Part shown: one piece after another, positions 1-64,000 of the stretch
Numbering within the stretch: position 1 is the stretch's first letter
Layout: each line of letters starts with the position of its first letter
DNA from: Patescibacteria group bacterium
GTDB taxonomy: Bacteria > Patescibacteriota > Patescibacteriia > Magasanikbacterales > GWA2-37-8
Assembly: GCA_041649475.1 (NCBI GenBank)
Contig: JBAZNA010000001.1
Location: 456,612 to 520,611, forward strand
Direction of reading: 5' to 3'
Length of the DNA: 64,000 nucleotides
Position numbers and translations under genes: made by a program
The notes under the pieces: model-generated
Seen by the model: the letters and a program-made list of their open reading frames with translations, nothing else
What the model was told of the DNA's origin: nothing
Databases searched by the model: none

Positions 1-127
1 CCTGTCACCGTCGGGAATCAGCCAGTAAGTAGTTAAAGATTAAAAAACTTCCCCTTTTTGGGGAGGTTTTTTAGTTGTTTTAATTAAAGGATTTATGGTA
101 TAATAACGCCATATTAATAGCGGCTAT

Positions 128-3015
<2,888 letters not shown>

Positions 3016-3034
3016 TATAATTATAGGCACTTAT

Positions 3035-5971
3035 ATGCAGTTCATCCGCTGGTTTAAAGATTTAACTATAAAAGACATACCTTCTGTGGGAGGGAAAAAT
3101 GCATCTCTAGGAGAGATGTACTCTCGGCTTGCTTCCAAAGGCGTGCCGGTGCCAAACGGTTTTGCCCTGACGGCCGACGCGTACTGGGCTTTTCTTCGTG
3201 AAAACAAATTGGATAAAAAAATTAAAGATGTTTTGAAAGATTTGGATAAAAGAAATATGCGGGCGCTCTCCGCGGCCGGAACAAAGGTGCGGAACATGAT
3301 TTTAGCGGCCCAGTTTCCTACAGAAATTAAAAAAGAAATAGAGAAAGCGTATAAAGATTTATGCAAGTTTGCCAAGCGGGCCAATGTTGATGTGGCGGTT
3401 AGAAGCAGCGCCACGGCCGAGGACTTGCCTGATGCCAGTTTCGCCGGTCAGCAGGAAACATATTTGAATGTGCGCGGCGCAGCCGAGCTTATGATCGCGG
3501 CCAAGAAATGTATTTCTTCGCTTTTTACCGATCGGGCAATCTCATACCGTGAAGATAAGGGTTTTGATCACATGGTGGTGGCATTGTCGGTTGGCGTGCA
3601 GGAAATGATCCGTTCTGACGTCGGTCAAAGCGGGGTAATGTTTACTTTAGACACTGAATCGGGTTTCAAAGGCGTGGTTCTCATAAACGCGGCTTACGGC
3701 TTGGGTGAGTATGTGGTCAAGGGCCGGGTAAATCCGGATCAGTATTATGTTTTTAAAGAAGGAATGAAAGCCGGATATAAAGCAATCATGAGCCGCCGAC
3801 TGGGATCAAAAGAAGTGAAACTCATTTACGAAAAAAATGGCGGTACTAAACAGGAAAAAGTGAAAATGGCAGACCAGAAAAAATATTGTTTAAAAGACGA
3901 AGAGGTTTTGCAGTTGGCCAAGTGGGGTGTGATTATTGAAGAGCATTATGATCATCCGATGGACATTGAATGGGCCAAGGATGGCCAGACCGGAAAATTA
4001 TTTATCGTGCAGGCGCGTTCGGAAACAGTGCGCTCCCGGGCGAATATAAATGTCATTGAACAATATAAATTAAAAACAAAAGGAAAAATTTTGCTGACCG
4101 GCTTAAGCATCGGTCAGAAAATCGGGCAGGGGAGAGCGCGGGTGATAAATTCTCCCAAACAGATGAAACAATTCAAGCCCGGCGAGGTTTTGGTGACCAA
4201 AATTACCGATCCTGATTGGGAGCCGATAATGCGCATAGCCAGCGCGATTATTACTGAACAGGGCGGAAAAACTTCGCATGCGGCGATTGTCAGCCGCGAA
4301 CTGGGCACGCCGTGTATTGTGGGCGTAAACAAAGCCAGACAGGTTGTAAAAAACGGCGATGAAATCACGGTGTCTTGTGCTGAAGGCGAGGTCGGTTATG
4401 TGTATAAGGGACTGCTGCCGTTTGAAGTTCTTAAAACCGAAATTAAAAAAATAGAAAAAACCCGCACAAAAATAATGATGAATGTCGGCGATCCGGATAG
4501 CGCCTTTGCGCTTTCGGCGATTCCTAATGACGGCGTGGGCTTGGCGCGCGAGGAGTTTATTTTCACAAATTTCGTCAAGATTCATCCGCTGGCTTTGGTC
4601 AATTATAAAAAATTAAAAGGGGATGTTAAGAAGCAGGTTGATGAACTGACAATTGGTTATACGGATAAAACCAAATTTTGCGTGGATAAATTGGCCGAGG
4701 GTTTTGCGTTTATCGCGTCGGCTTTTTATCCGCATGACGTGATTTTGCGTTTATCGGATTTTAAAACCAATGAGTATGCGTCTTTAATCGGTGGCACTGA
4801 TTATGAACCGAAGGAAGAAAATCCGATGATTGGCTGGCGTGGCGCTTCGCGGTATTATGATCCAAAATATAAACCCGGGTTTAAACTGGAATGCGAGGCC
4901 ATTAAAAAAATTCGTGAAGAGTGGGGGATGAAAAATGTGATTGTGATGGTGCCTTTCTGCCGGACAGTTAAGGAAGGCAAACAGGTTTTAAAAACAATGA
5001 AAGAGTTCGGGTTGGAGCGCGGCAAAAATGGTTTGAAGGTCTATGTGATGTGCGAGATCCCATCCAATGTAATTTTAGCCAAAGAATATTGTGAAATTTT
5101 TGACGGGTTTAGCATCGGCTCCAATGATTTGACCCAGCTGACTTTGGGCGTGGACAGGGACTCGGCCCTGGTGAGCCATGTCTATGATGAAAAAAATGCG
5201 GCCGTGAAGAAATTGATCAGAGATGTCATTCAAACCGCGCATTTATATAAACGAAAAGTGGGAATTTGCGGTCAGGCGCCGAGTGATTATCCGGAGTTTG
5301 CCGAATTTTTGGTGCAAGAGGGGATTGATAGTATTTCTTTAAATCCGGATACGGTTTTAAAAACCCGTGAACGCATCGCGTCCATGGAGCGTAAAGTGCC
5401 GGTCAAGGCGCCGAGTTTTAGGGTTGCGATGGCCACAAAACTGCTTTTGATTTTTGGTGTGGCCGGGTTGATGACAATTTTGGGCGGTTATACCTGTCAG
5501 AACATAAATAGCGGTATGTATGAAAATCCAAGTTATACAAGCAACGAACTTGATGCGGCCCGAGCCAAAGCCAAGCAGGAGGCATTAAAGCAGGCGCAGG
5601 AAGCGCAGGCGCAGAAGAAAATTGTTTATAAAGAAGATAGTTTTGTAAAATTCAGTTTGTCTTATCCGGCCAATTGGCTGATCAGTCACGGAGCGGATTC
5701 AATAAAATTTTATTCGCCGGACCAAAAAAATTGGTTTACTATTGCGCAAGGCACGGCCGCAAATATTGCCGATGACAAAGTGGTAAAATTGGATTGGCAA
5801 AATTATCCGGCAAAATCTTACACTCTTTCAGCCGATGTTACGCCCGTTTATAAATTTATGGAAGTTTATCCAAAAAGCTACGGAAATACGAATATTATTG
5901 TGTTGAAAGGGAACGGTGAAAGCTTTGACGACATTTTGGCAGGATTTGATAATTTCTTTATCCAGAATTGA
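3035..5971 (+). CDS. ppsA: Phosphoenolpyruvate synthase (pyruvate, water dikinase) with an extra ~185-aa C-terminal extension containing a transmembrane helix
   Basis: N-terminal VGGKNASLGEM ATP-grasp motif, phosphohistidine domain GGKTSHAAIVSRELGTPCIVG, PEP-utilising TIM barrel to about aa 800, then TM segment ATKLLLIFGVAGLMTILGGY and a non-enzymatic tail. Confidence 0.85.
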   Translation: MQFIRWFKDLTIKDIPSVGGKNASLGEMYSRLASKGVPVPNGFALTADAYWAFLRENKLDKKIKDVLKDLDKRNMRALSAAGTKVRNMILAAQFPTEIKKEIEKAYKDLCKFAKRANVDVAVRSSATAEDLPDASFAGQQETYLNVRGAAELMIAAKKCISSLFTDRAISYREDKGFDHMVVALSVGVQEMIRSDVGQSGVMFTLDTESGFKGVVLINAAYGLGEYVVKGRVNPDQYYVFKEGMKAGYKAIMSRRLGSKEVKLIYEKNGGTKQEKVKMADQKKYCLKDEEVLQLAKWGVIIEEHYDHPMDIEWAKDGQTGKLFIVQARSETVRSRANINVIEQYKLKTKGKILLTGLSIGQKIGQGRARVINSPKQMKQFKPGEVLVTKITDPDWEPIMRIASAIITEQGGKTSHAAIVSRELGTPCIVGVNKARQVVKNGDEITVSCAEGEVGYVYKGLLPFEVLKTEIKKIEKTRTKIMMNVGDPDSAFALSAIPNDGVGLAREEFIFTNFVKIHPLALVNYKKLKGDVKKQVDELTIGYTDKTKFCVDKLAEGFAFIASAFYPHDVILRLSDFKTNEYASLIGGTDYEPKEENPMIGWRGASRYYDPKYKPGFKLECEAIKKIREEWGMKNVIVMVPFCRTVKEGKQVLKTMKEFGLERGKNGLKVYVMCEIPSNVILAKEYCEIFDGFSIGSNDLTQLTLGVDRDSALVSHVYDEKNAAVKKLIRDVIQTAHLYKRKVGICGQAPSDYPEFAEFLVQEGIDSISLNPDTVLKTRERIASMERKVPVKAPSFRVAMATKLLLIFGVAGLMTILGGYTCQNINSGMYENPSYTSNELDAARAKAKQEALKQAQEAQAQKKIVYKEDSFVKFSLSYPANWLISHGADSIKFYSPDQKNWFTIAQGTAANIADDKVVKLDWQNYPAKSYTLSADVTPVYKFMEVYPKSYGNTNIIVLKGNGESFDDILAGFDNFFIQN

Positions 5972-5992
5972 TCTAGGTAGGAGTATAATATT

Positions 5993-6310
5993 TTGACCCG
6001 TAAAGGTCGAGGTATTTATCTCCTAAGCTTTTTGTTTATGCAAGAAGTTATTAAAAAACTTAACGAGCATGATAAGCGGTTTGATGAGCATGATGACCAG
6101 CTTGATTTTATAGCCCGAACAGTAGCAGATCACACGGTGCGACTTGAGCGGATTGAAAAGAGATTGGATACAATTGAAAAGGATGTGTCTGCCATCAAGG
6201 CAGATATTCGAGAACTTTCAATTAGATTTGATGAACTTTCACTCAAGTTTGATAAAATTTTGGCGTTGTTTACAAAGAGAGGTCCGGAGTTTGCCGGTTC
6301 TTGGGTATGA
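5993..6310 (+). CDS. hypothetical coiled-coil protein
   Basis: ORF with AGGAG 9 nt upstream of a TTG at 5993 (alternative ATG at 6038); heptad-like charged sequence. Confidence 0.4.
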   Translation: MTRKGRGIYLLSFLFMQEVIKKLNEHDKRFDEHDDQLDFIARTVADHTVRLERIEKRLDTIEKDVSAIKADIRELSIRFDELSLKFDKILALFTKRGPEFAGSWV

Positions 6311-6331
6311 TTGAAAAGCAAAATTGAATTG

Positions 6332-6360
6332 TTGACATTTTGTCAGATTTACTATATAAT
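6332..6360 (+). promoter_or_regulatory. consensus sigma70-type promoter TTGACA-17-TATAAT upstream of tRNA-Asp
   Basis: TTGACA at 6332-6337, 17-nt spacer, TATAAT at 6355-6360, about 27 nt upstream of the tRNA 5' end. Confidence 0.55.
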
Positions 6361-6386
6361 TTTCTTACGTTTCAACAATTTAATTT

Positions 6387-6463
6387 GGGTCGGTAGATCA
6401 ACTTGGTTAGATCGCTTCCCTGTCACGGAAGAGGTTGCGGGTTCGAGTCCCGTCCGACCCGCA
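6387..6463 (+). tRNA. tRNA-Asp (anticodon GTC)
   Basis: cloverleaf read by eye: acceptor GGGTCGG/CCGACCC, D-arm, anticodon stem CTTCC/GGAAG with loop CTGTCAC, T-arm GCGGG TTCGAGT CCCGT, discriminator G then CA. Confidence 0.85.
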
Positions 6464-8081
6464 TAACGGAACAAACAGCGTCAGCATACGCTGTTTTTGT
6501 TTTGCCTAGCGAAGAATTGGCGGTTGTAGTGAGAGTAATTTCGTTTTTTAGGTCAATAATGAATTGGTACCGTTTTTTGTCTGTGTTAAGCACTAATTTC
6601 TGTTTTAACACCGGGTTGTAGTAGAAAAATTGGAATACCTCGCGTTTCTTCTGTGGGGACAATGCGGGGTACTTAGTTTGTAGGTTACAAGTAAAATTAA
6701 AATACTCAACACACTTGTTGTGCCATTGGAGTTTCCCTTGTTCTGTATCGGCTCGCTTCTGCTGTAATAATTTACGTTCAGCCAGTAGTTCTTTTTGTTT
6801 TTTGGCATAAGCTTCGTCGTTCATCAATGACCCATCCGCATTTGTTGGGGATATCTTGAGTTTTAATAAATTATCCAGCTGTATGTCACAGTTTTGAAGT
6901 GTCCGGTCTTGCTGTAGCCGTACAGCGTCGTATAACCCTGTTTCCTGAACGTTTGCCTTATTAAGCTCTTCGATAGTTAAGCGTAAAAAATCTTCATCAA
7001 TAGCCAGTTTACCAATCTCTGACAGTATTTGTTTTTCTATAACATCCTCGCGCGTATACCCTATGCCTTTACAACGAACACAGCGGTAATAACTGGATCC
7101 TTTCGCAGTCATACCTGATATTATGCCTTGGCACAAATCACAACGTATAAAATTGCTATATGGGTAAAAAGTTGCAGCGCCTACTGGATGGCTGAAACTA
7201 CCCAGTACTTCTTGATTACGTCGGAATAGTTCGCGGCTGATAATCGGACTGTGACGGAATTCATCCGGTAACTCCTCGGGATCTAGAATAACTCCCATCC
7301 AACGGATAGCGCCGTAATAAAAAGGATTTTTTAGGATACGTTCCATTGTGGCCTTACTCAGCATGGTTTTAGAACGAGTGCCGTGTAAACCCCATCCAAA
7401 AGAAGTTTTACACAGATTAACCAGTGTATATTGTCCTGTAGCATTTAGTTCATAAAGTTTGGATATCATGGGCGCTAAAATAGGATCTGGCTCTATTCGT
7501 TTAAGGTGTTGTGTGGATTTTTCTAGTAGCCCCTGTTTTTCGAGGATATATTGTTTTCCCGCGATCTTCCCATCTTTGTCAATATTTAAGTAACCTATGG
7601 GTGCAAAATCTGGATATTCACCTTTGCGGAGCTTGGCTTGGATATCGCGTAGCACAAAATCACTTGTATCATCTGAACTTTTTTTAGCCATCGCAAAATG
7701 TATTTGCATCATGAATTTATCATCGGTGGTGTTGGTCCATAATTTTTCTGGCGTTCTGATTGCTTTAATGATTCCATGATCCATTAAATAGACGATCTTG
7801 CCGCCATCTAAGCTATTACGAGCTAGGCGAGTTAAGTGGTATGTAAGGATGCTATTAGCCTTTCCAGTTTCAATAAGGGCAATCATCTTGTTAAATTCTT
7901 CACGGCCAACTGTATAGGCGCTTTTAGACTCAAAAAGAACAGGGGAGGGTACACTCAGATGTTCGCGATCAACAATATCACCCAATGCTTTTTTCTGGGA
8001 ATCAATTGATAACATTTGCCTGTCTTCGGCTTCTGAAGATTTCCGGCAATATGGTATGAAAGTTAAATTATTTTGTGACAT
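6423..8081 (-). CDS. large serine recombinase (resolvase/invertase-type N-terminal catalytic domain plus recombinase and zinc-ribbon domains)
   Basis: N-terminus IPYCRKSS...SIDSQ...R matches the serine-recombinase catalytic motif (YxRVS-like, nucleophile Ser); zinc-ribbon-like CDLCQG...YYRCVRC; 3' end overlaps tRNA-Asp on the opposite strand; probable start MSQNNLTF. Confidence 0.75.
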   Translation of the reverse strand: MSQNNLTFIPYCRKSSEAEDRQMLSIDSQKKALGDIVDREHLSVPSPVLFESKSAYTVGREEFNKMIALIETGKANSILTYHLTRLARNSLDGGKIVYLMDHGIIKAIRTPEKLWTNTTDDKFMMQIHFAMAKKSSDDTSDFVLRDIQAKLRKGEYPDFAPIGYLNIDKDGKIAGKQYILEKQGLLEKSTQHLKRIEPDPILAPMISKLYELNATGQYTLVNLCKTSFGWGLHGTRSKTMLSKATMERILKNPFYYGAIRWMGVILDPEELPDEFRHSPIISRELFRRNQEVLGSFSHPVGAATFYPYSNFIRCDLCQGIISGMTAKGSSYYRCVRCKGIGYTREDVIEKQILSEIGKLAIDEDFLRLTIEELNKANVQETGLYDAVRLQQDRTLQNCDIQLDNLLKLKISPTNADGSLMNDEAYAKKQKELLAERKLLQQKRADTEQGKLQWHNKCVEYFNFTCNLQTKYPALSPQKKREVFQFFYYNPVLKQKLVLNTDKKRYQFIIDLKNEITLTTTANSSLGKTKTAYADAVCSVMRVGRDSNPQPLP

Positions 8082-8091
8082 ATATTTTATT

Positions 8092-8481
8092 TTACCGCTG
8101 ATCACCGTAATATGCAATCTTGACGATATTGATTAGATTAAAGAAGGCATCAAACGCTTCTTGGCGCTCCAACCGTTGTCCATATTTATTTTCATATAGC
8201 GCAATAAATTTTTTAAGTCCTTCTTCGGAAATGGTGTTATTATTATGGGGATCAGCGACTACTTTGGGTGGTTGTGGTGGTTTTGTTTTTGTTAATGCTT
8301 CATCGCTGTCACTGTCCCCGTCATCATCTCCGCTCTTTGTATCCTTTTTTTGCGGCTGCGCATCAGTTTTATTTTTTCTGTTACCGGTTAAGCATGTCCT
8401 TGGTTTTTGCACGGTGATTTTCTTCTTACTCAATTTATTTTTCTTAAATGAGTCTAATATTTCTTTTGGAATTTGTCCCAT
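8092..8481 (-). CDS. hypothetical acidic small protein
   Basis: ORF only; Asp/Ser-rich central stretch. Confidence 0.3.
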   Translation of the reverse strand: MGQIPKEILDSFKKNKLSKKKITVQKPRTCLTGNRKNKTDAQPQKKDTKSGDDDGDSDSDEALTKTKPPQPPKVVADPHNNNTISEEGLKKFIALYENKYGQRLERQEAFDAFFNLINIVKIAYYGDQR

Positions 8482-8612
8482 ATCATTTTTTTAATAAGTA
8501 AATTTATATCTATCTCCGCCATACCCCCGTGTTATGCGCCTACAAAACCATCAATATAGAACAGTTTGGTAGGCGCAATTGAATCCAATATCTGAATTAC
8601 AATTAATTCAGT

Positions 8613-8783
8613 CTAAGTTTCTATGATGATAGTATGGCATCCATCGCAAACAGCAGTCTGACCTTCCCTAATACTGTCCTCGGTTACAGGTTCCCTTTCC
8701 CCGTTGTGTTTTTCTGCACAGTCTAGGCAATACATTAGGCCGTGTATTACGAAGGCAATAATTTCTTCATTATCAAATATCAT
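8613..8783 (-). CDS. small Zn-ribbon protein (56 aa), not in supplied ORF track
   Basis: hand-translated minus-strand ORF MIFDNEEIIAFVIHGLMYCLDCAEKHNGEREPVTEDSIREGQTAVCDGCHTIIIEL with CxxC...CxxC. Confidence 0.25.
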   Translation of the reverse strand: MIFDNEEIIAFVIHGLMYCLDCAEKHNGEREPVTEDSIREGQTAVCDGCHTIIIET

Positions 8784-8894
8784 ATTATAAAATTAGTAAA
8801 TTAACTTGAACCAACAATTATAATTGTTAAGGAGGGTGTATGAAGAACAAGAAATGTAATTTTTTCATAACTTATAAATTTATTCGGAATTTTT

Positions 8895-10373
8895 TTATCT
8901 TACATCCGGAAAATAATCACCACACCAGCGCATCTCAGTTTCCCCTTTCATATCTAGATGCCGACCTTTTACAGTTGTTTTACCACCATTCTCTTTATTG
9001 TCTCGTCCGGTAAAACTTTTAATTTTTAAATGACTCAATTCATCAATGAAGGTGTTCTTTCCAAAAGGTTTTTTACCACTGCGTTTACACCATATGGTAT
9101 ACAATTGGAATAATCTATTAAGCGAGATAAATTCAGCATCAGGATCATTGGCATGTTCAAAATTTTCTTCTATAAACATAGCTACGGATGATACGTTATT
9201 CTGGTAATCAATCATTGACTCTTCAGTGGCCCGGCACGGAGAAAATGTATAGTCTTTATTGATTAGCCGTCGGGCGCCCTCCATTGCCCAGCTGATAATA
9301 GCCGGCAGCTCTGGGAAAAACTTAGAATCGCGAAAATCCAAGGTTTTAAGTGTTTTATCGGTTTCGTGCGGAAGAAACTTACGTTTAAATGGTATGATTT
9401 TTATCCTTCTCTTGAGCCCATAATCAATTGAATCGAAAGATGGAATGCGATTAGTTGCAAAGATGTGTTTGGTTTTTGGCTTGAAGGAAATTGGATCGAC
9501 AAATTTTATGTCTGCATGTATTCTTGTACCTTCAACCATCGCTTTAAAATTATCCGAGCGTAAGTATTTTGATTGTTCTTCCGAACAGACGTTTAAACGC
9601 CTGAAGCGCAACTCCGATTTAGCAAACGGCGTGGTTGTCAAATTTTCGATTGAATTACTCATGATAAATTCCTCTCCGCCGGCCAACTGCTCCAATACAA
9701 AGAGCAGTGTACTTTTGCCGTTGGCTCCATCACCGACCAGGAAAAACGCTGTGGGTGGTTCGATTATATCTATTAGATAATAGCCGAACATTTCTTGCAC
9801 TAAATTTATGATTTCCGGATCAGGACTGAATTTGCCATCTTCACTTTCCTGCACCAAAATTTGATTAAGGAATTGTTTAAAAATTGGGCAATTTTCTTTT
9901 GGTTGCGGCGCGTGGCAGTTTATGTAGTAGAAAATGAAATCTTCGGGTTTGTAGTCTGCGATTTCAAGAGTCCTCACATTGAGAACTTTTTTATCGCTGA
10001 ACATTATTTGTGATGAATTGAACTCATTTATTAATGGGCACTTGTTTTTTAACCACAAAACTGCATTTTCAAAGGTTGATCTAGTTATTGATGAATTACT
10101 GATAAGATATTCCATCTCCAGTTCACCAGCCAAAAAGTGGTAAATATCTTCTTTGGTTTTGAATGCCGACGTAAAGTACTCATATTTCGGATGGCGAAGG
10201 TAAAAGGCACTATATTCTTTTACGTAGACAAGCTTGTCTTTATGTTTATTAGCGAATCTGGTCATAACTTGTTGTATTGGGGCCGCTTTTACGAAGGTCA
10301 TAAATTTTAGATTAAATATTAATTTGTTACTCCCCCCTTCAAACTTTCTTGCCTTGGCGCTTGTTTTAACCAT
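8895..10373 (-). CDS. phage/plasmid primase C-terminal-domain / D5-like P-loop NTPase
   Basis: Walker A GDGANGKSTLL, followed by region typical of P4/D5-family primase-helicase C-terminal domains. Confidence 0.6.
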   Translation of the reverse strand: MVKTSAKARKFEGGSNKLIFNLKFMTFVKAAPIQQVMTRFANKHKDKLVYVKEYSAFYLRHPKYEYFTSAFKTKEDIYHFLAGELEMEYLISNSSITRSTFENAVLWLKNKCPLINEFNSSQIMFSDKKVLNVRTLEIADYKPEDFIFYYINCHAPQPKENCPIFKQFLNQILVQESEDGKFSPDPEIINLVQEMFGYYLIDIIEPPTAFFLVGDGANGKSTLLFVLEQLAGGEEFIMSNSIENLTTTPFAKSELRFRRLNVCSEEQSKYLRSDNFKAMVEGTRIHADIKFVDPISFKPKTKHIFATNRIPSFDSIDYGLKRRIKIIPFKRKFLPHETDKTLKTLDFRDSKFFPELPAIISWAMEGARRLINKDYTFSPCRATEESMIDYQNNVSSVAMFIEENFEHANDPDAEFISLNRLFQLYTIWCKRSGKKPFGKNTFIDELSHLKIKSFTGRDNKENGGKTTVKGRHLDMKGETEMRWCGDYFPDVR

Positions 10374-10698
10374 CCCAACACAACACTATTGGAGAAAAAA
10401 TTCTTTTTATATAGGTAACAGATTGCATAATAAATATAGTAATTTCCTTTTGAATTAGCGCAAATTCGGTTGTTTTGTTGGCAGTAATAGCAGTAACATT
10501 TTGGTGATCGTGAGGATGGATCAGAAAATGCCGAAACTCACTGGCCTAAATAACAAAACCCACTATTCCGCGAAACAGGTGCGCATATCAACTCGACCTG
10601 TAACTGGAAAAGTGGGTTGTGTTTGATATGCGCTTTTGTCCCCCTCTATAAGTAAGGCTGACATGTCGTTGAGCACTGTTGCGTTGGCTTTATTAAGC

Positions 10699-10733
10699 AA
10701 AAAAATACCCACTGACATATCAGTGGGTATTTT
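10699..10733 (-). terminator. rho-independent terminator (hairpin TACCCACTGA/TCAGTGGGTA flanked by A and T runs)
   Basis: read from sequence 10706-10729 with A6 upstream and T4 downstream. Confidence 0.55.
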
Positions 10734-10748
10734 CGTCGTTTATTTTAC

Positions 10749-11633
10749 TCAATCATTTAGGTCGTCTTCATTATTTTCACTTGGATCACCATCTGTTTGA
10801 CTTTTATCATCATTAGCCATATTTTCATTGAATATTTTGTTGTTTTTATATTTATCTGGATCCTTTTCTTGTAATAATGAATCTTCAGGAAGTAGTTTAA
10901 ATTTTACTTTGTATATCTTGCCGGCTACCGTATAGTCTACCAAGGGTTCTTCATCTGTCCCAAACACTTCTTTAAGTTTTTTAACCAAACGTGTCCGTGT
11001 TTGGTCTATAGAATCGTTTGTGGTGTCATAATAAGTTTTCCTTAAGCGCTGGAGAAGTGTTTCTCTATTAGGTTGTTGATTTTGGAGCATGCTCAATGTT
11101 TGCAAAAATAACCACTCTCGTGTGGGCTCTGGTGATGATTTTCTACCAGTAACAAAACCAAGTTGTGTGTATGTCAATTCACGATTTCCCGCACCTTTAG
11201 TAGATACTTTAATTTTGGTGCTGTTCAAGAATTTTATCTGTACATCTTTCCAATCAGTTATTGTAAAAAAATGGTATGGAGATACCCATAGTTTAATATC
11301 TTTTCCAGTTTTAGATATTTGTCTCTGTCTATATTCGTCGTATTCCTTTATCTTCGCAAAATCTATTGCAGCTGCAAAAATCATGTCGGCCTGATTCTCA
11401 TCTGGGTATTCATTATAAATTTCATCATTTTCATCAAGCGGGCGCAAATTTTCTATATAACCTTCGCTTTGTATTTTCTCAAGATGTATATATAAGATTT
11501 CTCGAGTTATCTTTAGAAATTCGATATCTTCTTTGGTGAATATAATAAAATCTATATTTAGACCCCCTGCTCCTTTGGCCTTATATATTAATAAACCCAT
11601 TATTTCAATGGCTTTAAGATCAAAATCCGACAT
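10749..11633 (-). CDS. hypothetical protein with acidic C-terminus
   Basis: ORF, coding-like composition, terminator immediately downstream. Confidence 0.5.
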   Translation of the reverse strand: MSDFDLKAIEIMGLLIYKAKGAGGLNIDFIIFTKEDIEFLKITREILYIHLEKIQSEGYIENLRPLDENDEIYNEYPDENQADMIFAAAIDFAKIKEYDEYRQRQISKTGKDIKLWVSPYHFFTITDWKDVQIKFLNSTKIKVSTKGAGNRELTYTQLGFVTGRKSSPEPTREWLFLQTLSMLQNQQPNRETLLQRLRKTYYDTTNDSIDQTRTRLVKKLKEVFGTDEEPLVDYTVAGKIYKVKFKLLPEDSLLQEKDPDKYKNNKIFNENMANDDKSQTDGDPSENNEDDLND

Positions 11634-11786
11634 ATATCATATAATATTTAATATTTTTATCTCCACGGACGTAGTCACCACCCTTTTTTCACAATATACC
11701 ACTATATTACACCATTGGCCAAAAAATCAAAAATCCTCCCGCGCACGAACGGGTTCAGGGCTAAAATAAATATTATGGGAATAATA

Positions 11787-12458
11787 TTAACTATTAATTA
11801 ATTCTTTATTTGCTTCAACAAGATTCTGCCATTTGCAATATCGCCGGGCAAATGCCTGAAAGCGCCTAGTCACATTATTGCCATAGGCTCGATGTCTGAT
11901 ACTTTCTTCACGCTTTATCAGCTTGTTTAGCCAAATGCTTAAAAATGTAACTTTGCCATGCTTTGTATTTTTATTTATCCCGTTGAGTTCGTAGTTGAGC
12001 CCCAAACAGTGGCGGCATACGAAGCTGTACTGCTTCTGGGGGTGTAGAAACAAAACAGAACACCTATACCCGCAAGAGCAAATGAAAAATGGCCGTGCGC
12101 CAAACCCCGCGCTTTGCACACCTAATTCCAAATTTTGGCTTAGCCATAAGCCTCTGTATTGGCACCTTATATCAATATACGCCTCCAGATGTTCTTCTTT
12201 GATATTGTAAAACACCTGTGCCCTGCTAATGGGCCCGTGCTGAATAAAAAATGTTTTTTCCTGCTCTGGTCTATCGGCGTTCGCACGATTGAGGATATGG
12301 CGACCAAAGTGGCCGATCTCCAGCTTTAAGCAGTCTTCAATATGGTATTGGTCTATTCTATGCAGGCGCGGCTTCTTTGGCTGTGTTGTGATGCTGTAAT
12401 TAATTGGTTGATTATCACCATCAACGAAGTCGGGTTCTAAAGGGAAATTATATGTCAT
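11787..12458 (-). CDS. hypothetical protein with Cys cluster (CSCGYRC...CRHC)
   Basis: ORF only. Confidence 0.4.
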   Translation of the reverse strand: MTYNFPLEPDFVDGDNQPINYSITTQPKKPRLHRIDQYHIEDCLKLEIGHFGRHILNRANADRPEQEKTFFIQHGPISRAQVFYNIKEEHLEAYIDIRCQYRGLWLSQNLELGVQSAGFGARPFFICSCGYRCSVLFLHPQKQYSFVCRHCLGLNYELNGINKNTKHGKVTFLSIWLNKLIKREESIRHRAYGNNVTRRFQAFARRYCKWQNLVEANKELINS

Positions 12459-12590
12459 AAGAAAAGTTTATATTTATATAATATCATAAGTACTTGGCAA
12501 AATAGGGTCCAAAACTCGAAATTTTTGGCGCGGATTTTTTGCAACCGATAAATTTTAACTTGAAATTATTACCTGACAACCCCTGTTTAC

Positions 12591-12619
12591 AAAAAAAAGA
12601 GGCCGTGTTTCCACAGCCG
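12591..12619 (-). terminator. rho-independent terminator (7-bp stem, GAAA loop, T8 on minus strand)
   Basis: GGCCGTG-TTTC-CACAGCC preceded by A8 on plus strand. Confidence 0.5.
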
Positions 12620-12689
12620 TCGCCCTTCGTAGGACCGAAGGACTTCCCCGCCATCTGACAGACGGGACGTTTGGAAGGAGCGTGAGGAG

Positions 12690-13556
12690 CTACAGGAAGA
12701 AGGTGACGCCGAAGTTTCTGGCCTCGTTGCGTTTGCGAGGAATCAGGTGAGTGCCACCGATCCAGACGCCCGGGCTACTGAATATGAAGGTGGTGCCGCC
12801 CCCGCTGAGGCTCAAGGCTCCCCGCATTGCTCCCTTAACATGGTAGTCCAGGTCCGGAGCGATCGCCTCGGGGAAGTAGTGGACGATGCTGGGATTGAGC
12901 CCGGCAAGAGTAGCCCACCGAGGATGAAGGGCGGCGATTAGCGGGAGCTCCTGTCCCACACCCATCAGACCCTTCTGATCCAGATCGGCGCGAGCTTCGG
13001 GGATCGGGCGTCCTCTGTACCTGAATCCCAGATTCACCACGGCCCACCGGAATCCGGCGGGGCGAGGTCTCGCGCCCTTGCGCACACTCACGACGGGTTT
13101 TGGTCCGTTGCGCTCGGTATCCGAGAAGGTCCTGGCCAGATCCTTCTTCCATCGGTCCTTGCCGAAGACATACTTGCAGGCTGCGATGTTGCGGGCGAGC
13201 GTTTTGAGGGGGTTGCCGGTCTCGTAGAGCAGGCAGAGGCAGAACGTCTCGGGAATGCCCTCTCGCTCAGGAGGGGGGGGCGGATCACCAACGGCGCGGA
13301 TCACCTGTTCGGTGATGCACTTGTCCTTCCACACCTTATCGTTGATCTCCAGGATGGTTCTGATCTGGTGATTGGGCGGTGCAAACGGCAGGCGATTGTA
13401 GACCTGCATGGCGATGTCTCCGCGGAGCAGCTCGTCGTCGCGGACACGCATCCAATCACCCAGGTCGATACCAAAGGCTTTGAATTCCCTATGGAGTGCC
13501 ACGACCAGCTCAACGGCCTTGGAGAGATCCCTCTCATCGTATGCTTTCTTCTTCAT
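12690..13556 (-). CDS. hypothetical protein encoded in a ~1-kb high-GC island
   Basis: long ORF in ~60% GC DNA with GC3-rich codon usage, inside AT-rich surroundings. Confidence 0.5.
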   Translation of the reverse strand: MKKKAYDERDLSKAVELVVALHREFKAFGIDLGDWMRVRDDELLRGDIAMQVYNRLPFAPPNHQIRTILEINDKVWKDKCITEQVIRAVGDPPPPPEREGIPETFCLCLLYETGNPLKTLARNIAACKYVFGKDRWKKDLARTFSDTERNGPKPVVSVRKGARPRPAGFRWAVVNLGFRYRGRPIPEARADLDQKGLMGVGQELPLIAALHPRWATLAGLNPSIVHYFPEAIAPDLDYHVKGAMRGALSLSGGGTTFIFSSPGVWIGGTHLIPRKRNEARNFGVTFFL

Positions 13557-13911
13557 GGCTTATCCTCGCTTTCAGGTATCGTAGCTAGTTTCCCAGCCTT
13601 CTTTTGAATCTGTGTGGCAGAGCCAAAAGAAAACTGAGATAATTGTGAAAAAGAACAATTTACATTAGCACAAAACGAGGTATTTGTCAACAGCTAAGGC
13701 AAAAAGTGAAATTTTATAAAAAGGCCCAGCTCGGGTCTTTACCTCAATGTATCCCCACATTTTAGGAGTCCCAGGAAAGACAACCCCCGGGTACCATTCT
13801 GCCTGCCGCCAAGTTACGCTGTTAGCCGCTGGCGCATAGCCTCTGCCGCTACTTGTTCTTGGATATTAGCGTCTGCCACCAGGCGCTTGTTTTATTATTA
13901 ACAACATACTT

Positions 13912-14202
13912 ATGCAACAAGCAAAAGCAAAGTACAAAGGCTCGGCGCAAACCTTTGCCCTGGTCAAAGAACAAATCCTTGAGCGCTTTGGTCAGGAAGC
14001 GGCGGATAGTTACCGGCCCACGGAAAATTGTTTCACACTCCGTGATTGGAATTCCCGTGGTTTCCGGGTGCGGAAAAGCGAGAAAGCAATCAGGTCGTTC
14101 ACAATCGTGGAAGAAGAGAATGAGCAGGAAGAAAAACGACGCTGGCGCAAGCCGGTGTTTTTGTTCTGGCGCGGTCAGGTCGAAGAAATTAAATCACCTT
14201 AA
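13912..14202 (+). CDS. hypothetical small protein
   Basis: ORF only. Confidence 0.3.
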   Translation: MQQAKAKYKGSAQTFALVKEQILERFGQEAADSYRPTENCFTLRDWNSRGFRVRKSEKAIRSFTIVEEENEQEEKRRWRKPVFLFWRGQVEEIKSP

Positions 14203-14434
14203 TTTTATATTATGAGGAAAAATATAAGGAAAATAACTTACCGCAGTTGTGATAGCCGTGGTGAGCCCATACCGTGCTTGCCAGTGGAGGGTAAATTCAT
14301 GAATGGAATAAACTTTCCAATCGGATCACAGGTCGATATCCGGTATAGTAATGGTTTTATCCATATCAGCCGTATCTTAAACAGCGGCCGATACAGCGGT
14401 CTGGCAAACGCTGTGCAAGTCAGGCAATAACATT

Positions 14435-14716
14435 ATGGTGAAAGATAAAATCTTAAATCAATACGCGCGGCACAATATCAGCGTCCTTGATCCGATTACC
14501 GTATCACTGCTTAAAAGTGGTGACTGGCGGGATACGCCAAGCGGGTTATTGCGCTGCGTGAAGTGCGGCCGACATGGTGTAAGTACTCCAATCATAGTAT
14601 TTTTTAATTATCAAGGCGAAAAAATATTATGTTATGGCTGCCAGAAAATAATAAATAATAAATTATATGAACAATCAATTAACAGCAGTAGCAGAAAAAC
14701 CAGCGTTAGTAATTAA
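14435..14716 (+). CDS. hypothetical small Zn-ribbon protein (CVKCGRHG...CYGC)
   Basis: ORF only. Confidence 0.3.
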   Translation: MVKDKILNQYARHNISVLDPITVSLLKSGDWRDTPSGLLRCVKCGRHGVSTPIIVFFNYQGEKILCYGCQKIINNKLYEQSINSSSRKTSVSN

Positions 14717-15416
14717 TCGCAACCTGCCGGCGCCGGAGGGGGATCCAGTAAAAGTTTTAGAATTCGCACATCGCGCCGCTAAAGCGTTAACTGAAGTTGT
14801 TAATTCCAAAGCAAAGAAAATTATAATAAACGGAGAACAATTCCTGACATTCGAGGACTGGCAGACAATCGCCAGATTCTATAATACATCAGTCGGCGTG
14901 GAATGGGTGAAACCAATTACCAAAAAAGACAATGTGTTTGGTTTTGAATCCAGGGCAGTTGCTTACAAAGATGGAAAAATTGTGTCATCAGCCGAGGCAT
15001 CGTGCACCAGAGAAGAAAAAAGCTGGACCGATAAACCCGCTTTTCAAATAAAATCCATGAGTCAAACCCGGGCAATGGCTAAGTGTCTCAGAAATATCTT
15101 TGCCTTTGTGGCAGTGCTGTCTAACTATCAGCCAACACCAGCAGAAGAAGTGATGTTTGATAATCCTGCTCCGATAACCAAAGCACCAGCTGTTGATATG
15201 GTTGAAGATGAATCCGAATACAACGCCAGCAAGAATTATCGTGCCTTTGAAGAAAGCAGTATCACAGAGAAACAGATTATTTTACTTACGCAATTACTTA
15301 CAGAGAAAGTTTTAGATGAGGAGGAACGACAAGAGCGGATAAATAGCATAACCGAATTATCTAAGTCGGAGGCATCGGCGGAGATATCTCGACTGATAAA
15401 TAATTGTGACTTCTAA
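14667..15416 (+). CDS. hypothetical protein; weak resemblance to phage single-strand-annealing (Erf/Rad52-like) proteins
   Basis: segment SQTRAMAKCLRNIFAF recalls a conserved SSAP motif; assignment is speculative. Confidence 0.4.
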   Translation: MNNQLTAVAEKPALVINRNLPAPEGDPVKVLEFAHRAAKALTEVVNSKAKKIIINGEQFLTFEDWQTIARFYNTSVGVEWVKPITKKDNVFGFESRAVAYKDGKIVSSAEASCTREEKSWTDKPAFQIKSMSQTRAMAKCLRNIFAFVAVLSNYQPTPAEEVMFDNPAPITKAPAVDMVEDESEYNASKNYRAFEESSITEKQIILLTQLLTEKVLDEEERQERINSITELSKSEASAEISRLINNCDF

Positions 15417-15479
15417 ATCATATTGGCTGGGGCAGTGTCTGTGCGACCTGCCCTCGGCCATCTCTAACCTGAAATCATT

Positions 15480-15833
15480 ATGGTTTTATTCTTAATTGTT
15501 TGCGTCATCTTCCTTCTGCTCATCAAAATATTTGTTAGTGAAAAGCACGAGAATTTTGAACCAAACAGAAAAGAAATAGTCGAAATCAAGTTCAATCTTC
15601 CGCGAGAAGTTATTGCTGATATTCAACCAGAAGCCATACCCATTTGGGAAAGGGAAAAGAGAAGAAGAAAATTGCTCAACGAAGTTTTTCTCATTGGCGT
15701 TTCAAGCCGTGCACGTCTTGAGCAAAAGCAAGTTGAAGATAGAGCGTTAAGTAATAGATCGTATTATTATTATTCACATGATAAATCAAAAATTATATGC
15801 AATCCGGACAAAACAAAACAGGAGATAAAATAG
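15480..15833 (+). CDS. hypothetical membrane-anchored small protein
   Basis: N-terminal hydrophobic helix. Confidence 0.3.
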   Translation: MVLFLIVCVIFLLLIKIFVSEKHENFEPNRKEIVEIKFNLPREVIADIQPEAIPIWEREKRRRKLLNEVFLIGVSSRARLEQKQVEDRALSNRSYYYYSHDKSKIICNPDKTKQEIK

Positions 15834-16284
15834 AGATTTTAGTTGTTAACTTCTGCCACATAGTCCTTATGCCGGCGATTATGATTGGTTTCATAATTTC
15901 CGTTGTCTTCCCTGGCGCAAGAATTACCGTATCCGACATTCTGATGAAAGGGTTTTTCATGTTTGTGGGGCTTGCAGTGGTATATTTCACTGCTGCACAT
16001 TACAAAAGTAAGAGATAAACTAAGAAGAGGCCGGTGTAGACATACTACACTGGTCTTTTTTTTACCAAACTCAGCAGTTATTGATTATTTAACAGAAAAG
16101 GTGTAAATTAATACTGCTAGTCCATAAACAAAAATCCCTACGCACACAGGCGGTTTCTTGCTGCCTCATTCTTGCTCATAGTGGCCAGGAATGGGCCGCG
16201 GAAGCCGTTATGGGCATCTCGTTCGTAGGGATGTACCAGATGGACTAGCAAAACCGCGGTCCATTTTTTAATTTATTCAAATCT

Positions 16285-17532
16285 ATGTCATTATCTGATA
16301 TTTTAAGTGGTAAAATAGCTAAAATAAATATGCTGAGGGAGAATGTGAGCAGTCCATATCAGGCAAGGGTCACAAATAATATTTTAGTGAAACCAAAAAA
16401 TGAGAGAATTTTTGAGGAGGAACTCTGCTTTGCTGCTGTAGGGTTTAGCGACAAGATGACTTGTTATGTTTTTCATCCTAAACTTGATATATTCAAGAAT
16501 CAAATAAGCAGTTTGAATGAGCATAATCTCAACGTACTTTATCAACAATTTACGCTTTGGTTTTTTTATCTCACTTTAAAACTAGGTAATAGAGAGATAA
16601 TTAACTATGCCCAACTAGTCGGATTACTGTACACAATTTTTGATATAAATGAATCTCGATATGAGGATTTTGAAAAGAGCATGAGCAGCTCAACAAATGA
16701 TTTCTTTGAGTGGTGGAGATCTCTTTGTAATATCATTGGCGCGGATCCTAGTAGCAAATTTACGGAATTTTCAGCAATAGCAACAAACGCGTATAAAGAA
16801 GTATTATCAATGTGCAAAGAGTTGCAAACTTTTTTAGAAACAGAGAAAAATATTAGCACAGCAGTTGAGGAAACGAGGAGTGCACAGATTATTGATGTCA
16901 AAGATATCGAAAAAAGCGTATGTTCATCCCTGAATGATGCGGAGAAAGCTAAAGGTTTCATTTTCAAATTACCGCATAATAGTGGTATGTTGCTTAAGTA
17001 TTCACTTATTGGACCGGATAATTGGGAAATAAGGTGTGTTAATGCTGACGACGGTAGAGAGGGTGTGTTGGGACAAAATTATAATTCGCAACAGACGATA
17101 GCTACGTTGTACTTTCTTGTTGAGCAGGACATGCTTAAGCAGGAAGGTGCAACCGATGATGACGTAAAATGGTGGAGCAGCTTAAGCGACGATGTAAAAC
17201 AAAAATTAATAAAAGATGATAATACATTCAGATGGGAGCACTTCACTATATGTGTACAAAAATTGCACTTATCAGCCGAGGACGCATTAAGAAAGACGTG
17301 GCTAGATTTTCCTGTTTATGGTAAATATCCTCTAACGCAGGAGATATTGGAGGAAATGAATGGGTTAGGTTTTACAGAAGATGATAAACCTCTACCATAC
17401 GAACTCCATAATAGAGTGGATAGATTTATGGCTAAATCCATGTTTAAGATGAAAGAAATTCAGGAAGAAAAAGGGCATTTTTCTACCATGAACGCCTTCT
17501 TTCGTTCAAAAATTAGAAGTGGGGATTTATAG
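16285..17532 (+). CDS. hypothetical protein
   Basis: 415-aa ORF, no recognised motifs. Confidence 0.5.
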   Translation: MSLSDILSGKIAKINMLRENVSSPYQARVTNNILVKPKNERIFEEELCFAAVGFSDKMTCYVFHPKLDIFKNQISSLNEHNLNVLYQQFTLWFFYLTLKLGNREIINYAQLVGLLYTIFDINESRYEDFEKSMSSSTNDFFEWWRSLCNIIGADPSSKFTEFSAIATNAYKEVLSMCKELQTFLETEKNISTAVEETRSAQIIDVKDIEKSVCSSLNDAEKAKGFIFKLPHNSGMLLKYSLIGPDNWEIRCVNADDGREGVLGQNYNSQQTIATLYFLVEQDMLKQEGATDDDVKWWSSLSDDVKQKLIKDDNTFRWEHFTICVQKLHLSAEDALRKTWLDFPVYGKYPLTQEILEEMNGLGFTEDDKPLPYELHNRVDRFMAKSMFKMKEIQEEKGHFSTMNAFFRSKIRSGDL

Positions 17533-17546
17533 ATAATTTAATAAAT

Positions 17547-17777
17547 ATGACAAATCAAACAGATCAGACAATAAAAAATGATAAAATTGCGGTAGCTAGT
17601 TTTGTATTAGGAATTATTTCCATATTTCTTTGGGAATTAAGTATTTTCCCGTTGTTGGCTCTTATACTTGGCATAGTGGGAATTGTGCGCACAAATAAAA
17701 GTGGAGCCGGTATGTGGATGGCTATAACTGGTACTGTTCTGGGCATTCTTTTTTTGATCGTTAGATTAAATCATTAA
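17547..17777 (+). CDS. small two-TM membrane protein (DUF4190-like)
   Basis: two hydrophobic helices with small-residue-rich stretches. Confidence 0.4.
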   Translation: MTNQTDQTIKNDKIAVASFVLGIISIFLWELSIFPLLALILGIVGIVRTNKSGAGMWMAITGTVLGILFLIVRLNH

Positions 17778-17787
17778 ATTTTGGAAT

Positions 17788-18771
17788 ATGGAGGTTGCGA
17801 CAAATAAGTCTTTTGCTAATCGTAAAAGCATTTCATACATACTCGGAGGAGTTACATTCGTTTTAATATTATTGAGGATGAAATCGGTGACATTACCTTA
17901 TTTTATTGGTTCTTTGGTTGGTTGGGTTTTGGCAGTAGTCACACTACAGGTGATTTTGCATTTTTTAATTAAGAAATTTAGCAAAGACAAAAATGTTTCA
18001 CATATTGTGGCATTAAATATCGCTTTAGTAATTTATATTATAATTTTTATTTTTTCCGGATTGGTTCAAAATCATTCGAACAGCGATTTCAATCCTGTTA
18101 GCAATGTTATACCAATCAATGAGGCGCCATCTGCGATAAGCACAAATTCTTCGGGTCCTCTAGATGGACAAACAACAACAGCCGCACAGCAAGAATTACA
18201 AAGTATCATTGAGAAAGTTGGGCAACTTGTGTCTTTACCAAATGGAGAAGTTCCGGTATTGGCAACGGTTAATGACGCGATTAAATTAGTTCTAACCCAG
18301 CCGTTTTATAAAGACGCACAAAATGGCGATGTAGTTTTAGTATATTCTCAGGCCAAACAAGCCTTTTTGTATGATCCAAATAAAAATATTATTGTAAACG
18401 TCGGACCGCTTATTACTAATACAGCAAATATAGACTCTCCCGGTCTGTGCCCATCTGGATTTGTATGGTTAGGTACATTCGATAATAATGGAAAACCAAA
18501 TTGCGGATGCGAAGATGGATATGTGGTTGTGCCTAGGGGGCCTATAGGAGATGTTAAATACATATGCACCCAAATCAAAACAGAATGTGATTCGGACGCT
18601 TGTTTGTATGATGGCAAATGTTATGCTAAACCTGTTCACGGTCATTGTGTCACGAATAACCTGAATCATAATTGGACATGTGATGCAGGGTATGTACAAG
18701 AATACGAGGATTGTGTAGGCTGGTTAACCAAAGTTAAAGATGATGCTAAACGATTGATAAACTCAAATTAA
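17788..18771 (+). CDS. membrane protein with C-terminal EGF-like cysteine-rich extracytoplasmic domain
   Basis: TM helices N-terminally; Cys spacing CPSGF...CGCEDGY...CTQIKTECDSDACLYDGKCY...C...C. Confidence 0.5.
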   Translation: MEVATNKSFANRKSISYILGGVTFVLILLRMKSVTLPYFIGSLVGWVLAVVTLQVILHFLIKKFSKDKNVSHIVALNIALVIYIIIFIFSGLVQNHSNSDFNPVSNVIPINEAPSAISTNSSGPLDGQTTTAAQQELQSIIEKVGQLVSLPNGEVPVLATVNDAIKLVLTQPFYKDAQNGDVVLVYSQAKQAFLYDPNKNIIVNVGPLITNTANIDSPGLCPSGFVWLGTFDNNGKPNCGCEDGYVVVPRGPIGDVKYICTQIKTECDSDACLYDGKCYAKPVHGHCVTNNLNHNWTCDAGYVQEYEDCVGWLTKVKDDAKRLINSN

Positions 18772-18781
18772 TATTTTATAT

Positions 18782-19705
18782 ATGTCGCCTGAAACCATCC
18801 CATCTCTTTTTAAAAAACAAACCATCTACTCTCTCGCCGCCGGCGCCCTCATGCTCGCTTATAGTATATACTTCACACTGACTTTGAAGTTTATAAATAT
18901 ATCCGATCTGCTCGTTTTTGCTGCCGTATTTTATATACCCGGTAATGTCTTGTTGTTATTTTCCATCCGGAAGCAAATAAAAACTAACGGCGATGTGACA
19001 GCCCTAAGCGTTTTGTTTAAGATCGTGGCTTACATATCCATCGGTTTAGTCGTGGCTGTTGGCTTTTACGAGATAACCGCGGCGGAGGAATCATTTTTTG
19101 ATTTAACACTTCTGGCTTTGTTTAGCATGTTAGAGGTTGCTTTGTTATATTTAACTGTAAAATTTGAGCAGCCAGAGGTTAAAAAAGATGTGGCAGTTAT
19201 TAAAATTAAATATCCCATAGGCGTTGCGGTAGCGCTGGCTTTAATGTTTTTGTATTTTGGTTACATTATAATTACCAGTTACAGCACGTCGGAAACAAAT
19301 CCGCCGGCCTTAACTGAACCATCCTCTTTAAGTTATGATATGGTTGCAAGAGATCAAAGCGACCAATATATAGGCAAGACCGTACAATGGCAAGGAACAA
19401 TTGCAACCGATCTATCGCAAATTTCAGGTATTAAATTTTATATTACAGGTCAAAATGACACCTCAAATTCAAAACAGTGGTATTGGGCCATACCGCAAGA
19501 TGAACCGTCAGCTAATGAAGTAAATGGGAAATGGGTGACGTTTATGCTGGGGAAGTATGGCAACATAAAGCCGGAGGATATAAACCCGGCCACAGATGTG
19601 TATTTGGTGACAGGGAAGCTTGTGGAGAGTGATTGTGATATCCAGCCAAATATTTGCATTCCAAATATTATAATTAGCTCTATAAAGAAGATTGGAACAA
19701 ATTAA
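18782..19705 (+). CDS. polytopic membrane protein, hypothetical
   Basis: multiple hydrophobic segments. Confidence 0.5.
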   Translation: MSPETIPSLFKKQTIYSLAAGALMLAYSIYFTLTLKFINISDLLVFAAVFYIPGNVLLLFSIRKQIKTNGDVTALSVLFKIVAYISIGLVVAVGFYEITAAEESFFDLTLLALFSMLEVALLYLTVKFEQPEVKKDVAVIKIKYPIGVAVALALMFLYFGYIIITSYSTSETNPPALTEPSSLSYDMVARDQSDQYIGKTVQWQGTIATDLSQISGIKFYITGQNDTSNSKQWYWAIPQDEPSANEVNGKWVTFMLGKYGNIKPEDINPATDVYLVTGKLVESDCDIQPNICIPNIIISSIKKIGTN

Positions 19706-19782
19706 GATTGTGTTATATTGTACTTAACATGTAAGTTATAAAGTTGTGTTATTTACACCTTTGCTGGTGTAATTTAGTTAAC

Positions 19783-19811
19783 TTGTCAAGAATAGTCTTT
19801 GAGCGTAAAAT
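19783..19811 (+). promoter_or_regulatory. candidate promoter TTGTCA-17-TAAAAT upstream of the 1589-aa helicase gene
   Basis: -35 at 19783-19788 and -10 at 19806-19811. Confidence 0.3.
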
Positions 19812-19943
19812 ATAGTCAGTTGGTGTTGTTAGGGGTGTGTTATTTTTTGTATCAAAAGATAATACTTAATGAAGTATCCCTTAATTTTATAAATAAGTTT
19901 GTAAAATTCCTCTAAGTCAAGAAATACTGTATGATAAATAATT

Positions 19944-22900
19944 ATGAATAAGAATATATCCAGGATACAAATTGTTGAATCCATACCCCGCTTCATAAAG
20001 GCGGTTGGTAATTATTTTATGGATTTTCTCGAGACGGACTTTCATAAAAGAAAATTACCACGTAGGAATATTGAACTTCATAATGAAAAAGGTTTACTTA
20101 CTGGTGTTAATCTGAACAAGTATCCGAGTTTTTATAAAGTGGCTTATAAACTCGTAAATAACTGTTTCAATAGTGATGTTTTGAATTCAGTTCAAAAAGG
20201 CGTATACAAGGCAGATATACCTAAATCACTGCTTGACTTAATAAAAAAGCAGGTGAATAAAGTTTCTAATGCTGAAATTTTAAATCTAACGAAGGAAATT
20301 GATGAGGCGGTTCATCAGTCCGCCCTCAAATACAAGGATGATTACTTGCAGGCGTTTAATTCGGTTATGGAAGACGCAGACAGGGTCTTCAAACGACGTA
20401 TTGTGTTGGACTTGGTGAAAAGTATTGAAAAATCACTGCAGAATACTAAGCTTGCCGACGAGAATGCAATATTCCAAATAGAGGAAGAACTTACGGATAT
20501 TTTAAAAAATAAAATTAAAGATGTTGTTTCAGAGGGGCTTAAACAGTTATTGAGCGGAGAGAAAACAAGTATAAAAAATCTTCTCAAGGATGTACTTGAT
20601 CTTGAAGAAGTTCGTACTAGTTTAACCAAGTTTTTTGACATGTTTAAAGTTTCTGATTTATTTAATGATTTACATGAGTTATATCAGAATTATAAGATTG
20701 AAGACAAGAAAGAATTTTATTTTTATTTTTATGACATTAGTTATCAAAAAAACAAGTATCCAATTTTTTATATACCTTTTTCGATCGAACGAAAAAGTGA
20801 TGAATTTTCTATAGTATTCGATTCACAAATATATATAAACAAGAAAGCACTCGCTTACATTGTACAGGAATATAATCGTGAACGTGATAGGAAAGGTTCT
20901 CTTCAGACGATAGATGATAGAATAATTTATCTTGCTGATCATACAGATGACCTTAATCTTATTTTGCAACAAACAATTACGGAAATAACCAATTTTTTTG
21001 GCCTCGAAGAGAATATTTTTGTAGCAAAGCCAGATATACAGACCAGCAAGAATTTATATATATCTTTAAGTACAAATGTGTATGTGGCTCTTTTCGATAA
21101 ATCTGATGAGGCTTTACTAAATGATTATGAGGACATATTAAATGCACCTGAAGGTAGCCCTTTAATGAATGGTTTTAAAATACTGATAGAAGATTTTATT
21201 AATAAGAATCCCGTGTCTATTCAGATACCTATTGCAGACGAGTGGGATGGAAAAAGCGTGGGTGAACGTCTGGTTTGTAAAAGTCCTATTCCTCTTAATA
21301 GTGAACAACAACAGATTCTCTCAGCCATCAATAATAATCAGTCTAAATACGTGCTTGTCGAGGGTCCCCCAGGAACAGGTAAAAGCCATACTATAACAGC
21401 AATTGTGTTTGATACAATTCTTAAAGGAAACTCCGTCTTAGTTCTTTCTGACAAAAAAGAAGCTCTAGACGTTGTGGAGAAAAATATTATTAATACCCTC
21501 AACAAAGTGCGGGTTGATGAAAAATTTCAGAACCCTCTTTTAAGATTGGGAAAAACTGGTAATACATATAACCAATTACTTACGCAGTCTTCAATTGATG
21601 GAATAACAGAACAGTTCCGCGTGGTAAAGAGTAAATATCCAAATCTCAATGAGCAGATTGATATTGCGATTACTGCTTTAAGAAACGGAGTAGAAAAACA
21701 AATTGGGGCTTACAAGAAGATATCCCTTGCAGATGTAAATGAGTTAGTCTCATTAAAACAACATTTTGATGAAAACGGATTTTGTATTGATATTGATGAA
21801 GCTATTAATAACCCTGATTCAGTAGTTGAACTCACAAAAATTCGGAGCATTCTCCTAAATTTAAAAAAGCAAATTAATACAAATAAGAAAATATCATTTA
21901 ATTTTAACTTCAAAAAAGAGCTTAATGAAGAAAGTTCAACGAACTTAGAATCAATTATTTCCGCACTTGAGGATATAAGAGAACTTGTTACTGATAATCC
22001 ACAGTTTCTAGAAGTTAAGCTTCTGATTTCTTATCAAAAAATTGTACAAGAGAACAAACCTAATGTAGAAAAATTGATTGGGGGTCTTGAAGATGTTTTT
22101 GAAATAGTTGATATCCTCACGAAAAATAAGAAATACACAGATCTTATTGGCATTCAAAAAAATAAATTTAATAGTTTGGCTGTTTTAAAAGATGTAACAC
22201 AGTATACCTTGAAATTGAAAGAAATGTTGGTCAAAGTTAAGTACTTTGCAAAAGACACTTTACCACTTTTAAATTTTTTTAAGCAATCATCCGAGTTGGA
22301 TGCCGTAGATTTGGAACAGTATATTGATTCAGCCAAACAGTTAAAAAGAGGTTTATTTGGCTATTTAGGAAAAGGTAAAGAGGTTCATGAGTTAAATCAG
22401 AATTTCCGAAAAAAATTTCCTTTATCAAAATTTGAAGATCCACATAAAAATTTAAAGGACCTTGAATCGATCCTGGCTATTTATAAATATATATTAGAAT
22501 TGAAAAAGGAAGTTCCTACTTGTGAGTATGATGACTGTGTGGATATTATAGTATCTCTTTTAAAGAAAGAAGATCTATTTTTTTCAGATGAGCAATTAGA
22601 TCGTCTGCATAAATTAGTTGAGAGTTTATCGAAGGTAGAAAAAAATATTGAAGATTTAAAAAGCGACATAAAGGATGCAACTCTTCAAGAATTAAAAAAT
22701 ATTGCGACCATTTTTGAAATAAACTCATTATATGAAGAGTTGGGTGAACTGATGGCTTCAGAAAAGGAATTGTTGGACCTAAATATTGACCTGGAAAAGA
22801 ATAAAAACCTTGAAGTTCTTATCCAAAAAAGTAATCTTGATAGACTTATAATTGAGATAAAGACGTGCAAAGAATATGTAGATACTCTTTTGGAGATTAA

Positions 22901-24713
22901 TGATGATATGGCATATATTAAGGGATCGTCTGATACTCATGAAAAAACTTTCTTTCTTGCTGGAATCAAAAATACTTCTTTCAATTCTTTGTATGAAAAT
23001 AAGCTTACTGAGATATCGGACCTTGAATTCGAGAAATTACTTCGTTTAATAACTCTTCACCAGGGACTAACATATGATTTTGATATCATTAAGGATTTGA
23101 ATTACAGGGATGCAACAAAACAAATTGAAAATATCGTAACAATGCAAATGACTTATTTAATGGATGGAAGATTTGTGGATTTCACTAGCAATAACAAAGC
23201 TGATGCACAATCACTTAGGCGAGTGATTAAAAATAAGATGCAATTTCCTAAGGAACAATTTTCCAAATTAAAAAATGCTTTTCCTTGTATTTTGGCCGGC
23301 ATTCGTGATTATGCCGAATACATACCGTTAGTACCGGAAATATTTGATTTGGTTATAATTGATGAAGCATCACAGGTGAGTATAGCCCAAGCCTTCCCGG
23401 CTCTCTTAAGAGCAAAAAAAATTGTAGTGCTTGGCGACAATCTTCAATTTAGTAACGTAAAATCAGCGTTGGCACGAGGAGATATAAACCAACAACATCT
23501 TGCAGGTTTGAAAGACGTATTTTTAAAAACCATTTCCAATGAAACAGACAAGGTAGTCCGTTTGGAAAAATTTAATATTAAAGTTTCAATACTCGATTTT
23601 TTAGGTTTTATTAATAACTACCGCACCAGTCTTAAAAAACATTTCCGTGGATATAGAGAACTTATTTCCTATTCAAATAAATTCTTCTACAAAAATAGTC
23701 TACAGGTCATGAAAGTTCGTGGCGTACCGATTAGTTCTGTAATCAAATTTTCACAAGTTGAACATGACGGGTTAGAAGAAGCTATCAAGAATACAAATGT
23801 ACCTGAAATTAATTTTATTATTTCCGAACTGAAAACACTTAAGGAACAGGGAAAAAGTTGTTCGGTGGGTATTATTACACCCCACACTAACCAGCAAGGG
23901 TTATTATATGAAAAGATAAGCAGCTTGCCGGAAGCAGATTATTTTTTTGATGTATTAAAACTCAAAATAATGACCTTTGATACATGTCAGGGAGAAGAAA
24001 TGGACATTGTTTTATATTCGATGGTAGCTACCAAGGCAGATGATAAATTGAATTATGTCTTTTCCACTAACCTTGAAAATATCGATCTGGACGATGATGA
24101 GGGTAAAATTAAGGCTCAGCGTCTTAATGTCGGTTTAAGTCGTGCTAAGGAGTGTATGCACTTCGTCCTCAGTAAACCTATAGATCAGTACACAGGAACG
24201 GTGAAAGAATTTCTCCAGCATTACAAAAATACTTTGGTTGAAGGTCAAAAAGAGTTTGATTCAAGTGCAGTAGATAATAATTCTGAAATGGAACCCCTCG
24301 TGCTTAATTGGTTTTATCAAACAAAATTTTGGGAAGAAAACAAAGGAACCGCTGAAATAATTCCACAGTTTGAGTTGGGCAAATATTTGAAACAACTTGA
24401 TAATAGTTATAAACATCCAAATTATAGAGTTGATTTTTTATTAGTGTATAACGATAATGATGGATTTCAACACAAGATTATTATTGAGTATGATGGTTTC
24501 CTTGAACATTTTGGACGTTCAATGGAAGTGGTTAATGGGGGAAATTATCAAGAATATTATTCGCCTGAAGATGTGTATCGGCAACATGTTCTTGAGGGTT
24601 ACGGTTATAAATTTATAAGGATAAACAAATTTAATCTGGGTGAAGATCCTATAACAACTCTTGATTCAAGAATACAAAATATAGTAAAAAAAAAACTTCA
24701 AACCACGAGATAA
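19944..24713 (+). CDS. SF1 (Upf1/DNA2-like) helicase, 1589 aa, with long N-terminal coiled-coil region and C-terminal DUF559-like (Vsr/REase-fold) endonuclease domain
   Basis: Walker A LVEGPPGTGKSHTIT, Walker B LVIIDEASQV, further helicase motifs LGDNLQ and CQGEEMDIV; C-terminus VDFLLVY...IIIEYDGFLEH...D..R...GY.FIRINKFN matches the DUF559 pattern. Confidence 0.8.
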   Translation: MNKNISRIQIVESIPRFIKAVGNYFMDFLETDFHKRKLPRRNIELHNEKGLLTGVNLNKYPSFYKVAYKLVNNCFNSDVLNSVQKGVYKADIPKSLLDLIKKQVNKVSNAEILNLTKEIDEAVHQSALKYKDDYLQAFNSVMEDADRVFKRRIVLDLVKSIEKSLQNTKLADENAIFQIEEELTDILKNKIKDVVSEGLKQLLSGEKTSIKNLLKDVLDLEEVRTSLTKFFDMFKVSDLFNDLHELYQNYKIEDKKEFYFYFYDISYQKNKYPIFYIPFSIERKSDEFSIVFDSQIYINKKALAYIVQEYNRERDRKGSLQTIDDRIIYLADHTDDLNLILQQTITEITNFFGLEENIFVAKPDIQTSKNLYISLSTNVYVALFDKSDEALLNDYEDILNAPEGSPLMNGFKILIEDFINKNPVSIQIPIADEWDGKSVGERLVCKSPIPLNSEQQQILSAINNNQSKYVLVEGPPGTGKSHTITAIVFDTILKGNSVLVLSDKKEALDVVEKNIINTLNKVRVDEKFQNPLLRLGKTGNTYNQLLTQSSIDGITEQFRVVKSKYPNLNEQIDIAITALRNGVEKQIGAYKKISLADVNELVSLKQHFDENGFCIDIDEAINNPDSVVELTKIRSILLNLKKQINTNKKISFNFNFKKELNEESSTNLESIISALEDIRELVTDNPQFLEVKLLISYQKIVQENKPNVEKLIGGLEDVFEIVDILTKNKKYTDLIGIQKNKFNSLAVLKDVTQYTLKLKEMLVKVKYFAKDTLPLLNFFKQSSELDAVDLEQYIDSAKQLKRGLFGYLGKGKEVHELNQNFRKKFPLSKFEDPHKNLKDLESILAIYKYILELKKEVPTCEYDDCVDIIVSLLKKEDLFFSDEQLDRLHKLVESLSKVEKNIEDLKSDIKDATLQELKNIATIFEINSLYEELGELMASEKELLDLNIDLEKNKNLEVLIQKSNLDRLIIEIKTCKEYVDTLLEINDDMAYIKGSSDTHEKTFFLAGIKNTSFNSLYENKLTEISDLEFEKLLRLITLHQGLTYDFDIIKDLNYRDATKQIENIVTMQMTYLMDGRFVDFTSNNKADAQSLRRVIKNKMQFPKEQFSKLKNAFPCILAGIRDYAEYIPLVPEIFDLVIIDEASQVSIAQAFPALLRAKKIVVLGDNLQFSNVKSALARGDINQQHLAGLKDVFLKTISNETDKVVRLEKFNIKVSILDFLGFINNYRTSLKKHFRGYRELISYSNKFFYKNSLQVMKVRGVPISSVIKFSQVEHDGLEEAIKNTNVPEINFIISELKTLKEQGKSCSVGIITPHTNQQGLLYEKISSLPEADYFFDVLKLKIMTFDTCQGEEMDIVLYSMVATKADDKLNYVFSTNLENIDLDDDEGKIKAQRLNVGLSRAKECMHFVLSKPIDQYTGTVKEFLQHYKNTLVEGQKEFDSSAVDNNSEMEPLVLNWFYQTKFWEENKGTAEIIPQFELGKYLKQLDNSYKHPNYRVDFLLVYNDNDGFQHKIIIEYDGFLEHFGRSMEVVNGGNYQEYYSPEDVYRQHVLEGYGYKFIRINKFNLGEDPITTLDSRIQNIVKKKLQTTR

Positions 24714-24742
24714 TAAATAATATACAGAATACGATTCTTGAC

Positions 24743-25405
24743 TTGCACAGTGGTGCCGCTAAAGAATGTCCTCAGTGTGGAGAAGTAAAGCCCATATCGG
24801 ATTTTAAAGATAAATCGCTTGTCACAGGCATCGGTAGATTTTGTTTGAAGTGTAAAACACATATGTCACGACGTGAGTATGTGCCGACATTCAATTGGAA
24901 AGGGGTGGAATTAAAGAGTGAATCGCCAAAAAGTGATATTAATAAACTTTTAAATTTTTCAGAGCACCCAGAGAAATACGCTACAGGGACCGATAGTGCG
25001 AATGAAAAACTAAGTTATTTGGAGAGCATTAAACATAAATTTAATGAAGAACAATTAACGACCTACACTGCGGCACGTAAAAGATTTGATCTGGCACTTG
25101 CCTTAAAAAAGGAAGCTATGGTCCAAAAGGTTGATCATAGTGCTATGTTAGTGGAGGCATTTAAAAACCACAGGTCGATAAAAATTCGCTATAAGGGTTC
25201 GTGGAGAATGATTGACCCCTATTCTCTCAATAATACTTATGTTGTAGCTTACTGTCACCTTGCACGTGATATTCGTACCTTTAGAGTGGATAGAATTCAA
25301 GATGTGGAACTTTTAGAGAGTTTTAATTTTAATAAATTTTTACAGACGACAGCAGAATCTAAACTTGTGGAAGCCCCTAAATATAAAGGATACCAGAGGT
25401 ACTGA
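24743..25405 (+). CDS. zinc-ribbon plus WYL-domain protein
   Basis: N-terminal CPQCGE...C.KC zinc ribbon; C-terminal IKIRYKGSWRMIDPYSLNNTYVVAYCHLARDIRTFRVDRIQDVELLE is a canonical WYL-domain signature. Confidence 0.7.
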   Translation: MHSGAAKECPQCGEVKPISDFKDKSLVTGIGRFCLKCKTHMSRREYVPTFNWKGVELKSESPKSDINKLLNFSEHPEKYATGTDSANEKLSYLESIKHKFNEEQLTTYTAARKRFDLALALKKEAMVQKVDHSAMLVEAFKNHRSIKIRYKGSWRMIDPYSLNNTYVVAYCHLARDIRTFRVDRIQDVELLESFNFNKFLQTTAESKLVEAPKYKGYQRY

Positions 25406-25451
25406 AGTTTACCTGCTTAATTACAAGTACAAAAATACTTTATTTCTCAAT

Positions 25452-28400
25452 ATGTCATTTGAATCGCGTTATAAAGATCTAAACAAAGAACAAAGACTTG
25501 CTGTTGATACTATCGATGGTCCTGTTTTAGTTATTGCTGGTCCAGGATCTGGTAAAACAGAGCTTTTAAGTTTACGTGTAGCAAACATCTTAAAAAATAG
25601 CGATGTATATCCCACAAATATTTTATGCCTTACGTTTACCGATTCAGCAGCAAAAAACATGATGGAACGTTTATCTGGACTTATAGGTATTAATGCACAT
25701 AAAGTAGCAATTTACACTTTCCACAGTTTTGCACTTAGTATAATGCACAGATTCCGAGAAGATTTTTATAACTATCAACAAATGAACTCTGCGGATGAAA
25801 TAATTCAGATCGAAACTCTATCTGATATTTTAGAGACAATACCACTTTCAGATGCCTTTAGTACAAAAGGACCCGATGGTACTTACTTGTACATCAAAAG
25901 TATAAGAGATAGAATTGACAAATTAAAAAAAGCCGGTATTACTCCTGAAGAGTATGCAAAAATATTAAAAATAAATGAAATTAGTTATACAACAATTGAA
26001 AAAATTATAATTCCTTTTTTTGAAGAGCGCATGTCGAAAAGCGTGCGAGAGAAAATTCCAGATTTATTAACAGAAATAAATTCAATTGTTTTACAACCTG
26101 GTGATATTCAGCACACAAGTTTTCTTGATTATAAAGAATTGATAATTTCATCTCTTACGTCGGCTTATGAAAAAGCAGTTGAAGAAAATTGTACAAAACC
26201 TTTAACCGTATGGAAAGAAGAATGGCTTAAGAGAGATTCGGATTCAAAAGAGTTGCACCTTAAGGATACACACCAACTAAAAAGAAACCAGACACTTGCA
26301 CAAATATACAATAAATATCAATCAGCCTTGGCCACCGCGGGTTATATTGATTTTAATGACATGATTATTGATGTTATTAATGTACTGAAAAAGAAAAAAG
26401 GTATTCTCGCACAACTTCAAGAACAGTATCAATATATTTTGGTTGATGAATTTCAAGATACAAATGATGCTCAAATGAGCATTATTCATCTTTTAGTTGA
26501 TAATCCGGTTAATGAAGGCAGGCCCAATATTATGGTCGTGGGTGATGATGATCAGTCTGTTTATAAATTTCAAGGTGCGGATATAAATAACATTTTGCAA
26601 TTCAAAAAAAGATATCCGGATACCAAATTAATTACTCTGGTTAAGAACTATCGGTCAACTCCTGCAATTGTTGATTTTGCACAATTGGTTATATCACAAG
26701 GGGAGGATAGACTATCTACGCGCTTTAAAGAAATAGAAAAGAAATTAGAAGCGGTTAATCCAAATATTCCTGATGGGGAAATTATTGCCCACACGTTCGA
26801 TACTGCGTTACATGAATATGCATATGTAGCACATGAAATTCAGGAAAAAATTGAACATGGAGTCAATCCAAACGATATAGCTGTGATTGCAAGGAACCAT
26901 AAGCACCTAGAAATAATTGCACGTTACCTTCAATCAAAGGTGATCCCAATAAGATATGAAAGGCAGCGGAACGTTTTAGAAGAATCGCACATTCAACAAC
27001 TTATTTTATTGGCGCGATTAATCCAGTCAATTGCTACTAAAAATATTAACTATCAAGATGACTTGTTACCGAGAGTTTTATCGTTTCCATTTTTTGATTT
27101 GGAACGTCAAACATTATGGGAATTATCAATTGAGGCACACAAGAATCAGAAAAATTGGATTAGTACGATGCTAGAAAATCATAACGTTAAGCTTCAGTCT
27201 GTAGCTAAATGGCTTATTGATTTAGCAACCCAGGCAGATACAAGCTCGATGGATTCATTGATTGATATAATGATAGGTCCACCAGAAAATAAAGATTTTT
27301 TTTCATCACCATTTAGACAGTTTTATTTTAGTAAAGAGAGATTTGAAACTGATCCGCGCAAATATCTACAATTCCTATCAAGCCTAAATACTTTTATAAA
27401 CACCGTCCGTTCTTACTGTGCCAAGAGCAAAGCACCACGTATATCAGATTTACTAGACTGTGTAGATGTATATCAAAAAAATTGTCTTCCTATTACAGAT
27501 ACAAGCCCTTATTTAAGTGGAACAGAAGCTGTTACGCTTTTGGTGGCACATAAAGCAAAAGGGCTTGAATTTGATACTGTCTTTGTGATTAACTGCCAAA
27601 ATAATATATGGGCAAAGTCACAAGGGGCAGACTTGATTGCATTTCCTAAAAATTTACCAATTGATTCATCTGGTGACACTTTTGATGATTATTTACGTAT
27701 ATTTTTTGTTGCGCTTACACGCGCTAAACACCATTTATATGTTACTAGTTACACTAGAGAGGAAAACGGAAAGGATGCCTTACAAGTTCCGTTCTTAGAA
27801 CCAAATCTTTTTAAAGATTTTAAACACAATATTCTTGCACATCATCAAGAAACTACTCTATCGGATACGATTGCAACATTAGAAAACAATGTATTTCCAA
27901 CGCTTGGGCCAATCGCGACAGATGAAAGGCCTGTTTTACAACCTCTGATAGATGAATATGCAATGAGTGTAACTCATTTAAATAACTTTCTCGATGTAAC
28001 CAAGGGAGGGCCTTACTATTTTTTTGAACAAAATTTTCTTCATTTTCCGCAAGCAAAAAGCGCTTCCATGGCATATGGAACAGCAATGCATAAAACTACG
28101 GAGTCTATATATGCGTACTTGAAAGAAAAAAATTTCTTACCCACACTTCAGGAGGTTGATTTAATGTTAAGTGAAAAAATGGAAAAAGAAGCGATGAGCG
28201 AATTAGATTTAACCAAATATTTAGAAAAGGGGAAAGATGCTTGGAAAGTATACTTTGATGTTGCTATAAAACATTTTGATGTTTCTCATTGGATAGAAAC
28301 TGACTTCAAATTACAGCACGTTATGATAGATAAAGCCCAAATTACCGGAAAAATAGATAAAATAATACCTAATGAAGAAGAAAAGTTACTAGAAGTTTAC

Positions 28401-28760
28401 GATTTTAAAACAGGAAAATATCACCGAGACTGGGATGGAAAGGATATATATAAAAAAATTCAATTATACAGTTATAAAAGACAGTTGATGTTTTATAAAT
28501 TATTGATAGAAGGCTCACGTGATTATTCAAAGTATACAGTACATAGGGGGTGTCTGGAATTTCTAACGCCAACAATGGATAATGAAATAGTGGTTCTACC
28601 ATACGATATCACGGATGAAGATGTTGAAAGATTGAAAAAAATAATTATTGCGGTGTATAAAAAGATACAGCGTTTAGATTTTCCAGATGTAAGCAAATAT
28701 GAACAATCGCTCGAGGGTATAGTTATGTTTGAAAACGATCTAATTGCCGGAAATATTTAA
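25452..28760 (+). CDS. UvrD/PcrA-like SF1 helicase fused to C-terminal RecB-type PD-(D/E)xK nuclease (AddA-like architecture)
   Basis: motif I VIAGPGSGKTELL, II YILVDEFQDTN, III MVVGDDDQSVYKFQGA, IV KNYRSTPAIV, VI VAHKAKGLEFDTVFV; nuclease motifs GKIDKIIP...EVYDFKTGKY and YKRQLMFY (QxxxY). Confidence 0.8.
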   Translation: MSFESRYKDLNKEQRLAVDTIDGPVLVIAGPGSGKTELLSLRVANILKNSDVYPTNILCLTFTDSAAKNMMERLSGLIGINAHKVAIYTFHSFALSIMHRFREDFYNYQQMNSADEIIQIETLSDILETIPLSDAFSTKGPDGTYLYIKSIRDRIDKLKKAGITPEEYAKILKINEISYTTIEKIIIPFFEERMSKSVREKIPDLLTEINSIVLQPGDIQHTSFLDYKELIISSLTSAYEKAVEENCTKPLTVWKEEWLKRDSDSKELHLKDTHQLKRNQTLAQIYNKYQSALATAGYIDFNDMIIDVINVLKKKKGILAQLQEQYQYILVDEFQDTNDAQMSIIHLLVDNPVNEGRPNIMVVGDDDQSVYKFQGADINNILQFKKRYPDTKLITLVKNYRSTPAIVDFAQLVISQGEDRLSTRFKEIEKKLEAVNPNIPDGEIIAHTFDTALHEYAYVAHEIQEKIEHGVNPNDIAVIARNHKHLEIIARYLQSKVIPIRYERQRNVLEESHIQQLILLARLIQSIATKNINYQDDLLPRVLSFPFFDLERQTLWELSIEAHKNQKNWISTMLENHNVKLQSVAKWLIDLATQADTSSMDSLIDIMIGPPENKDFFSSPFRQFYFSKERFETDPRKYLQFLSSLNTFINTVRSYCAKSKAPRISDLLDCVDVYQKNCLPITDTSPYLSGTEAVTLLVAHKAKGLEFDTVFVINCQNNIWAKSQGADLIAFPKNLPIDSSGDTFDDYLRIFFVALTRAKHHLYVTSYTREENGKDALQVPFLEPNLFKDFKHNILAHHQETTLSDTIATLENNVFPTLGPIATDERPVLQPLIDEYAMSVTHLNNFLDVTKGGPYYFFEQNFLHFPQAKSASMAYGTAMHKTTESIYAYLKEKNFLPTLQEVDLMLSEKMEKEAMSELDLTKYLEKGKDAWKVYFDVAIKHFDVSHWIETDFKLQHVMIDKAQITGKIDKIIPNEEEKLLEVYDFKTGKYHRDWDGKDIYKKIQLYSYKRQLMFYKLLIEGSRDYSKYTVHRGCLEFLTPTMDNEIVVLPYDITDEDVERLKKIIIAVYKKIQRLDFPDVSKYEQSLEGIVMFENDLIAGNI

Positions 28761-28777
28761 AATTTAATAAATATTGT

Positions 28778-29233
28778 ATGGTTCAAGTTTGGCCGTTATT
28801 AAAAGCATTCTTTCCGCTAATTGAGTTCGTCTTGATATTGTTGGTATTAAAAATAGTAGTGGAAGAAATATATTATAGATTTTTTTATAAAGATGAGTCT
28901 GTTTCAAAATTACGTCATCAGCCTACCCTAGAGGCTAAAAAATTAAATGAGGAACTTACAAAACTTGGTTATAATTCTGAATTAGAAAAATGGGACGGGC
29001 ACAAACATATTGATATTGCTGTTGTGCCTGCTAAAACTAACATAGAAATTGATGGGTCATATCATAATTACAGAGCTAGTTCTGCTTTGAGGGATTTGGA
29101 ACGAACATTTTATTCACTTGAAAAAGGTTATATCACGTTAAGGATACCAAACTCGTTAGTTAGATATAAACTGGCAGAAACTGTAAAATATGTAGACAAA
29201 ATTTTAAAGATAAGGACAAATGTCAATATCTGA
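28778..29233 (+). CDS. DUF559-like (Vsr/REase-fold) small endonuclease-domain protein
   Basis: IDIAVVP...IEIDGSYHN...RDLER...LEKGYITLRIPN parallels the helicase C-terminal DUF559 pattern. Confidence 0.5.
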   Translation: MVQVWPLLKAFFPLIEFVLILLVLKIVVEEIYYRFFYKDESVSKLRHQPTLEAKKLNEELTKLGYNSELEKWDGHKHIDIAVVPAKTNIEIDGSYHNYRASSALRDLERTFYSLEKGYITLRIPNSLVRYKLAETVKYVDKILKIRTNVNI

Positions 29234-29801
29234 GCAAACAATCCAGGATTTTAAAAAGCTGTACGCTGAAAAATATCACAAGGAGATTTCTAGTGGAGAA
29301 GCGGAAATGGCGATAGGTAATCTTGTAGGGCTTGTTGAAGTGCTGTTAAAAATAGACGAAGAAGAAGTAGAGAGAAAAAGGCGACTGAAGTATGAACCAA
29401 AGGGATTTCATTTGAATGATGGGACTTATAATTGCGGAATTTGTGGAACAAGTGTTTCTGGAGATTCGTGCTGGTATGACAAATTTGGAATTAAATGTAT
29501 GATCTGTCAACGCGCTATTAATAAACATATAATTCCCGGTTCGCTCTGTTATAAAGATACCTGGTACAAAATATGGGAATTAGAACATTATTATGATCTG
29601 GATTCTTCTGCAGTAAGACAATTGCTCCGGGAAGGTAAGCTCAAAGCACGGATTATCCCTAGAGAAAACGGACGCCCATATTTTTATCTCTTTATAATAA
29701 GAGAAAACCAAGGCGTGCTTCATAAGAAACCAAAGTTAATCCTTAGACATGAAGAAAATGGATATGTCTCAGTTAAATATCCTAAATTAACGCTTGGCTA
29801 A
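29220..29801 (+). CDS. hypothetical Zn-finger protein
   Basis: CGICGTSVSGDSCWYDKFGIKCMICQ; start overlaps upstream stop (translational coupling). Confidence 0.45.
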   Translation: MSISEQTIQDFKKLYAEKYHKEISSGEAEMAIGNLVGLVEVLLKIDEEEVERKRRLKYEPKGFHLNDGTYNCGICGTSVSGDSCWYDKFGIKCMICQRAINKHIIPGSLCYKDTWYKIWELEHYYDLDSSAVRQLLREGKLKARIIPRENGRPYFYLFIIRENQGVLHKKPKLILRHEENGYVSVKYPKLTLG

Positions 29802-29830
29802 ACAATAAAAGTAAAAAAGTAAACTTTGGT

Positions 29831-30331
29831 ATGGTAGATATTAAAATAATTGAAGGTGATATTACAACACTAAGTGTGGATGCAATAATTAACGCTGCCA
29901 ATGAGACACTTTTGGGAGGTGGTGGTGTTGATGGGGTAATTCATTACGTTGCTGGTCCGGAGTTAAAAGAAGAATGTGAGACTTTGGGAGGATGCAAAAA
30001 AGGTGAGGCAAAAATTACTAAGGGCTATAATTTACCTGCCAAATACGTGATCCATACTGTTGGTCCAGCGTATGGTTTTGAGGGTGGTCTGGAAAAGAAA
30101 ATCTTGCAGGATTGCTACATTAACAGTTTAGAAGTTGCGAAGAAAAATAATTTACGGACCGTGGCTTTCCCAGCTATCTCTACAGGCGCATTTCGGTATC
30201 CAAAGGATATGGCAGCAAAAATTGCAATGGAATGTGTTTCCGATTATACTAGCCAATACCCTGATTCATTTGATCAGATAATATTTGTAATGTTCAGTGA
30301 ATTTGATTACCTTGTGTATAAAAGTTTATAA
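29831..30331 (+). CDS. Macro-domain protein (ADP-ribose binding/hydrolase, YmdB-like)
   Basis: IEGDITTLSVDAIINAANETLLGGGGVDGVIH...VIHTVGP...VAFPAISTGAFRYP are classic macro-domain motifs. Confidence 0.85.
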   Translation: MVDIKIIEGDITTLSVDAIINAANETLLGGGGVDGVIHYVAGPELKEECETLGGCKKGEAKITKGYNLPAKYVIHTVGPAYGFEGGLEKKILQDCYINSLEVAKKNNLRTVAFPAISTGAFRYPKDMAAKIAMECVSDYTSQYPDSFDQIIFVMFSEFDYLVYKSL

Positions 30332-30333
30332 AT

Positions 30334-30744
30334 ATGAGTATTTTAGCCACTTTGGAACAAAAACAATTAATTTCAAAGGAGACCGTAGAATTATTCACCG
30401 TATCCGTGATTATATTTTTCTTGTCATTGATTTTGTTTAGACTTCATTTTTATTTGGCGGCATTGGGTTTATTGCTTATGGTACTGGGTGGATTGGCAAA
30501 CTTATATGTAATTGATTACAACAAGCTTCGTATGCCTGTTTTGAATCTAAGTCGGCGGCAACTGGCTGAGGCAAAGAGGAGGCAGCCATCACGCAGATTT
30601 TGTAAATTGGACAGAAGCACAAAATTAGCCTGGCTGGCAGACAGGTTTCAGGTTGGTAAGGGTGTTTATAGCTTGGGTGATTTTATTATGTATTTTGGTG
30701 TGGTTGTTGTAGTCCCTGAGGTCGTGTTTAGATTTTTACCTTAG
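30334..30744 (+). CDS. hypothetical membrane protein
   Basis: hydrophobic helices. Confidence 0.4.
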   Translation: MSILATLEQKQLISKETVELFTVSVIIFFLSLILFRLHFYLAALGLLLMVLGGLANLYVIDYNKLRMPVLNLSRRQLAEAKRRQPSRRFCKLDRSTKLAWLADRFQVGKGVYSLGDFIMYFGVVVVVPEVVFRFLP

Positions 30745-30759
30745 TTACGAGACGGTCAT

Positions 30760-31515
30760 ATGTTTTTTAAGGCAAACATGCAAGATAAACTTTCCGTAAA
30801 ACTTTTTACGGATGTTGGCATGGGCGAAATATTTATGGCCCGCTTAATTCACCTCCACGACCATGTACTTAAGGATTTTGGTATGAGGAAGACCGATATT
30901 GATTGGCGGAATGTTGGAAAAGACCTCTTCGCTGTCATATTTGATGGATTAGTGCCAGCATTCAGCGATCTACGGACATTGCGCACAGAATGGAACGACC
31001 TCAAGGTGCCGGAACTCAAAAAAATAAAGACCGTAAAAAATGTATTTGGTAATCTAATTATAGCCTTCAAGGATCGTTTTCAGGGTGTAGTTTTGAAAAT
31101 GGGATATCCAATCGGATTCTTGTTCAAAGACGACTCAAAATTTAAAAACGGACTTACGAATTTCGTTATTAGTTACCCGAGCATACACTCTGACTTTATT
31201 AATGTGTTTCGAGAAGATCGCATTTGGCTAAAAAGGATGACTGACGTTAGGAATGTTCTTATTGAACATACATCAGGAAAACCCGAGGCTAAAATCGAGG
31301 AGTTGAATCCCTACTTAACTCCCGACAACGCTGCGGTACTGTTTGATAATTGCTGGCGCACTATGGAGGACTATCTTTTGGTGTTCACAAAGGATTTGAT
31401 AGATCCAAAATACGGCATGGAACTTCTAGAGTTGCAGGAATATCGGCAAGACAAGAATTATCCCCAGCGGGTTGGGTGGTTTATCAAACCCGAAAGACTC
31501 ATTAAGTCTGAATAG
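30760..31515 (+). CDS. hypothetical protein
   Basis: 251-aa ORF. Confidence 0.5.
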   Translation: MFFKANMQDKLSVKLFTDVGMGEIFMARLIHLHDHVLKDFGMRKTDIDWRNVGKDLFAVIFDGLVPAFSDLRTLRTEWNDLKVPELKKIKTVKNVFGNLIIAFKDRFQGVVLKMGYPIGFLFKDDSKFKNGLTNFVISYPSIHSDFINVFREDRIWLKRMTDVRNVLIEHTSGKPEAKIEELNPYLTPDNAAVLFDNCWRTMEDYLLVFTKDLIDPKYGMELLELQEYRQDKNYPQRVGWFIKPERLIKSE

Positions 31516-31760
31516 TTTTCCAGTGGCTGCCGAAGAGAAGCGGACACCAGAGCGATGTCGAGCGACGCAGGCGGGCGAGACCACGATACGCATGGTGGAA
31601 CAGCAAAACACTCGCAGTTCTGTCAAAAGCAACTCATAAGATGGGTTGTTTTTGTTTACACTAAAAATAAGCAGGGGATTAAGCCAATTTAGGTATATAA
31701 ACCCCGCACATTTCGCTAAAAAAAGTTATAATAGCGTCCCGTTGGTTCCGCAAAATAATT

Positions 31761-31794
31761 AAAAAACCCGCCGAACGTACGAAGACATGGCGGG
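31761..31794 (-). terminator. rho-independent terminator abutting the stop codon of the kinase-like gene
   Basis: CCCGCC...GGCGGG hairpin 31767-31794 with T6 on the minus strand. Confidence 0.5.
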
Positions 31795-32253
31795 CTATTC
31801 CACGAGTGGCACAACCTGCAGCCGGATGATTTCATCTAGTTTTGCGATATTACTGAACCATGGCAGTTTCAGGTCGGCGACCACTCGGAGCGCTTCAACG
31901 TCGTATTGCCTTGGGGATGTTTGGATCTGCCCCAATTTGTGAATATGGAGCAAGTCCGGAAACAATTCCCGCAAAGCTTTCAGACCGACAAGGAGTCGGA
32001 CACCATCCAGGATACGACGTGGCTGTGCAAGTTCACACAAGACATCCACGTAGCCCCGCTCGCTGTATTTGGCGAGAAACGCCGGTCCGATTGTGAGACG
32101 TTGCGCTCGGTTTGAAGGGTTGATACCCAGGCAGTGAGCCAGAGCATCGCCGATGTTGTGACTCGCATACCCTTCGAGATGTGAAATGAGCAGCTTTGCA
32201 ACTTCGGATTTTCCAGAACCGGAAGGTCCGGTCAAGATGATCAGTTTGTTCAT
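31795..32253 (-). CDS. small P-loop kinase-like ATP-binding protein (GC-richer gene)
   Basis: Walker A LTGPSGSGKSEV; AGGAGG ribosome-binding site before ATG at 32253; ~55% GC unlike the surroundings. Confidence 0.5.
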   Translation of the reverse strand: MNKLIILTGPSGSGKSEVAKLLISHLEGYASHNIGDALAHCLGINPSNRAQRLTIGPAFLAKYSERGYVDVLCELAQPRRILDGVRLLVGLKALRELFPDLLHIHKLGQIQTSPRQYDVEALRVVADLKLPWFSNIAKLDEIIRLQVVPLVE

Positions 32254-32325
32254 CTTTCCCCTCCTGCTTGAAAAGATCTTATAGAGTATCACTTAGTAAA
32301 AGTAATGTCAAAGATTGAGTGACAA

Positions 32326-32356
32326 AAGTTCCCACTTCGTCCCATGCACCCCGCAA
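32326..32356. repeat. 31-bp direct repeat copy 1 (AAGTTCCCACTTCGTCCCATGCACCCCGCAA)
   Basis: identical to 33309-33339. Confidence 0.8.
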
Positions 32357-32409
32357 GGTATTAAAGTCCTTCATTTGAGGAGCCCTGATCATGAAATGAT
32401 CGGGCTCTT

Positions 32410-33219
32410 TTAAGCACCATGACATTTTTTAAATTTTTTTGGTTTGCCATCATTTTTTTTCGCACCACACCAACAAGGATCATTGCGACCAATCTTTTTT
32501 TTGGAACCAGATTTTGTAGAAGGTTCCGATGGCTTTTTGCCTAGCCATATTGGACCAATAACACCGATAACTCCAGCCGGTATTTGCATTTTTAGTGAGG
32601 GATAATTAGGGATCAAAGTTTTTAACACCTCGTGGGTTATTTGCCGTATGGCTGCTAAATCGGCATCACCTACTGGAGACCGCGGATTCTGATTATCGTA
32701 AGATGTCCACCCTAATGAATTTTCATGCGCCAACTTCGCATACGCTTCATCTAATAGAGGATCTACATGAGCACCACCACCTTGGTCAGCAACAAAGAGA
32801 ATCAAGTCTTTTCTCGTAAATTCTTTACTGTAGCCATCCTTTATTACAATTTGATTCCACCATTCTGAGAAGGGTACTAACCTTCTAGAGTCATTAGGAT
32901 TCTGATCTAACCAGGGAACATATGAAGGATTCGCCCCTCCAGCCGGCACACCATAAAGACTGCAAAAAGGGCTAATCAACACTTTATCTGGAGGACTATA
33001 ACTCGTATCAAAAAAATTGGTATCTTTCTTGCCAATTTGACCCAAAACTGAATAGGAAAACTTGCTATCATGCAATAAAATGCGTAGGTCGAGTGCAAGA
33101 TAACGTGCATAGTCCCGTTCGCCCTGGTCGTATTTATTGCAGTGTCCCTGCATTGACTTTAATTTTTGCTCAAAAATTTTTAAAATGTCATCAGATTTTT
33201 GTGCTATTCTTGTTACCAT
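32410..33219 (-). CDS. SEC-C-motif protein with uncharacterised N-terminal domain
   Basis: C-terminal PCWCGAKKNDGKPKKFKKCHG equals the SecA C-terminal metal-binding (SEC-C) motif. Confidence 0.6.
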   Translation of the reverse strand: MVTRIAQKSDDILKIFEQKLKSMQGHCNKYDQGERDYARYLALDLRILLHDSKFSYSVLGQIGKKDTNFFDTSYSPPDKVLISPFCSLYGVPAGGANPSYVPWLDQNPNDSRRLVPFSEWWNQIVIKDGYSKEFTRKDLILFVADQGGGAHVDPLLDEAYAKLAHENSLGWTSYDNQNPRSPVGDADLAAIRQITHEVLKTLIPNYPSLKMQIPAGVIGVIGPIWLGKKPSEPSTKSGSKKKIGRNDPCWCGAKKNDGKPKKFKKCHGA

Positions 33220-33308
33220 AATTATTCTTTTGTTAATTCTCGTAAATATATGAGTAAAGTATACATCGACTTATTACCTAGTCAAGGATGTACACTTACT
33301 TAACCGCC

Positions 33309-33339
33309 AAGTTCCCACTTCGTCCCATGCACCCCGCAA
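33309..33339. repeat. 31-bp direct repeat copy 2, followed by a GNRA-loop hairpin
   Basis: identical 31-mer; downstream TTAAGGTAACC-GCAA-GGGCTACCTTAA. Confidence 0.8.
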
Positions 33340-33419
33340 ATTAAGGTAACCCGCAAGGGCTACCTTAATTTATATGGTTGCGGTATACTATAATCAGTTA
33401 ATTTTAATTTCCAATATAT

Positions 33420-34016
33420 ATGAAAAAAGGATATTGGTTTTGGCTTTTAATTTTAATCATATTAGGAACATTGGTTTTTTATCTTTACAAAAGTTCTAAC
33501 CCATCAGGCGAGCCGAGATCACCGGGAGAAGTTGCGCTAACAATAAAACGTACCGACGGCTTTCAGAATTGGACGAGCTTCCCGACAGCTCTGACCAATA
33601 TAGAACTCTTTGGTTTCACTTTTAATGCCACTTCAACTTTTAACGCAACATCCACCGTTGATGTGCTTATAAAAACCATCTCATTTAATACTTTTTCCAG
33701 CTCTACCCCACTAACAATTAATAATATCCGCAATATTCGTTTAATGTCAGACGGGGTTGTTTTGGGAAGTAAATCAACCATAACATCTTCTTTTGCTTTT
33801 AATGTTGACCTAACGATCCCCAAAGGTCAATATAAAAGTCTACAGTTGCGCGCCGATGCCGCACCTACAATCACTCCGGGTATTTTGCAATTTAAAATTT
33901 TTGATGTTGTGGCTCTTGACGGTCTTTTGGGGGGAAGAATTTCGGTGTTAAGATTACCTGATTTGGCTCCACTTTCTCCCGCAAATTCTTTAGATTCAAC
34001 TTCTTTTTACTTCTAA
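33420..34016 (+). CDS. hypothetical secreted/membrane-anchored protein
   Basis: N-terminal hydrophobic helix, Thr/Ser/Asn-rich. Confidence 0.45.
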   Translation: MKKGYWFWLLILIILGTLVFYLYKSSNPSGEPRSPGEVALTIKRTDGFQNWTSFPTALTNIELFGFTFNATSTFNATSTVDVLIKTISFNTFSSSTPLTINNIRNIRLMSDGVVLGSKSTITSSFAFNVDLTIPKGQYKSLQLRADAAPTITPGILQFKIFDVVALDGLLGGRISVLRLPDLAPLSPANSLDSTSFYF

Positions 34017-34048
34017 AATCTATAAAAATTTTAGCTTGATTTTCTTTT

Positions 34049-34080
34049 AAAAAAAGCCCCGCCTGACGACAGACGGGAAC
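34049..34080 (-). terminator. rho-independent terminator for the 34098-34493 gene
   Basis: CCCGTC/GGCGGG hairpin followed by T7 on the minus strand. Confidence 0.45.
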
Positions 34081-34097
34081 ATGGGGAAGGTGCGAGG

Positions 34098-34493
34098 TCA
34101 GCACTTGTAGATCACAACCGGGATGTCATACCACATCAGCGGAGTGCGCTGGTCAATCTGCCGCAAGTGGCGTTTGGCCAAAAGGATGGCCTTCTCCCAG
34201 TTGTCAATCCCCAGTTGGGGATAGGGATGGAACATGCAGAACTCCCCGCGATGTCCGCATCCTCTCGGGTACCCTTCGGCCATGTGTTCGTGCCTTTCAG
34301 CATAGGATTCCTCGTAACCGGGGCCCATGTTGTACTGCGCCAGGGCCGTGTTGAAGTAGAAGAAGAACTCCAGTCCGAGGCTCCGCGCGACCAACACCCC
34401 TTGGGTGATCTCCCGCACCTCCTCCAGGTGCTGCATGTGCATGGCACGGAAGTGGTTCTTCACTTCCTCAAGAATCTCTTGGGTTGTCATCAC
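34098..34493 (-). CDS. hypothetical protein (high-GC island 2)
   Basis: ORF in ~60% GC DNA. Confidence 0.45.
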   Translation of the reverse strand: MMTTQEILEEVKNHFRAMHMQHLEEVREITQGVLVARSLGLEFFFYFNTALAQYNMGPGYEESYAERHEHMAEGYPRGCGHRGEFCMFHPYPQLGIDNWEKAILLAKRHLRQIDQRTPLMWYDIPVVIYKC

Positions 34494-34665
34494 TGCCTCC
34501 TTTGTAGAGATTTAAACCGGATTATTTATCCCATTTTTTTGATTTTTTGTCAATCTCGCTGTAACTTCTTGACTACCGCCCGGTTATATGTTATCTTGTG
34601 AAGTTACCAAGGTTGGCAACCAACCGCGGCATGTTCGCGGTTTGCAACTTTAAGGAGGTATTGCG

Positions 34666-35214
34666 ATGATCGAGAAGACGGACGGAATGAAGAGGGTTGA
34701 TCTGACCTTTGCGCGTAATTGCCACCTCTGTGGCAAGCGGAGCGTTACCCGTTGGTGCCCGAATTGCACCAACAAGGCCATTTCGGCCGTTGCCACCGGT
34801 CAGATCGGAACGACCCAGCCGGGCGAGGAAATCAAACGCCTCCTGTCGCCCCCGCTGGAGATGCCGCTCAACGTTCTGATCCCGCGGCTCAACCAGCTGA
34901 TCGGCAGGCCGGTTGATCTCGAGCAGATGTTGTCCATGGAGGCCTCCTTTGAGCGCTTCGTGGACCAGCCGATGTTCAGTATGGGAGAGACGGGGCCGAC
35001 GGTAACACAAGATACCCACTCCTTCGTCGCTGACGACGGCGGGGTACCCGAAACCGTGCCGCCCGAAGTTCCTTCTGATGGCACGCGACGCTACGGCTCC
35101 AACTCCCAGCCGTTTCCGGTTGGGGTGAGCGGACCGCTCACCGCGGTTCACGTGGATGATGCGGCTGACGGCGGTGCTGTCATCACCACCATCATCCCGG
35201 GAGACAGCAGGTAG
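34666..35214 (+). CDS. hypothetical Zn-ribbon protein, paralog A (FARNCHLCG...RWCPNC...LLSPPLEMP...PMF)
   Basis: ribosome-binding site AAGGAGG; shares motif set with 36037-36576. Confidence 0.5.
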   Translation: MIEKTDGMKRVDLTFARNCHLCGKRSVTRWCPNCTNKAISAVATGQIGTTQPGEEIKRLLSPPLEMPLNVLIPRLNQLIGRPVDLEQMLSMEASFERFVDQPMFSMGETGPTVTQDTHSFVADDGGVPETVPPEVPSDGTRRYGSNSQPFPVGVSGPLTAVHVDDAADGGAVITTIIPGDSR

Positions 35215-35299
35215 TTCGTTTCGTTGCCCTTTTTCCGAGTGCGCCCGCAGAGACCGTTTTTACAGGTCTCCTGGGCGCTTCTTTTTTTAATTAAAATTT

Positions 35300-35536
35300 T
35301 TATTTTGCGTTGGACAATATTTTTTTAATTCCTTCCCAGAGCATGTTGCCATAGCCGACGATGCGGTCGTTTACCACCAGTGCCGGAACTCCGCGCACGT
35401 TGTAGTACATAATCTCGCTGATCTTTGAGACCTTTTCAACAGGAACGTCTTTGTTAAGCTGTCTAAGCGCGTATTTAACATTGTCTTCCAGCTTCTGATA
35501 ATCCGGATGGCCGAAACCTAGAATTTTTATGGTCAT
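35300..35536 (-). CDS. thioredoxin-fold small protein lacking the CxxC motif
   Basis: length and pattern MTIKILGFG...GVPALVVNDRIV resemble the Thioredoxin_3 family but contain no cysteines; AT-rich unlike flanks. Confidence 0.35.
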   Translation of the reverse strand: MTIKILGFGHPDYQKLEDNVKYALRQLNKDVPVEKVSKISEIMYYNVRGVPALVVNDRIVGYGNMLWEGIKKILSNAK

Positions 35537-35707
35537 AGTTTGCAGTTAAATGTAGTTAAATATTATACCATTTTAGTAGGAGTTTATATAATCATTATAA
35601 CATTGACTTTTAAAAAAGCAAGTGGTAATGTTCTATGTTGCGAAAACAACAACCGATCCGTCGGCAAAAAGCCGCGGATCAAGCCACTTTTACGAGGAGG
35701 CAAGGGT

Positions 35708-36026
35708 CATGAGAGACAATTACAATCGTAGTGTGACAGTCGGGCTTCTCCCACAGTCGGAGGAAGATGCAGATCAGTTGGAGCTGACGGCGATGAAGTT
35801 CCTCAAGCAGATCCACATCATCATGTCGCCCGAGGAGCTCATCGCTATGATGGACAAGCACCTGGGCGTGAAGATCTCGTTTCCGCTGGCTTGGAACGCC
35901 TTCGTCCTGTTCCGCAAGCGGCAGGAGGAGGAGAAGAAGAAGGAGGACGCCGTTCCGACGGCCAGCATGCGCGAGATCACCCTGAAGTTCGGGAAGTGGC
36001 CGAGGGACAAGCAGGACAAGCAGTAG
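35708..36026 (+). CDS. hypothetical protein ending WPRDKQDKQ
   Basis: GAGGAGG ribosome-binding site before ATG at 35708. Confidence 0.45.
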
Positions 36027-36036
36027 GAGGCCAGCC

Positions 36037-36576
36037 ATGGCGCCAGGCATGGATTTCGCTTTCGCCCGCAGATGCCATATCTGCGGTGGCGGCAAGGGCA
36101 GACAGTTCATCCTCCGCTGGTGCCCCAGCTGCATAGAGACCTATGGTGAAGGTCGCCGGCCGGTCTTTGAGATGACCGAGACGGAAAGAAATCAGGAGTT
36201 GGCATTGCTCCTGTCTCCGCCCTACGAGATCCCGTTCGCTTACATCATCCGCAGAGTCATGGAACTCAAGGGTGAGACGATGGACTTCGCTGATGTCTGT
36301 CTGTTGGAAGGTCAGCTGGAGTCCGGGCACGACCGGCCCATGTTCGTCTGGCCGCCCAATACGGCCAGGACCAAGGTCGTGGTGGAGCAGGAGGAAATCG
36401 TTGAACTCACGGGCGGTCATCGCCAGCAAGTGGAAACGCTTCGGGGCGTGCCCCATGTGCCGATTCTGAAGGAACCGCCTTCAGACGGGGAAGATGCTGT
36501 GCCGACATCCGCTGGTCCGTACGACATAACCATGCCGCACGGGCCGTGGCCGAGGGACAAGAAGCCGGCCAGGTAA
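36037..36576 (+). CDS. hypothetical Zn-ribbon protein, paralog B (FARRCHICGGG...RWCPSC...LLSPPYEIP...PMF...WPRDKK)
   Basis: motif-for-motif similarity to 34666-35214; ribosome-binding site AGTAGGAGGCCAG. Confidence 0.5.
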   Translation: MAPGMDFAFARRCHICGGGKGRQFILRWCPSCIETYGEGRRPVFEMTETERNQELALLLSPPYEIPFAYIIRRVMELKGETMDFADVCLLEGQLESGHDRPMFVWPPNTARTKVVVEQEEIVELTGGHRQQVETLRGVPHVPILKEPPSDGEDAVPTSAGPYDITMPHGPWPRDKKPAR

Positions 36577-36612
36577 GCCGGCCAGGTAAAAAAGAAGTAG
36601 GAGGCCAGTCAT

Positions 36613-36657
36613 GGCGCCGAGGGATTGAGCTTGCTCTCCCCGGCGCCCATTTTTTTA
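36613..36657 (+). terminator. rho-independent terminator closing high-GC island 2
   Basis: GGCGCCGAGGG...CCCCGGCGCC hairpin plus T7. Confidence 0.6.
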
Positions 36658-36830
36658 AACAATTTTTTTAACAAAAAAAGATCCCGACAATGTTTGGTAA
36701 AAGGAAGGAAGCGAAGGAGGGTACGTTTCCTCCAGATACCAAACATTCTCGGGACCTTATCTGGAATTTATCAATTTTATATGCCTATTATACCTTTTTT
36801 TCAGAATTTGTCAAGAGCAACCGCTGTGGA

Positions 36831-37175
36831 CTATTTGGCCGCTTCGGCAATTTTAGCGAAAATAGCCGGATGATCAGCCGCCAGTATGGACAACACCTTT
36901 CTGTCTATAACAATACCTTTTTTCTTTAAGTTGCCGATAAACTTGCTGTAGCTCAAGCCGTATTCGCGTATAGCGGCGTTGATGCGCAGTTGCCACAAAC
37001 CGCGGTTAATGCGCTTTTTTAATTTGCGGTCGGTAAAAGCATATTGACCGGCTTTGTATTTGGCCACCTTGGCTAATTTGATTTTTGATTTTCTGCCCCA
37101 GCGAAAGCCCTTGGTATGTTTGAGGATTCCGCGTCTGCGTTTGGCGTGGAGCATGCCACCCTTAATTCTTGTCAT
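36831..37175 (-). CDS. rplT: 50S ribosomal protein L20
   Basis: MTRIKGG...HAKRRRGILK...WQLRINAA... typical L20. Confidence 0.9.
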   Translation of the reverse strand: MTRIKGGMLHAKRRRGILKHTKGFRWGRKSKIKLAKVAKYKAGQYAFTDRKLKKRINRGLWQLRINAAIREYGLSYSKFIGNLKKKGIVIDRKVLSILAADHPAIFAKIAEAAK

Positions 37176-37206
37176 ATAACAGTCGCGCTTATATAAATAA
37201 AATAAT

Positions 37207-37401
37207 TTAGTTTGGTAAATTTATTTCCATGACTTTGTTCCATGATTTGCTCATCACTAAATCCCGTTTTTTGTTTCTGCCGGCCTTGCCGGTGTCTCTG
37301 GAATTAAAATGATTTTGTCCGGCCCGGCGTTTTAAAATTTTTCCGGTCTTGGTGATTTGGAATCTTTTTGACAGGGCCTTGTGTGTTTTTAATTTTGGCA
37401 T
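37207..37401 (-). CDS. rpmI: 50S ribosomal protein L35
   Basis: [24 protein letters not shown] typical L35; operon position. Confidence 0.85.
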
Positions 37402-37402
37402 A

Positions 37403-37948
37403 TTATTTTTTCGCGATAATCGCGGTTACTTTATTAAATTGCACCTCAATTTCCTGGTCTAAGCGCACAGGGAGCGTGCTGTTTACGTCTTTTATAAAAT
37501 TATCAACAACTGTTCGGGCCATGGGCTTTTGTTGCATTTCCCGGCCGCGCAGAATTATTTCAATCTTCACTTTGTCGCCTTCATTTAAAAATTTGATGGA
37601 TTGATTTTTGCGGATTTCTAAATCGTGCGCGCCGATGCGCAGTGACAACCTCACACCTTTAACTTCGGTGACATGGGCGTGGGCCACCTTTAGCCGTTCT
37701 TCTTTTTCCTGTTGATATCTGAATTGGCCGAAATCAATTAATCTGGCAACCGGCGGTTCGGTTTTGGGATTTATTAAAACCAGGTCAAGTTCTTGTTCTC
37801 TGGCAATGCGTACGGCTTCGGCGGTTTTCATTACGCCTAAATTTCCGCCGGCGTTATCCAAAACCAAAACTTCCGGAGCAGAGATGCCCTCGTTATGAAA
37901 AAAAATCTTTTTCGGTTCTGGTTTGTGTTTTTTGTGCGAAATGCGCAT
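37403..37948 (-). CDS. infC: translation initiation factor IF-3
   Basis: N- and C-domain pattern (EVLVLD...G..LGVM...A...LDLVLI...P.A.L.D.G.F.Y...) and infC-rpmI-rplT order. Confidence 0.9.
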
Positions 37949-37952
37949 AGCT

Positions 37953-38347
37953 TGGTGGAGGTGGCGAGAGTTGAACTCGCGTCTAGATAACCTTGACTAA
38001 ACCTTCTACATACTTAGTGTCCCTTGTTGTTTCGCCAGCGCGATAGAAGGGAACTAAAATTGCGCTGACTATCCGTGCTTTATTTCGCTTGGCCCCAGGC
38101 GGAGAAAGAGCCAAACTACTCCCGGTGAGTGACACCGCTTTCAGTTACCGGGTGTAGCTGGAGCGATGGGCTAAAGCAATTAAGCTAAAGCCGGAGCTAA
38201 ATTGAAGGCACCAAACATGTTGGCGACAGCAACCTTAGCTTTTGATAATAAGTTGGCACTTATTAGTTTTGCTCCACTATTTACGAGGCCGGAGCCGCCT
38301 CGGTATGCCAGTTTAGCCGTAAGCTTCTATCAAAGCCCGGCACCCCC
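37953..38347 (-). ncRNA. ssrA: tmRNA (ssrA), approximate ends
   Basis: minus-strand 3' end GCGAGTTCAACTCTCGCCACCTCCACCA (T-arm plus encoded CCA); 5' GGGGGUG forming a 7-bp acceptor with G3:U70; internal tag ORF ...FNLAPALA-stop; adjacent to smpB. Confidence 0.6.
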
Positions 38348-38782
38348 CTTTTTGGCTTTTTCTATTTCTCGTTTAAGATATTTTTTCTTGATAGCTTCGC
38401 GTTTGTCGTATTTGTGTTTGCCGCGCGCTACTGCTATCTCAATCTTCACGAGACGGCCTTTAATATACACCGAAAGTGGCACTATTGTCAAGCCCTTTTC
38501 TAAAGATTTTTCTTGTAAATAAGCGATTTCTTTTTTTCGCAGTAATAATTTGCGGCTGCGAGTCGGGTCATATTCAAGCAGGGGACCGGCCGGTTTGTAT
38601 CTGGCAATATGCATATTTGTGACATAGGCCTCGTTACCGTGAAACGTCACATACGTTCCTTTTAAGTTGATTTGGCCGTCTTTGGCTGATTTTGTTTCCT
38701 GTCCGGACAACACTAAACCGGCCTGATATTTTTCCAGGATTTCATAATCAAACAATGCTTTTTTGTTTTCAGCTAAAGACAT
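38330..38782 (-). CDS. smpB: SsrA-binding protein SmpB
   Basis: G.TYVTFHGNEAY..N.HIA.Y..........DP.R.RKLLL...EI and basic C-tail. Confidence 0.85.
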   Translation of the reverse strand: MSLAENKKALFDYEILEKYQAGLVLSGQETKSAKDGQINLKGTYVTFHGNEAYVTNMHIARYKPAGPLLEYDPTRSRKLLLRKKEIAYLQEKSLEKGLTIVPLSVYIKGRLVKIEIAVARGKHKYDKREAIKKKYLKREIEKAKKGGAGL

Positions 38783-38858
38783 ATTGTTAAAATTTTACCA
38801 TAAAAACTCATGAATTGCAATTTGGCGCTTTTTGTGATATAATCATATAAAATATTCT

Positions 38859-39650
38859 ATGCGTAAAACTATTTCACTTCATCCCAAACTGGTGGCCGTG
38901 GTTGATGGAATAATCAACATTGGCATGTTGTGGTGGCTATCGCTGGTTACTTCCTGGTGGATGGTAGGAATCTGGATTTTGGTTCTCCTGCTGATTTGGG
39001 GACTGCTCATGTATCTAATGTATTATCCGCCTGAATTCAGCAAAGTGCGGCATTTGTTGTCTTTGGTTTTTTTTAGTTTGGGCATGGCGTCTTTTCTTCT
39101 CTTTATAGAATGGCAACTGGCTTGGCTGCTCGTCGGGGCATGTTTTTTAATATTTAACTATTTCAGTTTCTGGCTCATACCGGCTTCCAACGTGGCCATC
39201 TCTCCGTTTATGAAACCCAACACGCGCTGGCGTTTTATAATGTCGGTTCTGGGGCTGGCCGGAATTTTTGTGGGCATGGAAGCAGTCATCGCTTTTCAGC
39301 TGATATATATTACAACCAATTGGCTTTGGATTTTTCTCGTATCCGTGGCCGCGACTTTTATGGCCGGCTGGTGGTGGAATGAATACGGTTTTCCTTTTGA
39401 TAAAAAATTCTGGCTTAATATCTTGCTGTGGTTTGTGCTGATGATGGAATTGCTTTGGATCGTCCAATTATTACCCATGGGATACCTGGTGAGCGGTTTG
39501 GTTTTAATTTGGTGCTGGTATATTTTGTGGCTTTTGGTCAGGTTCAATATGTCGCCGGAAGGGATAGATTGGAAAAAACAGCTTTGGTTTTTGGGAGTCA
39601 ACGCGGTTTTATTTATTAGTTTTTTAATTTTTGCCGTTAAATGGCGTTAA
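38859..39650 (+). CDS. Trp-rich polytopic membrane protein, hypothetical
   Basis: about 8 hydrophobic segments. Confidence 0.5.
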   Translation: MRKTISLHPKLVAVVDGIINIGMLWWLSLVTSWWMVGIWILVLLLIWGLLMYLMYYPPEFSKVRHLLSLVFFSLGMASFLLFIEWQLAWLLVGACFLIFNYFSFWLIPASNVAISPFMKPNTRWRFIMSVLGLAGIFVGMEAVIAFQLIYITTNWLWIFLVSVAATFMAGWWWNEYGFPFDKKFWLNILLWFVLMMELLWIVQLLPMGYLVSGLVLIWCWYILWLLVRFNMSPEGIDWKKQLWFLGVNAVLFISFLIFAVKWR

Positions 39651-39653
39651 ATT

Positions 39654-40700
39654 ATGTTTCCTCCTCATTTGCCGCCAAAATCATCCAGCATTTCCAGCCA
39701 TAAACGCTGGCAGAGAATAAAAATGTTATTGGGCATGGTCGCGCTTTGTGTTTTTGTCGGCTTGTGCGGAGCGGCCATCATGGTCGGCTGGATCTGGCCC
39801 AATTACGGCGCCGGCGATATTTGGATTTCTTCTTACACCCGTCCGGCCATATCAAGCATTCAGCTTGATACCAGAATACGCGATGAGATTTCTTTGCGTA
39901 TTGTGGCTGTGTATAAATCCGAAGCCAGTTTAAGCGGTATCAATTATTTAAGACAGCCGCTCGGTTCGGCGGTGATGGTAGGTTCAGACGGCTGGGCAGC
40001 CATGTATTTGCCGGATTATGACGGAAATTTTAAAGGCATGTCCGTGTTGACGCAGAACGGGCAGGTCTATCAATTTGAAAATGGCCTGCTGGATAAATAT
40101 TCCGGTGTTGTTTATTTAAAAATAAAAGGCGGCCAGTTTGAGGTGGTTAATTTCAGCAGTTCAATTTCCGCGAATGACGAAGTTTTCGCGTTTAACAACA
40201 ATAACTGGAACCCCGCTTATGTCAAATATGGAATAACCGGCGATTATGGTTTGCCTCATTTAGACAGCGCCCCTTATTTAACCTATCTGCTGGATACCAA
40301 TTTTCAAGCCGGCAGTATTATTATAGACGCTCAAGGCCGGGTAGCCGGATTTATCAGAAAAGACAGTACCTTACTGCCAAGCAGTTACATAACCAGGGTG
40401 CTGGCAAGAGTTTTAAGCCAGCAATTGGTTTCCTATCCGTCTCTCGGGGTTGAGGGTTGGTACAGTGACGAACAGCCGATCGTGGTGGGATCCGCCAGCG
40501 TGAAAGGATTTGGCGTCACCAGAGTTTTATCCGCGGAGAGCGTTTTGAAGAAAGGCGATATCATTTTAACAATCAACGGCCGCGTTGCTGACCCGGCCAA
40601 TTTGTGGTATACTGTCAGCAACAATTCAACTGCTCGCCTGCAAGTTTCGCGCGCCGGAAAAACAATTAACCTTGAAACAAAAATTTTTGAAATTAAGTAA
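39654..40700 (+). CDS. membrane-anchored HtrA-family-like protein with C-terminal PDZ domain (protease active site uncertain)
   Basis: N-terminal TM helix; C-terminal PDZ-like segment GDIILTINGRVA...; no clear GNSGG Ser motif. Confidence 0.4.
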   Translation: MFPPHLPPKSSSISSHKRWQRIKMLLGMVALCVFVGLCGAAIMVGWIWPNYGAGDIWISSYTRPAISSIQLDTRIRDEISLRIVAVYKSEASLSGINYLRQPLGSAVMVGSDGWAAMYLPDYDGNFKGMSVLTQNGQVYQFENGLLDKYSGVVYLKIKGGQFEVVNFSSSISANDEVFAFNNNNWNPAYVKYGITGDYGLPHLDSAPYLTYLLDTNFQAGSIIIDAQGRVAGFIRKDSTLLPSSYITRVLARVLSQQLVSYPSLGVEGWYSDEQPIVVGSASVKGFGVTRVLSAESVLKKGDIILTINGRVADPANLWYTVSNNSTARLQVSRAGKTINLETKIFEIK

Positions 40701-40708
40701 TTAATTTT

Positions 40709-41317
40709 ATGTGGCATCTTCTTCTCAAGCACTATAAACTCATAATCGTGTGGGGGGTTGTTATCGCCGTGGCGTCTGCCGGCGTTAGTTTTTTATTCCC
40801 CAGGCAGTATAGCGCCAACAGCCAGGTTCTGATAATTTCTAAAAATCGCACCGGCGTGGATCCGTATACCCAGGCCAAATCAGCCGAAACCATCGGCACC
40901 AATTTGGTGCAGGTTTTAAAAACCACTGATTTTTATAACAAGGTAATGCAGTATCCGGGCATTTCTTTTGACAAAGGCCGCTGGTTAAATTTAACGGATC
41001 GCAAACAGCGCAAGCAATGGTCAAAAGACGTGGTGGCCACGATGGTCTACGGCACCGGGTTGATGAATATCACGGCCTACAGCAACAGCCAAAACGACGC
41101 TGTTAATTTATCCAGCGCCGTCACCCAGGTGATGTCCAGCGAGGGTTGGCAGTATGTCGGCGGCGATGTTGATATCAAAGCCGTGAGCACGCCTCTGGCT
41201 TCAGTTCTGCCGGCCCGTCCCAATTTTATTTTAAACTTCGTGCTTGGATTTTTAGTCGGCGCTTTGATTTCCAGCTTGTGGGTGATGAGATATAAAAAAC
41301 ATTTGTTTGGGAATTAA
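40709..41317 (+). CDS. Wzz-like polysaccharide chain-length determinant domain protein
   Basis: N-terminal TM helix then P.QYSANSQVLI segment typical of Wzz N-domains; C-terminal TM helix. Confidence 0.4.
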   Translation: MWHLLLKHYKLIIVWGVVIAVASAGVSFLFPRQYSANSQVLIISKNRTGVDPYTQAKSAETIGTNLVQVLKTTDFYNKVMQYPGISFDKGRWLNLTDRKQRKQWSKDVVATMVYGTGLMNITAYSNSQNDAVNLSSAVTQVMSSEGWQYVGGDVDIKAVSTPLASVLPARPNFILNFVLGFLVGALISSLWVMRYKKHLFGN

Positions 41318-41326
41318 TAGATTTCT

Positions 41327-41653
41327 ATGGACTTAGACCAAATAAAAGAAGAAGCCCAAAAAAAAGGCGAGAAGCTTGGGTTTTTGATTGCTTCTCTTAA
41401 TCTTCCTAACGAAGCCAGAGAGTCACTCTTAACAGTTTTGCCGGAAATGTCCGAAGAACAAATTGACAGATTGATGGTAATTTTGGAAGCCGCTTATTTG
41501 AATCAAAAAACCGGAAATTTAGATCAGGATTTGTCGGCCAAGCTAACAACCATAGAAGCTGGTTTTAATAAAGATATGCAAAAAGCGGACAAAGACGCCC
41601 TGAAAGAATTGAGCCAGTTGGAAAAGGACTTGGACGCAAAAAAACCAGAATAA
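41327..41653 (+). CDS. hypothetical coiled-coil protein
   Basis: ORF only. Confidence 0.35.
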   Translation: MDLDQIKEEAQKKGEKLGFLIASLNLPNEARESLLTVLPEMSEEQIDRLMVILEAAYLNQKTGNLDQDLSAKLTTIEAGFNKDMQKADKDALKELSQLEKDLDAKKPE

Positions 41654-41843
41654 ATTTATGCAGGAGGATACACAAATTGAGGATGATTTGGACAGATTAT
41701 CAAAAAAGCACACCCGGCTTTTATTTGAGTTAGAAAAAATAATCAAAGAAGGCAATGGCTTGCGCCTGGAAATGCAGAAATTGATTGATAAGAAAAAAAG
41801 GGAAATGGTTTCAAAAAAAATTGATACATTTAATTAATTAAAT

Positions 41844-44800
41844 ATGGCCAAGAGGGGAGAACAGGCAAAAGAAAATAAGGAAAAAAGCCAGAAACAGGTT
41901 GAACGGATGATTGGGGGTATTGGAGAGCGTTTGCAAGAATTGGAAGCCAAGAACAAGGATGTCACAAAGCTAAAAGAGCAGTTGACTGCGATTCTTTTGG
42001 AATTTAAAAATTTAAACATTGATAAGCGCAGCTATCAAAAACAAATTGATAAATTGTTTGATAGAGCGGTCGATCTGGCGGTTGAGATTGATAATTTAAA
42101 AAGAGAGGATGAAACGGTCAAGAGAACTATCGCTAAAAAAGAGGGCAAGATTGTTGAGGGCGGTTATACAAAAAAAGATTCAGTCAGGAGAAAAGTGGCT
42201 GAAGAAAGAATTGCGGAGGGGACTGCGCCTGAAAAAGAGATCACGGAAAAAGAACAAGTGGAGCCGGAAGAACCTAAACCGGCGGAGCCGGTTGAAGTGT
42301 CTCCTCAAAAAAGAAAATCATTGCGGGAGATAATTTTAGATTTGGAAAATAAGGCCGAAGAGTTGAACGCAAAATCAGAAGGTAATACGGGTGAAAGTTT
42401 GTTGAAGAGAATAGAAACGATGAAAGAACTTATAGAGCAGATACATGATCAAACAGGTGCAGAAAAAAAACAAACAATGAGATTATTTGTTGCACAAAAG
42501 GAGGAATGTCTCGGCTTAATAAAGCTTCTCTCCAGCAAAGATCAAAGACGCGGCGAATTTTTGAGCGTGCTTAACGCCCGGCCGGAAAAGGTTGTTGATA
42601 GACAGAAAGAAATCCTGATGGATAAAATAAAGGGCATTAAAGATGATTTAGCTTGGCTGAAAACGGGATTTGAAAATTTAAGCGGCAGGGCAAAAGAATT
42701 TTATGATGCTCAATTATCGAATTTAGTGCTGGATAATATAGAGTGGGTTGAAAAAGAGTTGGAAAAGATTGAACAGGGTAAGATTGCAAAGCAAAAAATT
42801 GATGAAGTTTTGAAAAACATCAAAAAGGAAGTTGCGTCCTTAGTTACGTATCTTGATAAATTACAAAAATATACAAATCCGCTGACTGAAGAACCAATAG
42901 TACAAACTGAACCAGTCGAGACAGTCCCAGCTCCAGAACCAGAACCAACGCCGGCACCCGCGCCGGAGCCGACACCGGCTCCAACACCAGCAGAACCGCC
43001 GGAAGAAGAACGCATCGGCGATGAATGGGCAGAACAACCGGAACCGCCGATGGAAGTTGAAGACATTGAAGAAGTTCCTGAACGCAAAAAAGGGTTTTTG
43101 GGGTGGATCAAAGAAAAATTAGGCCGCACCAAAGAAGTGGCTAAAGATTATGGTCCTGAAGTGGCAAATGCCGCGTATAAAGTCATTAGTAAAGTGTTGG
43201 GTGTTAAATTTTATACTGATGCTCTTTTGGCACTGCGAAAAAAAGGCGATCTGTATGAACATATAAAAGGAGCTGAAGGGACAAAAGAAGAAAAACGAGC
43301 GATAAAAAGTGTGTTGGAAGAAATAATTGCTAAAATTGAAGCGGAAAGAGCTGCGGCTCCAGCCAATCAGCCGGAAGCAGAACCAGCCCAACCGGAGGAA
43401 AGTCCCGAACTGGTTGCCAAGGTTAGAGAGCTTGAAGAAAAGATAAACAGTGCCGAATATATTTCCGGCGGAGAAAAAAGGGATTTGCACAGACGCCTGC
43501 TTGAGATTGCCAGAAAGAGAGAAGACGCCACTGAAGTGGCAAAAGTCAAACGAGAAAAAAAGATTCAAGAAGTTTTGGCGGCTTATGTTGTAAACAAAGT
43601 ATCCGGCTGGAAAATCGCCAGTGATGCTTTGGATTTGGCCATTACGCCGATTGCCTTTTTGAGGGCCGGGGTTTATGCCGGTTTGGCCGTGGCAGAGAGA
43701 ATGCAGAAAGCCAGACGGAAATTTAAAAAGGAAAAAGATTTCAGCGAGAAAGGGGAGGGTAGATTTATTGCCAAAGATCTAATTGTAAATGCCACCAGAG
43801 AAACTCTTAGGGGTTTAGCGGGCATGGGAATAGAAAAGAAAGAAAATATAACCGGCAAAGAAAGGGTGCAGGGAGTTTTGAAAGCTTTGGGAACCTTGGC
43901 CAGGGGCTTTGGTATTTTTGGCGTTGCTTTTACCGCCGGAGATGGCGTGCAAAAGTCAATTGATCATTTATTGGATAATATTTCCAAACAAGGCCTGGCT
44001 GCCGGCTGGAGTAATGGTATGGTTGAAAATGCCGAGCGTATGATTCAAGTTTATGCGCATCCGGTAGATACGGCGCATAAGGCCTTTGATAACACGGCCG
44101 GACGAGGGTTGCGGGCTTTGGGAATAAACACCGGTGCGCCGACAACAGGCGAGGCCTTGAACTTTAAATTAAAAAATCCGATTATTGAAGGTGGAGCTAA
44201 AGCCGCACTCGTGGCCGGACCGGAACTCATAGAAACGGAAGCCGTGGAAGTTACAGCCAAAGGACCGTCACAAGCGGCGCATAAGCTGGAAGATTTTTTC
44301 AAGTCGCAGAAGGTAAAATGGGGGCATACGGAAATAGTAAACGAAATGAAACGGCATGGTTATGTTTTTCACAAAGATGGTTCAGTGAGTCATCCGGTGA
44401 TGTTTCATAAGGGCGGAGGCAAGCTGGTGCCATGGATAGATGAAGAAGGGAAAGGGCATTTTGAGATTGAGGGGGCCAAGAAGCAGTATTGGCATGAAGA
44501 AACATATAAACCCAAAGCTGAATTGGCGCATGAAGAGTCCTCTGTCAAAACGGAAAGTGTTAAGGTGGAATCCGGGCTTCTCACCGGCAAACAACAATCC
44601 ATGCTTACCAATTACAGCGATGTACAGAGGGGGATTATAAAAAATCAAACTGATTTGGCGGTCCGATTAAAACATATTGAACCATATTATGACCGACTGG
44701 CCGAGTTGGGAAAAGAAGGTCTTGGCAAAAGCGCCGAAGCCCAACAACTAAAAAATGTGATTATTGGTTTAAGTAAAGACACATATAATAAAGTTTCTTT

Positions 44801-45629
44801 TGAACAATATATAAATTGGCCGGAGGGCGTGGCTTATCATCAGACCGGTGCGGCCAAGGCGGCGGTTGGTGAGATAAATTTAAGACCCAGAGCAGCTGCA
44901 CAGGTACTTGAACCGGATTGGAACACAAAACCAACTATGAGAACTAGCGGGAAGGTCGGCGGAGACAAAGCCACAGAAATACGCGAACCGGATTGGGGGT
45001 TGAAGGGTAAACAGGTTGCTACCGGCGGTAAGGTTAGGGGCGGGGGAGTACATCCAATTGAAGTGACAAAGAAATCAATTGCACCTGTGCCGGAAACAAA
45101 GCCGGAGGCCAAACTCAAAGTGACAGAGATGCCAATAGCGCCGGAATCAGAAATTGTGACAAATAATGTCCGGCATTTGCATACGGAGTGGGACAAGGTA
45201 TTTATTGATTTTTATCAGGATGATAAAGCCGGAATAATGGATGGTTTATTACATAAACTGGAAAATTCAATGTGGGCGCATCCGGAGATGCAAGGAGAGA
45301 TAAATAGCGTGTTGCAAAATAAAAGTTTAAATTCAATGCAACGTATAAGCGAAGTTGTAGATTTAATCACCAATGGCGGAGAAGGTCTGACAGTTGAAGA
45401 AAAGTTACTTTTGGGTGGGGATTACACAGAAGATAATGATTTCATGCGAATCACCGGGCATAACTTTGATGTTGTTTTCTCTAAAGATCACTCAAAAGCC
45501 GCGGCTTTGATATTTAAAGATCAGGCGCTTATAGATGTTTATGGGGAGTATAAGTTTTTATCAAGCAAGAACGTGATAGATCCAAAAGAATTTATTAAAA
45601 ATTGGGAGAAGGTAGCGACGGAGACCTAG
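41844..45629 (+). CDS. giant (1261 aa) Lys/Glu-rich coiled-coil protein with Pro/Thr/Ala/Glu-rich linker
   Basis: continuous ORF; low-complexity (PAPEPEPTPAPAPEPTPAPTP) linker; C-terminal globular-looking region. Confidence 0.6.
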   Translation: MAKRGEQAKENKEKSQKQVERMIGGIGERLQELEAKNKDVTKLKEQLTAILLEFKNLNIDKRSYQKQIDKLFDRAVDLAVEIDNLKREDETVKRTIAKKEGKIVEGGYTKKDSVRRKVAEERIAEGTAPEKEITEKEQVEPEEPKPAEPVEVSPQKRKSLREIILDLENKAEELNAKSEGNTGESLLKRIETMKELIEQIHDQTGAEKKQTMRLFVAQKEECLGLIKLLSSKDQRRGEFLSVLNARPEKVVDRQKEILMDKIKGIKDDLAWLKTGFENLSGRAKEFYDAQLSNLVLDNIEWVEKELEKIEQGKIAKQKIDEVLKNIKKEVASLVTYLDKLQKYTNPLTEEPIVQTEPVETVPAPEPEPTPAPAPEPTPAPTPAEPPEEERIGDEWAEQPEPPMEVEDIEEVPERKKGFLGWIKEKLGRTKEVAKDYGPEVANAAYKVISKVLGVKFYTDALLALRKKGDLYEHIKGAEGTKEEKRAIKSVLEEIIAKIEAERAAAPANQPEAEPAQPEESPELVAKVRELEEKINSAEYISGGEKRDLHRRLLEIARKREDATEVAKVKREKKIQEVLAAYVVNKVSGWKIASDALDLAITPIAFLRAGVYAGLAVAERMQKARRKFKKEKDFSEKGEGRFIAKDLIVNATRETLRGLAGMGIEKKENITGKERVQGVLKALGTLARGFGIFGVAFTAGDGVQKSIDHLLDNISKQGLAAGWSNGMVENAERMIQVYAHPVDTAHKAFDNTAGRGLRALGINTGAPTTGEALNFKLKNPIIEGGAKAALVAGPELIETEAVEVTAKGPSQAAHKLEDFFKSQKVKWGHTEIVNEMKRHGYVFHKDGSVSHPVMFHKGGGKLVPWIDEEGKGHFEIEGAKKQYWHEETYKPKAELAHEESSVKTESVKVESGLLTGKQQSMLTNYSDVQRGIIKNQTDLAVRLKHIEPYYDRLAELGKEGLGKSAEAQQLKNVIIGLSKDTYNKVSFEQYINWPEGVAYHQTGAAKAAVGEINLRPRAAAQVLEPDWNTKPTMRTSGKVGGDKATEIREPDWGLKGKQVATGGKVRGGGVHPIEVTKKSIAPVPETKPEAKLKVTEMPIAPESEIVTNNVRHLHTEWDKVFIDFYQDDKAGIMDGLLHKLENSMWAHPEMQGEINSVLQNKSLNSMQRISEVVDLITNGGEGLTVEEKLLLGGDYTEDNDFMRITGHNFDVVFSKDHSKAAALIFKDQALIDVYGEYKFLSSKNVIDPKEFIKNWEKVATET

Positions 45630-45716
45630 GATAATTTAAAGACAAAAAACAGACCTCCTGTATAAGGGGGTTTTGTTGTATATTAGCCAAAATAATCCAT
45701 AATGACGGTTCAGCTC

Positions 45717-45745
45717 TTGACAAAACCTACGACTTGTGCTATACT
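45717..45745 (+). promoter_or_regulatory. candidate promoter TTGACA-17-TATACT at the left edge of the 10.5-kb high-GC island
   Basis: -35 at 45717-45722 and -10 at 45740-45745; about 340 nt of structured leader before the first island gene. Confidence 0.35.
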
Positions 45746-46084
45746 AATCAGTTAAACTTTTAAAAGGCGAATAAAGCGCCCGCGAAGTACTTTACAAAAC
45801 AACGCCATCAAGGGCTGATATCCGAGAGAGTATCACCCTTAAACGCAATGTTTGTTAGTTAAAAGACCTTCAATTATGTAGCATCTCTCACCCAAGAGTA
45901 GTTTTGTTGTATTGTTATCTTGAGCGTAACGAAGAATATTGGTTAGTTCTACGTTTCGCCCAGGATAACACATAAGTGTTGTCCATCGACGCACATTACA
46001 AGTGAGATGTAGAAGTTTTTCAACCCGCCCCTGTGGGCCTTCCGCTCTAAGGGGTTCAACGGTTCCACGAAGAAGGAGGTTCTG

Positions 46085-46840
46085 ATGCCCGGTACCGCGC
46101 AGCCCGGCGACGCTCCCGCGTCCGCCACTCCCGATTCCGCGACGACCCCCCCGGCCGCCGCTCCCGACGCTGGCGCTTCCGCGTCTGCCGCCGCCCCGCC
46201 CGCCGCCCCGCAGGGCCTCCCCATGTGGGGCAAGGTCCTCGGGGGGCTCGTGCTCCTCGCCGCCATCATCGCCATCCTCCTCTACGCCAAGTCCTGCACC
46301 GACGACATCTCGTCCAAGCTGGGCAAGGTGGCGACGAAGGACGACGTGGACAAGGCCGCCGCCGGCACCAACGGCAAGATCGATCAGGGGCTCGGTTCGG
46401 TCGCGGATGCCCTGAAGGGTCAGGCCGAGGCCACGACCGGTCTCATCGGCGCCACCAAGGGTCTGACGGAGGCCATCAAGGATCATCCGACCAAGGAGGA
46501 CCTGCAAGGCATGCTCGACAAGGCCGAGGGTCGCGTGAAGCGTGCGATCTGGGGGCTGAAGAAGCAGCAGGTGGTGATCGCACCGCCCGCCGCGACTCCG
46601 CTTCCGGAGCCGCCCCTGCCGATCCCGCCCGCCCCGATCATCGTGACCCCGCCCTCCCCGCCGGACTACCTGCCCTTCCTGGAGGGGATGAACAAGACCC
46701 TGAACCAGAACCACACCATGCTGGGTGAGCTCAAGCGGAGCGTGGCCGGACTCAAGTCCAGTCACACCAGGGTGCTCGTGCCCGTCCCCTCGGGGAAGCA
46801 CAGCACCAAGATGCTCGTCAGGGTTCGGCCCACCAACTAG
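46085..46840 (+). CDS. Pro/Ala-rich membrane-anchored protein (high-GC island 3)
   Basis: AAGGAGG ribosome-binding site; TM helix LGGLVLLAAIIAILLY; Pro-rich segment. Confidence 0.5.
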   Translation: MPGTAQPGDAPASATPDSATTPPAAAPDAGASASAAAPPAAPQGLPMWGKVLGGLVLLAAIIAILLYAKSCTDDISSKLGKVATKDDVDKAAAGTNGKIDQGLGSVADALKGQAEATTGLIGATKGLTEAIKDHPTKEDLQGMLDKAEGRVKRAIWGLKKQQVVIAPPAATPLPEPPLPIPPAPIIVTPPSPPDYLPFLEGMNKTLNQNHTMLGELKRSVAGLKSSHTRVLVPVPSGKHSTKMLVRVRPTN

Positions 46841-46924
46841 ATCTACATCCCGCCATTCATCTACTCGTCCTTCGGGACGACAAGATGCTGGTCTATCGGG
46901 CTGTCGCAGACATCTGCGCAGCCC

Positions 46925-47101
46925 TCCTATCATCTTCATTTCTATGAAGTGGCGATGAAAGGACTATTAACCGCAAGGTTGATGGCCAAAGCTGTACCTT
47001 ACAACAAACGGTGAAAATGAGGGTGCGAATTGTTCGCCCCCTTTGGCAAGCTGACGACGTCGGCGCGCTTGGCGTGCCGGCTAACAGACATGGAGGATGT
47101 C
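46925..47101 (+). repeat. duplicated structured leader, copy A
   Basis: shares CATCTTCATTTCTATGAAGTGGCGATGAAAG...ATTAACCGCAAGGTTGATGGC and GGGGTGCGAAT.GTTCGC.CCCCTTTGGCAAGCTGACGACGTCGGCGCGCTTG.CGTGCCGGCT blocks with 47918-48095. Confidence 0.75.
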
Positions 47102-47848
47102 ATGAAGGCGACCGGTATCGTTCTCGTCCTGACCGTGCTCTGCGCGGTCTCCACCGCTTACGGCCAGTCGGCCGTGTGCGATCCGACCGATGTCCCGCAG
47201 ACCGATGGCTGTCACTTCAGCAAGAAGTGCAACCAGCGGTACTGCTGGGTGGAGGAGGGGAAGGTCTTCGACGCCAACCTCAACGACCTCGACACGCTCG
47301 TGGTGGAGGTGGACGTCAAGAAGCCCACCACCACTCTGGTTCCTGGTCTGACCCCGCCCGTTCCGGTTGCTCCCGCCCCCCGCATCAAGGGTTTCAGGCA
47401 CTTCCGTGCAGGCCTCTACATCAGTGGTTTTCAGACCGCTGGTGACTGGTCCTTCGGCGGAGGCCCGCAGCTGGAGTGGCACGAGCGGCTCGGTGGCAAC
47501 GGCCACTCCTGGTTCGTCCAGGCGCGAGGCGTCATCGGCACGGCCGGTGACAAGACCAATGCCAACTTCGGCATTGGTGCCTCCCTCGGCCCGGGCATCC
47601 AGCTCAAGTGGGGTCTGCGCCTCGGTGTGCGGGGTGTGCTCCTGTACTACCCCGAAACCGATAAGCTGATCAAAGAGCGCGGAAACGAGCGCTGGATCGG
47701 CGCTGAGGCAGTCGCTGGCTGGCTCTTCGGGAAGGGTTTCTTCGGAGAGGTCAGTGGCGGCTACGGCGCAAGGTGGATCGAGAAGCCGGGCATCGTCTGG
47801 CACGGTCGCGCCTCCGTCGCCTTCGTCTCCGTCGGTTGGATGCGTTAG
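47102..47848 (+). CDS. secreted Gly-rich beta-barrel-like (outer-membrane-protein-like) protein
   Basis: signal peptide MKATGIVLVLTVLCAVSTAYG-Q; alternating Gly/aromatic strands; C-terminal FVSVGWMR. Confidence 0.45.
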   Translation: MKATGIVLVLTVLCAVSTAYGQSAVCDPTDVPQTDGCHFSKKCNQRYCWVEEGKVFDANLNDLDTLVVEVDVKKPTTTLVPGLTPPVPVAPAPRIKGFRHFRAGLYISGFQTAGDWSFGGGPQLEWHERLGGNGHSWFVQARGVIGTAGDKTNANFGIGASLGPGIQLKWGLRLGVRGVLLYYPETDKLIKERGNERWIGAEAVAGWLFGKGFFGEVSGGYGARWIEKPGIVWHGRASVAFVSVGWMR

Positions 47849-47917
47849 CCACCGACATCACCGTTTCATCGGGCCGCGCGTGTTGATAACACGACGCGCG
47901 CGGCCCACCTATTTTTC

Positions 47918-48095
47918 ATCTTCATTTCTATGAAGTGGCGATGAAAGAGCCATTAACCGCAAGGTTGATGGCTGCACATTACAATTGAGAGCTACAACAA
48001 GTTACGACAATAGGGGTGCGAATGGTTCGCGGCCCCTTTGGCAAGCTGACGACGTCGGCGCGCTTGACGTGCCGGCTCAACAACTGGAGGATCAC
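47918..48095 (+). repeat. duplicated structured leader, copy B
   Basis: see copy A. Confidence 0.75.
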
Positions 48096-49220
48096 ATGAC
48101 CCGTTTCGCGCTGATCTGTTCGCTGTTCTCCGTCCTGGCCCTCGGCAACCTCGGTTGCATGGAGGGTCTCACCGCCGAGGAGATCGCTGCCTGCTCCAAC
48201 GAGGGGCAGGAGTTCTGCCCCGACGCCACGGGCGCGCTGGTCTGCGTGGATACGCTGACCGACGACCACAATTGCGGCGCGTGCGGATTCCTCTGCACCA
48301 ACGGCGCGCAGTGCGTGGCCGGTGTCTGCGACTGCAGCGGCAACGAGACCCTCTCGGCCGGCTGCCCCGTGCCCGGCAAGATCGACGCCGTGATGTGCGT
48401 CGACCTCAAGGACGATCCGCTCAACTGCGGCGCCTGCGGCAACATCTGCCCCAGTGGCCTCTGCGCGGACTACGTCTGCATCCCCGTCAGCAGCACCTGC
48501 ACCGACGGCATCAAGGATGGCGCCGAGTCCGATGTGGACTGCGGGGACGGATGCGCCAAGTGCATCAACGGCAAGATGTGCCGGCTGAACAGCGACTGCG
48601 TGAGTGGTTACTGCAACGCCAGCGGCATCTGTGCCGACGCTCCGGTCGGCGCCTGCTTCGGCAAGGCCAGCGGCACCCTGTGCCGCGCGGCCGTGTCGGA
48701 TTGCGACGTCGCGGAGTACTGCGACGGCGTGCACGCCGACTGCCCGGCCGATGGCTTTCAGGCCTTCCGCACCGCCTGCCACGTCAGTGGCGACGGCAAC
48801 GGGACCTGCAGCGGCAACGACGCCGTCTGTCGGCCCCCCACGGGTCTCTGCTCCAACGTGACGTGCGGCACCGGTCTGGTCTGTGACCCGACCGACGGCA
48901 TCTGCAAGGTGCCGGATCAGGTCACTTGCTTCGGACTGGGTCTCTCGGACCCGGGCCCGGATGCGGTGAACTGCATCTGGTGGGCGCGTGGCATCAACAA
49001 CGCCATCTCCGCCTTCACCCCGCACGACAACGTCTCGGTCGCCGCTCCGCCGCTGGCCTGTGCACTGACCTGCTACAAGGCCGACGGCTCCGACGCCACC
49101 CCCACGCTGTGCTCCGGCCAGTGGCAGAACGGGATGGTGCAGAACTGGAGCGCTTCCGGCGGCCACCTGTTGGCCGGCGGACACGGCTGCGCCTGGGACA
49201 ACAAGTACCAGTCGCAGTAG
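48096..49220 (+). CDS. secreted cysteine-rich repeat protein
   Basis: signal peptide; repeated C..CG.C...C...C units (CGACGFLCTNGAQCVAGVCDC, CGACGNICPSGLCADYVC, CGDGCAKCINGKMCRLNSDCVSGYCN). Confidence 0.55.
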   Translation: MTRFALICSLFSVLALGNLGCMEGLTAEEIAACSNEGQEFCPDATGALVCVDTLTDDHNCGACGFLCTNGAQCVAGVCDCSGNETLSAGCPVPGKIDAVMCVDLKDDPLNCGACGNICPSGLCADYVCIPVSSTCTDGIKDGAESDVDCGDGCAKCINGKMCRLNSDCVSGYCNASGICADAPVGACFGKASGTLCRAAVSDCDVAEYCDGVHADCPADGFQAFRTACHVSGDGNGTCSGNDAVCRPPTGLCSNVTCGTGLVCDPTDGICKVPDQVTCFGLGLSDPGPDAVNCIWWARGINNAISAFTPHDNVSVAAPPLACALTCYKADGSDATPTLCSGQWQNGMVQNWSASGGHLLAGGHGCAWDNKYQSQ

Positions 49221-49244
49221 GAAGTATAAAGTAGCTCTCTCCTC

Positions 49245-49287
49245 GGGCTGGGGACATGCAGTACGCATGTACCCCAGCCCCGTTTTT
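49245..49287 (+). terminator. rho-independent terminator (16-bp stem plus T5)
   Basis: GGGCTGGGGACATGC...GCATGTACCCCAGCCCCGTTTTT. Confidence 0.65.
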
Positions 49288-49427
49288 CACATGAGTCTAT
49301 CGCGTTCATCTCTCACCCCATTCTCCTTTATATTAAAGGAAAGGGCCCTGGGGCCGAATGTGATGGGCTCAATTGGTAGCATAAAAACCGCTTAAAAGGC
49401 GGTTTTTATGTTTTTGCCCGATTCCTC

Positions 49428-49456
49428 TTGACAACTTTCTCTTGTTGTGCTAATGT
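49428..49456 (+). promoter_or_regulatory. candidate promoter TTGACA-17-TAATGT in AT-rich spacer inside the GC island
   Basis: read from sequence. Confidence 0.3.
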
Positions 49457-49664
49457 ACGGTGTTATATTCAATGGTGTTGAGAGAGATACCACGAATAAA
49501 AACATAGCTTATTTAAGCCCTAAATCTCTCTCCAAGGGATTTTTATTATTGTAACTGGTGGATAGTGAAAAGTGTATAAAATAGTTAGCGGTTCTTTACA
49601 ACTATCTTGGCATGAAGAAAGGGAAAAATGCCCTTTTCTTTGTGCCAAGATATGGAGGTTTGCC

Positions 49665-50729
49665 ATGATGTTCGCTCGGAAGTTTGTTCTCGTCATCGCG
49701 GCGACCATCGTGGTCGCCACCCTCTCCGCACCGGCGCACGCCCAGTGGTTCAAGGACCGCGAGGCGCGCAAGGGTGCGAGGGAAGCCAAGTCGCTCTACG
49801 AAGCACAGCGGGAGCGCATCCAGAAGTTGGAGGCGCAGAGGGAGAACATCAACAAGCTGGAAGCTGAAGTGGCCCAGTGCTTGGCCGAGGCCAAAAAGCC
49901 AAAGCCCGCACCCGCACCGCCGACGCCCGTGTCGTGCGACCAGTCTGATCTCTACAAGAAGCTGAACAAGCTGAAGAAGTTCCAGAAGGATCAGCTTGAC
50001 AGCTTGCAGGATCAGATGACCAAGCTGGCCAGAGGCAGCAAGAAGGAGATCGGCGAGTTGCGCCAGCTCCTGGAGAGCATCAGTCGTGTTCTCCCCAACA
50101 TCAGGAGCATTGAGTCCGCCATCACCCAGCTCAAGATGGACATGAGCATCACGTCCAACAACGTCAACGAGATCTTGAACGAGATGGCGGGAGCTCTCAC
50201 CAATCTCAAGAAGACCGACAAGCGTCTGGAGAAGGTGGAGAGTGACCTCTCCGGCCTGCACAAGCGGGTGGAGAAGGTGGAGAAGGTTCTGCTCACCAAG
50301 CAGGACAAGCTCTTCGTTGACATCAGCGTCGGCAGCCGCGTCAGCTGGTTCAAGGGCGATTCCGTGGAGCCGTATGTCGAGCTCCGGCTGGACTTTGAGG
50401 TTCCCTCGGACGGGCTCTGCTCGTTCGTGCCGGGTTTCAGTCTGGCTTTCGCAACCAGCAAGGACAAGGCGCCTGCCAATGCCGTACGCCTCATGGGCAA
50501 GTGCGGCCGCCGGACTTTCAGATTCCTGTTCGGCGTGGAAGAACTGATGGTGGCCAAGACCGAGACCGGTCCGGGCCAGTTCACCTGGTACGTCAACCCC
50601 ATCATCGGCATCGCCATCGGCGGCCGGTGGGCGGAGTTCACACTACTGGGTTCACCAAGCATCCGGTTCCGTGAGGCCAATGCCGCCTTCGGTGTGCAAG
50701 GTTTCGCGGGTCTGGTGATCCGTTTCTAA
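49665..50729 (+). CDS. secreted protein: N-terminal coiled coil plus C-terminal beta-barrel-like domain ending in Phe (OMP-type C-terminus)
   Basis: GGAGG ribosome-binding site 6 nt before ATG; signal peptide ...SAPAHA-QW; heptad repeats; C-terminal ...FAGLVIRF. Confidence 0.5.
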   Translation: MMFARKFVLVIAATIVVATLSAPAHAQWFKDREARKGAREAKSLYEAQRERIQKLEAQRENINKLEAEVAQCLAEAKKPKPAPAPPTPVSCDQSDLYKKLNKLKKFQKDQLDSLQDQMTKLARGSKKEIGELRQLLESISRVLPNIRSIESAITQLKMDMSITSNNVNEILNEMAGALTNLKKTDKRLEKVESDLSGLHKRVEKVEKVLLTKQDKLFVDISVGSRVSWFKGDSVEPYVELRLDFEVPSDGLCSFVPGFSLAFATSKDKAPANAVRLMGKCGRRTFRFLFGVEELMVAKTETGPGQFTWYVNPIIGIAIGGRWAEFTLLGSPSIRFREANAAFGVQGFAGLVIRF

Positions 50730-50899
50730 CAACCAACAAGGGGGAAACAAAGGGGAGGGTCGCAGCTTTCGCGAGCGCGACTCTCCTCATCCTATATCTG
50801 TTCATAAAATTATAAAAAGTTTTTGTGGATACATATAGGAGGAGCAAGACAACAAGCGCTCCTTACAATTTTAACGCATGAACACGATGGAGGCGAATC

Positions 50900-52144
50900 A
50901 TGAGCGAGAAGAACGGAAGGGCCGAAGGGTCCTCGTTTGACGAGGACACTGCGGCAGAGGGGGAGCCGACGCTTCCGGGCAGCCACAGGCCGACGCTTCA
51001 AGGCATCGCGCCAGTGACGCTGCAAGGCATCGCGCCGATGACACTGCCGGATGATCCGGCACGCGAGTTTGACGCGGCGCCCGACACCGTCATCCCGCCG
51101 CCGGTCCCGTTCGGCGGTCCGCCGGAGCCCGGCGAGGAGGAAGGGGCGTCTGCTCCTGCCTCCACCAACTCCGCTGATGATCAGCAAGAGATGGTGACGG
51201 CAGCGCTGGCCCAGGAAGTTCTGGGGACGCTGACGCACAAGCCGCCCACCCCGATTCTCTCCGACACTGATGCGCCGCGAGAGTTGGCAGGGATGGAGGA
51301 CGAGTTCCAGCAGACGGCGTCGACCGCCCAGGGGCAGTTGCCTTTGGGCATCAGGGAGGCGATGCCTGCCCGGCCGATGGAGGACAACGAGCAGTCCGGT
51401 CCGATTCCTGCGAACCAGAACGACCTGTTCGGTCCGCCCTCGGGCATCATGGACTTCGCCGCTCCCACGGTAGACCTGGCGCATGCTAACACCGCGGTCG
51501 TGGACACCTCTGGTGTGCCGACTGTGGACCAGGCGTTCGCACCGACCAAGCCGATGGGGGCTGTGGCCGTCCAGAACGGCGATGCGCCCAAGAAGGGTCC
51601 GCCGCCCATGCCGCCCATTTCGCTGGCCAAGTTGGCCAGCGAGGTCAAAGCGGCAGATCTGGCAGCGAATCCCGCGCCGACGTCCTCCCCAAGGGCCACC
51701 CTTCCGGGTGTGGCTCCGGCGGAGCCCGTGCCCGTCGTGGTCGCGCCTGCGGCTACGGAGGACAAGAGCACCCGCACTTTGGTGCGGGAAGAGCTCGCGT
51801 CCGAGCCCGAGCCCAAGATCGTCATGCCCGAGCCCGACCCCGTCGTCGCGCCTGTCGAGCCCGACCCGCCCGCTGACGACAGTGAGTCCTACGAGCCCAT
51901 CCGTCCGCCGAAGCGTAAGCGAGGTGGCGGGAACTTCCCGTGGGGCATCACGATCGGGTCCGGCCTGATCCTGATCATGTTCGCGATCGTCATCGCTTTC
52001 AGCCAGTCCGGCCGCGAAGATTACCAAGAGGACATCGCCTCCTGCGTCAACACCTTGACGAAGGAGGAGAAAGTGCCCACGGCCAAGGCCACCGAGATCT
52101 GCAAGCGGGTTGATGCTGACATGTTCAGCAAGACCAAGAAGTAG
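50900..52144 (+). CDS. Pro-rich protein with C-terminal TM anchor
   Basis: GGAGG ribosome-binding site; Pro/Ala/Glu-rich; TM ITIGSGLILIMFAIVIAF. Confidence 0.5.
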   Translation: MSEKNGRAEGSSFDEDTAAEGEPTLPGSHRPTLQGIAPVTLQGIAPMTLPDDPAREFDAAPDTVIPPPVPFGGPPEPGEEEGASAPASTNSADDQQEMVTAALAQEVLGTLTHKPPTPILSDTDAPRELAGMEDEFQQTASTAQGQLPLGIREAMPARPMEDNEQSGPIPANQNDLFGPPSGIMDFAAPTVDLAHANTAVVDTSGVPTVDQAFAPTKPMGAVAVQNGDAPKKGPPPMPPISLAKLASEVKAADLAANPAPTSSPRATLPGVAPAEPVPVVVAPAATEDKSTRTLVREELASEPEPKIVMPEPDPVVAPVEPDPPADDSESYEPIRPPKRKRGGGNFPWGITIGSGLILIMFAIVIAFSQSGREDYQEDIASCVNTLTKEEKVPTAKATEICKRVDADMFSKTKK

Positions 52145-52478
52145 GTTCATGCACACTGTACGGCGTTACGCTTCTTTAACGAAGTAAACGCTGTCTGATA
52201 TACGCTGTGAGCTGTTGCGAGTGAAATCGCGATGACTCACAGCCTCCTACCAATTTATATTTTTATCTGTTATGCTATGTTGACAGCGAAAAGTATAAGC
52301 TGGTAGGAGGATGTCCTTTACAATCTAGGTTAGAGTAAAAAAGTAAGTTTAGAAAGTAAGAAAAATCCCGACCAAAGGGAAACTTTTGTGTCGGCGGAAA
52401 TATAGAAGTAGAAGTCCTGTCCACGTTCCGCTTTCGCGAGTGCGAGAGGGGACACTCAACGAGGTAAGGGAGGTAGCC

Positions 52479-55430
52479 ATGAAGCGACTGTCCGTGTTGT
52501 GTCTCTGTACCTTGGGGGTTCTCTGCAGCTTCGGCTGCATGAGCCCCCTCCCGAGCAGCACCGATAACGGGCTGCACAACCAGGCGAACGGCGCCGGTTG
52601 CGGCGACGACGCGCAGTGCATCTCCGGCTTCTGCCGGAACGGCGTCTGCTGCAGCACGGACTGCGGCGACGTGTGCGAGGCCTGCAACCTCGTGCCCGGC
52701 ACCTGCCAGCCCAAGCCGGCCGGCGCGCCCGACAAGGCGTGCCCGAGCGACGGCACCAATTGCGGCGGCAGCTGCAACGGCGCGCGGGTCTGCCAGTACC
52801 CGCAGGCGGGAACGTCGTGCACCAGCACGATCAACCCGCTCGCGATCCAGTGCGACGGCCTTGGTGCCTGCATCCAGCCGCCGTACTACCCGAACGGCCA
52901 TCCGTGCGACGAGACGGCGCCCGGCCAGTGCGCCAGCGGCAAGTGCGTCGATGGCACCTGTTGCGACAGCGACTGCACCCAGACCTGCTTCTCCTGCAAT
53001 AACCCCGAGGGTCACTGCAAGCCGCTTCCGGCCCAGGACAACTCGGATGGCGACTGCGTCACCGACGGCAGCCTCTGCGGCGGTTCCTGCAACGGCTGGA
53101 ACGCCTGCATGTACCCGCCGTCGGGTACCGTGTGCGACCTGCCCAACAGCTGGGCCAGCTCGTGCAACGGCGCCGGCGTCTGCGTGCCCAACACCCTGTT
53201 CCCCGACGGCACGGCTTGCACCGCGGATGCGCAGTGCCTCCACGGCAATTGCAAGGACGGCGTCTGCTGCAACACGGCTTGTGGTGGCGTGTGCGAGGCC
53301 TGCGACCAGATCGGTTCCGTGGGCACTTGCACGCCTTATCTGCCGAACACCGACCCCGAGAACGAGTGCACACCGGCTGGCCAGACCTGCAGCGGCACCA
53401 GCGCGTGCAGCTCCAACCCCCAGCCCCTGATCGACGGGGCAACCTGCTTCAGGAACGGCCCGTGGCCGGAGGGGGACTGCAAGTCCGGCTTCTGCGTGGA
53501 GGGCGTGTGCTGCGACGACGGCTGCAACGGCGCCTGCTTCACCTGCAAGCGTGCCGGCTACGTCGGCCACTGCATGCTCGCTCCGGAGGGAACCAACCCC
53601 AAGGGCGCGAGCGACGGTTGCATCGGCACCGATCCCAACAACTGCGGCGGCCTGTGCAACGCCGTCGGCGCCTGCCAGTACCCGGCGGCTACCACGCCGT
53701 GCACCCTTCCCACCACTCCGCTCGCGGCGTGCAATGGCGAGGGTCTCTGCGTGGACCAGCGCCAGGCCGACGGCTCGGCCTGTACCGGCGACATCCAGTG
53801 CATCTCCGGCCACTGCGTGGAGGGCATGTGCTGTGATTCGGTCTGTGGCGGGCTCTGCGTGGCCTGCACCAACGCCAAGACCGGAGCCGCCGACGGCACC
53901 TGTTGGCCGGTTCCTCAGAACACCGACCCGGACAGCGAGTGCGCCGGTACGGATCCCACCTGTGGTGGAACCTGCGATGGGGCTGGCTCCTGCCAGTTCC
54001 CGGCGCAGGGAGAGGCGTGTACCTCTCCGGTGGGGGAGATCTGCGACGGCGCGGGCAACTGCGTGGTCAACCCAGGTCTGCTCCTCGGCAGCTTCTGCAA
54101 CCTGCCGTCCGGCAGCGAGTGCGCGTCCGGCCACTGTGTGGACGGCGTGTGCTGCGACACGGCCTGCGACGGCGTGTGCGTGGCCTGCGACGTGCCGGGT
54201 CACCTCGGCATCTGTAGCAACGTACCGGCCGGCGAGGACGACCTCACCTGTCAGCCGCCCGATTCCTGCGACGGCGCCGGCGTCTGCAAGCCCCCCGTGG
54301 TCCTCAAGACCAACGGTGCTGTCTGCGGGCTCCCCAGCGAGTGCGCTTCCCAGCACTGCGTCGACGGTGTGTGCTGTGACACGGCCTGCGACGGCGTGTG
54401 CGTGGCCTGCATCGCGGTCATGACCGGTGGTACCACCGGCACCTGTGCCAGCATCACCGGCGGAACGGATCCGGACCTCGAGTGTGACGGTTCCAGCACC
54501 GCCGACGGCTGCGACGGCTCCTGCAGTGGGGCTGGCTCCTGCCAGTATCCGCTCCAGGCAACGTCGTGCGGCACCAACCTGATCTGCAACGGATCGGGTG
54601 ACTGCATCGCCGTGCCCCCCGAGGGCAACGGCGAGCCGTGCGGTTCGGCACTTCCGCCCTGCGCGTCCGGCCACTGTGTGGACGGCGTGTGCTGCGACAC
54701 CGACTGCCTCGGTCTCTGCATGGCATGCAACGTGCCAGGCAGGCTCGGCACCTGCTACGCGATTCCGGCCGGCACGGATCCTGCCAACGAGTGCACGGAT
54801 CCGCTCGCCGACTTCTGCGATGGTGTGGGTGCCTGCGTCGGCATGACGCCGCCGCAGTCCGACGCCGGAGTGCCGCCGCAGTCCGACGCGGCACCCCAGT
54901 CCGATGCCGCACCGCCCCAGAGCGACGCGGCACCCCAGTCCGATGCGGGCGTTCCCCAGTCCGATGCCGCACCGAGCGGTTGTATGAACGACACCCAGTG
55001 CGACGATAGCAACGCAACCACGGCGGACATGTGCAACTGCCCGGGGCCTCGCTCCGGTGGAATCTGCACAGCACCGGGTGTCTGCGTGCACACCACCAAC
55101 GGCTGCTGGCCCTTCGGGGTCAAGTTGCCGGCCGGTACTCCGGTCACCGTGGTGTCGTTCTGGCCGAAGACCGCTCCCTGGATCTCGCGCAACGTGACCA
55201 TCACGTCCAACGCGTTGGCCCAGGAGATCCTGTCCGCGGCCGGCGAGTGCTCGCACACTGAGGACTACCCCACGCTCTTTGCGACCTGCGAGGCCGACAC
55301 GTTCCCAGTCGGCGCGCCGACGGGCACCACGCGGATCTCCTACTTCGGAGACAACCGCGAGGTGAACTTCTGCACGCAGAACCTCGCCAACTGCGCCTGG
55401 GGTGGCGCACACGACGGCGTCTGCCACTAG
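52479..55430 (+). CDS. giant lipoprotein: about 11 tandem cysteine-rich ~85-aa repeats, PQSDA tandem repeats, distinct C-terminal domain
   Basis: GGGAGG ribosome-binding site; lipobox LCSFGC; repeat unit C.SG.C..G.CC...C.G.C.AC...G..GTC...P...DP..EC.......CGG.C.G.G.CQYP; DNA-level near-identical segments (54121-54190, 54361-54420, 54664-54700). Confidence 0.65.
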   Translation: MKRLSVLCLCTLGVLCSFGCMSPLPSSTDNGLHNQANGAGCGDDAQCISGFCRNGVCCSTDCGDVCEACNLVPGTCQPKPAGAPDKACPSDGTNCGGSCNGARVCQYPQAGTSCTSTINPLAIQCDGLGACIQPPYYPNGHPCDETAPGQCASGKCVDGTCCDSDCTQTCFSCNNPEGHCKPLPAQDNSDGDCVTDGSLCGGSCNGWNACMYPPSGTVCDLPNSWASSCNGAGVCVPNTLFPDGTACTADAQCLHGNCKDGVCCNTACGGVCEACDQIGSVGTCTPYLPNTDPENECTPAGQTCSGTSACSSNPQPLIDGATCFRNGPWPEGDCKSGFCVEGVCCDDGCNGACFTCKRAGYVGHCMLAPEGTNPKGASDGCIGTDPNNCGGLCNAVGACQYPAATTPCTLPTTPLAACNGEGLCVDQRQADGSACTGDIQCISGHCVEGMCCDSVCGGLCVACTNAKTGAADGTCWPVPQNTDPDSECAGTDPTCGGTCDGAGSCQFPAQGEACTSPVGEICDGAGNCVVNPGLLLGSFCNLPSGSECASGHCVDGVCCDTACDGVCVACDVPGHLGICSNVPAGEDDLTCQPPDSCDGAGVCKPPVVLKTNGAVCGLPSECASQHCVDGVCCDTACDGVCVACIAVMTGGTTGTCASITGGTDPDLECDGSSTADGCDGSCSGAGSCQYPLQATSCGTNLICNGSGDCIAVPPEGNGEPCGSALPPCASGHCVDGVCCDTDCLGLCMACNVPGRLGTCYAIPAGTDPANECTDPLADFCDGVGACVGMTPPQSDAGVPPQSDAAPQSDAAPPQSDAAPQSDAGVPQSDAAPSGCMNDTQCDDSNATTADMCNCPGPRSGGICTAPGVCVHTTNGCWPFGVKLPAGTPVTVVSFWPKTAPWISRNVTITSNALAQEILSAAGECSHTEDYPTLFATCEADTFPVGAPTGTTRISYFGDNREVNFCTQNLANCAWGGAHDGVCH

Positions 55431-55633
55431 TTGGCAGAACGCTTACTCTAACCTCGACGGACGCTTCGGCGACCGTCGTCACAATCAGTAACAGCAATTA
55501 ATAGTGCACCTTATTCAACAACCTCTCCGATTCCGGAGAGGTAAGGAGGAAACAGGGGAGCTGCTTCGGCCGCTCCCCACTCTCATTCTGTTTAGAACTT
55601 TAAAATTATAAATAGAATGAGAGGAGGATTACG

Positions 55634-56245
55634 ATGAACAAGTTCATGTGGGTCGCGCTTTGCGCGGCTTTGACCGGCTGTACCTTTGACAAGAGCGCCC
55701 TTGGCCCTTGGGCACAGGACGCTTTCCCTGACGCAGATTCCGCGCCAGACGTGTCTGTGCCCGACGGCGGTGTCCATGACACCCTGGGTCACGACACCGG
55801 TCGCGACACCATCGCGACCGACACCCTGCAGAGTGACACACTCCAGAGCGATGTGCTCCAGCAGGACACCCTGGTTCAACAGGACGTTCTGCCCCAGACC
55901 GACGCTCCGCCGTATGCCCAATGCACCGGTATGGAGATGGAGTTCTCCACCCAAAAACTGGCGCAGATCAGCGACTGTGAACAGTTCAAGGTGGATGGCC
56001 AGCACCCGGAGTTCACCCCGGTCACGGAAGTGATCATCATTCCGGGCGGTGTCTGTACAGTCATCTGTCACGACAAGGCCGGCGGCGGAAGAACCGTCCT
56101 GCCCGACAAGTGCCGGGGGTTGTGGAGCGCTCCATACACCTACGCTCCGTGGACCCAGACCGGTTGCAGGCAGTTGCCTGCCAACGTGGGTCAGACACCC
56201 GATCAGTCGGGTTGTGACTGGCTCCCGGATTGCACGGTCTTTTGA
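55634..56245 (+). CDS. lipoprotein with DT(L/I)Q-type short repeats
   Basis: AGGAGG ribosome-binding site; lipobox LTGC; repeats DTLQSDTLQSDVLQQDTLVQQDVL. Confidence 0.5.
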   Translation: MNKFMWVALCAALTGCTFDKSALGPWAQDAFPDADSAPDVSVPDGGVHDTLGHDTGRDTIATDTLQSDTLQSDVLQQDTLVQQDVLPQTDAPPYAQCTGMEMEFSTQKLAQISDCEQFKVDGQHPEFTPVTEVIIIPGGVCTVICHDKAGGGRTVLPDKCRGLWSAPYTYAPWTQTGCRQLPANVGQTPDQSGCDWLPDCTVF

Positions 56246-56275
56246 CCCAGCCCACCAAGTTCAGCCCTCCCCGGG

Positions 56276-56326
56276 GGAAGAGGCGGCGAGTATTCTAGCC
56301 GTTCCAGCCGCCGCCTCTTCCTTTTT
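56276..56326 (+). terminator. rho-independent terminator closing the high-GC island
   Basis: GGAAGAGGCGGCG...CGCCGCCTCTTCC plus T5. Confidence 0.65.
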
Positions 56327-56455
56327 CCATTTTTGCTCGTCAATATCTGATGACTAAAAATGGCAGAGAAATTTGCCAACAAAAAATCCACCCTAATTGC
56401 CCGGCTTAACAATTCGTTGTTTCGCTAGGTAACTCTCTCTGGGTGGTTTTTTGTT

Positions 56456-57823
56456 TTAGACCTTTTTATACTCGCAAGCCCACACACCCCAAACCGCCCA
56501 CATCCACCAAATCACCGGCGTGTGATGCAACATGTTGTCCGACAAACTCAAGACCAGATAAACGATTATACTGGTAATAAAAACAATATTTTTCCAATTA
56601 TTTTTTATTCCGAATTTAACTTGTTCCCAAAGCAAGGCGGCAAAAATTAACAGATACAATCCAATGCCGATCAACCCGCCTTCAAAGGCAATTTTTAAAA
56701 AATCATTATGCGCTTCGGAAGTATTATCCCACAAATTTTGTATGCCTTTATTATTATCCCAAACCGTGGCAAAAGATCCGTAGCCATAACCAAGCACCAG
56801 CCGGTCTTTGATAAGCGGTAAGACCTTAGTGGCCACATCAATGCGCCAGGAGACCGAATCAGATTCTTCGTTTCTGGCCGTGAGTCGGGAAATAATGCCG
56901 TATGACTGCATGTTGTAGTTAAAATTATTTATCAAGAATGCGTTAAGCGGATAAAAAATCAGATAAAACAAACCCGCGCCAATAATCAAATACAATACCA
57001 ATTTTTTAAAATAGATTATGCCGACTACCAAAAGAAGCACGGCCGTGCCGATCCAGGCGATGCGGGTGTAAGTGAGAGCGATAATTAATAACAAAAATAT
57101 ACCAATCGCGTTTTCTAAAGACAATTTATTTTTAAAAATATTATGCTTTTCCGGGTATTCGTGCAGAAGAACTGTGAGGAGCAGTAGAGCAAAAGTTGCC
57201 ATTATATTCGGGTGGGCAAAGGTGCCGTAAATTCTGTTTCTGATGTCATCTATATTCATGCCGGTCTGGGAGATAAATTGGTAAACGCCCACGGCCAGGG
57301 GGATGATGGCGGCACAAATTAAACTTTTTATAAAATCTTTTTTAAATTTGACTCCATTTTTGCTGTATAAAATATAGGAAATGCCGAACAGGGCGAACAA
57401 GTTGGCCGCTTTCATGGTTTCGGTGATGGTGGCGGCGACATCATAACTGTAAACAAGCGTGATGGCGCACCAGGCCAAAAACAAAATCCAGGGAATAATC
57501 GCCGGAATTTGCTTGAGGTATGACCGGTGTTTCCAAAAGAAATAAGCGGACCAGATTAAAAGCAGGGTAGAGAGCGCGGCATTGATGTTGAAATTAAAAC
57601 TTTGATATGAAAACAGAGTGAAATCCCGCCAAATATCAATCGCCGGCCGGACTATCAAAAGCATCAGGATAAAATATTCGCCCAGTATTTTTTGAAAGAT
57701 TATAAAGATTATTACCAAAAAAACCAGGATGTCCAAACTGGTATAGGGATTAAAGATCGCGAAGACGGCTAAAATAACAACTAGTAATGCTGAAAAAGAG
57801 AAACGCTTGAGATAGGAAAGCAT
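56456..57823 (-). CDS. O-antigen ligase/polymerase-like (Wzy_C-type) polytopic membrane protein
   Basis: about 12 TM helices with a large loop, pattern typical of the family; no motif certainty. Confidence 0.4.
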   Translation of the reverse strand: MLSYLKRFSFSALLVVILAVFAIFNPYTSLDILVFLVIIFIIFQKILGEYFILMLLIVRPAIDIWRDFTLFSYQSFNFNINAALSTLLLIWSAYFFWKHRSYLKQIPAIIPWILFLAWCAITLVYSYDVAATITETMKAANLFALFGISYILYSKNGVKFKKDFIKSLICAAIIPLAVGVYQFISQTGMNIDDIRNRIYGTFAHPNIMATFALLLLTVLLHEYPEKHNIFKNKLSLENAIGIFLLLIIALTYTRIAWIGTAVLLLVVGIIYFKKLVLYLIIGAGLFYLIFYPLNAFLINNFNYNMQSYGIISRLTARNEESDSVSWRIDVATKVLPLIKDRLVLGYGYGSFATVWDNNKGIQNLWDNTSEAHNDFLKIAFEGGLIGIGLYLLIFAALLWEQVKFGIKNNWKNIVFITSIIVYLVLSLSDNMLHHTPVIWWMWAVWGVWACEYKKV

Positions 57824-57891
57824 AAGTGGATGGTTTTATTGAGTATAGCACAATTTTGGAGTATAATAAAGTCAAATAACAATAAACCCAT

Positions 57892-58962
57892 ATGGTCAAA
57901 CTCCCAATTGATTGTGTTTTAGCTGTAACCTATAACTGCAACTCCAGATGTATCATGTGCGATATCTGGAAAATTCACGGCTTTCCCGAGTTGCCGCCGT
58001 CGGAATTTAAAAAACTACCCTCCAGCTTGCGGGACATAAACATCTCCGGCGGGGAGCCGTTTTTGCGTCCGGATTTGCCGGAAATAATCACCAATGTGGC
58101 CAAGGCCTGTCCCCAAGCCAGAATTATTATTTCCACCAATGCTTTTGCCACTGATTTGGTCGTCAGCCAAATGAAAAAGATTTTGCCGATTAAACCGGAT
58201 ATTGGCGTGGCCATTTCCGTTGACGGCATCGGAGAGATGCACAACCAAATGCGCGGCATTCCGGACGGCTTTAATAAGGTCATGAAAACTTTAACCGAAA
58301 TTAAAAAATTGGGCGTTAAAAATTTGCGGCTGGGTTTTACCATCACCGAAAAAAACGTCGCCCATCTGAAAAAAGTTTATGATTTGACCCGCGAACTGGG
58401 CGTGGAGTTCACCCATAGTTTTGCCCAGAGCTCCGAGTTTTATTTTGGCGGTAAGCAAAACACGGATTTTAAAGAAATCGGCGAGGAGTCCTTAACCGAA
58501 AATATGGCCTTGGGCACCGAAGACGAACATCACTTATCAAAAAATCTTAGAGATTTATTAGATGAAGAATATAAATATCTGATAAAGTCAGAACTCAAGA
58601 GTTGGAATCTTAAGCGCTGGGCCCGGGCCTATTTTGCCAGTGGCATGTTCAAATTCATAACCAGTCATAATCCGATTTTGTCCAACGCTCCGGGCCGGGA
58701 TTTTTTCTTTATGGATCCCAATGGAATTATTTATCCGTCGGTGGTGCATAACTTCAGAATGGGGGACTTAAGACAAATTGAAAATTTCGCGGAGTTTTGG
58801 GGTTCGGAGGCGGCCGAAAATGTCAGACAGCAAGTTACTGACAGCAAGATACCGGTTTGGATGATCTGCACAGCCAGAACGGCAATCAAAAAACATCCGT
58901 TTAAAGCGGCGTGGTGGTTGGTTGAAAATAAGTTTTTATGGCGCGCAAACGCAAACCAATAG
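57892..58962 (+). CDS. radical SAM enzyme
   Basis: CNSRCIMC (Cx3Cx2C) cluster-binding motif and GGEP SAM motif. Confidence 0.75.
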   Translation: MVKLPIDCVLAVTYNCNSRCIMCDIWKIHGFPELPPSEFKKLPSSLRDINISGGEPFLRPDLPEIITNVAKACPQARIIISTNAFATDLVVSQMKKILPIKPDIGVAISVDGIGEMHNQMRGIPDGFNKVMKTLTEIKKLGVKNLRLGFTITEKNVAHLKKVYDLTRELGVEFTHSFAQSSEFYFGGKQNTDFKEIGEESLTENMALGTEDEHHLSKNLRDLLDEEYKYLIKSELKSWNLKRWARAYFASGMFKFITSHNPILSNAPGRDFFFMDPNGIIYPSVVHNFRMGDLRQIENFAEFWGSEAAENVRQQVTDSKIPVWMICTARTAIKKHPFKAAWWLVENKFLWRANANQ

Positions 58963-60953
58963 GTAAGATAATATTTTACAGAGCCACAGTATCAGTATTT
59001 TTTGCCATCTTTATTGTGGTTTTTTTAGTTTGGCAAAAAGCGCACAGTTCGGCTCCGCTTCTGGCCAATTATTATCTGGGCACTTTGCCGACCGATGCTG
59101 ACAGTATAAAGAAATTATCAAAAAATGATTTGCTTATTTTGAGTCCGGAGCAGGCCATTGTCCGCAAAAACGTCATCAGCCAAATAAAAAAAGATAATCC
59201 GAATATCATTTTGTTGGCCTATGTGCCCAGCCAGAGCTACAACATGGCTTGGCAGCAATATCCGGCCAACACTTTGTTTGGCGATTTTCAGGTAAAAAAT
59301 AATTGGTGGCTGCGGGACGACGAGGGCAATGTCGTTTCCAATTGGCCGGGACTCAAAAATACCAACATGAGTTTGGAGTGGACTGATTATCTGGTCAATT
59401 TTGTCAAAACAAAGATTCTATCCGCCGGGGTCTGGGACGGAATTTTTTGGGATATGGTCAATGACGGCATTTCCGGAACCAACAAAGGTGATATTGATTT
59501 AAACGGCGACGGACAAAAAGACACTGCCCGTCTGGCCGATGTAGAGTGGGTAAACAGAATTGATTATTTGCTAGAGCGCAGTCAGGAGCTTAATGTTAAA
59601 TACATTATCATGAACGGCAGTTCCATACCCTCAATGCAGGAGTATGTAAATGGTCGGATGTATGAAAATTTTCCCACCCCATGGGAAAAGGGCGGATCCT
59701 GGAGCGGAATTATGAACGGCCTGGAAGTAAACCAGCAAAGTAATAAACAGCCGCTTATTTATGTGATCAACGCCAACACCGGCAACACCGGCAAAAGCGA
59801 CAACTATCGGAGAATGCGTTTTGGGTTGGCCAGCAGTTTAATGGTCAATAATGTTTATTTCAGCTTTGATCACGGCGACGAAAATCACGCGCAAATCTGG
59901 TGGTATGATGAGTATGACGTGAATTTGGGCGAGCCGATTGGCGAGGCGCAATCCGTGAGCGGCAGCGCCAATTTTACGGAAGATGTCTGGCGCCGCGACT
60001 ACACTAACGGCGTGGCCATAGTTAATGTCACCACCAAATCCCAAACAGTTGATCTGGGTGGGGAGTATGAAAAAATCACCGGCAAACAGGATCCGGCCGT
60101 CAACGACGGATCAATCACTAACGCCGTTACATTGGGCGCCAAAGATGGTTTGGTGATGCTTAAAACCTTTCAGACCTTACAGGGCGTGACTTATCCCAAC
60201 GGTTACTTTTTGAGTTTTTATGACATAAATGGCAATCGTGTCAGAAACGGCTTCTTTTCTTATGACGAGGAAGCGCAGGGCGCCGCCAAAATATTTGCCG
60301 GGGACTTAGACGGACAGGGCCGGGTGGAAAAAATCACCGCCGAAGGATTTAAGTTAAAAATTAATGACAGCAACGGCGGTATTTGGTATGAGGACTTTCC
60401 TTTTGGAGGAAACTATAAAGGCGCTTTGGATTTCGCGCCGGGCAAATTAAACGGCGCCACTGAAAATTCGCTGGTGGTTTCCGGTAACTCGGGCGGCAAG
60501 GTGCAGTTATACACTTATTACGGCGCGAACCTGATTGATAACGTTTATCCTTTGGGAAAAAAATATCAGGGCGGATTTTCGGCGGCAATCGGAAATGTTG
60601 ACGGCACCGGCAAAGGAAACATCGTTTTGGGCACGGGCACCGGCGTTCAGGCGCAAATTTTAATTTACGACAGCAACTTAAAGAAAGTTAAAAAAAGTTT
60701 CTATATTGAAAATAAAAATTATAAAAAAGGGATAAAAATAGCCGTTGGCGATATCAACGGCGACGGCAAAGATGAAGTGGTAGCGGTTTTAAGTTCTGCC
60801 AGCGGCTCGCTGGTGCGAACCTTTAATTTTACCGGTAAAAAATTATCTGAATTTAAAATTGCGCAGGGATTCGCGGGCGCGCAGGTGTCTGTTGGAGCTT
60901 TGGATGTAAATTTTGATGGCCGCGCCGAAGTTATTTTGATGAACGGGCAATAA
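58938..60953 (+). CDS. secreted putative glycoside-hydrolase-like (GHL15-type) domain protein with C-terminal FG-GAP/VCBS-like repeats
   Basis: N-terminal TM/signal; repeats GDLDGQGRVEKI, GNVDGTGKGNIVLG, GDINGDGKDEVVAV, LDVNFDGRAEVIL. Confidence 0.45.
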   Translation: MARKRKPIGKIIFYRATVSVFFAIFIVVFLVWQKAHSSAPLLANYYLGTLPTDADSIKKLSKNDLLILSPEQAIVRKNVISQIKKDNPNIILLAYVPSQSYNMAWQQYPANTLFGDFQVKNNWWLRDDEGNVVSNWPGLKNTNMSLEWTDYLVNFVKTKILSAGVWDGIFWDMVNDGISGTNKGDIDLNGDGQKDTARLADVEWVNRIDYLLERSQELNVKYIIMNGSSIPSMQEYVNGRMYENFPTPWEKGGSWSGIMNGLEVNQQSNKQPLIYVINANTGNTGKSDNYRRMRFGLASSLMVNNVYFSFDHGDENHAQIWWYDEYDVNLGEPIGEAQSVSGSANFTEDVWRRDYTNGVAIVNVTTKSQTVDLGGEYEKITGKQDPAVNDGSITNAVTLGAKDGLVMLKTFQTLQGVTYPNGYFLSFYDINGNRVRNGFFSYDEEAQGAAKIFAGDLDGQGRVEKITAEGFKLKINDSNGGIWYEDFPFGGNYKGALDFAPGKLNGATENSLVVSGNSGGKVQLYTYYGANLIDNVYPLGKKYQGGFSAAIGNVDGTGKGNIVLGTGTGVQAQILIYDSNLKKVKKSFYIENKNYKKGIKIAVGDINGDGKDEVVAVLSSASGSLVRTFNFTGKKLSEFKIAQGFAGAQVSVGALDVNFDGRAEVILMNGQ

Positions 60954-61844
60954 TTATCTGCCGGTAATTAGACAAACTACTGGTCCGTCAAATTTCCAAT
61001 TATCACTAAGTGCTTGTGTTAATCCGACAACCGACAGTGCGCTATTAGGAGAAACAGAAATATTTTCTGTTTTTTTAATTAGTTTGATGGCGGTTTTTAG
61101 ATCATTGTCGCCGGCCACCCAGCCGCTTCCGTGTGATTCATTGACCGCTTTATCCACTTCGGCTTTGCGGAAGGCAATTTTATCCACAATCGCCGAGGCC
61201 AGGGAAGTGTTTATTGTCGCGGGTGTGTGAGTGCCTTTAACTTCGTCCACAATCGGATGGCAATGCGCGGTTTGCACGATATGAATTTGCGGTGAGATTT
61301 TTATTTTTTTAAATCCGTCATACAACCCCTGGGCAGTGGTGCCGCTCGAAGTGGGAATAAAGACCGCGTACAAGTTTTTTATTTTTCCAAGTTCTTCGGC
61401 CAGTTTTTCATAACCCGTTAAAGCGCTGTCGTCAGTGGACTGGCGCAAATTCTTGGCCAGATCTTTTTTATCCAGCTGAAAAGACGATTGTTTCGGATTT
61501 TGCACCTGTGTAACGGTTATCGTTTTTGTTTTGCCGGCTGTTTTTTTAATTAAATTTAATTTACGGGCGTCTATATGTTCGCCGACAAAAATTTTCAGCG
61601 TAAAATCATCGGCATTTTTTTTATTTAATTTTTTTATGGCGTATATGGCGGCCAAAGCGGCATTGCCGGATGAGGAAATACAAAAATTTCTCCAGCCCTC
61701 TTTTCGGTATTTATCCACCATCAGAGGTATGGATCTGCCCTTGTGCGAGCCGTAGGGGTGCAGGTCTTCGCGTTTTAAAAATAACTCGGTTTTGAGGCCG
61801 AGGGCCCTGGCCAGTTTCTTTGCTTTTAGTTGTGGAGTAATCAT
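60954..61844 (-). CDS. PLP-dependent fold-type II enzyme (Trp-synthase-beta/threonine-synthase-like)
   Basis: PYGSHKGRS (PLP-lysine region like SFKDRG) and SSSGNAALAAIYA glycine-rich loop. Confidence 0.5.
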   Translation of the reverse strand: MITPQLKAKKLARALGLKTELFLKREDLHPYGSHKGRSIPLMVDKYRKEGWRNFCISSSGNAALAAIYAIKKLNKKNADDFTLKIFVGEHIDARKLNLIKKTAGKTKTITVTQVQNPKQSSFQLDKKDLAKNLRQSTDDSALTGYEKLAEELGKIKNLYAVFIPTSSGTTAQGLYDGFKKIKISPQIHIVQTAHCHPIVDEVKGTHTPATINTSLASAIVDKIAFRKAEVDKAVNESHGSGWVAGDNDLKTAIKLIKKTENISVSPNSALSVVGLTQALSDNWKFDGPVVCLITGR

Positions 61845-61917
61845 AGAAATTAAATCTTGCGTCCCAAACCGGAATATTGTATAATGTATTTTGCCTTAAC
61901 TATTAACTTATTTATTT

Positions 61918-62085
61918 ATGTCTAAACTTCTTTGTCCGGAGTGTAAAAATGAGGTTGATTTATCCAAATATCCGAATTTGGCTGTTGATAGCGTGGTTGA
62001 ATGCAATGTCTGCGGCATTACTCTGCTCGTTACTGAAAAGAACGGAGAACAGATTACAGCTGAAGTTGTGGATGAGGGCAAGTAA
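61918..62085 (+). CDS. 55-aa zinc-ribbon protein, LysW-like (not in ORF track)
   Basis: CPECKNEV...ECNVCG plus acidic tail, resembling LysW/ArgW carrier proteins; no RimK/LysX partner nearby. Confidence 0.3.
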   Translation: MSKLLCPECKNEVDLSKYPNLAVDSVVECNVCGITLLVTEKNGEQITAEVVDEGK

Positions 62086-63463
62086 CCAGTTTGTCAATCA
62101 TGCCTCTAAAGCCGTGCGAACCCAGGAAGACGACCACGTCTTCTTTTTTGGTATTTTTTAAAATATAGTCAATCAACTCGGTGTCGTCCGGTATGTGAAT
62201 TGTTTGCCGGTGGGTTTTGGAAATAATTTGTGCCAATTCTTCGCCTTCAAACGGCAGTTCGGTTTCGCTTGAGTCAACTTTTAATTTGGTCAGAGTTGGT
62301 ATGATTACCTCGTCGGCCGGTGTAAACGCATTATCATAACCCGGAGCGGATTGCGGTCGGCGATGGCCGGTGTTCGGTTCAAAAATAGCGATAATTTTAC
62401 TTTCCGGATAAATTGTTCGCAAGGTTTTTAAAGTGGCTCTGGCCTTGGTGGGCGAGTGGGCCAGATCGTCATAAATAGTTATATCGCCTTCAGCTTTTTT
62501 TTCCAAACGGCGTCTGATGCCTTTAAAGGTGGCAATGCTGTTTAATATGGTGTCTGCATCTATGCCGCTTTCATAGGCCACGGCAAAACAGCCGCAAATA
62601 TTTTCCGCCATGTGTTCGCCTAAGACGGGTGCGAACACTTGGTAGGTCTCACCCCTATTTTCAATGGCAAATTTTATGCCGTCTTTTGTCTGACTGATAT
62701 TTTTATACACGTAATCGGCGTTGCTTTTGCCGTAAGTAATGGCTTTTACGTCTGCGATTAATTCTTTGATATTTTCACCGTCAATGCAGGCCACGATCAG
62801 ACCTTTTCTTGGGATTAATTTGATTAAGTCCTTAAAGGCCTTTAAATAGTCCTTAGCTGTAGGGAAAACATCGGCATGATCCCACAACGCCGCGGAAAGT
62901 AGTAGGTGAGTGGGGGAGTAGAGCATAAATTTTGGCCGATTGTCCCAGCGCGCGGTTTTGTATTCATCACCTTCCAGAACGCTCCAGCCCGACCGGTTTT
63001 TGTCTTTGCGGAGTTTGGCGCTAAGGGGCATATTCAAACTTATCCCGCCGAACATATAACTCGGTTGTATTTGTGCGTTTGATAAAATCCAGGTGAGCAG
63101 GGCCGAGCTTGAGGTTTTGCCGTAGGTGCCGGCGCAAACTACTGAATGATCCTGAACAATATATTCGGCCACAACCTCCGGATATGATTTTATATTTAAT
63201 TCATTTTCTCTGGCCGCGAAAAATTCCGGATTGGTGGAGCCGGCCACGTTTCCCACCACCACAATATCCGGCCTGTCGTCTCTCATCATTTTTTCCGGAT
63301 GCCAGCCCGGGTAAAAATTAATTCGGTGTTTTTTTAAATGATCCGAAATCGGCGGATAAAACCCAACATCACTGCCGGTCACTTTCCAGCCGTCTTCGCT
63401 AAAGGCAATGGCGAGCGCGCTCATTGCCACTCCGCAGATGCCGATAAAGTGGATGTGTTTCAT
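62054..63463 (-). CDS. Mur ligase family protein, Mpl/MurC-like
   Basis: N-terminus HIHFIGICGVAMSALA...GSDVGFYPPIS (Mpl-like YPP.S), ATP-binding GTYGKTSSS. Confidence 0.7.
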   Translation of the reverse strand: MKHIHFIGICGVAMSALAIAFSEDGWKVTGSDVGFYPPISDHLKKHRINFYPGWHPEKMMRDDRPDIVVVGNVAGSTNPEFFAARENELNIKSYPEVVAEYIVQDHSVVCAGTYGKTSSSALLTWILSNAQIQPSYMFGGISLNMPLSAKLRKDKNRSGWSVLEGDEYKTARWDNRPKFMLYSPTHLLLSAALWDHADVFPTAKDYLKAFKDLIKLIPRKGLIVACIDGENIKELIADVKAITYGKSNADYVYKNISQTKDGIKFAIENRGETYQVFAPVLGEHMAENICGCFAVAYESGIDADTILNSIATFKGIRRRLEKKAEGDITIYDDLAHSPTKARATLKTLRTIYPESKIIAIFEPNTGHRRPQSAPGYDNAFTPADEVIIPTLTKLKVDSSETELPFEGEELAQIISKTHRQTIHIPDDTELIDYILKNTKKEDVVVFLGSHGFRGMIDKLVTCPHPQLQL

Positions 63464-63465
63464 AA

Positions 63466-63990
63466 TTATTTGAGCAGTTTTTTTAATGCCGCTAAATCAG
63501 TTTGCCATTTTTTTCCGTCAAACCATTCCAAACCGGCGAATTGCAGTTTGTATATATCAGTCGGCCTTTGAGCAGAACCCAGATAAATATATTTCTTCTT
63601 ATTTTTTTTGGCGTATAAAATCGCTTTCAGCATCATGCCCATACCCAAATTTGAATTGGCTTTGGCTAAGTTATAAAAAGGATAGCAGTAGTGTAAAATA
63701 TGTTTTGTTTCCAGGGCTATACAGTAGCCGATCGTTTCATCGGCCAATTCATATTTCAATAGTAAATTAAAATTACTTTTTTTGGTATCAATTATTAATT
63801 CTTTTATTTTCTGCGCGCTGAAAGTTTTTTCACCGAATTTGATCGCGTAAAATTCTTTGCCCATTTTATGTATGCTCCAGTCATAATCAGAATAGGGGAT
63901 GGGTGCGGTTTTGAGCGCAACATCTTCGGTTTTTTTCAGTATCCTTCTATTTTCACTAGACAGTTCAAATTTTGCTAAATTTATTCTCAA
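63466..63990 (-). CDS. arginyl/leucyl-tRNA-protein transferase-like (ATE_C/Bpt-like) protein; N-terminus may run off the window
   Basis: C-terminal YIYLGSAQ...YKLQF.GLEW pattern resembling ATE_C; ORF start lies 10 nt from the window edge. Confidence 0.4.
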   Translation of the reverse strand: MRINLAKFELSSENRRILKKTEDVALKTAPIPYSDYDWSIHKMGKEFYAIKFGEKTFSAQKIKELIIDTKKSNFNLLLKYELADETIGYCIALETKHILHYCYPFYNLAKANSNLGMGMMLKAILYAKKNKKKYIYLGSAQRPTDIYKLQFAGLEWFDGKKWQTDLAALKKLLK

Positions 63991-64000
63991 GCTTCGGGTC

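Follow-up and report, generated by a model that had tools for sequence, protein, structure and literature searches.

A run of eight closely spaced genes in a genome of the Patescibacteria raises the question of which of these genes belong together and what the resulting unit does. The window, i.e. the whole stretch of DNA that was analysed, comprises 64,000 nt of the contig JBAZNA010000001.1 (GCA_041649475.1), and all coordinates given below are those of the window. Eight co-directional ORFs are located at 19944-31515, with an inter-ORF spacing of -14 to +46 nt and one overlap, in agreement with the preliminary description, which listed eight tightly packed genes of the same direction. The core of the locus is read here as one recoded gene with a nuclease partner, which together form cargo of an integrated serine-recombinase element and most likely act in defence or inter-element conflict; this reading is held with moderate confidence. 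The block contains:

19944-24713, + strand: g1, helicase-nuclease, frame-0 product of 1589 aa, with Pfam domains and with homologues 54-84% identical in every related locus
24695-25405, + strand: tail in the -1 frame, 236 aa, comprising a linker, a zinc ribbon, a helical middle part and a WYL domain (g2, the start of which was previously placed at 24743)
25452-28760, + strand: g3, UvrD-type helicase with PD-(D/E)xK nuclease, 1102 aa from ATG (UvrD-helicase/UvrD_C/PDDEXK_1)
28778-29233, + strand: g4, stand-alone DUF559-like protein with a hydrophobic N-terminus (DUF559 at 1.9e-5, which passes the Pfam cut-off), no conserved partner
29220-29801, + strand: g5, Cys-rich protein with a weak HTH_17-like C-terminus, recurring near the module in the related loci L009 and L019
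29831-30331, + strand: g6, YmdB-type Macro domain protein (Macro 1.5e-42), no conserved partner
30334-31515, + strand: g7 (DUF5317 membrane protein) and g8 (no family), host-like composition, no conserved partners

The helicase module is cargo of an AT-rich island, which starts at a tRNA-Asp and a serine recombinase gene. The left part of the island is represented by the following features:

6387-6462, + strand: tRNA-Asp, left island end (6387-8117)
6423-8117, - strand: large serine recombinase gene, left island end, its 3' end overlapping the tRNA-Asp
8895-10373, - strand: D5/DUF5906 primase-helicase, element gene
10749-11633, - strand: o294, element gene, homologue of the 280-294-aa gene located divergently from the helicase gene in related cassettes

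The GC3 of g1-g6 is 25-33% versus 42-48% in the core genes; island-like composition ends with g6, and the values for g7 and g8 (0.40-0.45) are host-like. The block, previously placed just downstream of a tRNA-associated element, thus lies inside the tRNA-Asp island, and horizontal acquisition of the locus is supported by its AT-richness relative to the host. A second copy of the tRNA-Asp 3' half (the far att site) was not found in the window, so the right border of the island was placed by composition only. Among the element's genes of unknown function, the D5-type primase alone was recognised with PHROGs, and scans for promoters and terminators gave counts at the chance level for AT-rich DNA.

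The product of g1 is an SF1 helicase of the Upf1/DNA2-like type (Pfam AAA_11 and AAA_12 above threshold) with the following parts:

aa 1-~440, + strand: family-specific N-terminal domain
aa 474-481 (21363-21386), + strand: Walker A
aa 1138-1144 (23355-23375), + strand: motif II, DEASQ
aa ~1490-1565 (24423-24626), + strand: Vsr/DUF559-like endonuclease

Walker A (aa 474) and motif II (aa 1138) of the helicase are separated by a variable insert of ~650 aa. The N-terminus, taken at first for a long coiled coil, is confidently predicted by structure modelling as a 430-aa alpha/beta domain with a helical stalk; no solved homologue of the domain model was found in the PDB, its family comprises 433 clusters at 50% identity, and a Pfam search of aa 1-450 for DUF4011 gave no match even at E<=5. 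The assignment of the C-terminus to DUF559/Vsr held in part: the nuclease motif VDFLL..IIEYDG..EH..YRQ..LEGYGY.F.RIN is invariant across 29 homologues, but the matches to MTES_1575 (1.9e-4) and DUF559 (0.035) lie below the Pfam thresholds. In-frame relatives of the helicase-nuclease family are present in archaea and other phyla.

The gene g2, previously regarded as separate, is the continuation of g1 in the -1 frame. The junction and the tail are represented by the following features:

24686-24695, + strand: A10 run (GTA AAA AAA AAA), putative recoding site at the 3' end of g1, phased for a -1 shift (A AAA AAA)
within 24695-25405, + strand: tail linker, TSNHEIINNIQNTILD
24767-24778 and 24842-24853, + strand: tail zinc ribbon, CPQC and CLKC, respectively
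25178-25225, + strand: WYL core of the tail (WYL 4e-13)

The comparison set included ~35 related loci, with 26 split loci and 28 loci with upstream sequence. A g1 homologue directly precedes the WYL ORF in 28 of the 28 loci with upstream sequence, and single-ORF g1-WYL fusions of 1821 aa were found in about 3-4 loci (L020, L021, L032 and P0123). Judged by these sequences, g1 and the WYL ORF are one evolutionary unit, parted only by a -1 frame change at the A9-11 run. The predicted long isoform, in which g1 and the tail are joined, has 1820 aa and the trans-frame peptide VKKKTSNHEIINNIQNTILDLHSGAAK.

Pfam recovered the WYL domain reported earlier for g2, located behind a CxxC...CxxC ribbon, and found no HTH family in g2. 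The idea that the ribbon replaces an HTH was correct as to the presence of the ribbon and the absence of an HTH, but the ribbon is a conserved C-terminal tail of the helicase: in a sister family it lies in frame at the helicase C-terminus, followed by Zn_ribbon_Top1 and not by WYL (48-58% identity, E 1e-10). The WYL fold is nearest to the ssDNA-binding domains of DriD, CapW and PafBC. With these regulators and BrxR, g2 shares the WYL (Sm-like SH3 barrel) domain, but it contains neither a wHTH nor the WCX dimerisation module, and its WYL is preceded by the zinc ribbon common to the WYL-less sister helicases. WYL is known as an accessory domain in PIF1-type helicases, and here it would be a helicase appendage rather than a transcription factor. 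Numerous entries of 160-225 aa listed in databases as ‘WYL domain proteins’ would then be the shifted C-terminus of an 1820-aa enzyme, as gene callers split or truncate the g1-tail gene because of the conserved A-run.

The third position of the module is usually occupied by a DUF2779 gene (PDDEXK/Cas4 + RNase_H_2/DUF2779), located 3-10 nt downstream in 15 of ~25 loci, and by other PD-(D/E)xK proteins in 3 more loci. This usual third gene is matched by the DUF2779/COG2251 solo-Cas4-DEDD exonucleases, e.g. MMSYN1_0389, and a COG2251-type fusion to an SF1 helicase was found in L007. The DUF2779 gene is absent from the window; the described UvrD-nuclease fusion g3, all three domains of which were found with Pfam, belongs to a Patescibacteria housekeeping family, not to DUF2779. 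A UvrD-PD-(D/E)xK gene occupies the same position in L020 and L032, representing a second lineage. An association with defence contexts is described for UvrD-Cas4 fusions (PMC5704561).

As had been proposed, the genes correspond to no named system: none of the PADLOC or NCBIfam models claims them. In these collections, the g1 helicase core has only sub-threshold matches to PDC-S37, MkoA/MkoC, Hhe and ProA, and g3 has generic matches to GajB. The best-scoring g1 profiles, ProA (NF058533, 4e-38) and PDC-S37 (3e-33), run collinear with g1 throughout the helicase region and its insert; however, g1 reaches 130.5 bits against the ProA cut-off of 1500 and aligns to positions 646-1555 of 1903 in ProA and 298-1194 of 1550 in PDC-S37, leaving the N- and C-terminal profile parts unmatched, as do six distant relatives. 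A literature search on PDC-S37 and ProA found no paper. Hhe (DUF4011 - SF1 helicase - Vsr-type endonuclease; NF042953, PDLC02194) is likewise a giant single polypeptide of accessory genome regions, in which an N-terminal accessory domain is followed by a Upf1-like helicase (AAA_11/AAA_12) and, at the C-terminus, a nuclease of the DUF559/MTES_1575 type. It differs in that g1 obtains 77.7 bits against the NF042953 cut-off of 2000, in two helicase-core stretches, and a partial PADLOC Hhe match (7e-17), has no detected DUF4011, and possesses another N-domain family, a recoded zinc-ribbon-WYL tail and a nuclease partner gene. The Mokosh profiles MkoA/MkoC match the g1 helicase only, and no PLD domain was found in any of the eight proteins; the GajB models of Gabija match g3 (2.9e-82) by generic helicase similarity, and GajA is absent among the eight proteins. 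Against AddA, RecB and PcrA, g3 scored 118-127 bits (cut-offs 707-860), 135 (696) and 297 (911), respectively, and no AddB or RecC/RecD partner gene was found in the block.

Serine recombinases were found in the flanks of ~12 related loci, and the neighbours elsewhere are of mobile or defence flavour, including, besides serine recombinases, GmrSD, T5orf172, RVT_1, AAA_15/21, Schlafen AlbA_2, Mrr_cat, NOV_C and NADAR. Probably, this is an undescribed defence-type module on serine-recombinase mobile elements of Patescibacteria, for which we infer a role in defence. Neither a WYL alignment scan of IMG/VR nor tblastn of g1 against GenBank phages gave a match.

A non-immune function of the module, either in the replication, recombination, end processing or packaging of the mobile element itself or as a DNA-repair pair in the manner of MrfAB, is unlikely, though it accounts for several features. 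The helicase gene of L007, L009, L020 and L052, like that of the sister-family loci L035-L040, is coupled in divergent orientation with a conserved cassette, which encodes a 280-294-aa protein, a ParB-N6 methylase, a small HTH protein, a terminase-like ATPase-nuclease and a serine recombinase; such fixed membership of the cassette, seen in several loci as well as in the sister family, could mean a role in element maintenance, and the element of the window holds o294, a homologue of the 294-aa cassette gene. However, the module also occurs without the cassette (L004, L005, L008, L014 and L049), with a bare recombinase adjoining or none within 10 kb, and the element of the window has its own D5-type replication protein. 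A non-immune function would also be consistent with the DEDD domain of DUF2779, which resembles the repair exonuclease MrfB (PMC13621843), with XseA behind the module in L014, L020 and L035, and with a Priestia plasmid homologue adjoining Y-family polymerase/YolD genes, beyond which no informative partners were found. Against such a function stand the swappable tails (WYL versus Topo zinc ribbon) and nuclease partners, typical of conflict systems, and the nearest profile matches, which are to anti-phage helicases, all sub-threshold.

For the break between g1 and its tail, the combination of a conserved A9-11 run, an open -1 frame with codon periodicity and missing start codons points to programmed -1 frameshifting or transcriptional slippage. 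The sequence GTA/CTC + A9-11 occupies the same g1 codons in each of the 26 split loci, including those with protein identity as low as 54%, and the A10 of the window is identical in an independent assembly (L001). Elsewhere in the g1 homologues, none of the 29 KKK tripeptides is encoded by all-AAA codons, and no other A-run exceeds 8. The -1 frame is open from the A-run in all 26 split loci and encodes the conserved linker, homologous to that of the in-frame fusions, and the zinc ribbon. Over the 18 nt after the run, the non-consensus fraction by -1-frame codon position is 0.10, 0.09 and 0.37; this periodicity begins upstream of the g1 stop, and the pattern is that of purifying selection on the -1 frame from the A-run onward. 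The first ATG, GTG or TTG lies 3' of the first CxxC in 11-12 of 25 loci (in L005, at codon 212 of 247); the zinc ribbon has no preceding start codon in about half of the loci, and no start is conserved. Taken together, the alignments indicate two isoforms, of 1589 and 1820 aa, predicted to arise via programmed -1 frameshifting or transcriptional slippage.

A candidate hairpin of 9 bp, 7 nt 3' of the run, pairs in 80% of cells versus 27-41% in slid controls; its covariation did not exceed that of shuffles, and RNAalifold gave no consensus structure in the recoding region. Downstream RNA structure is unnecessary for slippage of RNA polymerase. RNA polymerase slips efficiently on runs of 9 A/T, and the arrangement resembles that of dnaX, in which a slippery or homopolymeric run of Lys codons near a domain boundary leads to a short and a long isoform (tau/gamma), by a -1 frameshift at A AAA AAG in E. 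coli and by transcriptional slippage at a 9-nt run in Thermus (PMC5009743). In g1, the shifted product would instead be the long form, with a sensor/DNA-binding tail added to the helicase-nuclease. A literature search on WYL with frameshifting yielded nothing relevant.

It is quite improbable that the break is a phase-variable DNA switch at a hypermutable A-tract, or that the tail is translated independently or by re-initiation at non-canonical starts. Homopolymeric tracts are well known as contingency loci of restriction and defence genes, and in-frame versions of the gene exist; however, the -1 state is common to all 26 split loci, the run-length differences are due to substitution (CTT to ATT/ACT), not indels, and the in-frame lineage is distinguished by GTT replacing GTA. 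Independent initiation could use the TTG or GTG ahead of the zinc ribbon in 13 of 25 loci, but these candidates are just a conserved Leu codon, never ATG and missing from half of the loci, and conserved -1-frame coding starts with the run, ahead of the g1 stop.

Under the preferred reading, recoding with a defence or conflict role, two forms would arise, either by slippage of RNA polymerase at the A-run or by -1 frameshifting of the ribosome at A AAA AAA: the helicase-Vsr form (1589 aa) and the form extended by the zinc ribbon and WYL (1820 aa). The tail may be a nucleic-acid-binding (probably ssDNA) or ligand-binding module, which would target or gate the enzyme and would not act as a transcription factor. 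The helicase would translocate along DNA that is foreign or damaged, the Vsr-like domain would nick the DNA engaged by it, and the adjacent PD-(D/E)xK enzyme, normally a Cas4-like/DEDD exonuclease and here a UvrD-RecB-type helicase-nuclease, would resect this DNA. Defence or inter-element conflict, following a logic like that of Hhe and Hachiman, would benefit both the mobile element and the host.

More tentatively, the unnamed and widespread Patescibacteria helicase-nuclease family, with its tail-less and zinc-ribbon-WYL-sensor isoforms produced by A9-11 recoding, may constitute together with the Cas4-like exonuclease a new anti-phage or anti-plasmid system. If true, it would be the first immune effector with a sensor domain dosed by recoding, and a recoding event kept over at least 26 lineages would make isoform control open to a clean test. 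Few recognised defence systems are believed to occur in Patescibacteria, and descriptions of their mobile elements are scarce; a conserved portable unit of three parts, namely, the helicase-Vsr nuclease, a swappable DNA-binding tail and the Cas4-like exonuclease, is missed by current defence finders.

The g3 family is ubiquitous in Patescibacteria, and the closest homologues of g3 are single genes in the core context ATP synthase - g3 - DciA - MreBC of Magasanikbacteria, a setting that the preliminary description had named as speaking against a common system. The gene g3 is an AT-rich extra-contextual copy of this housekeeping gene and, because its family is a housekeeping one, may be a chance or insertion-site neighbour of the module. 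Relocation of the host's own UvrD to this site is unlikely, as the GC3 of g3 (0.25) matches the island and not the host.

The DUF559 and Macro domains described for g4 and g6 were confirmed. The protein g5, described as a Zn-finger protein, is Cys-rich but has no significant Pfam family, and of the two proteins described as unknown, g8 indeed has no significant family, but g7 matches DUF5317. Strict co-occurrence was found for g1 and g2 only (28/28 loci with upstream sequence), no homologues of g4, g6, g7 and g8 were detected near the module in the ~35 related loci, and g4-g8 are unrelated neighbouring cargo or host genes. The model in which all eight genes form one novel defence or DNA-surveillance system is therefore largely refuted by the absence of co-occurrence and very improbable, despite the tight co-directional packing with one overlap, the AT-rich composition common to g1-g6, the recurrence of g5 in two other loci, the UvrD-PD-(D/E)xK gene behind the module in the second lineage (L020/L032) and an ADP-ribose-related NADAR gene found once among neighbours elsewhere, as the closest g3 relatives are single core-context genes, g7 and g8 are host-like in composition and the Macro domain is of the generic YmdB type. 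With partners told apart from bystanders, experiments can focus on the g1-tail gene and the nuclease rather than on eight genes. The DarTG-like role suggested for the Macro domain is not upheld, g6 being of the YmdB type and DarT/DUF4433 being absent from the block; g6 scores 200.1 with the NCBIfam model of O-acetyl-ADP-ribose deacetylase (YmdB-type), the cut-off of which is 200.

Eight ORFs in one direction occupy positions 19944-31515, separated by intergenic distances of −14 to +46 nt, and most domain assignments of the preliminary description were borne out by family searches of the eight proteins:

g1, AAA_11/AAA_12 SF1 helicase
g2, WYL domain preceded by a CxxC...CxxC ribbon
g3, UvrD-helicase/UvrD_C/PDDEXK_1
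g4, 28778-29233, DUF559
g6, Macro domain, with the YmdB-type O-acetyl-ADP-ribose deacetylase model (NCBIfam) only just reached
g7, DUF5317

For g5 and g8, no family was found in these searches. DUF4011 was not detectable in g1, and the proposed C-terminal DUF559/Vsr-type nuclease of g1 scored below threshold (MTES_1575 1.9e-4, DUF559 0.035), but its motif D...ExD..H...R...G is invariant in 29 homologues. A hydrophobic segment of ~30 residues at the N-terminus of g4, the stand-alone DUF559-like protein, suggests a membrane-anchored Vsr-fold nuclease.

A search with aligned WYL homologues yielded loci from genomes (7) and metagenomes (23), mostly of Patescibacteria (Minisyncoccia, Kaiser-, Andersen- and Buchananbacteria). 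A g1 homologue (67–84% identical) is located immediately 5' of the WYL ORF in 28 of the 28 loci with upstream sequence, and g1 and g2 form a single ORF of 1821–1822 aa in L020, L021, L032 and protein cluster P0123. Near this module, g5 recurs in two related loci, g3 follows in one further lineage only (L020/L032, 27–42% identity), and g4, g6, g7 and g8 do not recur in any related locus. The view of the eight genes as one system is therefore unsupported, while g1 and the WYL ORF are shown by this comparison to be one unit.

In 25 split loci, where g1 and the WYL ORF lie in different frames, and in the outlier L052 (54% identity), the 3' end of g1 contains GTA (or CTC) followed by 9–11 A's, represented in the window by:

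24686-24695, A-run at the g1 3' end, GTA AAA AAA AAA

The frame-0 stop is found 0–6 codons past the A-run in these 26 loci, and the shift needed is −1 in all of them. The −1 frame is open from only a few codons 5' of the run and reads KKK-LYNHEIVSNIQSTIRDLRSG-AAKVCPQCGE..., with the same linker in the in-frame fusions, the lineage of which has GTT where split loci have GTA. The A-run varies in length through substitution of the following base, not through indels, and variability in the 18 nt that follow the run, 5' of the g1 stop, tracks the codon positions of the −1 frame (0.10, 0.09 and 0.37). Lysine is encoded by AAA in only 61% of cases in g1 homologues, the 29 other KKK tripeptides include no all-AAA case, and the longest other A-run is ≤8; the same A10 is present in a second, independent assembly from this organism. 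A candidate hairpin 7 nt 3' of the run has 80% of sequence-pair cells paired, without covariation support.

No initiation codon for the WYL ORF is conserved among 25 loci: in 11–12 of them no ATG/GTG/TTG occurs until past the first Cys pair, the first such codon is never an ATG, in L005 the first candidate start is codon 212 of 247, and the 'TTG start' of g2 in the window is the conserved Leu codon of DLHSG. Annotation of many WYL proteins is truncated because the recoding site leaves the real N-terminus without a start codon; many database 'WYL domain-containing proteins' of 126–206 aa (P0019–P0093) are gene calls from internal codons.

A recoding signal is thereby shown at the g1/g2 boundary, a feature which was unexpected and is well supported, and the locus would encode a 1589-aa short form and an 1820-aa long form. 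RNA-polymerase slippage is efficient at runs of 9 A/T, and A AAA AAA is a classic −1 slippery heptamer (PMC5009743); the two isoforms could arise at the A-run by either RNA-polymerase slippage or −1 frameshifting.

The zinc ribbon of g2, taken earlier for a replacement of an HTH, is a conserved helicase tail, since it is present in frame after the Vsr domain (48–58% identity, E about 1e-10) in a sister family of WYL-less g1 relatives, followed there by a topoisomerase-type zinc ribbon in place of WYL. These proteins (~1525 aa, 46–62% identity) were found in Patescibacteria, an Aenigmarchaeota archaeon, Planctomycetota, Zixibacteria and Syntrophaceae.

The loci also show a slot for a nuclease partner behind the module. 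A ~496-aa gene, encoding a Cas4-like PD-(D/E)xK N-terminus and an RNase_H_2/DUF2779 DEDD-type exonuclease C-terminus, starts 3–10 nt past the WYL stop in 15 of about 25 loci, and the sister family has the same DUF2779 partner; two active nuclease domains are predicted for this type (PMC13621843, PMC3985635). Elsewhere the third position is represented by a bare PD-(D/E)xK protein (L008, L035) or DUF2130 (L004, L010), and, in the window and L020, by a UvrD-PD-(D/E)xK protein. With more than 6,500 matches, the g3 family is found throughout Patescibacteria, and the closest relatives, from Magasanikbacteria (59–66% identity), sit in the conserved core context ATP synthase - g3 - DciA - MreBC, which counts against g3 as part of an eight-gene system. 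Its GC3 of 0.25 is island-like, versus 0.42–0.48 in host core genes, and matches low-GC Magasanikbacteria. Because of the core-context family and island-like GC3, g3 is best read as a captured xenologue, which may substitute for the usual nuclease partner. Other nuclease genes were also noted: L007:65-3418 encodes a COG2251-type fusion (1117 aa) in which the Cas4-like/RNase-H-like nuclease has an SF1 helicase of its own, in L014:12187-13800 and L020:13735-15144 the module is followed by an exonuclease VII large subunit that has, unusually, an HRDC domain at its N-terminus, and in L035 the module is followed by XseA/XseB.

The N-terminal ~430 aa of g1 have a confident predicted fold (pLDDT about 90 over residues 50–385), namely, an alpha/beta domain from which a helical stalk extends and in which many acidic residues are invariant; no PDB match was found for this fold. 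The family of this domain comprises 433 clusters at 50% identity, the matches including many shorter proteins or fragments; in longer matches (~1,300–1,700 aa) it begins no more than about 90 residues from the N-terminus. A large variable insert separates Walker A (aa 474) from motif II (aa 1138). An ORF of 60–73 aa immediately 5' of, or overlapping, the helicase start was found in L035:7815-7997, L049:9808-10008 and the F6 family (L009, L013, L021); it is annotated as HTH_17/MerR-type in L035 and L049/L050, and the F6 ORFs are presumed to be the same protein. Such an ORF is absent from the window; the C-terminus of g5 is weakly HTH_17-like.

As the preliminary description had supposed, PADLOC/NCBIfam assigned none of the eight proteins to any system. 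Partial matches of g1, far below threshold, were to PDC-S37, MkoA/MkoC, Hhe and ProA, and those of g3 were generic (GajB and PcrA/UvrD). The module would work in the manner of Hhe- or Hachiman-type helicase-nuclease systems, but membership tests placed it outside Hhe, as well as ProA, PDC-S37, Mokosh, Gabija and DarTG. Six distant N-domain members (~1,400–1,560 aa) were tested against PADLOC, and its models covered none of them; the helicase-nuclease family is missed by current tools.

The module is shown by its surroundings to have a mobile-element context. The AT-rich island, which also holds a D5-type primase, starts with:

6387-6462, tRNA-Asp gene
6423-8117, large serine recombinase gene, the stop-proximal 40 nt of which overlap the 3' half of tRNA-Asp

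Part of tRNA-Asp thus seems to come from the element. Composition assigns g1–g6 to the island and g7–g8 outside, so that the block is not 'just downstream' of the element, as described earlier. A far-end att repeat was searched for and not found. About 12 related loci have serine recombinases in their flanks, often divergent from g1. A leftward cassette of a 280–294-aa protein, ParB-N6 methylase, small HTH protein and terminase-like protein recurs in L007, L009, L020, L052 and sister loci, and the window retains a homologue of its 294-aa gene. Neighbours in other loci include GmrSD, T5orf172, RVT_1, AAA_15/21, Schlafen AlbA_2, Mrr_cat, NOV_C and NADAR, as well as ordinary housekeeping genes.

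We infer a role of the module in defence or inter-element conflict, in which the WYL/zinc-ribbon tail would bind ssDNA or a ligand and gate or target the translocating nuclease, and the partner nuclease would resect DNA. The main rival explanation is that the module serves element maintenance or repair.

A compact gene set, comprising serine recombinase, terminase-like ATPase-nuclease, small HTH protein, ParB-N6 methylase, 280–294-aa protein, helicase-nuclease and DUF2779 nuclease, forms ~12-kb elements without capsid genes in L035–L040, L052, L007, L009 and L020, which may represent a class of satellite-like elements of Patescibacteria. L037 lies between GmrSD/T5orf172 and purine genes.

Genes of tRNA and tmRNA are classic integration hot spots; smpB and a tmRNA gene with an unusual 25-residue tag (37953-38347) border the variable region at its other end. 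In composition, the island is mosaic, with at least three classes of DNA. Within its AT-rich DNA lies a 288-aa ORF (12690-13556, minus strand) of 60% GC (GC3 0.74), without Pfam or PHROG match. A perfect 31-nt direct repeat (32326-32356 and 33309-33339) lies on either side of a 269-aa ORF (32410-33219, minus strand), the sole Pfam signal of which is a borderline SEC-C motif; breakpoints of two short-read assemblies fall exactly at this repeat, and the unit could be a small insertion or a duplicated regulatory sequence. A ~10-kb block of 60–69% GC (~45800-56200; genome about 42% GC) contains long overlapping ORFs of up to 1050 aa on both strands, with no Pfam family among those tested, and may have a foreign origin or reflect a chimeric join in the contig. 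Just 5' of the rplT-rpmI-infC-ssrA-smpB core block, several small ORFs with GC3 of 0.73–0.79 (34098-36618) and imperfect repeats about 550–575 nt apart (35972-36044 versus 36522-36618), with a conserved AGGAGG-ATG start region, suggest tandem paralogous genes of foreign origin.

Follow-up and report, generated by a model that had tools for sequence, protein, structure and literature searches.

Patescibacteria (CPR) have small genomes that are regarded as holding few classical mobile elements, and the gain and loss of accessory genes in these bacteria are poorly understood. In integrons, gene cassettes are mostly promoterless and co-oriented, and the attC site is an imperfect palindrome of 50-180 nt with RYYYAAC at its 5' end and GTTRRRY at its 3' end; more generally, the core sites of known recombinases usually show dyad symmetry or a hairpin. 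Clusters of attC sites without an integrase have been described as CALINs (IntegronFinder, PMC4889954). In the PeSLs of T4-type phages, conserved modules between genes, each made up of a terminator hairpin and a promoter, lie on either side of non-essential single ORFs in variable regions, and recombination between neighbouring modules swaps genes and yields mini-circles (PMC2839356, PMC4122927). Finally, low-GC bacteria possess multicopy sRNAs with UCCC motifs, such as LhrC1-5 and RsaE/RoxS (PMC4132741).

The locus compared here with these systems belongs to a Patescibacteria metagenome-assembled genome (locus tags WC526_02370/02375) and was analysed within a 64-kb stretch of DNA, hereafter referred to as the window, where a 31-bp sequence occurs twice around one gene. 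From sequence comparison we lean towards reading this 31-mer as the joint for recombination in a small array whose units are single-gene cassettes and in which the enclosed gene, coding for a protein with a SEC-C tail, would be a recent insertion. Located downstream of tRNA-Asp in this Patescibacteria lineage, the whole looks like a small, so far undescribed array of swappable genes.

A 31-bp direct repeat encloses a single gene

The sequence AAGTTCCCACTTCGTCCCATGCACCCCGCAA is present in exactly two copies on the + strand of the window, at 32326-32356 (W1) and 33309-33339 (W2), and no third copy was found within the 64 kb at up to 3 mismatches (0 in 100 shuffles). An exhaustive exact-repeat search and blastn of both intergenic regions showed that W1 and W2 match each other for these 31 bp and no further, the flanks being unrelated. 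As originally predicted, the perfect repeats enclose one gene, the single ORF at 32410-33219 on the - strand, which encodes 269 aa, and hairpins accompany both copies. The left one, of 28 nt (32380-32407, + strand, from folding; terminator-like call at 32384-32404), is followed by a + strand T-tract, lies 23 nt past W1 and abuts the stop codon of the SEC-C-tail gene. The right one, of 30 nt (33340-33369, + strand), has a GCAA loop, in agreement with the GNRA loop foreseen for it, and a folding z of -3.6; it is directly 3' of W2, which by alignment is the position of a canonical terminator in the relative L119 described below. A sigma-70-like promoter, TTGACT-16-TATACT, was called for the SEC-C-tail gene within the enclosed unit (33258-33285, - strand), and a promoter-like TTGACA-17-TACTCT (32283-32311, - strand) can be read from the sequence for the gene to the left, with W1 upstream of it. 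This left neighbour is a 152-aa kinase-like P-loop gene (31795-32253, - strand) with weak P-loop Pfam hits and homologues of 84-61% identity; the right neighbour is a gene of 198 aa (33420-34016, + strand) with an orthologue in L119. The GC content is ~50% in the kinase-like gene, 41% in the SEC-C-tail gene and 37% in the 198-aa gene, in a window whose backbone has 31-45% GC, with GC-richer islands in addition.

The repeat also left its mark on an independent assembly. In the k=31 Logan assembly of run SRR8542065 the contigs break exactly at both copies of the 31-mer, contig L001 corresponding to window 32327-33338 and contig L002 beginning at 33310, because a 31-bp repeat disrupts the k=31 graph. 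These breaks fit a 31-mer repeat that is real in the reads, and are equally compatible with an integrated and an excised unit.

The site is conserved in two related genomes

The 31-nt site is conserved in two related Patescibacteria genomes and is duplicated around a different single gene in each. The first relative, L114 (12.5 kb of a 109-kb JGI contig), holds an orthologue of the kinase-like gene, 64% identical, and is syntenic with the window in the order ligA, PPDK, tRNA-Asp, kinase and then rplT-rpmI-infC, the interval from PPDK to rplT spanning ~6 kb in L114 and ~31 kb in the window. The kinase orthologue is placed here between tRNA-Asp and a junction site copy, L114B (TTGTGAGGTGTATGGGACGAAGTGAGAACTT, L114 5990-6020; 27/31 against the window site), which is upstream of it in the position that W1 has in the window. 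Hence the kinase-like gene, taken in the original prediction for a foreign-looking one, is not a recent import, its orthologue being found at the same locus and behind the same site. A second copy in the same orientation, L114A (25/31 against the window site and 23/31 against L114B), is 632 bp from L114B, and the two bracket one unrelated gene of 107 aa with 62-65% GC on the opposite strand. With ~63% for this insert, GC content varies from unit to unit of the arrays, a further point in favour of cassettes. An arrangement identical to that of L114 was found in L115, which comes from a different sample.

The second relative, L119, is a Logan contig holding a 199-aa orthologue (58% identical) of the window's 198-aa gene, and runs from the tRNA-Asp 3' end through a 204-aa gene, site copy L119a, a canonical terminator, a clear orthologue of the promoter region at window 33371-33419 and the 199-aa gene to site copy L119b. 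L119a (L119 703-733; 29/31) is orthologous to W2; it lies 732 bp from L119b (26/31), and these copies, also in the same orientation, bracket the orthologue of the 198-aa gene. The array starts beside tRNA-Asp in both relatives. In the window this anchor (6387-6462, + strand, by tRNA call) is separated from the array by ~25 kb of extra DNA, which starts with a large serine recombinase gene (6423-8117) that abuts tRNA-Asp, is followed by a D5-like primase and lies 24 kb from the SEC-C-tail unit.

The central GTCCCAT is invariant across the site copies. A left extension of the site (TACTTAACCGCC, core CTTAAYnnnCC; window 33297-33308, + strand) is common to W2, L119a and L114B in alignments A4 and A5, and W1 is without it. 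Perfect direct repeats spaced by ~1 kb could also be a transposon target-site duplication or an assembly artefact, the length of this one being equal to the k=31 of the Logan assembler; we consider either origin extremely improbable. To our knowledge, known target-site duplications are all far shorter than 31 bp. The duplication, entertained in the original prediction, also finds no support for want of terminal inverted repeats, no convincing inverted repeat being present at the inner ends and no transposase either, and the conserved left arm (CTTAAC..CC) is at W2, whereas a simple target duplication predicts it at W1. As to an artefact, a 31-bp repeat should be shorter than typical short reads, it is present in an assembled contig of 963 kb, and the same architecture recurs across samples and assemblies that are independent of one another, namely L114 and L115 (JGI) and L119 (Logan). 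The position of this ancestral-looking arm at W2 and not at W1 has a price for the cassette array too, since it requires the extra assumption that the cassette carried the arm.

A profile, R1, was built from the six site copies (W1, W2, L114A, L114B, L119a and L119b). Over the window and 81 kb of related and control loci, it recovers the six at E values of 1e-13 to 2e-11 (2e-12 for W1 and 3e-13 for W2) and all else at E>1, and a mismatch scan of ~919 kb of loci returned only the known site copies. No further copy was found within 11 mismatches in the window, and ~14 kb of additional flanking sequence gave no match better than 12 mismatches. The 22-mer core is absent from genome, metagenome and viral contig collections, and looser patterns are absent from the viral ones; as these collections do not include the source contig, such absences carry little weight. 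These searches bear on the reading of the site as a dispersed, REP-like intergenic repeat with many genomic copies, two of which would be neighbours here by chance, which the original prediction had named as the outcome that would count against it. Hairpins are adjacent to the site as in many intergenic repeat families, and the copy search covered 77.7 kb of the 963-kb source genome (8%). Nevertheless, no further copies turned up in those 77.7 kb, a sample that at least 40 evenly spread copies would escape with p<0.05, the motif is not palindromic, and in all three genomes the copies group together at one and the same tRNA-Asp-proximal locus; we regard a dispersed repeat as very unlikely.

Several other candidates were tried and set aside. 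A third window copy proposed at 31723-31753 (19/31; TTGCGG-N7-GGGACG-N7-AACTT) is missed by profile R1, and its block pattern was defined post hoc; this stretch sits just past the terminator of the kinase-like gene. The tRNA-Asp 3' end as the source of the site does not reach significance, with 13/17 matches over the last 17 nt and a shuffle p of 0.056 for the window copy and of 0.15-0.61 for the others. Folding revealed neither dyad symmetry nor an own hairpin in the 31-mer, which, together with the lack of R''/R' boxes and an unsuitable spacing, argues against a site of attC, dif/Xer or CRISPR type. A leader peptide starting at an ATG within the site on the - strand was likewise dropped, as the reading frames are not conserved.

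Gene order breaks at the site copies

Gene order between the genomes breaks at the site copies or within ~20 nt of them. W1 and L114B share their left flank, which is the kinase promoter (58% identity, z=3.3; TTGACG-17-TATTCT by promoter call in L114), and have unrelated right flanks. For W2 and L119a the common sequence comprises the right flank and ~20 nt leftward of the site (CTTAAC..CC); beyond this point W2 has the promoter of the SEC-C-tail gene and L119a the end of the 204-aa gene, which are unrelated. The only genes common to the three arrays are the kinase-like and the 198-aa genes. Taken together, the shared and unshared flanks and these two shared genes indicate variable segments that are bounded by the site. 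No circular junction was found, and a true empty site, with the kinase-like gene directly beside the 198-aa gene, was observed in none of the three genomes, the only ones found to carry the site. In the nearest species representative, Ca. Falkowbacteria UBA917 (helicase 55% identical), the shared gene order stops directly after the helicase, so that no empty site can be read there.

All site copies have the same orientation along the chromosome, and the genes they enclose occur in either orientation, which fits a recombination site better than a regulatory element linked to a gene. The copies within each relative are 23-27/31 identical to each other, as opposed to the full identity of W1 and W2. 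This perfect identity with sharp edges, set against the diverged copies of the relatives, suggests that the insertion of the SEC-C-tail gene in the window may be a recent event.

A regulatory function of the site would imply no such movement of genes. It might be bound by a protein (a regulator, an insulator or a nucleoid protein) upstream of promoters and have been copied once, by chance or gene conversion. On the - strand W1 and W2 are indeed found 14 and 23 nt upstream of sigma-70-like -35 boxes and L114B 22 nt upstream of that of the kinase orthologue, and the entire upstream region of the kinase gene is moderately conserved. L114A, L119a and L119b, however, lie downstream of genes and, in that orientation, not upstream of promoters, and neither the sharp 31-bp identity nor the breakpoints find an explanation in protein binding, which we therefore hold to be decidedly unlikely.

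The main rival to the cassette array is a small RNA. The site would then be the conserved seed of a multicopy ('sibling') sRNA, or of an RNA derived from a 3' UTR, transcribed from the + strand, and the genes in between would be variable island content. Such an RNA would expose a 31-nt single-stranded C-rich seed with the boxes UUCCCA, GUCCCA and ACCCCG, followed by a terminator, and target G-rich ribosome-binding sites. The site resembles the UCCC sRNAs in its C-rich single-stranded stretch with three UCCC-like boxes, in the intrinsic terminator and in its several copies, some of them close together, and multicopy sRNAs with three UCCC motifs do exist in low-GC bacteria (LhrC, PMC4132741). 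A hairpin is found 0-27 nt downstream of 5/5 copies with known downstream sequence and is canonical with a T-tract in 4/5 (at W2, the exception, the hairpin is strong but the T-tract weaker), the site motif is unpaired in predicted folds, its centre is invariant as mentioned above, and in L119, as well as at L114A, the site is part of the 3' UTR of the preceding gene. Nonetheless, no sense sigma-70-like promoter was found upstream of W1, W2 and L114B, where a sense gene is lacking too, and Rfam gave no match. Furthermore, promoter and terminator would be expected to be duplicated along with an sRNA gene, whereas W1 and W2 are alike over the 31 bp only, and the gene-order breakpoints at the copies, a feature that sets the site apart from UCCC sRNAs, are left unexplained. 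On balance, we judge this rival to be unlikely.

The SEC-C-tail family is cassette-borne in other arrays

The 269-aa product of the enclosed gene combines a conserved N-domain of ~210 aa and of unknown function with a C-terminal SEC-C zinc motif. The C-terminus reaches 20.4 bits with Pfam SEC-C (PF02810), a score equal to the gathering cut-off of 20.4 bits and hence sufficient for membership. The motif is a variant with a 'KNDGKP' insertion that was found otherwise only in the closest homologue, P0002, and the SEC-C tail is missing altogether from many homologues. There are 59 of these, scattered across phyla, with 46% identity for the closest; the protein also matches phrog_7805 (E=8e-43), and the family is further represented in actinophages, Lactobacillus phages and many plasmids. 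The N-domain has the invariant motifs DGGAHVD and RQxxHE. An AlphaFold (AF2) model with a pLDDT of 89 had no fold match in the PDB and resembles only an uncharacterised Gordonia phage protein in BFVD, the BFVD and PHROGs matches being all uncharacterised phage proteins; the family thus has a confidently predicted fold without a solved relative. Searches for a function with Pfam, NCBIfam and PADLOC matched the SEC-C tail and nothing else, and this sole ORF of the unit contains no recombinase domain.

We compared the 400-nt left and right flanks of the cargo homologues at 80 metagenome loci, 69 of them usable, with mismatched flank pairs as the null (95th percentile score, 11). Strong direct repeats, with scores of 34-97 and a spacing of 938-1171 bp, flank the homologue in 4/69 loci. 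L096 and L043 are among these four. L096 is a textbook integron cassette, with two 159-nt attC sites (GCCTAAC...GTTAGGC) and the stop codon inside the first box, and L061, L062 and L111 have attC-like palindromes immediately 3' of the homologue. In L043 three units of 678, 668 and 1171 bp come after an intact tRNA-Phe; they code for a secreted protein, a toxin-antitoxin-like pair of two genes and the cargo homologue, and every unit terminates in a copy of the tRNA-Phe 3' end and a terminator. L064 and L048 have three copies each of other junction sequences. The cargo family is therefore carried in single-gene cassettes by arrays of several unrelated kinds, and as a typical passenger gene it can be put forward as a candidate for a role in defence or addiction.

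Comparison with known arrays and a possible mechanism

In the way it works the site array is comparable to integrons and to accretion arrays at tRNA genes, but it lacks defining features of each. With integrons and CALINs it has in common single-gene units of ~0.6-1.2 kb, junction sites in direct orientation that are alike within an array, cargo that varies between related genomes, the lack of an integrase nearby, as in a CALIN, and a cargo family that resides elsewhere in genuine attC cassettes (L096, L061, L062 and L111). It differs from them in its junction, which is a non-palindromic 31-mer instead of a folded attC with RYYYAAC...GTTRRRY ends, in cassettes with their own promoters and in both orientations, in having no intI or attI, and in its Patescibacteria host. 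A search for attC by pattern and folding over window 28-38 kb found none within 2 kb of the unit and two weak overlapping hits at 35473-35561, and a classical integron was rejected on both its attC and its intI, Pfam scans of most window ORFs of at least 110 aa having detected no tyrosine recombinase or integron integrase. None is present in the 12.5 kb of L114 either.

L043 illustrates that integrase-less units of 0.67-1.17 kb, a cargo homologue among them, can accumulate at a tRNA gene. The array studied here likewise begins at a tRNA gene and has repeats in the same orientation between small units; unlike in L043, the repeat has no significant match to the 3' end of its tRNA, no integrase is found in or near the units, and the window array is 25 kb away from tRNA-Asp. 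As in PeSLs, a hairpin and a promoter flank each window copy around single ORFs. In PeSLs, in contrast, it is the promoter and stem-loop itself that is repeated, in ~50 copies per phage genome, whereas here the repeated 31-mer sits between a hairpin and a promoter whose sequences vary, on a bacterial chromosome and in 2 copies per locus.

If the 31-mer is the joint of a cassette array, a unit of ~980 bp made up of the SEC-C-tail gene, its own promoter and a hairpin would have been inserted between the kinase-like and the 198-aa genes by recombination at the site, leaving one copy of the site at either side. W1 and W2 could then serve as substrates for the excision of the unit as a circle or for the loss of the gene. 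The enzyme might be a site-specific recombinase encoded at an unlinked locus; alternatively, homologous recombination between site copies may operate, as in the PeSLs of T4-type phages, and either route would give the observed pattern. Recombination at the site, along with its direction and its mechanism, is what we infer from this pattern. The large serine recombinase, the only recombinase found in the window, was discarded as a candidate for this role; the relatives lack it, and its chemistry is unfit, since large serine recombinases leave no 31-bp direct repeats. The cassette att sites proposed in the original prediction have thus gained ground, in that the site is conserved, is duplicated around other genes and marks breakpoints, and that homologues of the cargo are cassette-borne, but no recombinase was found to go with them.

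It is tempting to go one step further and to regard the array as a hitherto undescribed system of integron-like gene capture, with single-gene cassettes under their own promoters, a non-palindromic site of ~31-42 nt with a hairpin, tRNA-Asp as the anchor and an unlinked recombinase. We see this as possible, though rather doubtful, and it is with the same reserve that the 31-mer could be viewed, under such a reading, as a new kind of recombination site unrelated to attC in sequence and structure.

The present analysis extends the earlier observation of a repeat pair to a conserved, lineage-specific junction site, with a cargo family that occurs on plasmids and phages as well as in integron cassettes and tRNA-linked mini-arrays. 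If it is true that this conserved site marks single-gene swaps, it would provide a testable handle on gene flux in Patescibacteria, and could be used to scan genomes, to catalogue the cargo and to seek a co-occurring recombinase.

Sequence context in the window

The junction repeats flanking the SEC-C-tail gene are not the only repeated pair in the window. A second pair, at 46930-47082 and 47916-48077 (spacing ~990 bp), consists of a stretch of 57 nt (95% identical) and another of 64 nt (94%) separated by a variable middle, and its copies form the structured regions upstream of two mutually unrelated GC-rich genes that follow one another (47102-47848 and 48096-49220), the products of which have signal-peptide-like N-termini. 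This pair therefore likewise brackets one gene; neither copy has an Rfam match.

The backbone of the window (31-45% GC) is interrupted by islands of 53-70% GC at 34100-36600 and 46000-56000, the former containing a pair of paralogues with zinc-ribbon-like N-termini (34666-35214 and 36037-36576) and the latter large cysteine-rich repeat proteins with disintegrin-like repeats (52386-55430). Islands and core genes are also contiguous in an independent assembly (Logan contig L002, run SRR8542065). Small GC-rich genes are interspersed among AT-rich ones in the syntenic relative L114 as well, where the single gene bracketed by the junction repeat (L114 5551-5874; 62-65% GC) is preceded by a strong Shine-Dalgarno sequence and encodes an extremely basic, Arg/Lys-rich protein of 107 aa, for which no homologue is found in the window. 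The tag peptide predicted from the tmRNA gene (37953-38347), a neighbour of smpB and infC-rpmI-rplT, is unusual: ANLLSKAKVAVANMFGAFNLAPALA.

The distance between tRNA-Asp (6387-6462) and the kinase-like gene (31795-32253) is ~130 nt in L114 but ~25 kb in the window. The first gene of this extra DNA, at 6423-8117, encodes a large serine recombinase and overlaps the 3' end of the tRNA; a D5-like primase/helicase is encoded at 8895-10373, and homologues of numerous other ORFs of this region were not detected. The extra DNA probably represents a defence island or at least one integrated element. It also carries genes for a 1589-aa SF1 helicase, a WYL protein, a 1131-aa UvrD/nuclease fusion and a DUF559 protein, besides a candidate macro-domain-like gene (29831-30331), the resemblance being judged by eye.

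The SEC-C-tail gene family

Elsewhere, homologues of the SEC-C-tail gene are recurrently carried as cargo of cassettes. The metagenome locus L043 contains a tRNA-Phe array (1-2728) of three integrase-less mini-cassettes of 678, 668 and 1171 bp, each terminating in a copy of the tRNA-Phe 3' end and a terminator. As cargo they carry a gene for a secreted protein, two genes that form a toxin-antitoxin-like pair (reminiscent, by eye, of BrnT/BrnA) and a SEC-C-tail homologue; the ~45 nt immediately preceding the repeat are, moreover, common to units one and three. Other homologues reside in genuine integron cassettes, at L096 3806-4909, where the attC sites measure 159 nt (GCCTAAC...GTTAGGC) and the stop codon falls within the first box, and at L061, L062, L111, L035 and L101.

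The SEC-C tail is missing from roughly one in three of the homologues aligned. The N-domain, the AlphaFold model of which is confident, has invariant residues D31, R46, F117, R136, G148, G149, H151, D153, R192, Q193 and E197, along with DGGAHVD and RQxxHE motifs; a search for a solved structural relative returned none. This family, common both on Lactococcus plasmids and in actinophages, may represent an enzyme.
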